DNA of 64,000 bases from Tubulanus polymorphus. Lineage: Eukaryota; Animalia; Nemertea. Made by a program: the position numbers and the translations under genes. Where the stretch lies: NCBI RefSeq assembly GCF_964204645.1, contig NC_134034.1, positions 5,802,914-5,866,913 on the forward strand, given 5' to 3'. Positions 1-64,000 of this stretch are shown in pieces (the first letter of the stretch is position 1; every line of letters starts with the position of its first letter). The notes beneath the pieces were generated by a model that was not told where the DNA came from, did no database searches, and was given only the letters and a program-made list of their open reading frames with translations.

Positions 1-582
1 ATCGATGAATATTCTCGAAAATTGAGCTTTAAATCGGCAAGAGAGACTGCCATTTTGTTCCAGTTTGTTTACTTCTTTATGCAAATGAGCAGTGTGTACC
101 ATGTGATCTGGGTAAGTTTATTTTTTATGGGGAGAGTACTTTGCTCGCACAAGTTTTACAACACGGGTACGGCCGCAATGGTTGCGCTATCATAGGCCTA
201 AATCATTTCCAAACTGCTTTGTTTTTATAGCTTTGACAAAGCCATGTTTATTTACTAAAACAGCGTTCTAGGGTAATATTGTGAGTCCTTGATTGGTCTC
301 TTGGCGACAAAAAGCTGCTTCATACTCCATGATATAATTGACATATCCTCGCCTCATTGCGCATGTGTGCAATGCCTCATTTGCATAGAGAAATAAGCAA
401 AAACGAAACAAATGGCGGTCTTTCTCGCCGATCTAAAGCTCAATTTTCAGGAATATTCATCAATCCTTCAAAACAGTGTAAAATAGATATAAAAACGATG
501 ATTTATCTGGACTGCACAATGACTGAACAGATTCGATTAAGACCTAAAAAGATCGTGGACAATCAAAAATAAATGGACTTTA
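1..582. mobile_element. Palindromic non-autonomous DNA element (Kolobok-like end), left part outside the window
   Basis: 1-60 (GATGAATATTCTCGAAAATTGAGCTTTAAATCGGC...) is the reverse complement of ~405-463. The right end reads ...ATGGACTTTA. Confidence 0.5.
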
Positions 583-646
583 GGTTAAAAATTGCTAGCT
601 AAATGCTAGCTAAATAGTATATAATAGTTAAAACCTGATAGGCCTA

Positions 647-1125
647 CAGTAGAACTGGCGTAAGTCGGACAGCTTTAAGTCGGCCCAAATTCCAAGGTCC
701 TGTTTTTTTAGGTTCATTTTCCTATCAAAATCTGTCCCAAAGTCGGATTCTAGAGGTGGGAAATTCGGCTAAAATATATATTACGAATGTTTCAATTCAA
801 TGAATTTTTCAATCCCTCAGTTTGACAGCTAATTTCAATTATTTAAAAAAAGATTGTTACTGGCACGCAGCGTCTAGGCATATGTGTACTGGTAGACGAT
901 TTTTAAGTCGACGGACGCATGTTTAACGCATGTTTACAATAGTAGTCTGCTATAGAATAGAGTATTGACCCATGTCACTCATTGGTTAAGGTTTAGGGTC
1001 TAATTCTGTATTTAATTCGGATTTTTCTTAGAAAACTCCCAAAATCCGACTTACCCATAATCGGAATTTTTCTAGGTTGGAACTTTTCCGTGGTCCCAAC
1101 GTGTCCGACAACGCCAGTTCTACTG
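647..1125. mobile_element. Tc1/mariner (pogo/Tigger-type) MITE, copy 1
   Basis: TIRs CAGTAGAACTGGCGT / ACGCCAGTTCTACTG, with TA on both sides. Confidence 0.85.
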
Positions 1126-1676
1126 TAAGAAACTCTCTCAAATTCAATTCAACTTTATGTTGGGTGAAAGGACTCATCTAGAATAGGGCTTAACACGACA
1201 GAAGAGCCTTCTTTCAATGAAAAGCTGCCTGAAAACATTCTGTCGCAAACTGAACATTTTGAAGAATCCCAAATACTTGTATCTTGGGTCTTTAAGCAAC
1301 CAACTTGAAAAATTGCCGATTTCGGCATTTTGTGAGAATAACTTACGTCTTCGACATTCAGCTCAACTACAAACTTCAAGTAGGGCCCTGTTTCTAAACT
1401 CTTGGATAAATTAATATGTCTAATTGATTCTTTGCATCACATAAGCCTTAAGTTAGAAGGAAAGTTAGTTTGGACACTTGGGGATGATAACAAGGCCTAT
1501 AGCCCACTTAAGATCATTGTTTAACTAATCTAGCTATCAAGACAATGCAGTTTAAAATGCCAAACCAATGGGTACACAGCAATTAAAGCTGTGATTATCA
1601 TCAAACAACACAATGCACTCACTCAGTCTCGCTACAATTTATGATGTACATTGAATGTTTTAAGAAAAGTCTTTTA

Positions 1677-2135
1677 AGCCTATCGCACATGGCGACTTTT
1701 TCGAGCAATTCTCGAGCAACCACCCCATTTGCTCGGTGTCGATCGAAAAAAATAGCATGTCTGTGGCAACGGGAGACAGCGATTCCTTGTTGTCGGAAGG
1801 ATTTGCTCCTCGTCACCCAGTATCAAACATGTTTGATATTGGGCGACGGAAAATCGCTCGGGAGTTACCCGCGTGCAGTAGCTGGAGACACCCAGTGACA
1901 AGCGACTCATCAACTAGCCAATGAGAGAGCGAATGATTATCATGTGATACTTCCAAATACCTCCGAGGCAGTAGCGCGACCATCTAGACAAATCACATGA
2001 TACTGATGTTTGCCGGGAAAGATAATTGATCCGTCGCCAGTGGTAGCAGACAGGAGACACCAAGCGATTGATTGCTCAGCATTGCTTAAAAATCAGTCGC
2101 AGCAATAGGCGACCAAAAACCGTGTGCGCCGGGCT
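1677..2135. mobile_element. PIF/Harbinger-type MITE
   Basis: Imperfect TIRs AGCCTATCGCACA / TGTGCGCCGGGCT. TTA flanks both sides (1674-1676, 2136-2138). Internal GGCGAC/GTCGCC motifs. Confidence 0.65.
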
Positions 2136-2869
2136 TTAGAAATAGGTGACACAGAAAGACACAATTTTCATAATTTGAGGGATTTCGTACCCTCAAAAAT
2201 GGATTTTGGAATTTGAGGGGTTTATGAGGGATTTGAGGGGCTGTAAGAACCCTGTCTGATGCAAAAATCGCGACGATATCAAGATAATAACAAGGCTAAC
2301 AACCCATTTTCTAGTGGAGACATAATACTACACTGAATTCCTGATTCATGACATTCTGAGTCTGAGACCAGGGCCAGACCTGATATTCTAATTTTAGGGG
2401 GCAGAGAAACCTGAAAAAGAGCAGTTCTATGGATTAGGCCTATTTTAAGGGGCGGATGATTTGATACGTGACGATTCATGCCAAGCAAGCCAAGAATATA
2501 TAGGCCAATAGGCCAACTTATTTTTCAGTGACCCTTTATCTAGAAGTGTCTGGTCAAATTTACTGAGAGCCCAAGGAAAAGGCAATGTGTTCATTAAAAT
2601 TTTATCATTTCTTTATGTTACCGATGTAAAAATGCCCATTTTATACTTTTTTAATGATGACAATGTAAATTTGCCTCTTTGGGCGACAAAATTTCACAAA
2701 TTGCTTTGTATAATTTTCTGAATGACATAGATAGAACATAGCCATGTGAGGTATCATCTTCACGGTTTAAATTGAGAATTTATTTCAAGGCATTTAAAAC
2801 AGATAAACATATGTAATACCTAACAGAATTAAAACACCAAGTCACCAAAATACAAGTCTCTAAGGATCT

Positions 2870-4700
2870 CCGAAACCATGAGTTTGTAGTCAACGGATAC
2901 CTCCACCTCTTCATTATCTGACCAATAGGCAATTGTGTATTCAATTTTACATCATTTCGTTTTTTTTGCACGATTTCACATATAAGATTTTCCCATGATA
3001 GACACACTCGTGGTAATCATCCTCAGTCCATGAATGATCAATATATTTATCTTTCAGTATAGCTGGATCATTGATGATAGAACGAATTTGTTCATCAGTA
3101 CCATCAAGTTCTCCTTCGGCTTCCTTAGAAACTAGGACCGCCTCGAATTGTCACGTAACATGGTTACATTCCTGTGTGTCTTTATTATGTTGCTTTGCCT
3201 TAATTCACAATTCTTTTTCGATAGTGATTTCATCCGATTGAAGTTTCCGGAGATTTCTTATATTACGTCCACGAGTGATGGCAAATCTGACTATTTTCTC
3301 CTGTATATTAGAGGCGGGATGACCTGAAGACACTGGAAAATTTCATCTACTGGCAATTCCTCACCGAAGATAATCGCTTTCGGCTGATAACGAGTCTAAA
3401 GGTTTCTCATTTAATGATTCCAAATTTTCAACGCAGCTTTTCGGATATGGCACCATCTCCAGGTTACTGAGGTTGTTTTGATTAGCATACAATTTTCGTA
3501 TCTATGGCCCAGTTATGACCTTTCCTAACAGTCCCAGCACCTGTAGATGAATAATTATGTGATCGCTCTTTAAATCCTCAATCAGTGTAGTTTTCAATGT
3601 CGTATTGTTGTTACAGGCTCACTTCAGGTAATGAAGTAATTTTTTGTGCAAGTAAAAGTATACACTACTTAAGTAAAATAATTACACACGTAACGGACAA
3701 TACCAAATGCTGCATTTTCACGTTTCATAAAATTTTTGAAACCAGGCGGGTCTCTTTTGCCGTCTTTAAACCTCATTTTGTTAAATGCTTTAATAACATT
3801 GACAACCTTACAACTACTACCGAATAGTTTTCCAATGAAATTATAACTTGTGTCAAAGTTCTTGAGAACTGTGATAGTTTTATGCGATAAACCATCCAAC
3901 GGATGATGATTACAATTCAGTTCTAGCCATTTCATCTCTAATTTTTCTTCGAGCTGAGTCACAACACAGTGGTTCACATTAAACCTATCAGATAGTTTTT
4001 AATATGACTTTTGAATGAGTTATAAGCATCAACAAATTCAGTCGTGAAATAATGCCTATGTCTCTGCAACTTCGTTTCAGAGAATCACTGATATGACTGA
4101 TATAATCCATTTGAGTGCCACCTCTTAATGTAGCAATCTGTAAAACATATCCAACCTGTCTATCATCTTCGTTTGAAACACAAATATGAACTTCATTAAT
4201 ATGTTCACCTTTCAGAGATGTGGCATCCCATGATGCCAAAGTTATGTTGTCATTATCAACTTGTAGTTCAGACATGATGCCCAATTCATATGCAAATTAA
4301 GAAAGAGTTGTTGGATATGCCTTGTTCAATTCAAGGGCAGTGAGTTCCTTGACGATGGGTTGCAATAGCCGACTAGTTGCCTCAACTGAAACTTGGTCAT
4401 TAAACAATGATATCCTGCTTTGCAATATGATACACTATAAGTTTTTTTTTTGTCCTTTTTCACATTAATTGAATTATCATCAGCACTCCTATCCATTTTA
4501 GCATCTTCAAATTGCAATGGTTAAGTCAGTAAACTCTGTTTGCAATGAAGCAAGCTGTGTCTTCAGCGCTGCATTATTCCATTCTAATTCAACTATATTT
4601 TTTTCTAACTCAGAAATATGTTTTTTGCTTCACACTTGTTTTTAGCAATTCCATTTTTGATTTCTTAATCTCTGCATAAAGACTATCAGCTTCCAGTTTA
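2870..4700 (-). pseudogene. Degraded DDE transposase-like gene (hAT/P/Kolobok-type CxxH clade, family unresolved)
   Basis: Successive frameshifted minus-strand pieces: WDATSLKGEHINEVH (3988-4284), ELNCNHHPLD...DPPGFKNF (3669-3977), LGLLGKVITGP* (~3505-3545). Many stops. Confidence 0.5.
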
Positions 4701-7700
4701 TTTCGCGAAGATTTAATCGTCCTTTTGCTTTATCTTTGAATCTCATACACAAATTTTTGATCTCGATTTCCTCTCTTCAGTCTTACTATTCAAAGCTTGA
4801 ATCAATTGAGCTTTGGTGGCAGCAAATGATGTAACCGACTTTAATTCTGAAAATTTTCTCCGGTAATTTCGGTTCGATTAACATATCTTTTTAACAGCTC
4901 CTCGGGGATGATAACAACTCGAACAATCAGCTCTTAACTTTTTCGGTGATGGCGAGTACACGAGTACATAGTTTCACAATCGCTTAGATGGTGTCGACGT
5001 AGACAATGGCGCGGAAATAAGTCCTGATGATTGGGAAAAATCTGCAGCTTGACCTTCTGATAACTGAGACCCAGAGAGATTTTCAGTCAATGATGACTGT
5101 TGAGATGTTGCAGATCTGGTTGCACTTAAATCCAAAGATTGACTGGAATGGACATGGGCAGTCTTCATCCAGAAACTTTGAAATAGAGTTCAAATTTCTG
5201 TTGATTTGTTTCTTTAAACTTTCAAGGTCCAGCACTTTTCGCCGTATATATACATAGAGCATCAAAATTACAATGGCAGAAATCCTGTGATAAATTCCTA
5301 ACTTCTTCACCAGGTGATTTGAATTGCTTTGCTGTCTTATTCAGGCTATGAAGATAGAACACTAGTCCAAGACGAACAGACATGTGGCTGAGTCAACCAG
5401 TTACAGGATCATAGTCATTCTTATACGACTCTATCAGATCACTTACTCGCTGTGCCATGATTATGAATTGTATAGTCCTAAAGAAAAACAAAATTGTATA
5501 AGCAAATAATATCAAAAATAAGAAAATTCAAATAAAAATGACATTCCACATTGTTTGTATTTTTTCAATATTCAGGTTCATGATCCAATGGGGAGATACT
5601 TGTAAAAAATGTCTCATGTGATATGAAGTCAAAAGAGGCCAAAGAACGAGGTATTAAAATTAAAGTGGACATGCTTGCGTCATAACAAAATTAACAAATA
5701 TGTTAAATATAATTTCAAATCCCCACTATTTTGACAGAAGAAAGCATGTAAACATTGTCATGTGTTTAGCCACGTGCTTATGATATTGTAGTGAACCAAT
5801 CAGGGTATCGCTTTGTGATCACGTGAACTAATTGTGCGCAAACGAGCCGGTTAGTAAACAATGTTCCAAGCGAAAAAAAACACGTATACTAAATGGAAAT
5901 ACATAAATGAGACATCAATTTGGCCGATAGATAACTACCCCTTAGTCCTATACCATTTTAAAGAATAAGAATGAATTCTTAAATCATTTTTCTTATCGAG
6001 AAATTTGATAGTCAAAGTTGACGAAATTTACGTGAAGAGCCGCCATATTGGCTTCCTCACTTGAGACCTTCATGATGGCGGCCTCCATGAAACTTGATTG
6101 AGTTCAAGGATGCACCCCAAAACGATGTTTTTAACTAAAAACAAGTCAAATTTTGTGTCTGGACTATTCTCAAAAGCGTCTTGGCATTCCTTTTATATGA
6201 AATAAAGACATGAAACTCACCTTTCTGCCGAAATTGCTGCCGATTTGTTATTTTTTGTCGTATCCAAAAAATTAAAATACCGCATGCAAAATTATAATTA
6301 CGCGCTTACAAAATCTCGTAGATTTACGTTGAAAAACGCAATTTCAGTGTGATTTTGAATTGTAAGTCTCCAGAGACTGTCAAAAAGTCTGCGATATTGT
6401 TGGGAATGATTTTTATTACCGCATCGCTCGATTGTAGCGACTGGTGCAAGTGCCTACAAAACAGTCCGCATTTTCAGCTGAATCAAGGCCTTTTCTAGTA
6501 GTTAGGGATTTCAAGTGAAAATTTTCCAAACACTATAGAAACAATTTAAAGGGCCTAAATGAAAGAAGGGTTTAATATAAGATCATAGCAATTTACAGAA
6601 ATAAAATCGGTTGCGCCGTTCAAAAGTTATGAAGGAATTTGTTGGCTGAAAATCACACTTCTCAGCCATAGAGTCTTCATTAGGAAATGAACTAAAGGTC
6701 ATAAGGTCAAATGGTGACCAAATGATCAATTTCTTAGTTAAGAAACAATTGAAAGTAGAAAAGAAACTTGTATATCTTTGGGAATTGTCATCCAATTTCA
6801 ATCAAACTATGGGAAAAATCAGAATAATAGTTTCCCTATTGATTATAAAACATAAACTAATAATTAATTAAGCCAATTAAGGGTAATTAGCTTAATTAAT
6901 TGGCTCATTGCCAGATCCAGGTATTCATCAGCTAAAAGCAGAGGATAAATGTTTACTTATTTGTGTTACAACTTTACAGGGATAAATATATGCGACCATA
7001 ATTTGTCGCAGACCTCGCAACACATAGAAATTGGTTGCCATGGTAACCACTATAGCAACAATTGATTCTTGGGATCAATATGGTTGCTGGCGCTCGGAAA
7101 GTATTTCAAACCCAAAAACGCATCATGATTGGTATCAAAATGACCGTATTTATCCCAGCTTCCTCTATTTAATCAGGATTCATGCATTCAGTTGATTGGT
7201 AAGAAAATATTAGAGATCGAATAAGAATTCTTGATTTTCAAATTTAGGCCAAGTTGTGTTAGGCCTATAGGATCTTCATAGCTGAAGAAGATCCAGAAGG
7301 AACCTTTATGGTATTTAAAGTACTCGAAGAAGGATTTATCAATTTACACTTTTATCTTTTGCAGGTGACTCCAAGAAATATGGTGAAGTTAAATAAGCCG
7401 AACCCATGTTGAAAAAATCATTATGCGAAATGTAGAATTGTAGGCAAATCCCTTAAAGCTTAGGCCTACCACTGGCTGAAGGGAGTAATTTAAACTGCAA
7501 CCTTCTTATCTGAATAAGCTTCAATAGATAAGTCAATGGATTTGTGGATTGAGAATTTGATTGCTTGTAATTAATCAAATACAGCAATTAGAAATTTTGT
7601 GGCCGCCCAAGTTCAAAGATGTTCATAAGAGTTTGGCCATTTCAATTGTAGCTTATAGTTGATTAGTAAAACATAAATAAATTATTATTTGATAAATAAA

Positions 7701-9523
7701 TATTGTATTTTCATTTCAGTTTAGTTTTTATATGGTCAGTTTTATTGGGGAGAGGCAGGGGGCTCATCTAGCTGCTTTTTCAGAATGATTGTTGAGCCGA
7801 GCGAGGTAGGCCTAAAAGGCCTTCAGAATAACACACGGGATTTCTTTAGCTTCATCGGTTACATCAACCCCAAAGTTGCTCAAAATAAAATTATTATCAT
7901 AAACTTCATTGATCCTGGGAGAAAATGACTTAAAACAACTTAAAACTAGCGTAAACAGCTGATTTACACATGTAAACAAACGCTAACGCGAACCCGGAAG
8001 TGAATGAAAATGCCCGGATGTAGCAATTTTTTCGATACTTTACAGCAACTTTACAGCAATTTCCGGGGAAGACGGCTTAACGAATCAAACTAAAACTGTT
8101 TGCTATATAAACTAAAACTACTATATTTTTACACCTGGGGGAGAACTAATTTCTAAATTTCATAATTTGATGAAATATATTGCATTTAAAACTTTATAGT
8201 GTCGCAAAATCGGTCAAATTGCCGGTACAAACAAGTACGGCATACCTGGATGTCAATCAAGAACTTTTGAAAACACCTGTGAAGGTTTCGTGATCCCCAG
8301 TCCCGCCCCTTTTTTGCGAGATCGCCTAGAGGTTGGGCATCTCAAAACTGCATTTTTCGAAATCCGCGGTGAAGAGTACACGCGCACCTGTCAATCAACA
8401 ATCTATAGTTGGCTGGAGTCCAACAGCTTGTAACTCGCGAACTACGCCGCGCATCAACATGGAATTTTCAACACAGTACAAGATGCTTATTATCTTCCCT
8501 CGAAAATTTAGTTCAAGTAAATCGGATGACAATTACTGAATTTATCAAGTTCATAACTTTTGAAGTGGGAAAAAACGGCACTATGGCCGGTTTTGATCAC
8601 GTGATCTGGAAACCCTATAGTAGTCATAGAATTAGATTTACGGCAGCGTCGTTTTTTTTATATGTGCCAATTTAATACCCCTGATATATGAACTACGTAT
8701 CTAAACACTTACATCAACATAAACAGTCAAATCGGTTCCATCTAGCAACATGACGCGACAAGTGATGCTATGTTTTGGCGGTCGATCCTCGACTATGCCT
8801 CTTTTGACACCACGACCTGTCCGGCGCCGACTCAGGAAACGTATCAAAGCAGCCATATTTTCTTTGTTGACTCAAAACTTTATAAGTTCCTTTTTTACGT
8901 TTACACAGCACACAGAGCAGAGGACGTGCCTTTTTGTTTGTGGATTTGTGGTCAGTCTTTTTTGTGTGTAGTAGGCCTAACACGTAAGTAAAAACAGGCG
9001 TTAATCCATCGCTACTGTTCATTTAAAAAAAACAACAACAAGAAAACCACCATAAAAGGGAGCTACAATAATTCCATGCTGTTGCTTCCAGCTTAGTTTT
9101 GGGAGATCTTGAGATTTTACCGACAAGAAGATAAAAACGAAAAATAAAGTTTCAGCCCAAATATCGCCAATACGCATGCGCCATTCAAATCAATTCAATT
9201 CAAAATTATATTTATTAATAAAATGCATTTTATTGTTCCATACAAAAACAGGAATTCATCGCAATATTGTAACGTCAAAAAACAAAGTGACCCACTATGT
9301 TGACAAATATATGCAAATTTACAGGAGTAAAAGAATCAATATTCTAGACTGGTTACCGGTCTCTATCTCCATATTGAATGGGACAGGCAACCAGTCTATC
9401 AATATACCGGTAACTCAAATCAACAAGGGTAGCTCCAATAATATCCAAACATTAGCAGTCAGCCATATCCGTGCTGGACTGGTCTCCACCTTCGGTTAAG
9501 CAACCGATTTTTGCGGGGTGTTA

Positions 9524-9727
9524 CTAAAACTATGCACTACTAAAACGAAGACCGAAGACCTATGCACTTTGCGAGACTAAAACTATGCATGACTAAAACG
9601 AAGACCGAAGACCTATGCACTTTGCGAGACTAAAACTATGCATGACTAAAACGAAGACCGAAGACCTGTGCACTTTGCGAGACTAAACCTATGCATGACT
9701 AAAACGAAGACCGAAGACCTATGCACT
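9524..9727 (+). repeat. 53-bp tandem repeat (~4 copies) at the left terminus; ~3 inverted copies at ~21007-21156
   Basis: Unit CTAAAACTATGCATGACTAAAACGAAGACCGAAGACCTATGCACTTTGCGAGA starts at 9524, 9577, 9630 and 9683. Confidence 0.9.
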
Positions 9728-9904
9728 CATTAGAAATCATAACTAGGGGCGCTATCTGTATATTCAACCACCTCTGTCGATGAGTATAGGCAATAGGGAC
9801 CTACTCGATATAAACATACATAAGGAAAAGTAAAATGTTCGTTTATTTTTCTCGGTTGCATAGGTCTTCGTTTTAGTAGTGCATAGCTTTAGTAACACCC
9901 ACAC

Positions 9905-11720
9905 ACACAAAACTAAAACTATGCATGACTAAAACGAAGACCTATGCACTTTGACAAAACTTACTTCAAACTGGAATTATTCACGCAACCACTTCGGGGA
10001 AGCTCCAGTTACGACTATGCCGACAAATGTACGTATTTACGACGAATGAAACGAAGTTTTCATCTATAAATGTGCGATTTCTATTATATTCGATTTGCTG
10101 CGTTGTCGTGGCTAATACATTATTTTCACAAATAATTGTTTACGATTCTATTCTTCTATCAATACTCTACACTCCGCTCGAGGCGGATCTCATCTTGAGA
10201 CCGTAATAATATTACCGACTCGAGTGATATCTGAGTTGGATGTCTCGTATTTTATAAAGTTGTCCAAAATTTTTCCAAAAACATCTTAGAATCGAACGGT
10301 TATCCGGGATGATCGGATCCTGATCGATCGAAGTCCACTGTTGTAGGAGTACGCGTTATTGTGACTGATAAATTACTCGCCATTAACCAAAATTGAACTG
10401 GGTGCATAGGTCTTCGTTTTAGTAGTGCATAGTTTTAGTAACACCCACACACACAAAACTAAAACTAAGCATGACTAAAACGAAGACCTATGCACTTTTA
10501 CAAAACTTACTTCAAACATGGAATTCTTCACGCAAGCACTTCGGGGAAGCTCCAGTTACGACTATGCCGACAAATGTACGTATTTACGACGAATAAAACA
10601 GAGTTTTCATCTATAAATGTGCGATTTCTATTATATCCGATTTGCTGGCTAATATATCATTTTCACAAATAAATGTTTAAAAGATTCTATTCTTCTATTA
10701 ATACTCTACACTCCGCTCGAGCCGGATCTCATCTCGTGACCGTAATGATATGACCGACTCGAGTGATATCCGAGTAGGATGTCATGTATTTTATAAAGCT
10801 GTCCAAAATTTTTCAAAAAACATCTTAGAATCGAACGGTTATCCGGGTTGATCGGATCCTGATCGATCGAAGTCCACTGTTGTAGGAGTACGCGTTATTG
10901 TGACTGATTAATTATTCGCCATTAACCAAAATTTAACTGGGTGCATAGGTCTTCGTTTTAGTAGTGCATAGTTTTAGTAACACCCACACACGCAAAACTA
11001 AAACTATGCATGACTAAAACGAAGACATATGCACTTTTACAAAACTTACTTAAAACATGGAACTCTTCGCGCAACCACTTCGGGGAAGCTCCAGTTACGA
11101 CTATGCCGACAAATGTACGTATTTACGACGAATAAAACGAAGTTTTCATCTATAAATGTGCGATTTCTATAATATAAGATTCGCTGCGTTGTTATGGCTA
11201 ATACATCATTTTCACAAATAAATGTTTAGGATTCTATTCTTCTATTAATACTCTACACTCCGTTCGGGCCGGATCTCATCTTGGGACCGCAATGATATGA
11301 CCGAATCGAGTGATATCAGTGTAGGATGTCATGTATTTTCTAAAGTTGTCCAAAATTTTTCAAAAAACATCTTAGAATCGAATGGTTATCCGGGTTGATC
11401 GGTTCCTGATCGATCGAAGTCCACTGTTGTAGGAGTACGCGTTATTGTGACTGATTAATTATTCGCCATTAACCAAAATTCAACTGGGTGCATAGGTCTT
11501 CGTTTTAGTAGTGCATAGATTTAGTAACACCCACACACGCAAAACTAAAAAACTATGCATGACTAAAACGAAGACCTATGACTTTTACAAAACTTACTTC
11601 AAACATGGAATTATTCACGCAACCACTTCGGGAAAGCTCCAGTTACGACTATGCCGACAAATGTACGCATTTACGACGAATAAAACGAATTTTTCATCTA
11701 TAAATGTGCGATTTCTATTA
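9905..11720 (+). repeat. ~540-bp tandem units (3 full + 1 partial) in the left arm
   Basis: GGGTGCATAGGTCTTCG recurs at 10400, 10939 and 11486. The same MHFYKTYFKHG-type chance ORFs recur in the units. Confidence 0.9.
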
Positions 11721-11938
11721 GGCCAAAAATGCATTTTTTCTCATGATTTTGAAATCCCGCCCGCATCGGAAAAATCATCGGGAAATTAGATGAAAATAAT
11801 GTCCATCCTCCCGCATCATAGCTCGAAGATAAATGTGTTTTTTTTATAAGAATTAAAATCCCCCCACCCGCATTGATATACTAACCATATCGTCATCTTT
11901 TTATCATTTTATTATTTCTCTATGAACGTATCGAGAAG
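11721..11938 (+). mobile_element. Truncated copy of the GGCCAAAAA MITE in the left arm
   Basis: Reverse complement of ~19220-19435, inserted at the same position of the 540-bp unit. Confidence 0.75.
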
Positions 11939-12428
11939 TTTCGTTTTAGTAGTGCATAGTTTTAGTCTAATCTCAACCTTGGGGAATTAGTTATGTAACC
12001 ATTTCAAAGACCTATGAAACCAATGGAGTGTCTAAGTTTTTCATTATGAATTACTGTTCGTTGGTTTCTACCGCGTTAAAAAAGGAGTGGTGTACGGGGA
12101 TTGTAGTAGAGGGTAAAGTGGTTGGTCCTGTCTAAAAGAATGTATGGCCCTTAAAAACGTTCCACTCTGACATCGCCCTCCAATTCATTTTGCGAAAATT
12201 GAAGCCAGTTTAAATATTGGGTGTCTGGAGTCAAGTTGTTTATTGCTGTACGTGACACTGGGTGTCCGTTTTCTGCTGTGTAGCACTTATGCACTCATCG
12301 ATTCACCTTAAAATTGTCACCACACCTTATTTTGGCGAATAAACTGACGTGGATCGTTAGTCAAGCCCACGCAATGGGAACTACAACTATGTACATTTGT
12401 ACGACTAAATTGAAGACATATGCACCAA

Positions 12429-12782
12429 ACGTGGCATCCTCGCTTGGCAGGTTTTAATTGCCGCCCGCCGGAAGTTCACGCCAACACATACCCTTGCCGC
12501 AAACCCTCTATTGTTCTTATTACATCGCCCACGATTTCTCGGGTGGAAAGGTTCCCGCTCAGCGCCTACCAGTCTATATTCTAGCCAATCAGATGCGTTT
12601 TTCCTGGCACAACGTTTGCTCTATAAATACCACGCATCTGATATGTATACTGAGTGGGAACCTGTCCGCACGAAAAATCGTGGGCGATGTAGTAGACCAG
12701 TAAAGGGTTTGCAGCAAAGGTTTGTGTTGGCGTGAGCTCCAGCGGGTGGCCATCAAACCTTGGCAAGTGAGGATGCAAACGT
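12429..12782. repeat. ~350-bp imperfect palindrome with CCAAT and TATA motifs in its centre
   Basis: Arms ~12429-12562 and ~12650-12782 (e.g. CACGCCAACACA / TGTGTTGGCGTG; TACATCGCCCACGATTT / AAATCGTGGGCGATGTA). CCAAT at 12585, TATAAATA at 12622. Confidence 0.75.
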
Positions 12783-13843
12783 GCACCAAACGCTGTCAAC
12801 AGCTGTGCGTTTGTCCAGAACGTGGAAGTTAAAAGACACCTAAAAAATTCAGTTGTCCAGTATGCCAGCCGAATCAGCGTATCGGAAAATGAGGCCAACC
12901 ACTCCTCCAAAGGGCATCAGCTCTTTGACAAAAAGATATAATGTCCTTAAAAACAAGCCTGACTATAAAAAATGAACTTCTCGCGTAATTTTATTTAAAG
13001 AAAAACAATACAGTTTGACGTGGGCTAATCCTGACTTTGACTATCAAAAAAAGTATTTACTCAGGTTTGCACAGATTATGGAGCACAACCGGCCTGGGCA
13101 GAGACTTTTTACCAAGGGACTATCCATTTATAACGTACGCAAAAACTTAGACCCACCTCCTTTCCTAGTACCTATTTGTATGTAAGTTTATGCGGCGCAC
13201 GTACTCCACCAACATTTCGCGGACCAACCCCCCTAGCCCACATCCACACGCTCATATGTTACACCCTGAGCAGAATTACATTTTAAAATACATTAAGGTG
13301 CATACAATACGCAACACTCTTTCACCCCCTCCCCTTTTGTTTACAATTGCATGCAATTTAATAAGATACCCTCCCACCCAACAACGCGTACATAATAAAT
13401 GTATACCCCACAACTAATCATACTTAAAATACCTTTAACTGAAATCCATAACTGGTTGATTTCTTTAATATCTTCGTGCTTATAATAATGCTAATAAAAA
13501 CCTTGCTATACCCTATACCCTTAGTGCCTACCATCAAATAGAATTATGGTTTCGCATATCTTAAAACGTATAATTATATGTTACAGATCATAAGATGCTT
13601 CACTTTTGTTATCAATCACATGCTATCAATGGATACTAATTATCATGGTTCTATAGTACATGTAATTGTTGTATACGAGGCTCTATAGTACCAACATAAA
13701 CAAACCACCGCGCAATCGGCATGAAACTTAAAATTCGAACCTGGTTCACTAGTGTAACACTAAAAAGATAGGATGGTTTAATACCTGGGAATGTAAATAT
13801 ATCGCTTCTCTTTTAATAAAGTCGATTTATGCCTGTAGCTTCA

Positions 13844-13952
13844 CGTCTTCCCTCGGCAGGGATTCGAACCTGATGGCATTGCTACACTCAGCCACGCACT
13901 TACCGTGGCAAACCTCGATGCCATCAGCTTCGAATCCTAGCCGGGGAGGATG
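13844..13952. mobile_element. Mini MITE with 9-bp TSD and B-box-bearing TIRs (short copy)
   Basis: TSD GTAGCTTCA at 13835-13843 and 13953-13961. Ends CGTCTTCCC / GGGAGGATG. Confidence 0.8.
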
Positions 13953-14929
13953 GTAGCTTCATTTATCGTCTTCATGAAATAATACCAATTGCAAAGATGC
14001 AATATCTGCAAAACAGTACAATTGTTTTTTTTTTCAACTAACACGACAATATTTTGCAGGAACATATCGATTTGTTTTTTCAATGAATAACGCTAAATGA
14101 AGTTGAATTGACTTGGGCTGAACAAAATACATATAAAATTACTGAAGAACACTGTGGTACCCAATGTACTACACAACAAGCTTGGCAAATCTACTACCCC
14201 AAGTTTTAAACCTTTCCCGGGTTAAAAAGAAGCATACGGTAAAAATGTCAATACTTAAATTCCCAGTTTTATTTCCCTAGTTATCAAAACTGGAATCTGT
14301 TCTAGCGGCAGCAGATTACGTAACAATCCTTGCATAGCATTACAATTCGACGACATAGTCACGGTGTATATCCCAGGGGCTAGTTTAAGGATTCTTGAAA
14401 ACGGAATTCCTAAATCAATTTAAACTGCACTGGGAATCAATATGAGAGTTTAACATTCGTGCAATTCTGACGCAGAGGCACTAACAAATAGCCACACAGC
14501 CAATTAACAATTCAAAACGCAAACATAAAAAGCAACAATTAACCAGCAAAATCAATTTTGCAATCGATTGTGATCACAATATCTAGGCCTATGCCTCAGT
14601 ACCAATTTAATATGGAAATACCAAGTTATTCTACTATTCAAAGCCCCTGTTTTTCTTTGAATACCACGTTTTTGAAGAAAATTAAGTAAATTCGCAGCGG
14701 CAATAATTAGAACCTGTCCAAAGTCGGTATTTGGCTGCAGCAATCAAAAGTTGCTTCCAACGTGCCTGCACAGGACAGCAGCCTTGAGTGGGATCCACCC
14801 AATATTTCCTATGCTGATGGGCTCTTGGATACAAATATATACGAAAGATCAAGATAATTGATCAAAAGGTCTTCTAAATTTTCCTTGGAAACTTGAAAAA
14901 TGTGTAATAAGTGCTGATTTTGGCAAACG

Positions 14930-15137
14930 AGAATGGCTGCCAGTCGGCCATCTTGAATCTGACAGGGCCAGTTTTTGGGCTGAAAATGCGTCTAGGGTAG
15001 ATACATTTGTAACCCAAACATTTAGACATTACATTGAAGCGTCTTCAAAACTTCCCAAAATAACTGGATTCCGTCTACGGACAGACGAAAAGTGAACGCA
15101 ATAGCCCGCTGGGGCTAAAGTCCCAAGTGGGCCAAAA
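14930..15137 (-). mobile_element. Helentron-associated (DINE-1/HINE-like) non-autonomous element end
   Basis: GACAGACG microsatellite remnant followed by the hairpin AGCCCGCTGGGGCTAAAGTCCCAAGTGGGC and an A-run. An inverted homologue lies at ~39638-39770. Confidence 0.55.
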
Positions 15138-15460
15138 GGCAGGCTAAGGTCAGTTTTTACTTAGAATCTGCCTTTTTGTTGACATCTCTTTTATATCTTG
15201 ATCAAGGGGAAACCCTACCCAACCCTAACTCCCTGGACCCTCTAGACCCTAACGAAACCCAAACCCTGAACCCAATAGGCCCAACGATCTTTATTATTAT
15301 GGAGCCATTGGCAAAACAGCGTTTACAAAAAAATGCCACATTGGCAAAATATCCACTTCCAAACATACACTCGAGGCCGCTTCAATTTCAAGCGGCCTTG
15401 AGTGTATGTTTGGAAGTGGATATTGAAGAAATAGTGGATATATTAAAACTTCACTTTCAA

Positions 15461-15650
15461 GCGGCCTCGGTAGCTAGGTGAGATTAGACGTGATGTTATT
15501 GCATCCACTGAGTGACAAGTGGGTTCGAGTCTTGCTGGCTGCTTATAGTGTGCGGGCAACACTTCAGAGGCCATCCCGTAGTGAGGTTAAATGAATAATC
15601 CGATAGTGTTAGTCTTCGACTGGGAAATCGAACAAAATCCAAGCGACGTA
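15461..15650 (+). mobile_element. Degenerate tRNA-derived SINE
   Basis: A-box-like GGTAGCTAGGTG (~15469) and B-box GGTTCGAGTC (~15522), followed by a body sequence. Confidence 0.45.
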
Positions 15651-17013
15651 TAAATTAGCAAAACTAACAAAGACCCACCAGACCCGAGGCCGAACCCCCT
15701 ATCTGGGTCATCGTGACTCACTCAATGGGCATGATGGATACTGTGGATAAGTTAGTGCCCTATTTTCACTGTGCTGTAGTCATTGAGTGTCCCTGGATCA
15801 GCGAGCGCCAGCTGGACACAGAGCCGGAAAAAACTAAAAACTGGACGGTCCGCGCGCGCACCATGGCAGGCCTTAGATTCGTGCCACAACTGAACACCCT
15901 CAAACCACGTGCCTCAAACTGAATCACACGAAAAATTGACCTAAGTAACATTTCCTGCTGATGTTGCTTGTGTGATCTTTCGACTATTGTTAGGCCTAGT
16001 AGGCAGCGACTGCTGTTTAGGGCCTTTAGAGCTGAAAAATTGAGTTCAAATTACGCTGGCGGAACGGGGAATCGGCTTGCGGCATATAAACAAAGACTGG
16101 TTTCCGCTTACATAATCCAATCAAATAAAGATTTATTCCTACTCACACACCACCCGAGGGCATTACACCATAACGACGTAGCAAAGTTAGCCTCTTTTAT
16201 TAATCTTTTATTAGGGACAGATTAAGGGATTTATTTTCGATTTCGTTTCACAATTCATGTGGTCCGAATGGGCCCTACAAATTCTCGTCTACTATGCTGT
16301 TCTGATATATTATATATTTGTCGAACTCATTACGAGGCGGTTGCTTCAGAGAAAATGGAAATTTAGCCTAGTTCACATTAACGAAATATCCATTATGGAA
16401 GGCCAAACGTAGAATTTACTATGGTGGCCACAAAGTGTCAGTCTGGACAGCAATAGCATACGTATTTGGTCCGGATATACGGAAAAGAATATATAACCGG
16501 TGACCTATGCATGGATTATCATGGAATGTTCCAAGGGTTATTGCGGCCACGCTCCATCACTGTTATAACCATCACGTCAGTACGGTATGCCCTACCGTAA
16601 TAAATCAAATACAAAATACTACCTGGTACTCGAAAATTGCTAAATGCATCTTTCACATACCCTGGAAAATATTCAACTGAAATAATTTGAAAGTTTCCTC
16701 AATTTATGTTGATTAACTGCTACTGCCTACCGGCAAATGTGCTATATGCCTGACGATGAGCCAAAATATCTTTCTAGAATACACGTTGAGTACAACTATA
16801 AAATTGGTCAGACAATTGAAGTAACATATTCCCCCAAAGCATGTTTAATCAAGTTATTTACAGTATTTTCACTCAACTATTTCGTTTACCGGTACGAATA
16901 CCCTAGAAATATTCGTTACGGTACGGTACTAACCGTTAATACGGGATTGAAGAAAGATCAAAGTTAAAAATCTCTACCGGTACCCGAATTAAAACAGTTA
17001 CAATAAGGCCTAA

Positions 17014-17487
17014 TTGTAGAACAACTGAAACTGATTTCGACTGACATTTTTCATTTTTTTTAGTAATCCCCAAGGTCCCGATTTTTCCAGTTCGTTTTCC
17101 TATCAAAATCTGTCTCAAAGTCGGATTCTAGAATTCGGAAATTCGGCTAAGTGGGCTAGAATATATGTCCCGAACGTTTCAAAGCAATGCATATTTTCCA
17201 TCTCGTAGTCATTCGGCTAACTTCGGTTCTTTTTAAGAAAATCGTTACTGGCGCGCGGCGTCTATGGTAGATTGATTTTTCTGTCGACGGACAGTTAAGC
17301 ACATGTTTACAATAGTTGTCGGCTATAAAATAGAGTATTGACCCCGTCAATCAGTTAGGTTTTATGGTCTTAATATGTAGCTGATTCGGATTTTTCTTGG
17401 AAAAAACCCAAATCCGACATACTCATAATCGGAATTTTTCGAATAACATTTTCCGTTGTCCCAACGAGTCCGACTACAGTTCTACTG
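17014..17487 (+). mobile_element. Tc1/mariner MITE, copy 2 (same family as 647-1125), nested in the Foldback loop
   Basis: Shares CCTATCAAAATCTGTC..AAAGTCGGATTCTAGA, CATGTTTACAATAG and the ...AGTTCTACTG|TA end. Confidence 0.8.
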
Positions 17488-18834
17488 TATATATACGTCT
17501 AATCGTATAAGTTTCATTTCATACTTTCTTGGCCAACAAAACCGACAGATTTGGCCCTACCCCATGCACTTCTTCCTGGGTTAGAAAGTCCGACACATTG
17601 GGGGGGGGGGGGGCAGGGGGCTTCATCAGAAGCAGCAATGTGATACGTTAACAGGAGAGCTATTCGCTGGTATGAAACATGATATAAAGGGATTTTTATC
17701 CCAATGCCCTCCTATTGGTATATCGGCACAAACCAGATGGCGCTACAATACACTCAGTTACTGTTGGAGGCCCGTGTTTTCGGTTTCCCGCTGTTGACCG
17801 TTATCGTGAAATGAATCATTCCCAGATGATGGTCTTTCGTCGGTCCGGGGGTTCGGATTTTCACAGTGCGTTGCGGCGTTTTTGATGTTGTGAGTCGTTG
17901 TGATTGACATTTCCTGTAAGTGTATGGTTAGTTTATGAAATATTTCGGGTGGTTACTACCACCCTTCTTCAGTCTAAAATGACTTGCCAAATACAAACAC
18001 AGTATTAATACATGAAATATGAAATAAGACACGAATCGCTGCACATTACGTTATGGGGACTAGAGCACTGACATAACTTAGAAGAAGTGTATTATGGGGG
18101 CTGAAACCATTATTGAGGTTGACAGAACGATCGGAATGAGTAGTAATCAAAGCAGATTCAACTATATGTCGTTTAGTGCGACTACTGTTGGGAAAAATAA
18201 ATTGGCTCCAGAAAAATGAGAAAAGTTGACTCGAATTTAATTGAAATGTACTGAAGAAATTGAAGCATGGTAATTGAGTAACTACTAGCGGTTAGAGGTA
18301 TGTTCTTTAGACAGACCCGTGAATCTGGCGGATCCTCGCATACCATACTTGAAATTCTTGATTGCCACAGTAGCGTGGCCGGGTACCCATCTTAGCTACG
18401 ATTACGAAACTTGACTGCCAATTCAGAAGCACTGACCGTGACCAATTTAGAAATTACTGTTTGGCAATTTGGCAAGGCCTAGTAGTTGAAGTAGTTGAAG
18501 ATTATGTTCTGATGCAATGGTAACTTTGCTAAGGCAAAAAATAGTATCTTCACGATAAATCAATAAGAGCTATGTTTTCGATCGTTCAAGTGGCAAACGT
18601 AAAAACACCTCATTGATGTTATGTTTAAATTATTTGATGTGTGTCGCTCCTATAGCCATGTACGGGTATGAGATATGAGGATATGAAAATCTCGATTTAT
18701 TAGAAAATACTCATTGTTTCTTCTGTGCATTTTAATGTGACAAAATATTCTCGCATATTTATTGGTAAAAATAAAGTATTAGCCACGACAACGTATTATG
18801 ATGTCAGATTATGTACAATATAAATCGAATATAT

Positions 18835-19435
18835 GGCCAAAAAGATGCCCTGTTTCTCATCACATTGTTTTTTACCATGACGAGGGCGGGCGGTTTTCAT
18901 TTTTCTGAACTTTTTTTAAAAAAAGTAGAAATAAAAATTGTTTGAATTTTTTTTGGAGATGCGGGAGGTGTCTATTCTATTTCTATTACAACAATGAAAA
19001 TATCCCTCAGTGATTTCTCTACAGATGCGGCAGATAGTTTTTTTATTTTTGGCACCACATTTGCACGAACAATAAAAGAGAAAACGCTTCGAAATGATAA
19101 TCACGCCAGAAATCAAACGCAGAAATAGCTCCACGGCGACCTTGGCATTTGACATAGGCCTACGGTAACCGACCCCGTTGGAGTCATCAAAGGTGCCGAT
19201 GATATTTATACGATCAACTTTTCTCGATACGTTCATAGAGAAATGAAATGATAAAAAGATGACGATATGGTTAGTATATCAATGCGGGTAGGGGGATTTT
19301 AATTCTTATTAAAAAAAACACATTTATCTTCGAGCTATGATGCGGGAGGATAGACATTATTTTCATCTAATTTTCCGATGATTTTTCCGATGCGGGCGGG
19401 ATTTCAAAATCATGAGAAGAAATGCATTTTTGGCC
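18835..19435. mobile_element. Harbinger-like MITE (GGCCAAAAA TIRs) inserted in a 540-bp unit of the right arm
   Basis: Ends GGCCAAAAAG / ATTTTTGGCC. Unit sequence resumes on both sides (18760-18834 and 19436 onward). Probable TTA target, with one mismatch. Confidence 0.7.
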
Positions 19436-19829
19436 TAATAGAAATCGCACATTTATAGATGAAAACTTCGTTTCATTCGTCGTAAATGCGTACATTTGTC
19501 GGCATAGTCGTAACTGGAGCTTCCCCGAAGTGGTTGCGTGAAGAATTCCATGTTTGAAGTAAGTTTTGTAAAAGTGCATTGGTCTTCGTTTTAGTCATGC
19601 ATAGTTTTTGTTTTGCGTGTGTGGGTGTTACTAAAACTATGCACTACTAAAACGAAGACCTATGCACCCAGTTAAATTTTGGTTAATGGCGAATAATTAA
19701 TCAGTCACAATAACGCGTACTCCTAAATATGTCTGGTTTCGTCGCTATAGTATACTATTTATTAAAAACAATTACATCAATATCATTTATGTAGACCTAT
19801 CATTCTTAAAGCTCAGGTTTTTAGCGTAA

Positions 19830-20080
19830 GAGGTTTGGACGAATATTCATCCCAAAGTCAATATTTCGAATTATCAGACCTAGGTCATTTTCCTTCGTTT
19901 GACAGTCGGAGGAATATTCCTCCCGAAGTCGATACTTTGAATATCAGAACTGAAGGTCAAATTCTCTTCGTTTGACCTTGGGAGGAATATTCCTCCCAAA
20001 GTCAATTGTTTGAATATCAGACCCCTTGGTCAAGTTTCCATCGATTGACTTTGGGAGGAATATTCCTCCCGCAGTCAATT
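19830..20080. repeat. 71-73-bp tandem array, each unit with a ~34-bp palindrome
   Basis: Consensus TTGACTTTGGGAGGAATATTCCTCCCAAAGTCAA. GAATATTC centres at 19841, 19912, 19985 and 20058. Confidence 0.85.
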
Positions 20081-21905
20081 TTCACAATAGCGGTCCTCTT
20101 AATTGGTGATGATCAATGATCGTGCGGCTCATATTTCTATTGTGTGCCTATCCGGTGTAACGCGCGACACGCTTACATAATCTTATCTGTAAATGTGAAG
20201 ACCTCGGGGGCATTATGTTCTCTAAAGCCCGACATTATCCCACATTCGGGACTGTGAATGGGTTGATTTTACGGATGAGTCGACATGTTTCAACAATTTT
20301 TAACTGTTCATTTTTGAATATTTGAAGACTAATGAACTAAAAATTACTTAAATTTTTGATACATTTTGAGAAAGTCACAAAACATTTGAGACTGCGTTAA
20401 CAGTGGACTTCGATCGATCAGGATCCGATCAACCCGGATAACCGTTCGATTCTAGGATGTTTTTTGAAAAATGTTGGACAACTTTATAAAATACATGACA
20501 TCCTACTCGGATATCAATCGAGTCGGTCATATCATAACGGTCTCAAGATGAGATCCGGCTCGAGCGGAGTGTAGAATATTAATACAAGAAAAGAATCCTA
20601 AACATTTATTTGTGAAAATGATGTATTAGCCAGCAAATCGAATATAATAGAAATCGCACATTTATAGAGAAAAACTTCGTTTCATTCGTCGTAAATACGT
20701 ACATTTGTCGGCATAGTCGTAACTGGAGCTTCCCCGATGTGGTTGCGTGAATAATTCCATGTTTGAAGTAAGTTTTGTAAAAGTGCATAGGTCTTCGTTT
20801 TAGTCATGCATAGTTTTAGTTTTGCGTGCGTGGGTGTTACTAAAACCATGCACTACTAAAACGAAGACCTATGCACCCGAGAAAAATTACCGAACATTTT
20901 ACGTTTCCTTATGTATGTTTATATCGAGAAGGTCCCTATTGCCTATACTCATCGACAGAGGTGGTTGAATATATAGATAGCGCCCCTAGTTATGATTTCT
21001 AATGAGTGCATAGGTCTTCGGTCTTCGTTTTAGTCATGCATAGGTTTAGTCTCGCAAAGTGCATAGGTCTTCGGTCTTCGTTTTAGTCATGCATAGTTTT
21101 AGTCTCGCAAAGTGCATAGGTCTTCGGTCTTCGTTTTAGTAGTGCATAGTTTTAGTAACACCCGATTTTTGCGATCCATTTCTGTTAAATTTTTGTTATA
21201 TGTTTCCTGAACGATTTGCGTCGATTTTGCGATCAAATCGAATGTTCGTTAAAAGACGATTTAGACTCATCACATGACACAAACATAGCGACGCGGAAGA
21301 GAAAGGCGGCCCTCATAACTTTACTTGAAGATGGATTCTCGCCGTCTTGTGCCGGTACGCCCCCCCCCCCCGTGGCCACGGTCACAAAATAGCCTTTCCC
21401 TTTCCGTTATAATTGGATTTCGCGGGGGACAAACAACTCCTGCGCAGGAGTGGGTTCCTGCGTCCTCCTGCGATGGATTTACCGTAGATTCACTTATAAC
21501 GTATTATTTCCCAGGTCCCGATTTTTTCCTTCTACTCGGCCTCAGAGGGGAACCCCCTATCTCTTTGTGGCTCTTCACCGTTGGTCCGTTCGACTTCCTC
21601 GTGGAGATGTAACGGATTCCGTGGGCACGTACTGTAACCAGAATATCTTCTCCGTAATATTTGGATTTCGCGGGGGACAAGCAACTCCTGCAGCTGTGCT
21701 TGTCCCGCACCGGCCACCCATCTTAGGTCTCCATACGGCCTGGATCCCTTCCGGGGCGCCCCATATCTCTTCGTGCCTCTAAACCGTTGGTGGGTACGTA
21801 CGTCTGGGTCCGCTCGTCCTCCTTTTGGAGGCGAGTAATTCAGCTGGAACCCTCTGACGGATAAATTGCCGGTAGCGTGACTCCAGCCTCTCCTCAGCTA
21901 ATACC

Positions 21906-22077
21906 AATATTACAGTAAGTGTATAATTACGTTTTCATACCGAAGGTCGAAGGGTCGAGTTCAAAAATAAAAATAAATTCTCGCTGGCTCGAATTTATGG
22001 CGAGAATTTATTTTTATTTCATTCACTACCTTTCAACCTTTGATATGAAAACATAATTATACACTTACTCTAATATT
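21906..22077. mobile_element. Small palindromic MITE-like element
   Basis: AGTAAGTGTATAATTACGTTTTCATA / TATGAAAACATAATTATACACTTACT, with an inner pair AATAAAAATAAATTCTCGC / GCGAGAATTTATTTTTATT. Confidence 0.7.
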
Positions 22078-22569
22078 TGTATAATATTATTTTTTTAATA
22101 ATTTTGAAATATAGAATGATATAAATATTAAAATCTAAAGTTAATGAAATAAAAAATAAATATTATTTTAAATTGATAAATATCATTCAATATGAACCAA
22201 TTAATATCTTATCAAATTTATATTTTATGATTTGTACTATTTTCAATATTATTAAAATTATAAAATATAAATATGTTACTTGTATAAAATGTACCCCCTG
22301 TGTCTATATCTCCTTAGTCGTTAAATAATACCCCCTGTGTCTTTACATCTCCTTAGTCACTTTGGTAATTTTAGAAAATAAGAAATATAAAAGTAGTTTG
22401 AAAAACATGAAAATAATTTCTATAGGCCAATATTATCATAATTTTCTTACTATTTCAATGTTATGAAATTATGTTTATATTTTCAAATAATCAGTAATTT
22501 ATCTATATTTTCTAATTTATTAAAATATAAAAATGCATATCAAAATATAGTATAATAATTTTAATTTTA

Positions 22570-23210
22570 ACAAAACGTGATCAGGGTAAGCCAATTTTTT
22601 AAGAGAGTTGGATATATGGTCAAATTCAGCCGAAAGGAAGGTTTCATCGCATATCCGTAGTGCACGGAGAAAGAGGCCTTGAGCGAGACCAATTTTGATT
22701 GATTTAGCAGTTTAAAAGAAAAGAAGTGAAGGTATGCCACAACGTTGATAGGTTTACGGTAGACTGAGAAAATCAAATGAGTATATTTATTGTGAATTAG
22801 AACATCTAAAGAGTTGATGAAGTCAATAAAAGAGGTAAGATCAAGATCATCAGAAACTAAAGCACAGAATGTCATCAACATATCTAATCCAAAAGTTAGG
22901 TTTAGAGCCAGCGTAATTTGGATGAAATTCGGATTCAAAGTGTTCAAGGAAAAGATAAGCCAAAATTGGGGATAGGCCTAATGGGTTACCCAACGAAACC
23001 AAAAATTTGTTCATAGAATTTCTCTTGGAATTGGAAATATAGATTGGTGGTACAGAGTTCCAAAAGTTCAAGTAAGCAATCTACAGGAATTGGAAGATCA
23101 AGATTGAAGTCCGGGAGTTTTCTTCTTAAGAAATTGAGAGTTGGTTCCAATGGTATATTTGTGAACAAGGAAACAGCGTCGAAAGATGTAAAGTGTTGGC
23201 CATTAGGTTT
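22570..23210 (-). mobile_element. Penelope-like element reverse transcriptase fragment (frameshifted)
   Basis: LFTNIP...YFQFQEKFYEQIFG, GNPLGLSPILAYLFLEHFE, WIRYVDD and VYRKP...YLHF motifs across three frames. Confidence 0.85.
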
Positions 23211-23219
23211 GAATATTTT

Positions 23220-24460
23220 TCATTTTCGTTACTAAATAATTCATGATCTTTTGGATAATTGCTTAAGTCGAAATGATGTTTTAATGTTTTTAAATCTTTT
23301 GTTACGTTATTTGTTTTTAACTTTAATATGTTAGCATCAGTATTTCGGAGGATTAATGGAAATCCACCATTAAATGTACCATCTTCATTTGTTAAAGACA
23401 TATCTTAGATGATGGAATAAAAACTTTACCCTATGGTTATTAATTATCTATATTATTATGAAATTGTTTCATTGGGAATAATTCATCATCTTCTAAATCA
23501 TCATCTTCTAATTCTTGTTCTTCTAAATGATCTATATTTTGTGATTACCACTTTCAGTTCATTAGGTGTTCTTTATTTTCAGCTAAATTTTCATCCAATT
23601 GTTTTCCTATAATTTCTTTAGGTTGTTCTATTTCATTTTCTTTTTCATTTAAACAATGTTTTATAATATTCCAAATTTCATCTCGCTCCATTTGTTTCTT
23701 TTTTTCGCATGGAATTATAATATCGATATCTAAAAAATTCACAATTTTATCTAAAAAGAATTCATAATTAATTGAATCTCTTATATTATTATTATTATCC
23801 ACACAATAATCTAATATTTTTGTTTCTTTTATATTTTCCATATCTTTTCTTGTTAATTTAGGTTTTTTTATAATAATCGTTAAATAATAAATATAAATAC
23901 ATTTTCTTTATTGTGTTAACATATAATGGAAAAATTGTTATTACTGCATCTCTTTTAGTTATTTCACCATTTTTATTTTCTATTATTTTCATCCATTCAA
24001 GCCATTGCGTATGTTCTGGTGTATTTATTTCTATAGAAGATATTTTAAGAATTTCATCTAGATATTTCAATTTTGCTTCTACACGACAAAATTCTTGTTT
24101 TTTTATCACCCCATGAATTTTTTTTGATAACCACATTTATTACAAAATATCACAGAATCCTCCTGTATTAAATACTCATAAATAAATTGTGGGCATTTTT
24201 TTCTATCATATTTTGGTAAAAGATTTACATACATTTTTTGGTATTAACTTACATTTTCATTATGTTTTATTGATTTATTTTGTAGATTTCAATTACTTCT
24301 TGTAATAATCAATGTACAATATGTTTTTCTTACTAATTCATTATATTGTTTTTCTAATTATGCAAGTGTTTCTCTATCATTTAATAGCGTTATCACATGT
24401 TTAATCTTTTCTAATAGATTATTTTTACCTTCATTAAATTTCTTTAAATTTAGAAGAAAT
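23220..24460 (-). pseudogene. Very AT-rich, intronless, closely packed decayed ORFs; possibly virus-derived
   Basis: ORFs 23858-24136, 23554-23841 and 23126-23401 run head to tail. An upstream frame reads KKCPQFIYEYLIQEDSVIFCNKCGYQKK (zinc-ribbon-like). Confidence 0.4.
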
Positions 24461-24541
24461 TTTATATGAATGTGCTTCATCCATTTGGTTATTCTCTCAA
24501 TCTTCTATATTTTCTCAAATTCAACAAAGAGCAGATCTTAC

Positions 24542-24999
24542 CTGAGATGTCGCTTAAACCACTAGCACTACTGCTGGGCCTAGTAGAACTACCCGATGAA
24601 CTTTTGGCGAAAGAAGATGTAAATGGCATTACATCAGGATGTACCGCCACAATCTCTGTCATTTTTTCCAGCTCTTGGAATACTCCATCCTCGTCTATTA
24701 TGCTTCAATCTGTTGAAGTAAACTTATCAGGGGTGAAATCAAATTTCTCTACAACTGAAAGAAAGAATATTACGCCATTCTTCTTTGTGACTTAATTCTT
24801 GAATAATCTAGGTGGTGGTCGTGTTTCCTAAACAACCCCCTCACAGTCACAGTGGTAGGGTTTTCAGATCACAAAACATGGGACTGGGAGCTGATAAAAT
24901 TTCAAAGTCACCTTTAGCCGTTAAATCTCCAAGTGCGGTGACGGGAATTAGGAATCTCCGTTCTACATTCCGCCCGTTGACCAATTTGATTAATACCAT
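24542..24999 (-). pseudogene. Two-exon CIDE-N-like (ubiquitin-fold) gene fragment with an in-frame stop
   Basis: Exon 24999-24912, GT-AG intron 24911-24755 and exon 24754-24542 (donor GTAAG) splice in phase to MVLIKLVNGRNVERRFLIPVTALGDLTAKVVEKFDFTPDKFTSTD*SIIDEDGVFQELEKMTEIVAV... Confidence 0.55.
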
Positions 25000-25140
25000 C
25001 GTTACGACGTTAGTTCAGGAACAGGCCTATAAAAAACGTTAGACCATTTTGTTGATGAGGGATTGGTGTGTTATTCTTTGAAAGGAAGCTACATATTCTC
25101 TAAAAGTTAAATTATCACAATGGATTTGGTTGTCAAGTAG

Positions 25141-25255
25141 GATTGTAGGAAAAAATGGCCAAGGAAAAAATGGCCAGGAAAAAATGGCCATGGAAAAAAT
25201 GGTCAAGGTATTCGCATAGGAAGAGATGGCCACGGAAAAAAGGTCATGGAAAATT
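25141..25255 (+). repeat. GGAAAAAATGGCCA short repeats; probable terminus of a DNA transposon
   Basis: About 6 variant copies in a row. No partner end found. Confidence 0.6.
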
Positions 25256-25449
25256 TATGAGAACTACTGACAATGTCAATTAAACATTAAGCTTTCAATT
25301 TAATGACCTTATTTATTTTTCATTGGGCTTAATAAATAACAGCCAGTGGCTCTTAAACCTGTCATAAACATATAAATTGAGAGATATTTTATAAAGGATT
25401 TAACTTAGTTTAGTTTGCTTGCACGATATCGCTTTAACCCTAAAATTGA

Positions 25450-25920
25450 TCATTCAACGCTTTACGTCAATATACATAGGATAACACCCTAGCTCTGCCA
25501 GCACTTGCCCATAATGGGAATATTTCGTAACTTTCATAATAATTTTACAGAATAAGCAGTGGGGGTTTTCTAATAAATCGAGATTCTCATAACCCCAGAT
25601 TTCGCAGTCGTATAGAGCTACAGGAGCGACACACATGTCAAGTAGTTTAAGCATTACATCTATCGAAAGTTTCAAACGTCTACCCTTCTGAATAATAGAA
25701 AACATGGCTCTCATAGCTTTATCATAAAGATTTTTTTTTGCTTCTGCCATTCCAGTTGAATTTTACTCAAAGATACAAATAATCTTCAACTACCTCTAAC
25801 TCTTGGTTACCAATCATAAATTTCTAAACTTGCTTGATCCTACTTTTACTTCTAGCGAAGACTAATATTTTAGTTTTATCAACATTCACTAAAAGGCCAT
25901 TGTCGGCGCAATATTCAAAT
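25450..25920 (-). mobile_element. LINE ORF2 fragment (RTE-X-like), copy A
   Basis: DKAMRAMF...CEIWGYENL...FCKIIMKV...ELG motif, homologous to 28710-28982. Confidence 0.7.
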
Positions 25921-25929
25921 AATAAAATA

Positions 25930-28900
25930 GTAAAAACAAGAAAACAGAGGTACACATAGAATAGAATAATGTTAGAGATAACATATGTATACGTGAATTT
26001 TACTTAAGTAGCTTGAGACCAGCATTTACCAATCTAGCGAGTTTAATTAATATATTGTTATTTACAGCATTAAGTAATTGTGACATTTTATAAGTGTTGG
26101 GTATATTTACATAAAATGGTGTTAGGAAAGCTCTTCGTATATTGTTTAGTTTGGAATATTCAAAAAGAAAATGGAAATTATCGCTATAAATGTATTCACT
26201 GCTATAAAATTAGGAAGAAAAAATTATAGTAGAGAAAACTACGAAAGCTTAAGACAATTCCTCAGGAATAATTTACTGGAGAATGACCTGGCTGAAATGA
26301 GTCTGGATGAATGCTGAGACCATATAAAAGAGAAAATAAAATGCGCAGAGGCAGAGCAAATCCTTCAATACCACGCACCTCGCTGGAAACAACATTCTCC
26401 ACCATGGATGACTCGCAACGCGATGCGTAAAGTCAAGAAAAAACACGCGGCATGGAAAAGGTATCTCGAACATAAAACCCCTGAAAATTAGAGAAATTAC
26501 CAAATAGCCAATAATGCAGCAAAAAGCGAAACCAGAAAGACTGTCAGAGAGTACGAAAAGAACCTGTCACATGAAGTGAAAACAAACCCAAAGGCTTTCT
26601 GGAGGTATTGCAAAAGCAAAACTAGTGTCAGAAGTAGAATCTCGACCTACAGATACAAAACGCGGAACTGATAACTGACAACAAGCAAAAAGCAGACTCT
26701 TTCAACAAGTACTTTGCGGATGTATTCAATATTGAAGATGTAAACAACATCCCTGATCCAATCATTACAAGGGAAATGCCTGACGTGTATAGCATGCAAG
26801 ATTTTAGAATCAATCGTCAGAGATCAAATCATGTCCAACCTTGTAAAACGTGATTTGATCTCAGAATCTCAGCATGGTTTTGTTCAAGGTAGATCAACTA
26901 CAACACATCTATTACAGACTCTTGAAGACTGGACAAAATCCAATGACCAAGACATGGCCGTCGATGTGATTTTCTTAGATTTTCAGAAGGCATTTGACAA
27001 AGTACCACACTTTAGACTAATGAAAAAATTAAAAGCTAACGGTATCAGCAGAAAACCTTACACATGGATTAATGACTTCCTGAAAGACAGAAAACAATCA
27101 TTCAACATTGAGGGCTCACTTTCAGACTGGGAGCGAGTAACAAGTGGAGTGCCACAAGGTAGTGTACTCGGACCGCTCCTATTTGCGATTTATATCAACG
27201 ACCTACCCGAGGGAATAAGGAGCAAAATAATGATGTACGCAGATGATACAAGATATACGGAACGATAAAAACACGCAATGATGCCCTGGAACTCCTAGAC
27301 GATTTGAGCAGGCTCTGCAATTGGTCAGAGAAATGGTTAATGCACTTCCATCCTGACAAATGCGTAGTAATGCATATCGGGAAGAAAAACAACCGTCACA
27401 ACTACAGCATGATAATCGACAACACCAACCACCAGCTCAGAGCAGTAACCGAAGAAAAAGACTTAGGCGTGACAATCGACGAAATGTTAAAATTTCAAGC
27501 ACAGCATACCTCAGTTGTAAACAGAGGACATAGAATGACTGGAGTTATCAAGAGATCCTTTGAGCACCTTGATAAAAAAACGTTTAACCTTCTGTACAAA
27601 GCACTTGTTCGTCCAATATTGGAGTATACGATTCCAGCCTATAGTCCCTACCAGAAGAAAGACATGGATTCCTACGAAAAAGTCCAAAGAAGAGCAACAA
27701 AGTTAGTCCCTACTCTAAAAGACTCATCATATCAACAACGGATGCTGCAACTCAAACTACCATCGCTGAGTTACAGACGTTCACGTGGTGACATGATCAC
27801 CGTCTACAACTGCCTACACGGGAACTACCGTATCAACTCCGAGCGTCTAATACCACAGAACCACTGAAGCTGGCAAAATCCCGATCAGGGAAAAACATCC
27901 GGAAGAACTTTTTCAGTCAACGTGTTGTAAATATGGAATAGCCTAACAGAAGATATAGTTAATGCACCCAGCATTGACAGTTTCAAAGCGCGACTCGATA
28001 ACTTCTGGCAACACAAACAGTACGAACAACGACCACAGTACCAGAATCCAGGCTTTAAAAAACTGTATTCCACAGCTGGTTTCAAACCTAGCAACAATCA
28101 ACAAGCGACACAACGAGACAACCTAGAAATAGGCATATAATGCCTCCCGTTGGTTGTAACCGATACGATACGATACGATATCGCCGATTTTGTTAAGACT
28201 ACATATGTACAAATACGTTCGTTTCTATCAATATTTACATTGCTAAGTTTGATGGCATCTAATTTACGGCTACCGATCCGAAATTCAGCGAGACTATACA
28301 TGAGGTGGTTTGGTACAACGGGTAAATAGATTTCATAATCATATTTAAGTTTAAGGATGCTATAATTTACGCATATCTCACTATTTTGCAATTTTTCCCT
28401 CCATGTCTGAATGTCTATCTTTTAGAGATTGTTTTATGGCATTTATCGACCGTAGATCGATTACCTGGTCTTGCCACACATAGTTCAGTCCCACAATTTT
28501 GTATAATTTCCTTAATTTGGCAAATCCAATCAAATACATATAAATCTTTTTGTATAAGTCGTACAAAATATTATACATTACTAGATTCAGCTTTGACTAG
28601 TTAGCATTCAAAGTTTTGTTCCAATATTTAATCATTCTAAGTTTAATAGTAGTCGATAAAGGTAAGCTGCCAGTCTCGCCATATATTATAGTATTATGGC
28701 AAAATTTTGTTACTTTAGAACTAATTTACAAAACCTTGTGTGGACTTTTTCTAGGATATCGATATTTTCATGGCCCCATATTTCGCACCCGAACAACAAA
28801 ATTGGTGTCACACAACAGTCAAATAATTTAAAAAGTAAGTCTGGAGGAAGATTACATCTTCTGCCTTTTTGAATAATAGCAAACATTCCTCGAGCAGCTT

Positions 28901-29240
28901 TGTCGTGAATTGCTTTTTTTCGCTTTTGTAAATTTTCCATCCCAATTAAACAAAATTCTAAGATAGGCCTAATTGTACTCATCTACTCTTTCCAATGTCT
29001 CATCACCGAATAGAAAATCGGGAAGGTTTTTTAATCTTTGCTTCGATCTTGTGAAAATCATTATTTTCGTTTTATCAATGTTAACAAATAACTTGTTTAC
29101 TTGGCAATAATCAAAGAGTATGTTTAAATTGTTTTTTAATTCAGATTCTGGTTCTGCAAATAAAATTGTGTCGTCTGCATATAATAATACAAATAATTTC
29201 GGTAATATCTCATCAATTTCTTCTTCATAACTTTTTTTGT
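25930..29240 (-). mobile_element. RTE-X-like LINE, copy B (5'-truncated), split by a CR1 insertion
   Basis: LLYADDT (28969-29325), GCEIWG (28710-28982) and RNERICT..IGD (~28180-28225), continuing as DNFHFLFE at <=26184. Confidence 0.75.
26185..28178 (+). mobile_element. CR1-clade LINE ORF2 remnant (internal deletion, frameshifts) with a (CGATA)n tail
   Basis: [67 protein letters not shown] is duplicated at 26179-26184 and 28179-28184. Confidence 0.92.
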
Positions 29241-30886
29241 ATAGGTTGCTACTGTCTGTCACACCTGCTCTCCGTGCGACGTTTTGGTGCGTAATTTCGT
29301 TAATAATCGGTTTATCTACCTTCATTACGTATCAATTTGTTCAGTGAGGAATTTGCATTCAGAAATAAACAACAATTTTTACTAAAGTTGTTTTTGTTTT
29401 CATGTGTGAGCGATTTACTCAACATACTCTCGCGTATGGGCGGCTATCCCCGCCAAAAAGACAAACTTGCTTTGTTCGTGAAAATGACATCGATGCGTGA
29501 AAATGTCAGTAGGTGGCGCTGATAGATAAAATAAAATTAATTGAAATTGAATCAAGGTCGCGTGGAAGTTCGTGCTGTATCGAATATCGTGCTCGCCTAA
29601 TCTATTCTAGTCCTCAGTATCGTGCTCGCCGAATATACGTAGTAGTATCTGTATCTGTATCTGACTGTATTCATAATTTCAATTAATTTTATTTTATCCA
29701 TTAAAAGTAATTAATTTCCGGATTACAACTATACCCTAGTATTGCCACCTACAGATATTTTTATGCATCGATGTCTTTTTTACGAAAGCACGAGTTTATC
29801 TTTTTGATAAACAGCGCCACCTGTTACCCTCCATTACTGCTTGGTGTTCAGGAGCCAGGGTTCCGGTTACTCACTGCCTGCAGACAAAATAACTATGTTC
29901 ACCGCCCGCCGTAGACCGCCGGCTTTTCTGCATCAGAAATCAAAATCTAGTTCTTGAATCCCAAACAACCCGGGAACCCGTACATCGCCCTGGTCTCCAG
30001 ATTAAGAACTCCCGTGCTCTCTCTCAAGGTTTTAAATCCGCGGCTAAATTCCATCCCTATCGAGCTACCGGGGCAGACTGGTGAGTCCACTAGACCAGCT
30101 GTTGAGAGTCGAGACTGGCCAGTTTTCGCTAACCGTCAGGGCAGTATGCAGCACTGTCTTTCTGAAGCCATAGTCTGGGGTTCTCCCCTGAAAATTTGTT
30201 CAATTTAGGTACTTGTGTATTCTGAGGGCTTTTTGGCTATCTTTCTTTTCTGACATCTTTCATGAAAAGGACCAATGGCTGAATCGGCTGAATAACTTTC
30301 ATAATCGGAGAATCCAATTTATGATCATTTTTATCAATTATCATGGCCAGTTTTAAAACTGTTTATTGACAAAACTACAGGAACCACATGAATAATAAGT
30401 CTTCAGCAAAACACAACAGCTCATACATTTGTAAAGATAAGAGATCCATGGAACTATCAAGAAACATTTTTTTAGATAGGGACTTAGCGGAACACCGGAA
30501 CGTTGCTTGTATGGTGCGTTTGCACCCGTCGCAAAAACGTCGTGATAAACGAAATCAGCTGGACTAGGGCCAGGAGCTGAGAGTGATACAATGGAACTCC
30601 ATTCTGATATTAAATGAATAATTCATTCAATAAATTTATGTTATCTTTAGTATTTTTAATTCATGTTCACACTGCGGTGGCGCTAGCGGACGGACACCCG
30701 TACTGTAAAACAAGTCGTATCTCGTATGTCATATGTCGTATCTCGTATGTTGCATCTCATATGTTATATCTCATATCTCCTATGTCGTCTGAGGTCTTCC
30801 ACGGTGTTAAAAGAGACCTTTTATACCTAAAGCCATCTACGATTACGATTACGATTACGATTTTATTTACACTTCCACATTTCCAT

Positions 30887-30898
30887 GGTGTGTGTGTG

Positions 30899-30942
<44 letters not shown>

Positions 30943-30977
30943 TATGTATGTATGTATGTATATACGTATGTATGTAC
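30887..30977. repeat. Compound microsatellite (GT)n(GCGT)n(GTAT)n
   Basis: Directly visible. Confidence 0.95.
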
Positions 30978-31089
30978 GATATTTCTATTTACATTTGGAT
31001 TACTGTCACATAAATTTACACTAACATAACAACAACTTCGAGATACAAGGACAGTCCGGTCTACGAATTGTACGCATAGTCCCTCCGCT

Positions 31090-33700
31090 GGTTCCTAGTG
31101 GCTGTCCATCGGTACGCGGTCACGGTTTTCGCGGATAACGAGTTTGTCCCGTACAAAGAAAGCTTGTTTTCCGTTCGCTTTCTCGGCTCTCAGCTCGGAG
31201 AGCTTTTCGCGTCGTCTCGCCGCCCATTCCTCAGGCACCTGTTCATTCTTTTAAGACGAGCCCGCGAGATTTTTCGCAATTGAACGTACCAGTTCACGAT
31301 CTTTGAAGAACTCGAATTTCGCAACGATTGGGCGCGGTTTTTTCTGGTCGATTTTCTTTCGTCCAAGGCGATGTGTTCTCGCGAATTTGAATGAGTCCAC
31401 GGTCGTCTTCGGTAACTAAAGCCTTTAATTAAGTCCTCGGTATTCTCATTTTCGAATTCCTTGACGCCGTAGAAGATCAAGTTATCGCGCATGCTATGCC
31501 ATTGCTGATCTAGGAGTAGTTCATGGTCCGATTTGATAATAAGCCTTTTTACAGTTTCCAGGCGCCATTTTTTGGGTACCCGCCAGGTCCGCATTGTTGA
31601 ATTTTTTGTCCCTATTTTTTCCCCGTTTAATATTTCTATTTCGTTCATATCTCTGGATTGGACAAAGATAGAAACAAAGTGAAAATATCGATGAACTCGG
31701 CTGATAATAAACTTTTTTTATGATATCACTCATTTGTTAAGTTAATGCAACAATGCGCACTGGTGAAGTTATAAACATTGATATCGTCTTCCCGATAATT
31801 CAACTTAAATTATTGCTCATCTCATTCAAAAGTTCGTAATTCTTACAAATTTTAATCTACATTTTTGAAGTTTTCAGGATCAATAGCCATCTATATGTGG
31901 TCCTATATACCTTTTACCGTTTTCAATTATCCGTATTAGTTTTTAAGTAGTTGCGAGCCAAACTTCCAAAACACGTTTTCCCTGGTCCCCTGCGTGCATC
32001 TATATATCAGGAAATTTCACAATTTCACCGGTCCCTACTTTGTTGAAAATCAATTTTTTAAGTAACCAGGGAAATAAGGGCACCTAGGTTTTTGAAAAAT
32101 GGTAATTAAAGATATATATTCTCTAGGATTTGTCAAAATAAACGAAATAACCCAGGTGTTGCTTTAACCAGCTATCTAGGTTCACAACAGAAATTATCAT
32201 TTTGTCCAACGTGTTTCGTTCGATTCCAAAACTGCACGTACGGGTATACGATTGCAAATGTGAAAGTCAGACATTATGTGGCACATGTATGAGAACCACA
32301 GTCTCAATGCTGCGTCGTATTGCCGTCGCAATTTTACATGGCTACTTACGTGAAGTGGGCTAATACAGACCTTGAATACAGACCTTGAGAATGTGCCAAA
32401 TCTCAAAACAACTATCAAACGCACGAGATCAATTTTGACAGAAAGTAAACGAATGTTATGTTCCTCAATATATACTAATATATTCCAAAGTTCCAATCTT
32501 TCCAACACAATCGACTAAGCCTAATATATTCAAATTCAATTTGAGACACCTGCCAGCTCGTGTCCACGATCAGTAATAAAGATCGAACATCGAACATTCT
32601 CAAAAAAGCAAACCCGATCCAACGGTTTGCAAGCGTCAAGTTTGACACAGCCATGGCTGTCTCCATTTGCGTGGAGCTGCTGCTGAAAATTCAAATCGGG
32701 TACCAGTATTTAACCGAGGAGCGAGTGCTCGCCATTACACCATGGTATTTCTGATGGTTAACTTTTGAGCAACTTGCTCCAGAATCACCTGCCAACGGCC
32801 ATATTTCCTTGATGCAATATACTGTGAAACAATATAATATTGACGGGAGATCAATGAAACTTAAATGCCTGACACTAGAAGACTTATTTCGACTTTTTTG
32901 ACTATCTTAGATGATTGGGAGAGGGGTCCAAAAATAAGGACAATTTCCGTATATTAAGGCTGCGGGTAGGGTGCTCCTCGGTGTTGAAACAAATACATCC
33001 AAAACAATTTAATTTGCAGGAGGATGAGTGTCAGATTTGTAGGTTTTATGCGATCACTGTCTTGACAAAGATGGTAACCTTAATGGGAAGGAGCAGGGGT
33101 CCGGACTACCGACCCTCCAAACCCGTAGTCTGTCCCTGTGTTACTAGAAATATATCTCTATTTACCATTTTAACTAGGTGCCCTTGTTTCCATAGTTACT
33201 GAAAATTTTGATTTTAACAAAGTAGGACCGGTTGAATTGTCAAATTTCTTGATATAAATATGCAAATCACATATAGATGGCTATGATCCTGAAAACTTCA
33301 AAAATGTAGATTAAAATTTGTAAGAATTACGAACTTTTGAATGAGATGAGCAATAATTCAAGTTAAATTATCGGGAAGACGATATCAATGTTTATAACTT
33401 CACCGGTGCGCATTGTTGCATTAACTTAACAAATGAGTGATATCATAAAAAAGTTTATTATCAGCCGAGTTCATCGATATTTTTACCTTGTTTCTATCTT
33501 AATCAAATCCAGAGATATGAACGAAATAATAGAATTAAACCGGAGAAAAATAGGGACAAAAATTTCAACAATGCGGACCCGGCGGGTACCCCAAAAATGG
33601 CGCCTGGAAACTGTAAAAAGGCTTATTGCGTCCTGATCAGCGACAACTTTCTCTAAATCGCGAACTTTGCTTCTAAGTTGTTCGTCTTCTGCTTCTTGTT
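31090..33700 (-). pseudogene. LINE ORF1 (coiled-coil/RRM type) remnant split by a long-TIR element
   Basis: SMRDNLIFYGVKE..ENTE, then after a frameshift HRLG..KPRPIVAKFEFFKDRE (31090-31540). A coiled-coil-like part resumes after 33626. Confidence 0.65.
31542..33623. mobile_element. ~2.1-kb non-autonomous DNA transposon with 350-550-bp TIRs
   Basis: Ends AGCCTTTTTACAGTTTCCAGGCGCC / GGCGCCTGGAAACTGTAAAAAGGCT, flanked by TA. Arms are near-identical for ~350 bp and partly similar to ~32090/33170. Confidence 0.85.
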
Positions 33701-33946
33701 AGGGGGTGAAACACTTTGTCTTCCCGCCATTTCTCCAGGTCTCACCGAATGTCAAACACAGATTTTGTGGTTGAAAAAGAAATAAAAATCGGTTAAGTTT
33801 CAATAGGCTTATATAGAAACGGGATTTACTTGCTGCAAAGAATAACTTACCTAAGTAGGCCCTACGCACGTTAGTTCGTTTGTTATCAACCGGTTCAATT
33901 AGTGTTTGTCGACTATGCAATGTTTATTCGTTTGATGTAAACTAGC

Positions 33947-34200
33947 ACGATTACGATTACGATTACGATTTATTTACACTCCAACCATTACCGGTACCAT
34001 GTCCATGGTATATGGAGGAAAACTATTACCCATGTATACAAATATTTACAAAACAACACTGAAGTGATTGAAATTTAGAGAATGAAAACGTAACAAAATA
34101 TATATACATCAATTATTTACAATACCATATATACTATTGGAGGGATAGACATCTAAGCCGGTCTTAATGACCTAATGAATTTGGCTAAGTTGATTAGCAA
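33947..34200 (-). mobile_element. 5'-truncated LINE 3' end with an (AATCGT)n tail
   Basis: (ACGATT)4 on the + strand, with minus-strand C-terminal LINLAKFIRS. The same tail occurs at 30838-30862. Confidence 0.5.
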
Positions 34201-34892
34201 AAGCAGTGCCACTCGCGATCCTGGCGGGTTATAGCTGAAACCTCACTTCCCTCTGTAGCGTTGCCATCGGAGCCACCCCTAATTCACCAAAATTCGAAAG
34301 AGTCCGCGGTTAGATAGTATTTCGGTGTAGTCGGCTGTTAAAGCAGGACTTGTTATCTCACTGGAATTGGAAACAACATCTTCATTTCTGCAGGTATTTG
34401 GAGTTTTATTGCCCATAGCTGCGTACTAGGGCTAAAGTTTTTATAATCTGATGGGCTATAGGACCTGGGTGTCGGGTCAAAACGTTTTTGCAATCGCATG
34501 CCTACCCCCAGGGGCCCAGGGCCCGGTGAAAACGTCCTCGTTGTCAGTCAAAACGTCCTCATTTTCGTCGGTCAAAACGTCGTCACTCACGCCAGAATAA
34601 CTTTAGCGTACAATAAATTCTGTTAATGCATATAGGGCGCATAGGTTGATTACTACTGTTAAATCGCGTTATGGCGAGTTAGGCCTAGGCCTAAGCTGAA
34701 TAGGCTTATATGACCTTTTATGTATAGATGGCGTATGAGGCATCGATCAATATTTACAAAAACAGAAATTAAAAGTATTTGAAACATAGGACAAACGTTA
34801 TTTACAACGCTCAGGCTATTTTTACGAGGCCGTAAACAGACGACACTTACGACGATTCATTCTGATTGGCTAATTCAGGTTGCGCATGCGCA

Positions 34893-35440
34893 CTAATGTC
34901 TATTTATTAATTGATGAGACCTGTTTTTCTTGGATATTTTGCTTACTTTTTGGGGTACATACCTCATTTATGTCTTAACAGAATGCCAAAAGTCGCGGAC
35001 AACAACTGAATATCCGATATATTTCCAGTTCTGTACCGATTAGATGGATTGGCAAAAAGACTCCTTAAGTCCAATTGAATGAGAGAGAAAATCCTCCATT
35101 TTGTGAAATTTCTTGAATTTTTACATTGTCACCATGCCTACGAAATGAAGTTATTTTTCTTGTGGGGTCTCAACAACTAAATCAGGGTGGCGTAGGCATG
35201 GTAACAATGTTCAAATCCAAGAAATTTGACAAAATGGAGGATTTTCTCTCTCATTAAACTGGACTTAAGGAGTCTTTTTGCCAATCCATCTAATTGGTAC
35301 AGAACTGGAAATATATCAGATATTCAGTTGTTGTCCGCGATTTTTGGCATTCTGTTAAGACATAAATGAGGTATGTACCCCAAAAAGTAAGCAAAATATC
35401 CCAGAAAAACAGGTCTCATCAATTAATAAATAGACATTAG
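34893..35440. mobile_element. Near-perfect ~550-bp palindromic MITE
   Basis: 250-bp arms at 34893-35142 and 35191-35440, with a 48-bp loop. Confidence 0.85.
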
Positions 35441-35479
35441 GGTGCGTGACTTAGAAAATTCAAGGCAAGTGTGTAGAAT

Positions 35480-36293
35480 CACAGGAGTTTGGCGATGGGC
35501 TTGGATTTTATTTCCGGGTTGTTGATAATCTCGCGAGAATGGCGCTAAATATGAACTGCGAATAAATTCAAAATATCACGGAAATACCTTGTGTTTATAT
35601 TGTTTATTTATCCGCTATTAAGTTTCGATAAACAATTGGTCATTAAGTCTTTTAAGAATCATTATCAGACGGTCGTCACGCTTTACTTTATAAAATAACA
35701 AGGGTTACAAGGGAGGAAACTCAGTTCAAGTCGTGCCAGCCAGAAAGTTTGGACAGTCACGTGACTTAACGCTTCTTATTTGACTGAATGCGAACCTGAA
35801 GCATCTAAGATGGAAACTATGATACGAAAAATATTTGAGAATAACTTACATTCAAATGCATTTTTTGACTATGAATTATATATTTCATCATAATTTATTC
35901 TTTATAAGTTATTTATTTCATATGAATCATAATCTGACAATTGATATCAGTCAGTGAATATGTTAACTTTTCATGTTGAAGTTTTAAATGCGATGACGTC
36001 ATCAGAATGTCACGTGACTGTCCCAACTTTCTGGCTGAAAATTTAAGTACAGCGGAGGCCTGGCGTTTCATCCCTTGTTATTTTATATAGTAAAGCGTGA
36101 CGACCGTCTGATAATGGTTCTTAACGACCAATTGTTTATCGAAACTTACTAGGCCTAGTGGATGAATAAACAATATAAACACAAGGTATTTCCGTGATAT
36201 TTTGAATTTATTCGCACTTCATATTTAGCGCCATTCTCGCGAGATTATCAACAACCCGGAAATAAAATCCAAGCCCATCGCCAAACCCCTGTG
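35480..36293. mobile_element. Palindromic MITE with CACAGG termini and a probable 8-bp TSD (P- or hAT-type)
   Basis: CACAGGAGTTTGGCGATGGGCTTGG / CCAAGCCCATCGCCAAACCCCTGTG. Flanks TGTAGAAT and TGGAGAAT match at 7/8. Confidence 0.75.
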
Positions 36294-36319
36294 TGGAGAA
36301 TCGAGAGAAAATAGAGCGG

Positions 36320-36390
36320 ATCGAGCGAGACTCGAACCCGGGCAAGTAGCCCTACTAGCGCAGCATAATACCACTAAACCACCGAGCTCG
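36320..36390 (-). pseudogene. tRNA-like fragment (tRNA pseudogene or SINE head)
   Basis: A-box TGGTTTAGTGG and B-box GGTTCGAGTC on the minus strand. The cloverleaf is not intact. Confidence 0.4.
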
Positions 36391-36973
36391 TTGGAAACCG
36401 GTCGAATGTTTTAACTAAATATAGCCTCACCTTACCCTAATCCTATCCCTAGGAGGTAAAACGGACTCTAACCCTAACCCTAATCCTCTCCTCTCTAGAC
36501 CATAATCCTAAATTCAATATAAAACCGTCGTAAATATAGAATTTACGACCGCTTTACGACGCCGTAAATATAGCCACTTTGTATTTACAACATACTAATT
36601 ACATTCTATCGGAGGGGGGACCTAAATATATCTAAAAAAAGTTCACATTTTAAAACATCAAGGTTCCTTAAGGTGACATCTATCGTGAGGTGCTGTCCTC
36701 TCTCAACTACCGTTGATTGAGTGTGGAGAGGACATAGGTCCCTTATACAGATGAGGACGTTTTGACAGAGGACATTTTGACCGGAGGATGTTTTGGAAGA
36801 GGACGTTTTGACATGACGTTTTGACCGTAATTCCCTACCTGATACCAATTCAATTCAAAATGTATTGACTCTTACACTACAAGTCAATTAACTTTTATTT
36901 TAAAAGGCATCGAAATACATACATACTGAATAATGGACAGATAGACAATAGAAAATAGAATTTTAGTCAAGTG

Positions 36974-37311
36974 CATCCTCCCTCTGCAGGGACTCGAACC
37001 TGATGGCATCGCTACACTCAGCCATGGCACGAACCCCTGCATCAGTAGACCGGGTGCGCAGGTAAATGCGCAGCTTTCCGAACGAAAACTGGCGGCACCA
37101 ATCAGATTGCTCGTTGTATAATCGTTGAGGCAAATTTCAAGGAATAACTATAAATGGGAAAACCCGGGCTAAAATAAAACAGGATTTCTGATTGGCTAAA
37201 AATCACATCATCTGAACTGCGCTTGTATTGCGCACACGGTCGATTATGGCAGGGTTTCGTGCCGTGGCAATCTCGATGCCATCGGGTTCGAATCCCTGCC
37301 GGGGGAGGATG
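36974..37311. mobile_element. MITE with 9-bp TSD and B-box-bearing TIRs (long copy)
   Basis: TSD AGTCAAGTG at 36965-36973 and 37312-37320. Ends CATCCTCCC / GGGAGGATG. Confidence 0.85.
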
Positions 37312-37337
37312 AGTCAAGTGAAATGCACCAAGAAGTA

Positions 37338-37441
37338 TAGTCTGCAAAAATGACCTTCCCATTCCTGTCTGTGGGTTAGTTTCACGATCGGATATTTTCA
37401 CAAACCACAGTCAGGAATGGGAAGGTCAGTTTTGCAGGCAA
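37338..37441. mobile_element. ~100-bp hairpin mini-element (Academ-like TAGTC end); related core at ~45135-45180
   Basis: CTGCAAAAATGACCTTCCCATTCCTG / CAGGAATGGGAAGGTCAGTTTTGCAG. Confidence 0.55.
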
Positions 37442-39637
37442 TTTTCGTCAATCAATTTGACTGACGAGTAATTTGCCGGTCATTTCATTGTCTCTTAAGA
37501 TATCGGTCTAATTTTTGTTGTAATCAACGCACAACAGATTTGTAGTTTGTTTGATACCTATAACACCTCACCTGACGATCTTAATCCATGTGCAAATCGG
37601 CCGTAAAGTGAGAGTATATTTCTGTCGAGTCAACAGCGGCCATTTTGAAAACTTGTGGAGGGTGCTGGCACCTGTGGACTGAGGCCAGGACAACAACACA
37701 AACTAACGAAAAGAAACAATGAAATTGAAAAAATTAAGAAATCAACACTAATTCATACTTTTCTTCAACCAGAATTTATTATTTCATTATTTATTATGGA
37801 AACCACGAAGATTTGATATAAATATTGAAAAACCATCAAAAATACAAATTTTCGTTTCGTTTTGGAAGTTTTATTTAAATCCTTGTAGGTTTCCTTGTCT
37901 ATCATGCCACATGTAGGCCTATGCAATACACAGAAATGGCAGCCAATGGTGGAATTTGTGGAAAAATTAATTAATTTCTCAAAATAATGTTGATTAATCG
38001 CTCGAAACATACATGAAATTGGATTATTTCGAAAGGTACCTGTGTTAGTTTGTGAATAAAGCCATTAATTGTGGACTGAAGTAAATAGAAAGTATATTTT
38101 TGAAGTGTTACTTTTTGGTTTACCTTTGTTAGCGATATGAAGTTGGCATTGAGCCAACTTCATGTAAAATCGCGGACTTTTTTTATGTGAGCATTTGTTT
38201 CATTGGTTCTCGGGTTAAACTACGTATAATCGATGCGCTTGAAGACATGACGAACCTCCGTCGATGTACATGGTCAACTTTGTTAAAATTCTACGATAAA
38301 CTGTTTTTGGCGGGAAAATTCTTAGCTCTCGCGTATAAAATTGCAATGATCTCGATTGGGGGGCATTGTCTCTACGAGCGAATGTGATTGGCTGTTTTTG
38401 GGATATACGGGGAATTCCGGCACTACTAAAATAATTATGGGAAAGCCATAGAATGGCGAACGTTTCATTGGACTAGGTGCGATATACGTGCAAATTTCAA
38501 ATGCTCATTGCTGATGAGAATGTAATTATTATCCGCCATAGGTATTGTTTCATTTTAATACCCGGTGATTGATTTGGTTGACTCTTGAAGTGCGAGCGAA
38601 CATTCACTTACACAAGGCCTCCACGTGCGCGCGGAGTGCTATAGACTGTTGCATACACAAACACACGCTCGTACAGTATACACTACTATAGTGATACTGT
38701 AAACGCTGCTTGCTGGCGCGTCTGACATTTCATCAACAGAAGATGAGCGCTATGTTTTCTGTTTGATATAAGTTATAATAAATTGTAATTTCTTGTGACC
38801 TGAAAATATTAAGCAGCAAACTACAAGTATAGGTCGTGGTCTGAATATTGTAGTAGTAAATTCCAGGATTTAAAACGATCTAATACGCCGATTTCTTACT
38901 GCGCCGGTTTAGATTCCGCGGGCATACATTGCAAGAGGTTTCCAAGACTAAATATTCAGCCACCCTCTGATATGTGACATCATATGAATTTTGTTTGAAT
39001 AATTTTTCATATTGTGAAAAATATTTCTTTGAAAATATTAAATAGTTCCCCTGCCGCGCCTACCTGTATGTACCCTACAAAGGTATATTTTTGGTCTTAT
39101 TTGACTACAAAATAATTCTTTGAGAAAGATGGAATACAATATAGAACTTTGAAGTCACGAATTATAGGCCTAAAGATTTTTCAAGCAATGCCTTTACCCC
39201 AAACAACCTCTAGCTTTCAAGGTAAACCACACATTGCCCATGGGCAATTTATTTTAACCGTGTTTTGGCCCTTGTCATCCCTAACGTTGGTATAAGCCCA
39301 TCTGATTATAAAAAGCTTACCACCAACGATTGGGTAAATAACTACCAGAAGTAAGGATTTCAGGTTGAAAATTTCGGCGCTATTGCACTTTCGTACCCCC
39401 CTCCCAAAAATTTTTATTTCTGTATATTCTGTATATTATTAATCAGGGAGGTCTGTAGAGTCAAAATAAATTACTTTTGATCGAAATTTTTTTCCAAGTC
39501 AAAATTCTGATAATTTAGGGCCGATATCCTCGATTGAAACGACCGGTCCGCCATGTTTCCACACTAATTACCACCTAAAAATATCTGAAGAAATAGGCCT
39601 CAATAAATTGAATTGAATTGAATTGACAAAATTTCGT

Positions 39638-39960
39638 TTTTAGCCCACTTGGGACTTTAGTCCCTGTGGGCTATTGCGTACACTTTCCGTCTGTCTGTCC
39701 GTCCATTCGTCGGTAGACGGAATCCAGTTATTTTGGGAAGTTTTGAAGACGCATGAATGTAATGTCTTGATCTTGAAAAGCTTTCATTTTGAATAAAGAT
39801 GTTATGTAATTTAGCAAGGTGTTAAAATATATTCTAGTTTGGATTCTAGAATAATGCATATGGAATGGGACAAGGGATCCAGTCAGATTTGAAATTCGAA
39901 TCCAATAATTATTGCCACCTTCCATCATTTATATCCACACCCATCATTTCAGAATTGATT
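39638..39960 (+). mobile_element. Helentron-associated (HINE-like) element, second copy
   Basis: TTTTTAGCCCACTTGGGACTTTAGTCCC..GGGCTATTG followed by a (GTCT/GTCC) microsatellite. A stub also occurs at ~41315-41345. Confidence 0.55.
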
Positions 39961-41699
39961 TGGCTATGGCAACAGTTTGGTTCCAGCATGAAATACAGCT
40001 TCCTTCAAGGAGTCGCGGTTGTTACCTCATCATCGGTGAGATAGAAAAAATTCAGGATATCAAGAAAGTTAAGATTGGACTCTGTAATATATTCTGTAAG
40101 TGCAATGAAATGTCATGCAAATTGAAGGGCTAAGACCTAAGACTAACAAACAAAATCATAGGCTTCTAGTAATGAATGCATAACTTTATTTTCTACGTTG
40201 TTGAATAATACGATTAACGACAAGCCTTAGAAGTATTAGTAAACATCATGAAGAAAAGTAGCTCGTTATTCGCAGATGGGACTCCAGGCGGTAGAGTCAA
40301 GCCAGCAATCGGAGTGGTAGGTGGATCGTTGCCTGGAGAGTGTATTATAGACTCAGATGATGAGGTCACGATTAGAACTAGGGGTCCAGCCTTTCATCAT
40401 TAACGACAGTGAAGCCATAAATCTACTATACGTAATAAAAAACTTGACGGCAAAAAGGCCCGGGAAAACTATTCTCCCCAAAAAAGAACACCTCCACACG
40501 ACCTTGAACTATAGGCCCTGTACGATACCAAAAACCAGATTCGGACACCGAACCGGAATTATCATAAACTAGCAAAAAATGGTAAATCCCTTATACAAAT
40601 CAATAGGGAAGTTCAATACATACCTGACTCTAGGGGCAGCACGTACTATAGGTTCTGCAACACACTTCCTTTTTACTTCCTGGTTATAGAAATATTTTGT
40701 TTTTATGCTGTTCAATATGCCTTTGTACTGTGCTGTCCTGCTTGGGAATGATAGAAGTTTGGTTCATAAATGATCATGATGAAATAAGAAGGAAATAAAG
40801 AGATTCCAATTGGCCACAAAATATACCCTAGCTTCTCAAGAAAATCAAATGCCGCATGTCTGCATTATGAAAAACTGCCTAATCAAATGCGCTTGCACGC
40901 ATATGCAAAGCATTAATCATCTTTTTCTAATAAAAATAAAAACCCGCTGACCACACATCCTCGCTTGCCAGGGGTCCGGTATCTCTCCCGAACTCGCTTC
41001 CACCAGCCCCCTGGCCTCACGAAGCGTGATTTCATTACTGGCGCTGTTGCGCATGACGTCATATATCGATTTGCAAAATACTTCCTTGTTCAGTAAAACG
41101 TTCGCTGATTGGTCCATTTAACGGGAAAACCAATTGATGCCTAAAGTTGTTTGTTACAAGCGCTGTGATTGGTACGACCGGATTCTGGTCGGCTAGTAAC
41201 GACTCCAACGACTCGTGAGGTCAAGGGGTTTGGCGAACAGCTTTAGCGTAGTGGGTTCGAATCCCTTGACGGGTGAAGATGCTGACCACATAGCTCTTTA
41301 ATGTGTGACAGTGGTTTTTTAGCCCGCTCGGGACTTTAGTCCCAGCTAATGTCGTATTGTTTTAATCAATAGTTTGCGCTGAGCTTCGTGCCAGTGCTGA
41401 GAGATACGTACCCGAAGTGACTCGAATACATCGTTAATAAACGTGGGATCCGAACCTATTTTGATTATATCGTAAGCCAACATTCACCACTAGTTCGTAG
41501 AATTTTCGGAATTTCGATCAACATTCTACAATTGGGTCAATTAGTGTTTTAGAAACCCGGAACTCAAATTTTCGGCAACAAATGTGCGATTTCTGTCCAA
41601 ATGGTCGGCCTTATTTAAAATAAATAAAATATGACGAACTATATATCTGTATTGACTGCAATTAACTGATATCAATCTCAGTGTTGAGTTAACAAATAT

Positions 41700-42050
41700 A
41701 AACCCACAGTTAGATCTGTAAAAACAGTTTATTTTCCTTACAGTTTCGAGGCATTGCCTCAGCCTCACCATCAGCGGAACAAAAAACACAATAATGAATT
41801 ACAGTAATTCAAAATTATAGAGGTTACTAAAGAAGGGAACCAATAGCTAAGAAACAATTACAAAGATATATGAATAGGACAAATAGATACAATCATAGGA
41901 ATTATGAAGAAGATATGTTCAAACCAGATATATATATATTTATATATTTAGATAAGAGTTTGTTGTGAGGGGCGAAACCTGTATTTGAATTCACAGTATT
42001 GGGATTTTCTAAGATAATAGCTGATTCTATAATGTGTCTTTCTTTAAGAT
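41700..42050 (-). mobile_element. Penelope 3' end (GIY-YIG endonuclease C-terminus and 3' region); a second stub at ~54580-54675
   Basis: Minus strand reads LKERHIIESAIILENPNTVNSNTG. A degenerate hammerhead-like motif lies at 41712-41775. Confidence 0.6.
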
Positions 42051-43359
42051 AAAAATAGGTTTAAAAATGAAAAAAAGACCTTTATTTGAAATATTGAAAA
42101 TATAGAAATGGAATCGTCATAATTATTCAATAATCAGTCCAATCACTATCCAACAGAAAAAGTCTCTAAAGGATCAATGCACACGCTTATCAACACAGAT
42201 AATCACGATAATATCCATCGTACAAAACTAGTCTTTTTCAATCCGGCACTTATTAGTCAAATAAAAGTAGTCAGGTAGTCGGTAAACACCAATTTGGTTC
42301 CTTATAAAAAAATTATGTTGTCGATCCCAAGCAGCAAATCTGAAAGCAGAGTGTAGTTTACACTCAAAAAGCCGCAAAATTATTTACACATGATATTACC
42401 TGCGAGCAGGTCTTTCATGCGATTGCATATGATAAACTTACTCATGAATAATTTCATACGTCACCTTGAAAAATATTCTTTTAGTGTCTTGTCTGTAATA
42501 TAAAACAAGAAAGGGCTTGTGAAATGTAATGAAGGCTTTAGGCGTATCTTATACAGTCATAAATGATAACCCTGGGTGATGTTGAGTACCTTGGATTATC
42601 CACCCGATACACATCCCCTTCTCCGATACTTTATCAAAGAAGGGTAAACCTTCATTCGATAGTCTATCGCCCCATGTCATAGTATACTATATTATAGTAA
42701 CCATACTCACCGCCAGAAGGGCGCGTGGGTTAACACTACTGCGGTCGTTTATTCTGGGATTCGAACATCAACAGTATTGGTGTATTTTTTGGGGTACAGT
42801 TCAGCGTGACGTTCGGTTGTTATCGACAGATCCATCTTCTCAAGGATGATGCCTCTTTTGGACAGCCGGCATAAAAATCGTCTTTTTTAGTATTTTCGGC
42901 CTGAATTCGACTAAGATGACAATGCTGCGTCCAATCCCTGTGTACACTGGTAAGTAATGTGGCCGAGTTTTTTCTTTTCCACGCCTCATGCTCGACATTA
43001 ATGCAGGCCTACTCGTTAGCTTTATGCCTAATGTCCACCCCTCCAGTCCAATTTATGGATGCAGTGCTTCATCTAGCATTGAAAAAGGGCAGGGTGCTGA
43101 TTTCAAATAAGGGCATTTTTGTGCGTGATTCCATCGGAGCAAGGGCACATAATAACGCACTCACGTCCGTTTTAGGGGCAACCTGCAATATTCCCTATTG
43201 CATAGAATCTAGTTACCCCTACTACAATTGAGGACTAGAAACTATGTTTAACTCTGATTTTGCCATGAGTGACTCACTTGACCACAGTACATCCTTACAC
43301 CTATGCCTGTCATTGAACAAAAGTTAATCTAGATAGGGCTTTCAAAATTATTTGGAAAA

Positions 43360-44225
43360 CAGGGCTGCCAATGTCTCCGATTTCGGCGGAGTTTGCTACG
43401 GTAAAACCAGTAGAACTCCGGTGCTACATAATAATCAATTTCACTCCGGTGTTCCGTTAGAATGCCAATCGAATACGCTCACATCAATTTTGTCATTGTT
43501 AAATCCTATCCACAGAACGGTAGTCTTTGGTTTGTCCGCATGCGCAGTTATCAATAAGCGATCATGAAATGTGATAGTCGGAGGTTGGATTTAGTGTTCA
43601 CCTGTTAACATGGCGGCATCGTTGTCTGATTTGGATTTTTCGGCAAACGAATCGAATTCCGATGATGATGAAAGCGAATCGGAAGAAGGTGAAGTAACTG
43701 CGAGGAAGAGAAAATCCAAACAAGGGACTAGTAACGAACAACAGAAAAAAAAACCCGTGTCGCCAATCAAAAATTCAGTGCAGAATATACGTCCAAGTAT
43801 CTGTGCATTGTTCCATCTCAAATATCAAATAGTTATGCACTGTTAAATCACTCGCTATTTCACATCAAATACTCCAACAGCAGACGAATTGGTAACCCTA
43901 AGAGGTGATGTTTATTAATTTTTTGGTCGAACACAACATAGCTTTTGCAGTATCAGATCATGCTACACGACTCTTTAAAAAGATGTTAAAAAATCTAATG
44001 TGAAGGAGAGTTTAACAATCAATTTTTTAATAAATACAAACAGAATTTTATCATTATTTCGTGTTTTTCTTGGTATTATCTGGTCGTTTCGGCTGCTACT
44101 GACAATCAATGATTTGCTACTATCACTAGAATGTTTGATTTTGCCTGCTACTGACTGAAATAAGAAAACTACTATCAAAATTGTATTGTGTTACTACAAA
44201 AAAAATTGTGAAGTTGGCAGGTCTG
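43360..44225 (+). mobile_element. Internally deleted hAT element
   Basis: TIRs CAGGGCTGCCAA / TTGGCAGGTCTG with GGAAAAC on both sides. Acidic N-terminal ORF at 43610 and the transposase remnant FLVEHNIAFAVSDHATRLFKKM (~43920-43990). Confidence 0.7.
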
Positions 44226-47200
44226 GGAAAACCAGTTGCAGACAAAAAAATTGCAGAAAAAAGCAATCTCAAGTAGCAAATACAGCGAAAAAGAGCCAGC
44301 AATAGTGTATAGGCCTACATGAAATTGCATATTTTTAATCTTAGAAATATCAAATTAATTGGTTTAAATTGATAGTGTTAGTGATTGGCGAGTAACTGTT
44401 GATAATTGGTAAGCAGCCAGCTTAAGAACACATTATTGCTATTAGGCTACTCAAACTAATTGTCTGTGCGAGTCTCTCTGCGGGTTCACCGAACAAAGTT
44501 TTTCACCTTGTATATATAAAATTTGTCTAATAGTCTAGATAAAAAGATCCAGAGCATCACGATGTGTTCAAAACGAAACAATCCATCGAATATACACTAC
44601 CAGCTTTACAATGGCAGTCGCTAGAATGATTGGCAGTAGTTCGGAAGTCAGCCAATTTCCTGGAAACTTAAACTAGGCCACGCGTCTGAGGCACGTTTTC
44701 ACACGATGCACACTGACTGCAGTACATTTGAATATAACCACTGATCACATGAGCTACTATCGTTGATATCATACGAGATATTTCATAGCCGTCGCAGGAA
44801 ACTTACTAACAGTCGGATGCGTCGGCTTATTTTGAAAGCCCTGACTCATTACTCGTGACTGACAAGGGCAGGATGGCGGACCTATGGCAAGTGATGAGGG
44901 CACAAGGGCGAGCATGGGACACATCTGAAGGGCACAAGGGCGGCTATTTTCGGGAGCGGGGCAGACCGCCCTTCTATTTTTGGCTAGATGAAGCACTGGG
45001 ATGAGACCTGCTTCTCTGTCGCTCACTTTTAGGGGTACAACCCTCACTTAGGTCTTAACAGATTCCCAAAAATCACGGACAACAAATGAACATAAGAAGG
45101 GTTTGCATAGAGTCTCCTTTAATCTAGTCAGTAACCTGTCTGTGGTTTAGTTTCACGATCGGATATTTTCACAAACCACATCCGGTTGGTATAAGCTCAT
45201 TCGTTTGTAAAAAGCTTACCACCAACGATTAGGTAACGAACTACTTAAATCCAGTAGTGACCCACGTCACCCACCACGTCACCCACCCCTGCGACGTGGA
45301 ATTTCCTCGCTCGAGCCTAAATTGGAAAGCGGAATAAACGGACACCGCCTGTCACCCGAACGGGATTGCACTACGTTCCGCTGGACTCTATCCGTTCCGA
45401 GAGCGAGCCTCTACGCAGACCATGGACGCTTAGACCAAATCCACGGTTTTACTACCCAACATACTCATACGAAAAGGTCAATATAATTTTACGTACTGCG
45501 ACAGCAGCTTTTATTTAACCACCAACATACGTCATGCTCAAAGACAGGATAGGTTCATACTCTGCAAATGCTTACATACTTAGAAAAACAACGAAGACGA
45601 CAATAGCTTATAAAGATATCAAGAGCAAACGATTATTAGACCCGTGTTAGATATTTAAGTATGAAGGGGGAGAGAAGATAAGACGCAATACATAACGATA
45701 CGAATCAATCCGTCCCTAATACATAAGTATTGACGGACTATAGTTCAAAGATCCTATAGCGGAAATGGAAACACGACCGAAACCCGTCTTGTAATACATA
45801 AGTATGGACGGTAGCTATAATGCTTAAAGCTTAAGGCTTACAGCCTTATATATACACAATAAACAGTAATTGAATTCGCCGTAATACATAAGTATTAGCG
45901 AATAATAATGCGTAGGCCAACAACGTATTTACAATAGCAGGGATTCTGTGGGCGTAAGGCCCTTGATTTTCAACTCGGAAAGAAGGAACAGAGACGAACG
46001 GGTGCAAGACCCGAAACGCCGCCAGGCGGCGCTGTCCCCGGACCGACTTACATCGTTAAAGGATGATCTCCGAGTAACTGACTAAACTAAAAAACCGTGC
46101 GTCTTATATTCATGCATTGCCGACTTTGATGTGTTGCATCACTCCGCGACGCTTCGCTGGTCGCTCAACAATGGCCGTCGAGGTAGATGTGCTTCTTCCC
46201 ATTCTTCCATGTCGCTCTGCTGCCGGACTATGTCGTCTACTTGCCGATGCCATATATCATTAAAAAGCTTAGAACTTTCGCTTTCTAATGGTGTGAAATG
46301 TGTGGAGGATCGTCCATTCGTAAAGATTAATAAGGTCTTCAAGGCGGTCGTCATGCGTGACCGCGTTCAGGACCGTCGATTCAATCGTCGAAATCATCTA
46401 CTGGATTTGTAATATTGAGGATTATATAAGGACGTTAACTTCGTGACTAGAAATTAGGGTGATAACTTATAATGATAGCCATAAGACATCGGTGTAGAAA
46501 CTTAAACTTAAGCGAAGAAGCCTCTGAAATAACTTGCAACAAGTGACAAGCGAAATATTTCTAATTGCAGCAAGTTTAATTGGGCATTTCAAGACAATCT
46601 GAAAATGTTTTTGGGGTATTGGATTTCAAGTTGCATTCATTCAAAAAAACAAACCAAAAGATTTTTTCTGTAGATTGACCAATTTTCTGTGTTAAACTCT
46701 TGTACAGACTTTCACTAAGCATGCATTTCTAGGGCTCTCATTGGTTTGGCATACATGTACTTGCAGTAAACTTCATGTTTTTAGTTCAATTTTCTGCAAT
46801 AGATAATTCAATAAATAATAATAAGTACTCACTCTGGATTCCAGGTTGGATCAAAATATTCGTCACATTCCATCTCGTCTTCATTTTCAGATTCAGAATC
46901 AGTAGAGTCATCATGGAATATAGGCCTATTATTAGCAGCTTGAGTTTGCGTAGAACCTACTGATGTGCTGCATACACATTATACCCCTATTTGACGTCTT
47001 TCCTAAAATCAAATTACATCAAATTTGCAGCGTTCTACTTCGAATTTGTTAGATATCAATCAAAAAGTAAAATAACAGCCATAATCAAAAACTTACAATT
47101 ATTGTCTGCATTCCAACAGTCCGTATCGGAAGCGCATAGTCATCGATGTTGATGATTTGTCTTAATGGTGTGACAGTAGGCGTATTCAATTCAGGAGAGG

Positions 47201-47278
47201 TGCAACTCGAAACACTAACAGGAATGAGATTGTTTTTCGTATCTTCATAATTCTCATCATATGATGTGCTTTCAACAT

Positions 47279-47965
47279 CTTGTGTGCTTGTGCTCGGAGT
47301 TGTTGCCGAAGGGAACAATTCTTTCATAATCTGGATTGAAAAGTAATGGAAAAAACTTTATTGTTTCGACTTCGTAGAAAAGTCAATACAACAGCCACGC
47401 TGATGAAAAAATTTAAGGCCTAAGCCTACGTACCATCGTTTGGCTACTTATAACAATATTGCAAAAAAATTACCTTGATTCTATCTCTTTTTTCTACTGC
47501 AGAGGTGTTCCGCTTTCCTTTGTCAGAATCAGATGTCTTAGACTTAGAAGGCAAATTAAACAACGTCGGTACTACTCCCTTCTTCAAGTAACACCTCGCT
47601 GGTGTGAAGCCGATTGATTTGACTTGTGTGTTTGTGCTCGGAGTTGTTGCCGAAGGGAACAATTCTTTCATAATCTGGATTGAAAAGTAATGAAAAAAAC
47701 TTTATTGTTTCGACTTCGTAGAAAAGTCAATACAACAGCCACGCAGATGAACAAATTTAAGGCCTAAGCCTACGTACCATCGTTTGGCTACTTATAACAA
47801 TATTGCAAAAAAATTACCTAGATTCTATCTCTTTTTTCTACTGCAGAGGTGTTCCGCTTTCCTTTGTCAGAATCAGATGTCTTAGACTTAGAAGGCAAAT
47901 TAAACAACGTCGGTACTACTCCCTTCTTCAAGTAACACCTCGCTGGTGTGAAGCCGATTGATTTG
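47279..47965. repeat. Near-identical 344-bp tandem duplication inside the THAP gene
   Basis: 47279-47621 is repeated at 47623-47965. Confidence 0.9.
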
Positions 47966-48168
47966 GCCACAGAGGGAGGGATGACAAAACAGTCGTCAGT
48001 AAAATGTGCACCACATAGTGCTGAATGTTTTGTTGGCTTCCAGTCTTTCCTTCCACAAGCATTTATCCGCTGCTGACATCGTTTTTTCTCTTAAGGGAAT
48101 AAATGAAAGCTCACTTCTGTGGCGGACGCGGTTCCATTACTGCAACCAAAGGCCGCGCAGTATACCAT
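47818..48168 (-). pseudogene. THAP zinc-finger exon of a probable Kolobok-like transposon (end at 48749, followed by TTAA)
   Basis: MVYCAAFGCSN...FHLFP*...DWKPTKHSALCGAHFTDDCF...LKKGVVPTLF with one in-frame stop. The terminus reads TTAA|AGATCATAT on the minus strand. The other end was not found. Confidence 0.8.
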
Positions 48169-48779
48169 GATGCAGTCACCCGACAAACAGATTATTAATT
48201 AGATGAAACAGTGATGAAACGAGTGATTAAAAGCGTTAATAATGAACGAACGTAGTAGCGAATATCGCGAGAATGAATGTGGAGTGGTACTGGTAGTATC
48301 TATTTACTTCCTGGTTTGATAATCTCGCGATATTTGTATCCTACTGCCAACTAAATTCGAACTGTAAATGAATTCAAAATAAGACAATGAACAATCTATA
48401 TATATTCCTTTATTTATCCACTATAAATATTTGATTAATAATTGACTTTTAAGGATAAGTATCGGATGGGTATCGATGCCTCGGTTCCCCGAAGTGTTAC
48501 ACTTCTATGTTTCAACGCGAGCTCTGATCTGCTGTTTGTCGGAACCTACGTCACAGTTCGAGCGCCACCGCCAATTAGTGACGGTCAGAATTGGAACTAA
48601 CACTTTAAAGCAAAACGTTTTTAAATGACCATTTTTCAGACAAATATCAATATAAATGCTACCACAATCTTTCAGGGTTTTAAAATGATATCTAATAGGT
48701 TATCACAAAGCATAAAACCGCTGAGTCCGGATTAGAGAGCATATGATCTTTAAGATGCTGTTTCTTCATAAATACATAC

Positions 48780-49857
48780 CATCATTTGGTTTCTTTCCGG
48801 AGTTATTTGCTAAAAAGAAAAGGAAAAACTCAATCATTTTTTAAAAACAAAACTTCATGTATGTGATTGTTATTAACTGAATTGAAGACTGCGTACCTGA
48901 TTTCCCCTTTTTCTTTTTGTCATAGGATCTGTTGAAGAAAAGAAATGATAATTAAGCCTAGCAATTCAATAATATCTCATTTTATTATATTTTAAACATT
49001 AATAAGAATACGTACCTCTGATGATCTCTGCAGCATCTGAATCTACAACGAGAAACAAGATAATTTATCCTAATATTACTAACTAACATAGGTTGTTAGC
49101 TTATAAGACAAAAAGACTTAGTTGTACCTTCAGTGGCTTCTGGGCACAGAAGTTCTTCAGTTGGTGACTGGGCTTCTTCATGGCTCATACTATCAACTAA
49201 TAAGAAATAATACTAACATTATCCATCAGTTTCAATTCCATTAAAACATATCAATTGATTTAGAAATAACGGAGTAATGCATTACTTGGAAAAAAGCACA
49301 TTCTATTTGTGATATAAGGCAAGAAAAATTGATAAAAGTTGATGCAACTGGCCACATATCTACTCTGTATATTATGTATCTACTCTTTATTTTTACTTTT
49401 TTCGAAACCATGATCAAGGTAACAGACCCGGCAGTTACAGAACTGATTACAAATTTTATTGCAGAGGACAAACAAGATATCAATTTTTTGCCTTATAAAA
49501 CACAATAATGCTGGCCTTGCTGCTTTGAAATATTTCTTTAAGCATGTATAGACTACCATTAATTATTTTCCTTTTCTTGATTCCAGTTTTGCTTACTGAA
49601 AGAGAAAAATTTGTTTATTGATTATGTGCAATACATTATTTTTTCATCAAAGACTGCATAACTTAATGTTAAAAACCGTACCTGATTTCCCTGTTTTCTT
49701 TGTGACAACTTCGGCTTTTCTTTTTGCCATATTAGGTTCAATCGAAGAAAAGAAAGAATAATTCAGCCTAGCAAATCAATATCTTTTTTGCTTAAACATT
49801 TATAAGAATACAAACCTCTGATGATCTCAAGCGGCCTAAACTCTGCAGCATCTGAAT
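48780..49857 (-). other. Seven microexons (27-69 nt), mostly symmetric phase 1; gene identity unknown
   Basis: AG/GT-bounded exons with pyrimidine tracts: 49816-49857, ~49682-49738 (acceptor mutated), 49557-49595, 49128-49196, 49016-49042, 48897-48928 and 48780-48809. Confidence 0.65.
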
Positions 49858-50449
49858 CTACAATGAGAAACAAGATAATTTTCCCCAATTTTACCAACTA
49901 CCATAGCTTGTTAGTTTATGAGACAAAAAGACTAGTTACAACAATCAATGATAGTACACAGACACAATATAATAAAATACATCTTTTAAAAAGCATCACA
50001 CTTCTAAAAAGAAAACTAACGTTGAAAGTTTGTTGATGCCTTGAAAAATACACATATGTATTACCAAAAATTCATAGTCTTAATGAATTTTTGGTATTAC
50101 GTAATATTGTCGACAATGAATGATAAAATATATAATATGGATACAAGCAAGGATCAGTGAAGTTATTTTCGTTTTGGATATATCGATAATTGCATTGAAT
50201 TAACGGGCAACTAGTCTAATGTCTATTTCAACCTGACTTGAGAACGTATCAGGCGGCCTTGCTCAGTCAGTTTTGGTGTACATAGACCTACCTGATAAAA
50301 GTCTTCTTAGGACCAGAATGCACTGGCAGTCGACCTAAAACAATGGACTAAAAACAAACATTGCATTTCTTGCCAAAATAAACCACATTATAAATTATAA
50401 TGAATTATATATTGTGTACAATCAAAATTTTTTTTAAAAACCAAAATAT

Positions 50450-51180
50450 TTACACCATCATCAACTTTGGATGTATCACAACATCTCAAAACATAGTAAT
50501 CTACATTGCCTTTGTCTAATAGTATTGGTCTCAAGATTTGTGGGGTAGAATGACTCCTTCCTGCATTCTTTTTACGAACCAATCCAAAATTAGCATCAGC
50601 AAACACCAAGTTTACCACTATCCTAGAAAGATGAAAATTGATTCAAAAAATATTTCAGAATACAGAAGACTCTGTCATCCGGTAATCCATTCGATCAAAA
50701 TGAAGGTCCAAATGGTCCCGGTTAAGGCAGAGTCTATTTTATATGGCAAACCAGTGTAAGAAATGCAGCCAGAAGCCTATCTCAGGACAAGCCAAGCACC
50801 GCTTATAAGTGTAAGATGTTCACAACAGATATTCCTCACAAACTATCAATCTAAATCTACTCAGACTCTCACTTGTCAGCAGTCTATACAACTGCAAGAT
50901 CTATATAATAATACACATCAAATTTTTAGTTAACAATGAAATATAGACAGGAGATGTGTACTTGGGGTGTATTACTTTACGTGGTCAAGTGAATAAGCAT
51001 TAATCACAGCACAAGTGTCTGCAAATGCTCTTGCTGATAGTTGACCTTCTATTTGAGAGTCGTAAAGTTTGAGGAAATCAAATGATGCAGCGTATGTTGG
51101 CTGGGAAGGAGATGCAGGCCACAACCGATGATTGGTCAAAGCTATTGGTAGACTTTGACATTTGCAGTGTTGAACTTTTT
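50450..51180 (-). pseudogene. KDZ (Kyakuja-Dileera-Zisupton)-type transposase fragments
   Basis: CxC-like HCKCQSLPIALTNHRLWPASPSQPTYAASFDFL..EGQLSARAF (~51000-51160) and FADANFGLVRKK (50388-50618). Confidence 0.65.
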
Positions 51181-51201
51181 TGCATCACATTGACCTATTA
51201 A

Positions 51202-52960
51202 CCCTTTGAGACCCGGATTAATTATTACACATGCTATCCCAGTCCCAGAAATTTATGGTAATTGCAAGGCGAAAACGTCCTATATTCAAATGCTTGTAGC
51301 TTCCAGCCTATTAGAGATACAGCTTTGCACAGTTCTTTATAAGCTTTCTAATGATACCAAATTTGTCATATTTTGACAAATTTTTTTTGGGGTAAATTAT
51401 GGAAAATTCATGAAAAACGTACAAATTCTGACGAAAATTGTCTTTTTTGTCTCAAAATCATTAGCTGTTCAAGAAATAAAGCATAAAAGTACATTAGAGA
51501 CTGAAATAAACATGATTTGTCTCACCTTACTGATTATTCATGTGATTCTGCCTCCAATACAGCTTATAATCCACAAAACGATGATAAATCTCAAAGCATG
51601 GAACGTCACACAAAGGTACAGGTACACATGTTTTACACTGCCTTTGTGTCTGATGCCGGCGAACATACTTTTTGTTCCTTCTAAGTGTGCACACAACACA
51701 ATCAGGCCTGCCATTAGTTTTTTCCATAAAATGTGCTCCTCCATTCAAACGCTGTGGTGCATCGTTATGCCGAATCTGACGACCAGGTTGATGAGGTGCA
51801 CGTTGGTAGTCAGCAATAAGTTCATGGCATAACTTCAAACGAAACTGTCTACTGGTCAATGCATCAGCAGCATTGGACACCTTGTGCATTATGTATGCAT
51901 TTGTTACTGCTGTGATAAGCAGGTGACAAAAAACCTTTTTCCACCATTTCACTGAACGATGTAGTATGCTGAAATAGGAGTTGTATTGATCATTCAAATC
52001 CGACATGTCCGACGCGTTATGCCATAACATCAAAGGCGACATGTCCTGCAATTGTCGTTTGTTGGTGCGGGCCGTGAATTGCTTCAGTTTTAGTGGATTT
52101 CCTGCGCGATTCGCCCTAACTGTACCACAGGCACCAATGTTTCGATCTTTTAGGTCCACAAATAGTTTCACACTAGTGAAGAAATTGTCACCTGTTATGA
52201 ATGCCAGCCCGAACATTCTGCGATGCGTCCATAACAACTCGATACCCAAGGTCAACTTGACCACCGTCCGCTCCTTTGTACAGCGTCCAATTGTGGGCGT
52301 AACCAGTTTTGGACCCAGCCAGTAACCATGCTTTCATGCCCCACTTGACAGGCTTACTCTTGATGTATTGCAACATAGAAGTTTGACCCTTGAAGGCTAT
52401 CATGCCTTCATCCACGGACAGAAACTTTTCCATATGGAAGGCGTCATTCCATGCGCGAACTAGCTGTTCAATCAAAGACTTGACCTTGAATGTCCTGTCA
52501 TAACCAGGCTGTCCTCTTTGAATTTGTGTTTCGTTATTCACAGGGTGCAAGAATCGTAATAGCATCAAAACCCGATTGCGGCTCATTACGGCTCGGAATC
52601 CTGGTTTATCAGTCAGATGATCAGTAGACCAATGTGCACGAAAAGATCCCCGATCTTCATATCCCGTCAGTAACAACAATGCCAGGAATGCTTTCATTTC
52701 GTCACTAGTGACATTATACCAGGTTTCTAGAACACTATCTGTAGTATTTCCACTGTTTTGATATTGTTGAAAATAATGATTTGTTTCAGTCACTAGCATG
52801 TCTATAATAGTGTCCGGAAAAGCTTTTGTGAAAAAGTCAATTGGCGTGTAGTCCTTTGTATCGAACTTGGGCTCACCTGGATTCGGACAGTTGTACTGCG
52901 GCAACCAGTAAGGAGGGGGGTGGTTTCCAAGTTTTGTCAAGGTCAGATTATAATTGTTGG
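51202..52960 (-). mobile_element. piggyBac copy 2: one end intact; transposase frameshifted, internally deleted and 5'-truncated
   Basis: TTAA|CCCTTTGAG at 51198-51210. SVDEGM, KPVKWG, GDNFFTS, KWWKK and the Cys-rich C-terminus are present. The YN..MGGVD segment is missing. Confidence 0.9.
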
Positions 52961-54679
52961 TCAAGTAGTGATTTAAAGATTTTACAAGCGCCACCGCACA
53001 ACGCCGCCTAGAGAGCAAGTTGAGAAAACGGCTCTGTAACTTATTAGCCCTTGGCCCGTATCAGCTTCATAACAAGTTTGGACAAGATTAAAAACTAGAA
53101 CTGTAGCACTAATAGCAAATTCAAGCCAAAGTTGACGTACAGACGGATGGACCCTAAGACATGACAGTATCACTCTAACCCATCAGCTCAGCTGACCTTT
53201 GGTCACAGCGGAGCTTAAAATTACATGTACCATAGAAATGGATTTCTCTCAATGAATTAATTTAATTGAATATCAGTGTATTAGTATTGACTTATTCTCA
53301 GTTGGATCAAGACCTAATTCACAGTCCGAACATTCAGGCTCAGTTAAATTAGATGAGCTAGAATCAGGAATATTTCGTTTTATTTCTGACTGCCCACTGA
53401 CGATTTGAAAAACACCACCGGTTCTTTTAGTTTCTCTCTTACAACTTTAATAGGCATTATTTTTCCAGATTTTATGATGGTAACCTCGGGATAATCCGTA
53501 TGCAATTCCTTAGTAGTTCTTTTGTGAGGCTTGATGGATAAACTGAAAAATGAAATAGGCTGGTAAAGGTTAGAAGTAATCAGATCACATGGAGCGTTTC
53601 TGGTCTTTCAGTCCATAGTACACTAAAGCACCACTTGATGACCTCAACGCGGGGCCAGGATTAGCGCCTATTTTCATCCCCTATTATGAGATGTGGTCCA
53701 CCAGCGGAACTAGGGGCTCAGGGACAGCATGACCACTTGTCACAAAATTCAATGCCCCCTGTTGACCATATGCAGTCCACCCCCGATATACCGCCCTCCC
53801 ATCGATGAGTATCGAAGAAGGGTTACCATAATATAGTATACTATAACACGGGGCGATAGACGATCGAATGAAGGTTTACCCTTTGATAAAGTATCGGAGA
53901 AGGGGATGTGTATTGGGTGGATTATCGCCCGCCTTCTAGGCTTACCTGTCAATATTGGAAATTTTACTCCCAATTCAATGCAATCACATCCCATCCCTGC
54001 TTCAACTGCCTGGAATACACAAAACTCAGGAAATTGACTAGTCTTGGGCCAATTTATCATAGTTATAAGCTTTAAAACACAAGAAAATGGGCCTAGGTGA
54101 TTGATGGTAAGTGGTACTGATACAAACCCACATGCCACATCAATATATACCGTAGAACTCAATTTGATTTGAGTTCTTTGTATAGACCAAGTTTAAGAAT
54201 TTGAAGTTGAAACATTTTCGAGTATCAGAACCCTTAAGTAACTAAACAAATTCAGTCCTATTTTTACGATTATTGGGTCTAGCTGCACCACATATAGACC
54301 CTTAACGGCCCCAAGAGTAATTATTTACTTACTTTCACAAATGATATCCTTTAAATCGACTGAAATGGCTTGAAAAGAAACCAAATCATGATAACTTGCG
54401 ATGTTTTTAACTGTCGCATCTAGCGAGGATGACTCCACATTCAGGTGAAGGTCACAATCGCGTGCGATAGATTGGTTCGCGCACACCGAATAATATCGAT
54501 TTCTTTAAAGGTCACGACAAGTGAGCGCAGCTTCAAGATCTCTTATTCTTAGTATTGTCTGTACGCACGTGTTATATGTACTTAGATAAGAGTTTGTCGT
54601 GGGGGGAGGAACCTGTACCTGGATTAGATTTAACAGTATTGGGATTATCTATGATAATAGCTGATTCTATAATATAACC

Positions 54680-54990
54680 GCAATCACACGGAGACGATTT
54701 GGCCCGGGCTAAATTGACACGGTTCAGGCTCGGGCCAAATTTGGCCCTTGCCTAATTAGAGAGCGCGTTCACACGCAAACCATTCACTCGATACTAAACA
54801 ATGCTCAAACAAAGCGAAGTGGACCATTTCCGGTACCACTTGCAATTCAAACGCAATCATTTGTCTGGTGCTAAAATTTGGCTCAGGCCTGGTCCGACAT
54901 TTTTGGTTGGGCCAAATTTGGCCCAGGCCAAACAGACTCGTGGGCCCATTTGGCACCAGTGTGAACAGTTGTTCCAGGCCAAATTTCAAT
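54680..54990. repeat. GGGCCAAATTTGGCCC-rich repeat (MITE end)
   Basis: Several palindromic GGCCAAATTTGGCC / GGCCCGGGC motifs. Confidence 0.5.
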
Positions 54991-55129
54991 AATCAGAACT
55001 TTAATGTGGGGAGCCACAAGTTCAGCCAATATGGAACCACATGACCATAGGACATCTTTGAGTATTAGCTGGAGGTTCTCAATTTCTTCAACTTGTTTTT
55101 GGAATGAAACTTTTAACCATTTGGCTCGG

Positions 55130-55815
55130 TTCCTGAGGTTGACTGTATGATAACGTGCCATGCACTCGGGTGAAAGTGCGGATGGTCTCGGCACATACTT
55201 CAAACATACCTCGTCTCGTTTCAGAATTTTGCTCCCAAATGACCGGTCGCTGCACACTGCATTTCTTCGGCTTTTCCTGCATGGCAAGAAAATGAGGAAT
55301 GCCATCCCGCTGCTGGTCTGGATTAAATCAGCTGGTATAACTCGAGCCGGTGGCACAACTGGATCGAGAGACTGGACCAATGGAAGGCGAAATGCTTTCG
55401 TCATCATAATGTTTGTTTCACCACGGTCCAGTTTGTCCAGTTCATAAAGTATGTAGCAATTCATAATTGTGGACTCAAGAATGTTGAAGAAACACTAGGG
55501 CCACCATTTGTTTGAAGACCTTTCAAAGTTGTAATACACTGTCAGTTCATCTGTCAAATCAATGCCTCACATGTGTGCATTGTAATCAGTGACACACGTG
55601 TTGTCGGTCGTCGAGCAGGCACATTTACCATTTCAGAAGCAGCATGTGTATTTGTGATCATAGTAATTGGTCTCTTATCCTTCCACTGCAACACAACTAT
55701 AACTAATACATGAACCTGACCTTTCTTCATGCTCTGAGCATCACATGCTTGGGCAATCCAACGCGATTCGCGATTATCGTACCAGTAAAGTTGAAATCTA
55801 AGTCAAGTAACTTCT
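55130..55815 (-). pseudogene. piggyBac copy 3: decayed C-terminal half of the transposase
   Basis: NFTGTII.NR.GLP, LQWKDKRPI, DYNAHM*GIDLTD, KWW, MNCYILY, FRLPLV and a degenerate Cys-rich tail. Confidence 0.75.
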
Positions 55816-57518
55816 ATGGAAGCGGCAGGCCCCAGTTGTACCTATCAGCAAACAACCAATGCACTCTATGGGCCACGCCACATAACATTGTATATCATTC
55901 CGATGTTGGTAACCATAATTGACCCAATGATGGTTACCAATATCGGGGCAACATTGGACTTGCCTACGGCACTGCATTGGCCCATATTTTTTGCCAATGA
56001 ATGTCCAAGGAACCAACATAATGGGCCAATGAATACCCAATGAAATACCTTTATTCCTTTAATGAAATGTAATTTATATTCCAGATGTCAGCCATGAATT
56101 ATTAACTTTTAATTAGCTTTTGTCCAGTTTTTTTACCAACTAGGTCTATACGATCACAATCTGAAAAAAAAACAAAAATCAATGCCTTAGGCCTGTGCTG
56201 AATTAAAATTTGTTCTCGTTGTACTAGGCTCTTGATACATGTATAAGCCTAGAAAATTCAAAAATGATTACCATTCAGTTGATGTTTCCCTGGATCTAAA
56301 GAAACTGAAGCAGCCATCTTGTCCGGTACTAATTGAAATGATACACATTACGGATATCTTCATCTACAAAATATATTAAAATGCTTCATAATTTTCTCTA
56401 AAAATCATTTTATTAAATTCAGTATTCAAAACTCTGTATTTGTATTTTTTTACGCCTTATAAAACGTCACCATTATGAAACCTAAACAATGTGAACCATT
56501 CAGCGTCATTTTACAAATCACAACATTAAATCGATGTGCAAAACGTCACAGGTTAATGTGTACACATACGTGCTATTTGGCAAAATATTATTGACAAAGA
56601 TGTAGAATGTCTGCCTGTGATTATAGGCTGAGCCCTGTTTGAAAGTCGAAATATTATATTCCATTGAATATCATGAGAAGATGTATTTTGATAGTAATGG
56701 ATGTATGATTATATCAGACGCGTCAGGCATAAATGGAAATGATAAATCAGAGATTATTTGGTAAAAATGGCCGATGTATACACGATGCGGAAGTCTGATA
56801 TAAAAGTAAGACCCTGACATGGGAATGCTTGTGAAATGACGAAGCTATCTACGGTTTGTAAACATATAATTTCAATGTTCAAATGTTTAAGAAATTATGT
56901 TTGATATTAGGGGTATGCGGGTTTCATAACAATGATCCTGATTAGCAATTTATAATAGCATAGCTGTCGTATACGGCTCCACATCCTCTGATAGCATGTG
57001 TATCAGGGTCCAGTTCCACAGTTCTGAGTTAAGATTAAGGTTTCTCTCCAATGCATTCATTTCCTCCCTGCTCAGCCTTCTGTAGTGGAGGCTGCCATAT
57101 TCAACCCCTGGATTTGCCGAAACTTATGAGCCAAATCACTCGGCACAAGATCTTATTGTCAAACCATCTTGCTTTATACCAGCCTTACATATGTCTCTTA
57201 TCTTATTCGCTTTCCTGGGTGTCAGGGAGACTGTCATTGTTATAGAATTCAAGAGAAACCCGAGTGTCAGGTTTGGTATCGGGATTATTGGCTGTACTGC
57301 TTGGGTCCCTGAGCCCAGCCTTTCCAGTTTTTCTTTCTTAATCCCGGTTGCTGTTGTTTTGAGGCCATTAATTCTGAGTAGCTAGATTCCCAGCTTATAT
57401 CATCTGACTGTTTTACATCTTTTAACAGTTTTGCAAAATCATCCCTGAACGCATTTTGTGATTTTTACACTGTCAGCACATATCCTGGATGCATATTTCT
57501 TTTTAAGCACTGGCTTAA

Positions 57519-60500
57519 CCCTCTTGGTACTGGATTAACTTTCAGTGTAATACACTGTGAGGCTGAATTGATTTTCAGTATTGCACTGATGCGCAGAGAG
57601 AATATTTCGAGCCCAATTTACGCCAATTTATTCTCATCAAAACCATAAACACTTATTGAAACTTTTGTAGCAAATTTCTTGAACTTTTAAATGATATTAA
57701 AAGTTTTATTATTCGGTGCTAATTTTTTTTTCTATCAAGGGAAAATCTGTCGGAATAATTTTTTCTCAAAACTCCAATTTTTTGCAGTGGTAGAGTCCTC
57801 CAATCACAATAAGTCCAGCGAACAAAAGAAAGCTATGGAAATAACCTTTCATTTGGTGTATAAACCATGACTCTATCTTGAATATGAAGATTTTTACAGC
57901 GTTTTGAAAAATCTGCTCAAATAGTTCAAAATCACAGAATCCATCCTGAAGTACAAGTGATGCAAAAAAGTAATAAAATCTCCATATATGTGAATATTAT
58001 AGTGTTTTTTTTCACCTGATTTGAAGTAGCTAGAGTGTCATGATACATATATATGTTCAAAAATTTTTTTTTTGTAACTAAATGGTGATTTTCCCAAGCA
58101 CTGAGAAGATAAAGATAAATATAAACCGCTGCTTTGAACAATAGTATTTTTATTAGAATTTTCTGGTATTCGAAGCGACAAGGTGTAATACATGTTTTAT
58201 TCTTTTCTTTATTGTAAGTGATTCAGTTCATAATGTCGTTTATAGTCCTGCACAGTATGAAAAAGTTCAAAACATGGTATGACGCACAACGGAATATTTG
58301 GTACACAAGTTTTGCAGAAATACGATGTCTGTTTCCTCCTGATGTATTTGCCTTCCGCACGTTTGCAACACACAACACAGTCTGGTTTTCTATCACCTTT
58401 GGAGATGAAATGTCTGCCCGCCAATCTCATTTCTGGCGGATTCAAGCTTGGTCGCCCGGGAACGGACAATGGGCGCTCATAACCTTCAAGTAGACCTTTA
58501 GCTATCTCTAACCTGAAGGTGAGAGGGCGCATTTGGTCTTTTACTGGTGTTACGCATTTGTACATAATACACGAATTTGATAATGTGGTCACAAATAGAT
58601 GAAGGAACACTTTCTTCCACCATTTCAGCGAACGCCGATCCCATGCACTGTACGAGTTCAACTGGTCGCTTACATCAACGCCACCCATAAATGTGTTGTA
58701 TGCATCTATTGCTACGGGTTTCTCGATCTGACAAAAACCATCTTCCAAATTGCGGTCTCGAATTCGCTTGTTTATTACCCCCGAGGGATGAATGGAAGAC
58801 AACAAAGTAACTGGACGTTTATTGAACCATCCAACGGCATGAATGTTACCGCAGCGTTTGAAAATTGGCGATTCTTGCACGAGAATAGTTTTACTCTTTT
58901 TAGAATTGAACGCAGTTATTTCTGGGGGGTTGTTCACACGATTAGATTTTACTGTTCCACAACAACCTATCCCTTTGTCTTCGAGGCTTTTAGCTAGTTC
59001 ATAACTCATGAAGTAGTTATCACAATAAATAACATGCCCTCTCGGTAACATTTCACACAAATTTTCAACGACCAATTTCCCGAGATTTTTAGCAAATTGG
59101 TCGCCTTCTTTTCCGGTGTAAAGTACCCAGTTATTGACGTAACCTTTCTTGGATGAGGCTAATACCCAAGCTTTCAGGCCCCATTTCGTTGGTTTCTTCG
59201 GCATGTACTGAAGCATAGAAACGCGGCCCTTGAATGCGACCATACATTCATCAACAGAAACTTCACGCTCCAGAAAGAACACAGATTGCCATGTTTCGAC
59301 AAGTTTATTTATAAAGGCACGCACCTTGAAACAACGGTCATAATTCGGATCAGCTCTCGGTAACTGATTAGAATTATCAACGAGATGTAAAAATCGCATT
59401 ATACAACAGAATCTGTCCCGACTCATCAGTGTTTGGAAACCAGGCATTTCTGAAATCCAGTCTGTCGTCCAAAATTCTTTTACCGGTTTTGATATATAAC
59501 ACATAATTATAATAATCGATAGAAATACCCGCAGTTCTTCATTTGTAAGATCTTTCCACGTATCCTGCAGTTTTCGATTTTTATTCGGGTTATTCACTCT
59601 CCACTCCTCAAAGTAACGATTAGTTTCTCTAGCGATTGTATCGATCAAATCATCTGGGAAGTTTGCCAAGAAAAAATCTTTTGGCGTGAATCCGTCAGTA
59701 TCGATTGCTGGCATACCCGGTGCTGGACATTGGTATGGGGGCAACCAAGACGGAACAGAACCATCATCATCAATCCATGGTAGATTTCTTTCAGTAGCTG
59801 GAATTATAAAAAAAATACATACACACTGATAAATAGACCGCAGTTATTCCGTATTGTAATTGTAAATAACAATATATTGACAATATTTAGTGCTTTCAAT
59901 TTTGTAATTCAATAAAACACTAGTATAGAAAATTTTCAGTATAGTGCCTACTCACCGTTATTACGCCTTACACCACGATTTCTTGCACGACCCACCCTAG
60001 TGCCTCGTGTCATAGCCACACCACCTCTAACGGGCCTATTGACTTGATGTTGACCTCTATTTCCACCACGTGTGCGCACACCACCACCACGTCTTATACC
60101 GCCACCTCGTGTACGTACACCACCCCGATTACGTCTGAACGCATTAGCGCCACCACGACACAAAGGCTGCCTAGTAGTAGGCCTACCTCTAGGCCTACTT
60201 ACTCTAGACCTATCATCACTACCAGGACTGCCATCACCATCATTTTCACTACTTGAACCAGACATGGTAAATAAAACGTCATTACCGTCTAAGTCATTCA
60301 TTGCTGTCACTTTCATTTTCATTTTGCTGAGATTCTATCCGAGAACCATCATCATCAAAAGACTGGTCGGACGCGACCTCGTCATAGGCAACCGATTCAT
60401 TTATTTCACTAACACAACCATTGTCATCTTCAGATTCACTATACCCGCTAAGATAACCATTTGAATCTTGATCCGCAAAAAGTTCGTCGATAACGTCATC

Positions 60501-60781
60501 GACATTCATATTACTAAGTATTTTCGTCCGCAAAATGTAATGTAATCTTCAATTCAATATTTCGAGTATTTTTGTAGGACATAGAAGGTCGCGATGCCTT
60601 ACTGAAACATTGCCACAGAGGCGCTCTATCGGCTTGTGAAAAAACTAAAACGCTAACTTGTAAACTAAATTCACACGAAACGACGAAAAATGTGGTCTCG
60701 CTTATCTCGACTTGAGTCGAGACTCGGCTCTGCCGGACATGAATACCGTTTCGACCATAGTCGAGACTCGCCCTAAGAGGG
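57519..60781 (-). mobile_element. Full-length piggyBac element (3263 bp)
   Basis: TTAA at 57515-57518 and 60782-60785. Termini CCCTCTTGG / CTAAGAGGG. Two subterminal GTCGAGACTCG copies near the right end. Confidence 0.95.
58209..60322 (-). CDS. piggyBac (PGBD4-like) transposase, two exons (60322-59956, 59797-58209), 651 aa from the internal ATG
   Basis: SVDECM, YCDNYF and MGGVDVSDQ catalytic motifs plus a Cys-rich C-terminal domain. GT-AG intron 59955-59798 joins the exons in phase. An upstream acidic frame (60294-60533) is offset by one frameshift. Confidence 0.85.
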
Positions 60782-61923
60782 TTAATGAGTTCCTTGTGTC
60801 CCAGTAGGTTTCATGAGCACTATGCCCCATGAGGCCAGGGCAATCGGTCAGTTTCAGTATCACTGTTGATACCTTGATACCATTGATCAGGTCCTCAGCC
60901 CCTGCCTTGATAATGAGAGGTCTGTACCTCCCTTGAACATATCCATCAGCTGCCATATTTTGGAATTTACCCAAGGTACAACGAAACTGCTACAGTTTTC
61001 TGGTCTTGGATAATCTTTCTTCCGAATTATTTCCTTTGACATGTCTTTTGACCTCTATCAGCTACCCTCCCTAATTTCTGTTAAACTGATGGCCTGCAGG
61101 CATCATCATCGGATCGTAAGTCCTTTACTGAGTGTAAGTGACCCACTTTGTCGATTTTCATTGGTTCTGTTCTCTGAACTAGATCTCGTACGTTCCGTTC
61201 GTCATCACTGTCCTTGCACAACAATACCTCATGTGGATTTACTCCTGAATTTGGCGCCTTCCATTTGAGAAATTTACCCCTTCATCATTTGGCTTTCACC
61301 TTTTAAGTGGCCTTTCGGCTGACGACACTTGATTTTCCTGTGCACTCTTAACTGCCTGGGCAAATAATTCCTATGCATTGGCAGATAGGCCCGGCGCAGG
61401 GTATCTGAATCAATGCAAAAAAGTTTGGATAGAAGGACTCTGATTCACAGATGGTTTCACGCATATTGTCAAAACACAGGTCGAGGAGAATGATGGGGAG
61501 ATAGAATCGTTCATTCATTCATTGGTATAGATAAACTAACATTGTAAACAATCAGTCCAGTGTGAAGAAACAAGAGGGGTTTTTCAAAAACTTGTTTCAA
61601 TCCAAGGAGAATTGTGAATACAATTTTTTATTTCACCTGTCCCTAGATTTTTCACAAATTTTCACATAAGATACCACAAAGTCATATTTGTGCAGCTGTC
61701 AATCTGCTGTCTGTACCTACCCCCTCAGACGTTCGCCTTTTGTATGGCAAAGTCTGGAAAAACCATTTTTGCCAAATGCTGGATGTCTGTCCAATAGGTT
61801 GATAGCTGCTTGAAGATGCCAAAATCGAGTAATTTCCGATCGCAAGATTTTACCTGGCACACCCATATCAACATGATGCGCACAGTTGATCTCCAGTCCA
61901 GGAATCATGTCACAAATCGAGCT

Positions 61924-63997
61924 CTATTTCTTCTTGTATCCTCTGGCTTGCATTTCCTGTCTCCACTCTTCCAGCGTCACCGTTGACGTTTCACCACAGA
62001 ACCATTTTCCAAAAAAAACTGTTGATGGGACGGTTTGGATCTCTCCTTTTTTCACTAAGGACAAGTATTTTTTGTTCGTGGTGTGTACTTTCTGCAACTC
62101 ACCCAAGGTTGGTTAGGAACAACCTGTATATTTCCCATAGATTCAGAGTGGATGACTTTTGGTAGAACGTCCTGGTCTTTTCCCTGTCATGAATTGTGAG
62201 CAATCCATCTGTGTAGTAGTATCTTTGGTAATATCTGTATGTAGTGACTGATGAGGGCCGGACAAACAAATGGCATTCTGCAGAACGTGTACTTATTGTT
62301 CTGGCAGCTACTGCGAGTGTTGCAGTTGCAGTAGGAGTGGTTCTCAATTCCAGCAGTGTCCGTAGGAAGCTTACTCGTACGGCGATTATCAGTGGATCTC
62401 CTCGGTAGCACAGAAGGTGTTTTTGACAAGCAATCAACAATGGTGACTGGCTTGCCAAAGGAGGATTCGGGATTTGAATTCCCTGCCTACGTTGATTCTA
62501 CCTAATATGAAATCTAAAAACATTAAAACATTTATGAACATTGATGAAATTAATAGTTATTTAGATGGTTAAGAGGTGAGGCATAGAATGTTAACCAACC
62601 ATTGGGTAATGGTCATCATATTTAACTCTTGAAGCTGAATGTTTGAGTGATGCATTACCACAGGATTTCCGACAACGCCGTCACTGATATGCTTGAACGC
62701 ATGTGAGATAAGAATCCATTATGTAACTCGCACTCCTGCAACAGTTTTTGAGGCTGGATACTTGGCACAGAGCTTCACCATATTGTAGTCTCCATGTAGC
62801 AATTTCAAGTTGGCCACTGAGCAATTGCTGAATTTGGTCCCAGATAAGCTTTGAAAGTTATCATAAACACTCAATCACCTTAAACAAATAGTTCATTTAG
62901 GTAAAACCATGTGCCCTTCAAATTGTGAAATCTATTGTAATGTCAAAATTAAGCTCAAAGATTATATCATTTAATATTCAATTGGTGACTTTCGAATGAT
63001 GATTAGTTCAGTAATTTTGAAATGAAACCTAGAGAAATGAAACAGTAGATTAAGCTTACCCTGTGAACTTTCAACTCCAAAGGCAAGCCACAACGTTTCT
63101 TTGTAGCTCGAAATCTACCTTCACTGAGAGTCGGTTGATGGCGTGGTTTGATGATGGAGCTCTTGTCATATTCGTCCAAGTTTTGCCACAGATTGATGAT
63201 TTCATGAGATTTATTATTTGTTAGAGCCAGTGAATTTTCATCTAGGTTTACCAGTTTCTCAGCCATTTCCATATCCAGCAATACCGTCTGGTCCAAAGAA
63301 TCCCGAAAAAAAAAAAATTTTGAAATTATATCCTGTTGTAATCAGATGAATCTGAAAATGTACTGTACAATGGCAACATCAACAACATCGACAATACTGT
63401 CACTACTTTAATGAAAACCATTTTGATAGAAAACCTTCAACTCCTCTGGGGGACATTCAATATAGATGGAACATTGGATAGTTCAAAGGGTTGCAGCTCT
63501 GGAGGATCAAGGATCGGTAATAGTCATTCTGGCACACCATCATTGGGCTCTTGATGCTCAGTGAATTTTCCATTACCATCGGAGTATCCGTGGACATGGT
63601 GACAACTGAAAGAATTTAGGGTGCTGATGGTGTCACTCAGAGAAACTACAATGAAAATAATACACAAAACCATTATCCTAAGGTCAAAATGAAATGGATT
63701 CAGTGATTGTCTGAGGGCTTGTCACAAAATCAACAGGAATCAATTATAGGAATGGACCCCACTTAACAGAACTGAAATGAATTGAATTATTATTCAAACA
63801 ATTTTCTAAGAACATTATGACTTACAGAAGTCTTTAGCCTCATCAGTTGGCACAGTGATTGTTAAGTCTTCTACAACATACAGAGGCAGCGGCTCATCAA
63901 CAGGGCTGTCACTCAATTCTTGGTCAGAAGAGACACTGGTACTTCTCTTATGGCCGTAAAGATGACCAATACCTAAAGGTTCACCAGTGTAAAGCAA
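61924..63997 (-). pseudogene. Decayed intron-containing gene, probably the C-terminal part of a large transposon-encoded protein (family unresolved)
   Basis: Fragments YTGEPLGIGHL, IINLWQNLDEYDK..RHQPTLSEGRFR, KLCAKYP and FGKWFC..TLEEWR, with splice-like borders and frameshifts. Confidence 0.4.
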
Positions 63998-64000
63998 TCA

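Follow-up and report, generated by a model that had tools for sequence, protein, structure and literature searches.

The window (the whole stretch of Tubulanus polymorphus DNA that was analysed, 64,000 nucleotides in length) contains an 11,648 bp element that is best explained, with a probability of roughly 0.7, as a non-autonomous foldback-type cut-and-paste DNA transposon, one that most likely relies on a Mutator-like (MULE/FB) transposase encoded at another place in the genome. Rather than a new kind of element, it is a tidy representative of one already known. The span (9516-21163) was read directly from the sequence and, as the original prediction had proposed, is bracketed by an exact 10 bp duplication, GATTTTTGCG. 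All 10 bases match, which for two fixed positions would happen by chance with a probability of approximately 1e-6. The 5' start of the element is GGGTGTTACTAAAACTATGCAC, and the opposite end is the reverse complement of GGGTGTTACTAAAACTATGCAC. When both element borders were read, neither arm was found to have a duplication of its own, which bears out the prediction of a single foldback-like insertion. The 11.6 kb piece entered the site whole, leaving a 10 bp staggered-cut duplication.

The flanks adjoining the insertion are single-copy in the genome, and there is therefore no paralogous empty site. Short Logan contigs from three runs, examined over 3,601 letters, left the junction unbridged under a 31-nt rule and included no empty allele; one 234-nt contig covers 9441-9535, with 20 nt within the element. 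Long inverted repeats are difficult to assemble, and the structure could in principle be an assembly artefact, or a local inverted duplication that arose by recombination instead of transposition. Either is extremely improbable. Between the two arms there is 1-6% divergence and a difference of entire repeat units; they are kept apart by 7.3 kb of non-palindromic sequence, and one of them carries a private 673 bp insert. The exact 10 bp direct repeat abuts precise family termini, the assembly contigs are chromosome-scale and the window contains no N.

The inverted arms are 2,398 bp (left) and 1,922 bp (right) in length and share 94-98.7% identity. Both are made up of three parts, namely a MITE-like terminal domain (A), 546 bp units (B) and a common inner domain, arranged as follows.

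9506-9515, unstranded: left target-site duplication (TSD) GATTTTTGCG, identical to 21164-21173
9516-11913: left arm overall
9516-9900, plus strand: MITE-like terminal domain A of the left arm, also found on its own at other places in the genome
9901-11532, plus strand: three tandem units B of the left arm (9901-10446, 10447-10985 and 10986-11532; 546, 539 and 547 bp)
11533-11913, plus strand: inner domain of the left arm, in which the initial 186 nt of a unit (partial unit at 11533-11720) are joined to about 200 bp of arm-specific sequence
19242-21163: right arm overall, mirrored
19242-19622, minus strand: right inner domain, mirroring 11533-11913 (partial unit at 19436-19622, inner domain part at 19242-19435)
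19623-20831, minus strand: the right arm's only full unit B, in two pieces (19623-19725 and 20399-20831)
20832-21163, minus strand: right terminal domain A, with 2.9 copies of the 53 bp repeat at 21005-21156
21164-21173, unstranded: right TSD GATTTTTGCG

In the left arm, domain A begins with the true terminus and has 3.9 copies of the 53 bp repeat (9523-9727); a unique stretch follows, and 9854-9900 is a terminal-type end in inverted orientation. Each unit B opens with the linker ACACACRCAAAA and an internal-type motif, continues with sequence specific to the unit and closes with a complete terminus, inverted. The two inner domains are 97.4% identical. The right unit B is interrupted by the 673 bp insert (19726-20398), which contains a 73 bp tandem repeat. 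Both the compound build of the arms and their unequal repeat numbers agree with what had been described, with 3.9 versus 2.9 copies of the 53 bp repeat and three versus one full 546 bp units in the left and right arms, respectively.

All six junctions read ...GTAACACCC, then the linker, then CTAAAACTATGCATGAC..., and the linker is ACACACRCAAAA except in the right arm, whose outer junction has ACGCACGCAAAA. At the junction at 10447 the head reads CTAAGC, one mismatch to CTAAAACTATGCATGAC. The unit tails are complete termini, identical to the true end at 22/22 or 21/22 positions, and the prediction of a full element end at each junction was correct, with outward-facing termini at all of the internal junctions. 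As each unit tail is an inverted full terminus, each junction is a 37 bp palindrome, and the junctions fold as DNA hairpins. The unit heads had been described as clipped starts. At every unit junction the motif that follows the linker lacks the first 8 nt of the terminus; the heads carry an internal variant of the 53 bp repeat, TATGCATGAC, and the terminal 8 nt are never present. They are therefore subterminal repeats and not clipped ends, and the 546 bp units are not the self-contained modules that had been envisaged.

A bipartite end motif of approximately 45 nt (CTAAAACTATGCAyk-ACTAAAACGAAGACC...TATGCAC) was found 19 times within the element, in both orientations (12 in the left arm and 7 in the right), and not at all elsewhere in the 64 kb. 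Genome-wide, the motif 14-mer occurs 133 times compared with 2 for the reversed control. Units that are bounded by inverted motifs and have complete termini as their tails could be seen as a chain of separate insertions, each 546 bp unit being an independent mini-transposon that landed next to the previous one. This is very improbable given the heads described above. The same 12-nt linker is kept at all junctions in the window and at C1, C3, C5, C6 and C8, whereas junctions made by insertion would differ, and the genome yielded no solo unit flanked by a duplication. A linker common to all junctions and loci suggests array growth in which linker and unit were duplicated together in tandem, and the sequences thus point to a single ancestral junction that was multiplied in this way rather than to chained insertions.

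The loop between the arms, approximately 7.3 kb, is a mix of family-specific sequence and nested repeats. It includes no open frame of more than 120 codons and no Pfam or Rfam match, in line with the earlier observation that no transposase is visible there. The following segments were distinguished.

11914-13767, plus strand: family-specific internal sequence, 95% identical to C5:13723950-13725786 and 96% to C1 over 734 bp; near its start, at about 11936-11965, lies an inverted end motif in degenerate form
13768-16175, unstranded: loop segment without another family copy; holds an abundant unrelated repeat at 14769-15137 (at least 40 copies at 85-88%; 4,812 first-look candidates)
16176-17329, plus strand: internal sequence; three further loci (one on C6, two on C8) have it attached to family arms
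17934-18217, unstranded: nested young 284 bp repeat, unrelated to the family (at least 30 copies at 94-97%)
18214-18755, minus strand: sequence that at C10:6.95 Mb neighbours an old unit array, oriented as it should be if it lay inward of the right arm

The approximately 2.4 kb at 13768-16175, and other stretches that have no counterpart in other family copies, would be host DNA if the structure were a macrotransposon, in which the outer ends of two nearby family members in opposite orientation were later used jointly. The arms are also no more alike than copies at different loci. However, 11914-13767 is family-specific, being found next to the same arm at both C1 and C5, and the segments at 16176-17329 and 18214-18755 accompany family arms or an array elsewhere, as listed. 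In addition, both arms terminate in one shared inner domain and each is without its own duplication, making a macrotransposon quite unlikely. In a single foldback-type element, the loop would be the family's own degenerate interior with later nested insertions.

The window element is the sole structurally complete two-armed copy. At C1:15183601-15187705 the plan is repeated, with domain A followed by five units B, a partial B, the inner domain and internal sequence, and a truncated family copy is found at C5. The longest unit array in the genome is 5.3 units, and no satellite-scale arrays of the unit were found in the genome. The window units are as close to the chromosome 1 units as they are to one another, and one C1 unit pair is 99.1% alike compared with 92-97% for all other unit pairs. 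At the level of sequence comparison, this establishes that the arm plan (terminal domain, n units, inner domain) predates the divergence of the family copies, and that the number of units shifts through tandem duplication or loss.

Solo copies of domain A, 195-423 bp long, are present at approximately 8-10 loci. The search for further copies with a 9-10 bp TSD that had been proposed, using the terminal sequence, recovered the terminal domain as a free MITE with a duplication of 10 bp (L014), 9 of 10 bp (L012) or 9 bp (L011). Three solo A copies had no duplication, namely L009 and the pair L004 and L005, one of which duplicates the other. With the window element, this makes four informative family insertions with duplications of 9-10 bp. 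About a dozen of the older A-like copies (74-83% identity) have identical flanks and lie within a non-coding repeat of at least 2.6 kb, and these were therefore rejected as independent insertions.

The original prediction also held that one locus could release a size ladder of derivatives, for example 9516-9900 and 9516-10445 (the latter end is in fact 10446). The first of these has a counterpart, as domain A alone occurs free and with a TSD. The remainder of the ladder does not, and among the 71 ends in the genome no solo unit or A-plus-unit derivative was flanked by a duplication. As domain A is the only part found alone with a duplication, the evidence extends to the first rung only, and it is just as possible that the compound arm descends from the free domain A.

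No match to the MULE domain (PF10551) was found in the window. The genome contains at least 56 such matches, and the open frames that hold some of them reach about 800 aa. Potential partners were sought by comparing the positions of the 22-nt terminus (up to 2 mismatches), the 15-nt terminus (up to 1 mismatch) and the exact 14-nt half-site with all PF10551 matches, and none of the 56 lay within 10 kb of any of the terminus or motif hits listed. The suggested copy encoding a MULE or P/Galileo transposase was thus not found adjacent to the listed termini. Open reading frames near lone ends included only Harbinger, hAT-like, polymerase-B and retroelement domains.

Protein-primed polymerase-B reading frames adjoin the arms at L034, L037 and L043; the family copies that polymerase-B sequence abuts are at C1, C4 and C5. 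This polymerase family has very many copies, with first-look candidates numbering 2,250 and 1,124. Its own 5' end, AGTAATTGG..., starts at L043:8831, within a terminal domain of the foldback family, and the join at C5 and C1 is to a 5'-truncated polymerase copy. Since the polymerase family has its own AG... terminus, these are separate insertions and not ends of this family. Maverick/Polinton elements have protein-primed polymerase B and an integrase between AG...CT ends and make a 6 bp duplication. A Maverick/Polinton end was also rejected, as the element itself contains no polymerase-B sequence and the 6 bp duplication is not matched.

It is unlikely that the ends are recognised by a transposase of a non-MULE superfamily, though no MULE gene is linked to these ends among the terminus and motif hits listed and, according to the authors who described Tetris, foldback structure can evolve independently (PMC4079207). 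The duplications of 10, 10, 9-10 and 9 bp differ from those of P (7-8 bp), hAT (8 bp), KDZ/Zisupton (8 bp), piggyBac (4 bp) and Polinton (6 bp) elements, using lengths from the established classification, PMC4079207 and PMC6446971, and the adjacent polymerase-B elements are separate insertions. Galileo, a foldback-like element of the P superfamily, has long arms that vary in length and contain tandem repeats, which supply additional transposase-binding sites (PMC4079207, PMC4168063). However, it has 7-8 bp duplications and a THAP-type transposase, which do not fit duplications of 9-10 bp and a loop without a protein domain. MULE duplications are 8-11 bp, and Mutator-like elements have unusually long arms and can carry large interiors, their repeat-built arms being thought to bind transposase (PMC6446971). 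The MULE/Foldback assignment is based on duplication length and arm anatomy; the duplications of 9-10 bp in four insertions and the arms of 1.9-2.4 kb fit this type.

Among foldback elements, whose duplications are 8-10 bp and most often 9, the FB elements of Drosophila melanogaster likewise have long, repeat-built arms, though with short repeats of 10-31 bp. The sequence features are those of a non-autonomous element of Foldback/Mutator type. Its nearest counterparts are Tetris and Tm1, FB-like elements that have 8-10 bp duplications, composite arms, variable tandem repeats and MITE relatives (PMC3169594, PMC4079207). Tetris, from Drosophila virilis, is likewise non-autonomous and made up of an outer flanking domain, tandem repeats and an inner domain. 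Like the window element, it has a variable non-coding middle and few structurally complete copies. Its arm tips are common to a MITE (DAIBAM), its tandem unit shares a 37 bp stretch with the terminal domain, and no autonomous partner was found (PMC4079207). The two have no sequence relationship and different hosts. The unit here is 546 bp compared with about 220 bp in Tetris, its tails are the full inverted terminus, and the arrays (up to 5.3 units) are not satellite-scale. Tm1, from root-knot nematodes, also has composite multi-domain arms with tandem repeats. The arms of one Tm1 element are about 93% alike with differing repeat numbers, MITE-like members exist and the duplications show no target consensus. 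The Tm1 repeats are only about 14 bp, and some members encode a MULE-like transposase, whereas none was found here (PMC3169594). Comparable composites that combine a MITE with a tandem array include Xstir and others (reviewed in PMC12628747) and, in cod, MITEs of hAT origin with tandem internal inverted repeats (10.1101/2025.01.09.631634). In these, MITE-derived units bearing inverted-repeat motifs have multiplied in head-to-tail fashion, and stem-loop junctions have been proposed to drive the expansion. Those arrays are free-standing or hAT/Tc1-derived, whereas here the array lies inside both arms of a larger mobile element.

The approximately 45-nt motifs are putative transposase-binding sites, and their multiplication, together with the full terminus at the unit tails, may have been tolerated or favoured through the added sites. 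The 37 bp palindromic junctions may promote slippage or unequal exchange. In principle, an internal complete terminus could pair with the true opposite end. We regard it as doubtful, but worth stating, that the internal complete termini are live alternative ends and that the compound arm is adaptive, increasing the number of usable ends as well as of binding sites. If so, the true left end and the unit tails would define nested elements of 385, 931, 1,470 and 2,017 bp. Pairing of the outward internal ends of both arms would give reversed-ends transposition, which would in turn produce local inversions, deletions and duplications.

Satellite DNA, hairpin RNAs and chromosomal rearrangements are all known to arise from foldback-type elements. 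The element described here is a clean, TSD-bracketed case of a MITE-like end that has been built up into kilobase arms through tandem duplication, with a full terminus kept at every repeat junction in the arms. As it has few copies and a well-resolved architecture, the family is a good test substrate, suited to asking whether extra subterminal sites or internal ends alter transposition and whether palindromic junctions drive array growth. It overturns nothing known, but would add a foldback-type family to the Nemertea, a phylum with little-described mobile elements.

The ends of the element were read directly. A copy of GATTTTTGCG lies at both 9506–9515 and 21164–21173, forming a direct repeat of exactly 10 bp beyond which the adjoining bases differ. 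The 11,648 bp between them (9516–21163) start with GGGTGTTACTAAAACTATGCAC and end with the reverse complement of GGGTGTTACTAAAACTATGCAC, and the window contains no N. The anatomy of the arms was determined with a repeat search, Tandem Repeats Finder and BLAST comparisons between the defined modules.

Arms of the element (window coordinates, forward strand)
9516–9900: left domain A, the MITE-like terminal domain, with 3.9 copies of a 53-bp repeat
9901–10446, 10447–10985 and 10986–11532: three left units B, the 546-bp tandem unit
11533–11720: left partial unit (first 186 nt of the unit)
to 11913: left inner domain, about 200 bp, ending the left arm (2,398 bp in total)
right arm, 1,922 bp in total: mirror of the left arm
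right domain A: 2.9 copies of the 53-bp repeat
right unit B: one full copy, interrupted by a private 673-bp insert (19726–20398)
right partial unit and inner domain: the same ones as in the left arm

Compared with each other, the arms show 98.7% identity in their outermost 159 bp and 95.4% in the remainder of domain A; the figure is 94–95.5% for the units and 97.4% for the inner domain. Direct reading and module mapping bear out the original prediction's description and coordinates, save that the unit boundary placed at 10445 is off by one (correctly 10446). Within the 673-bp insert, a 73-bp tandem repeat is present in 3.4 copies, all of which include the palindrome GGGAGGAATATTCCTCCC; no clear target duplication was visible around the insert.

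An assembly artefact is an unlikely source of this structure, because the arms diverge by 1–6% in sequence and have different numbers of whole units, the private insert is confined to one of them, the 7.3-kb loop is non-palindromic and the precise termini adjoin an exact 10-bp repeat. The insertion flanks are single-copy in the genome, so there is no paralogous empty site, and over 3,601 nt the short Logan contigs (three runs, one study) included none that bridged a junction under a 31-nt rule or represented an empty allele.

Single-base variants aside, the junctions within the arms follow the pattern ...GTGCATAGGTCTTCGTTTTAGTAGTGCATAGTTTTAGTAACACCC / ACACACRCAAAA / CTAAAACTATGCATGACTAAAACGAAGACC...TATGCAC; the outer linker of the right arm is ACGCACGCAAAA, and the head at 10459–10471 has the variant CTAAGC. 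The unit tails carry the variant exclusive to the outermost 53-bp repeat copy (CACTAC plus GGGTGTTA), while the heads carry that of the inner copies (CATGAC) and always lack the first 8 nt. Each unit consequently runs from an internal subterminal repeat to a complete inverted terminus, and is not the small element with a clipped start that had been proposed. The 12-nt linker was alike at all six junctions of the element, apart from one or two A/G differences, and on contigs C1, C3, C5, C6 and C8 the same linker follows copies of domain A or of a unit. Independent insertions are a very unlikely origin of the junctions, as differing junction sequences would be expected, yet the linker is constant. 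Copying of one ancestral junction by tandem duplication explains the constant linker. The junction forms a 37-bp palindrome whose loop is 18 nt, with a folding energy of −26 to −34 kcal/mol as single-stranded DNA (z-scores of −8.5 to −12); judging from this fold, it could plausibly drive slippage or unequal exchange.

A bipartite motif, CTAAAACTATGCA plus ACTAAAACGAAGACC, was found 12 times in the left arm and seven times in the right. Both orientations are represented, and the rest of the 64-kb window has none. In the genome, its 14-mer occurs 133 times versus twice for the reversed control. By analogy with Galileo and Tetris, these motifs are putative transposase-binding sites (PMC4079207).

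The window corresponds to C10:5802914–5866913 of the genome assembly (268 Mb, 77 contigs), in which the 22-nt terminus was found 71 times with up to two mismatches, versus none for the reversed control. The same arm plan (A, five units, a partial unit and the inner domain) is present at C1:15183601–15187705, where the inner domain is followed by sequence matching what follows the left arm in the window, and a truncated version at C5:13723069–13725786. Window 11914–13767 is 95–96% identical to these two copies, 16176–17329 is also joined to family arms on C6 and at two duplicated C8 loci, and 18214–18755 adjoins an old array of units at C10:6.95 Mb, oriented as would be expected beside the right arm. 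The loop is thus largely the family's own degenerate interior. About 2 kb of it has no counterpart elsewhere, and unrelated repeats are nested at 14769–15137, at 17934–18217 and within the 673-bp insert. The first (also at 14555–14650) belongs to a repeat about 370 bp long that is very abundant, with 4,812 first-look candidates and copies at 85–88%; at other loci it is accompanied by tandem repeats of about 90–150 bp. The second, of 284 bp with at least 30 genomic copies at 94–97% identity, is probably a young MITE from another family.

Comparison of the units in the window with those on C1 and C5 gave 92–97% similarity and no grouping by locus, except for a C1 pair that is 99.1% alike, which indicates that the array is older than the spread of copies and is still turning over. 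As the units are confined to family copies, with a longest run of 5.3, they are not a satellite. Only the window copy has two arms. At C1, the left flank, domain A and the first 423 nt of a unit are duplicated 2,738 bp upstream (L034:1–3738 versus 2739–6476, G000:C1:15179863–15186338, common flank ATGAAAACTCCG), a local tandem segmental duplication that took in the element's end. On C3, a domain A copy is split by an insert of about 4.5 kb (L031:1078–5566, G000:C3:15938423–15942911) with two inverted 24-nt minisatellite arrays, whose translation gives MINCLTVE repeats, and a 216-aa ORF present as two inverted copies and lacking any Pfam match; this looks like another foldback-like element. The larger copies on C1–C6 (15.18, 16.9–17.1, 15.9, 15.7, 13.7 and 14.4 Mb) are mostly near the middle of their chromosome-scale contigs, in surroundings dense in other mobile elements. 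Like those reported for Tetris, these surroundings may be pericentromeric heterochromatin.

Four family insertions were informative for target duplications: the window element (10 bp), two solo A copies, i.e. domain A outside a compound arm, of 255 bp (AAGCAATAAC, 10 bp; L014) and 225 bp (9/10; L012), and a 423-bp small foldback made of A sequence (9 bp; L011). No duplication was seen at three further solo A copies, of which two are themselves a duplicated pair. About a dozen older A-like copies (74–83%) have identical flanks within a larger non-coding repeat, and are therefore not independent insertions. In this repeat of at least 2.6 kb (L017–L030, e.g. G000:C3:256241–259495) the old A relative has a constant position, probably reflecting an ancient insertion carried along during amplification of the host repeat.

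The 7.3-kb loop contains no open frame longer than 120 codons, 20 of its longest frames had no Pfam match, and Rfam gave no match. MULE-domain matches number at least 56 in the genome, some within frames of about 800 aa; none is inside the window or, among the terminus and motif matches listed, within 10 kb of one. The element is a likely but putative member of the Mutator superfamily, as this comparison linked no copy of the defining enzyme to its ends. Elsewhere in the window are two piggyBac-type transposase genes (DDE_Tnp_1_7 and zf-Tnp_2) on the minus strand, one at 58209–59744 with a 511-aa open frame spanning the whole Pfam model and one at 51527–53018 broken into two frames.

Polymerase-B ORFs adjoin an arm at three family loci. 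They were rejected as the family's genes, because the polymerase-B family has its own AG... terminus, reading AGTAATTGG..., at L043:8831 within a terminal domain of the foldback family, and the joins at C5 and C1 involve a 5′-truncated polymerase copy. This family is extremely abundant (2,250 first-look candidates, matches 93–96% identical), and these stretches are insertions of Maverick/Polinton-like sequence that lie in or next to copies of the foldback family. The young family (L043:3400–8831, G000:C4:10299800–10305230; L037:7225–10000; L034:8043–10000; L045:6662–8553) has open frames that reach about 1,690 aa, and its polymerase ORF gave a weak Pfam intein match (E = 0.0037).

The anatomy matches that of foldback-type elements at each point. 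Tetris has an outer domain common to a MITE, a variable number of ~220-bp tandem repeats sharing 37 bp with that domain, and an inner domain; its middle is variable and non-coding, its duplications are 8–10 bp, it has three complete copies, and a partner was not found (PMC4079207). In Tm1 the arms are composite, about 93% alike and unequal in repeat number, and there are 8–10-bp duplications and MITE-like family members (PMC3169594). Composite arms with variable tandem repeats and MITE-like relatives are common to the window element, Tetris and Tm1, and the 9–10-bp duplications fall within the ranges for Tetris and Tm1 and for MULEs (8–11 bp, with unusually long arms; PMC6446971). Tandem multiplication of MITE units that carry inverted motifs has also been described outside foldback elements (PMC12628747; 10.1101/2025.01.09.631634).

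The element is of a known foldback type with a structural twist of its own. The observation behind the original prediction holds, and its reading of the arms as chains of mini-transposon modules does so only in part, given heads that are subterminal repeats and a constant linker. Of the ladder of derivatives that one locus could release, the first step alone, solo domain A, was recovered; no solo unit or A-plus-unit derivative flanked by a duplication was found among the 71 terminus matches in the genome. What is peculiar to the element is a long unit with a full terminus as its tail, which places a palindrome at every junction and, measured from the true left end, correctly oriented 'right ends' at 385, 931, 1,470 and 2,017 bp. 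Alternative use of these internal ends is a possible, candidate behaviour of the element.
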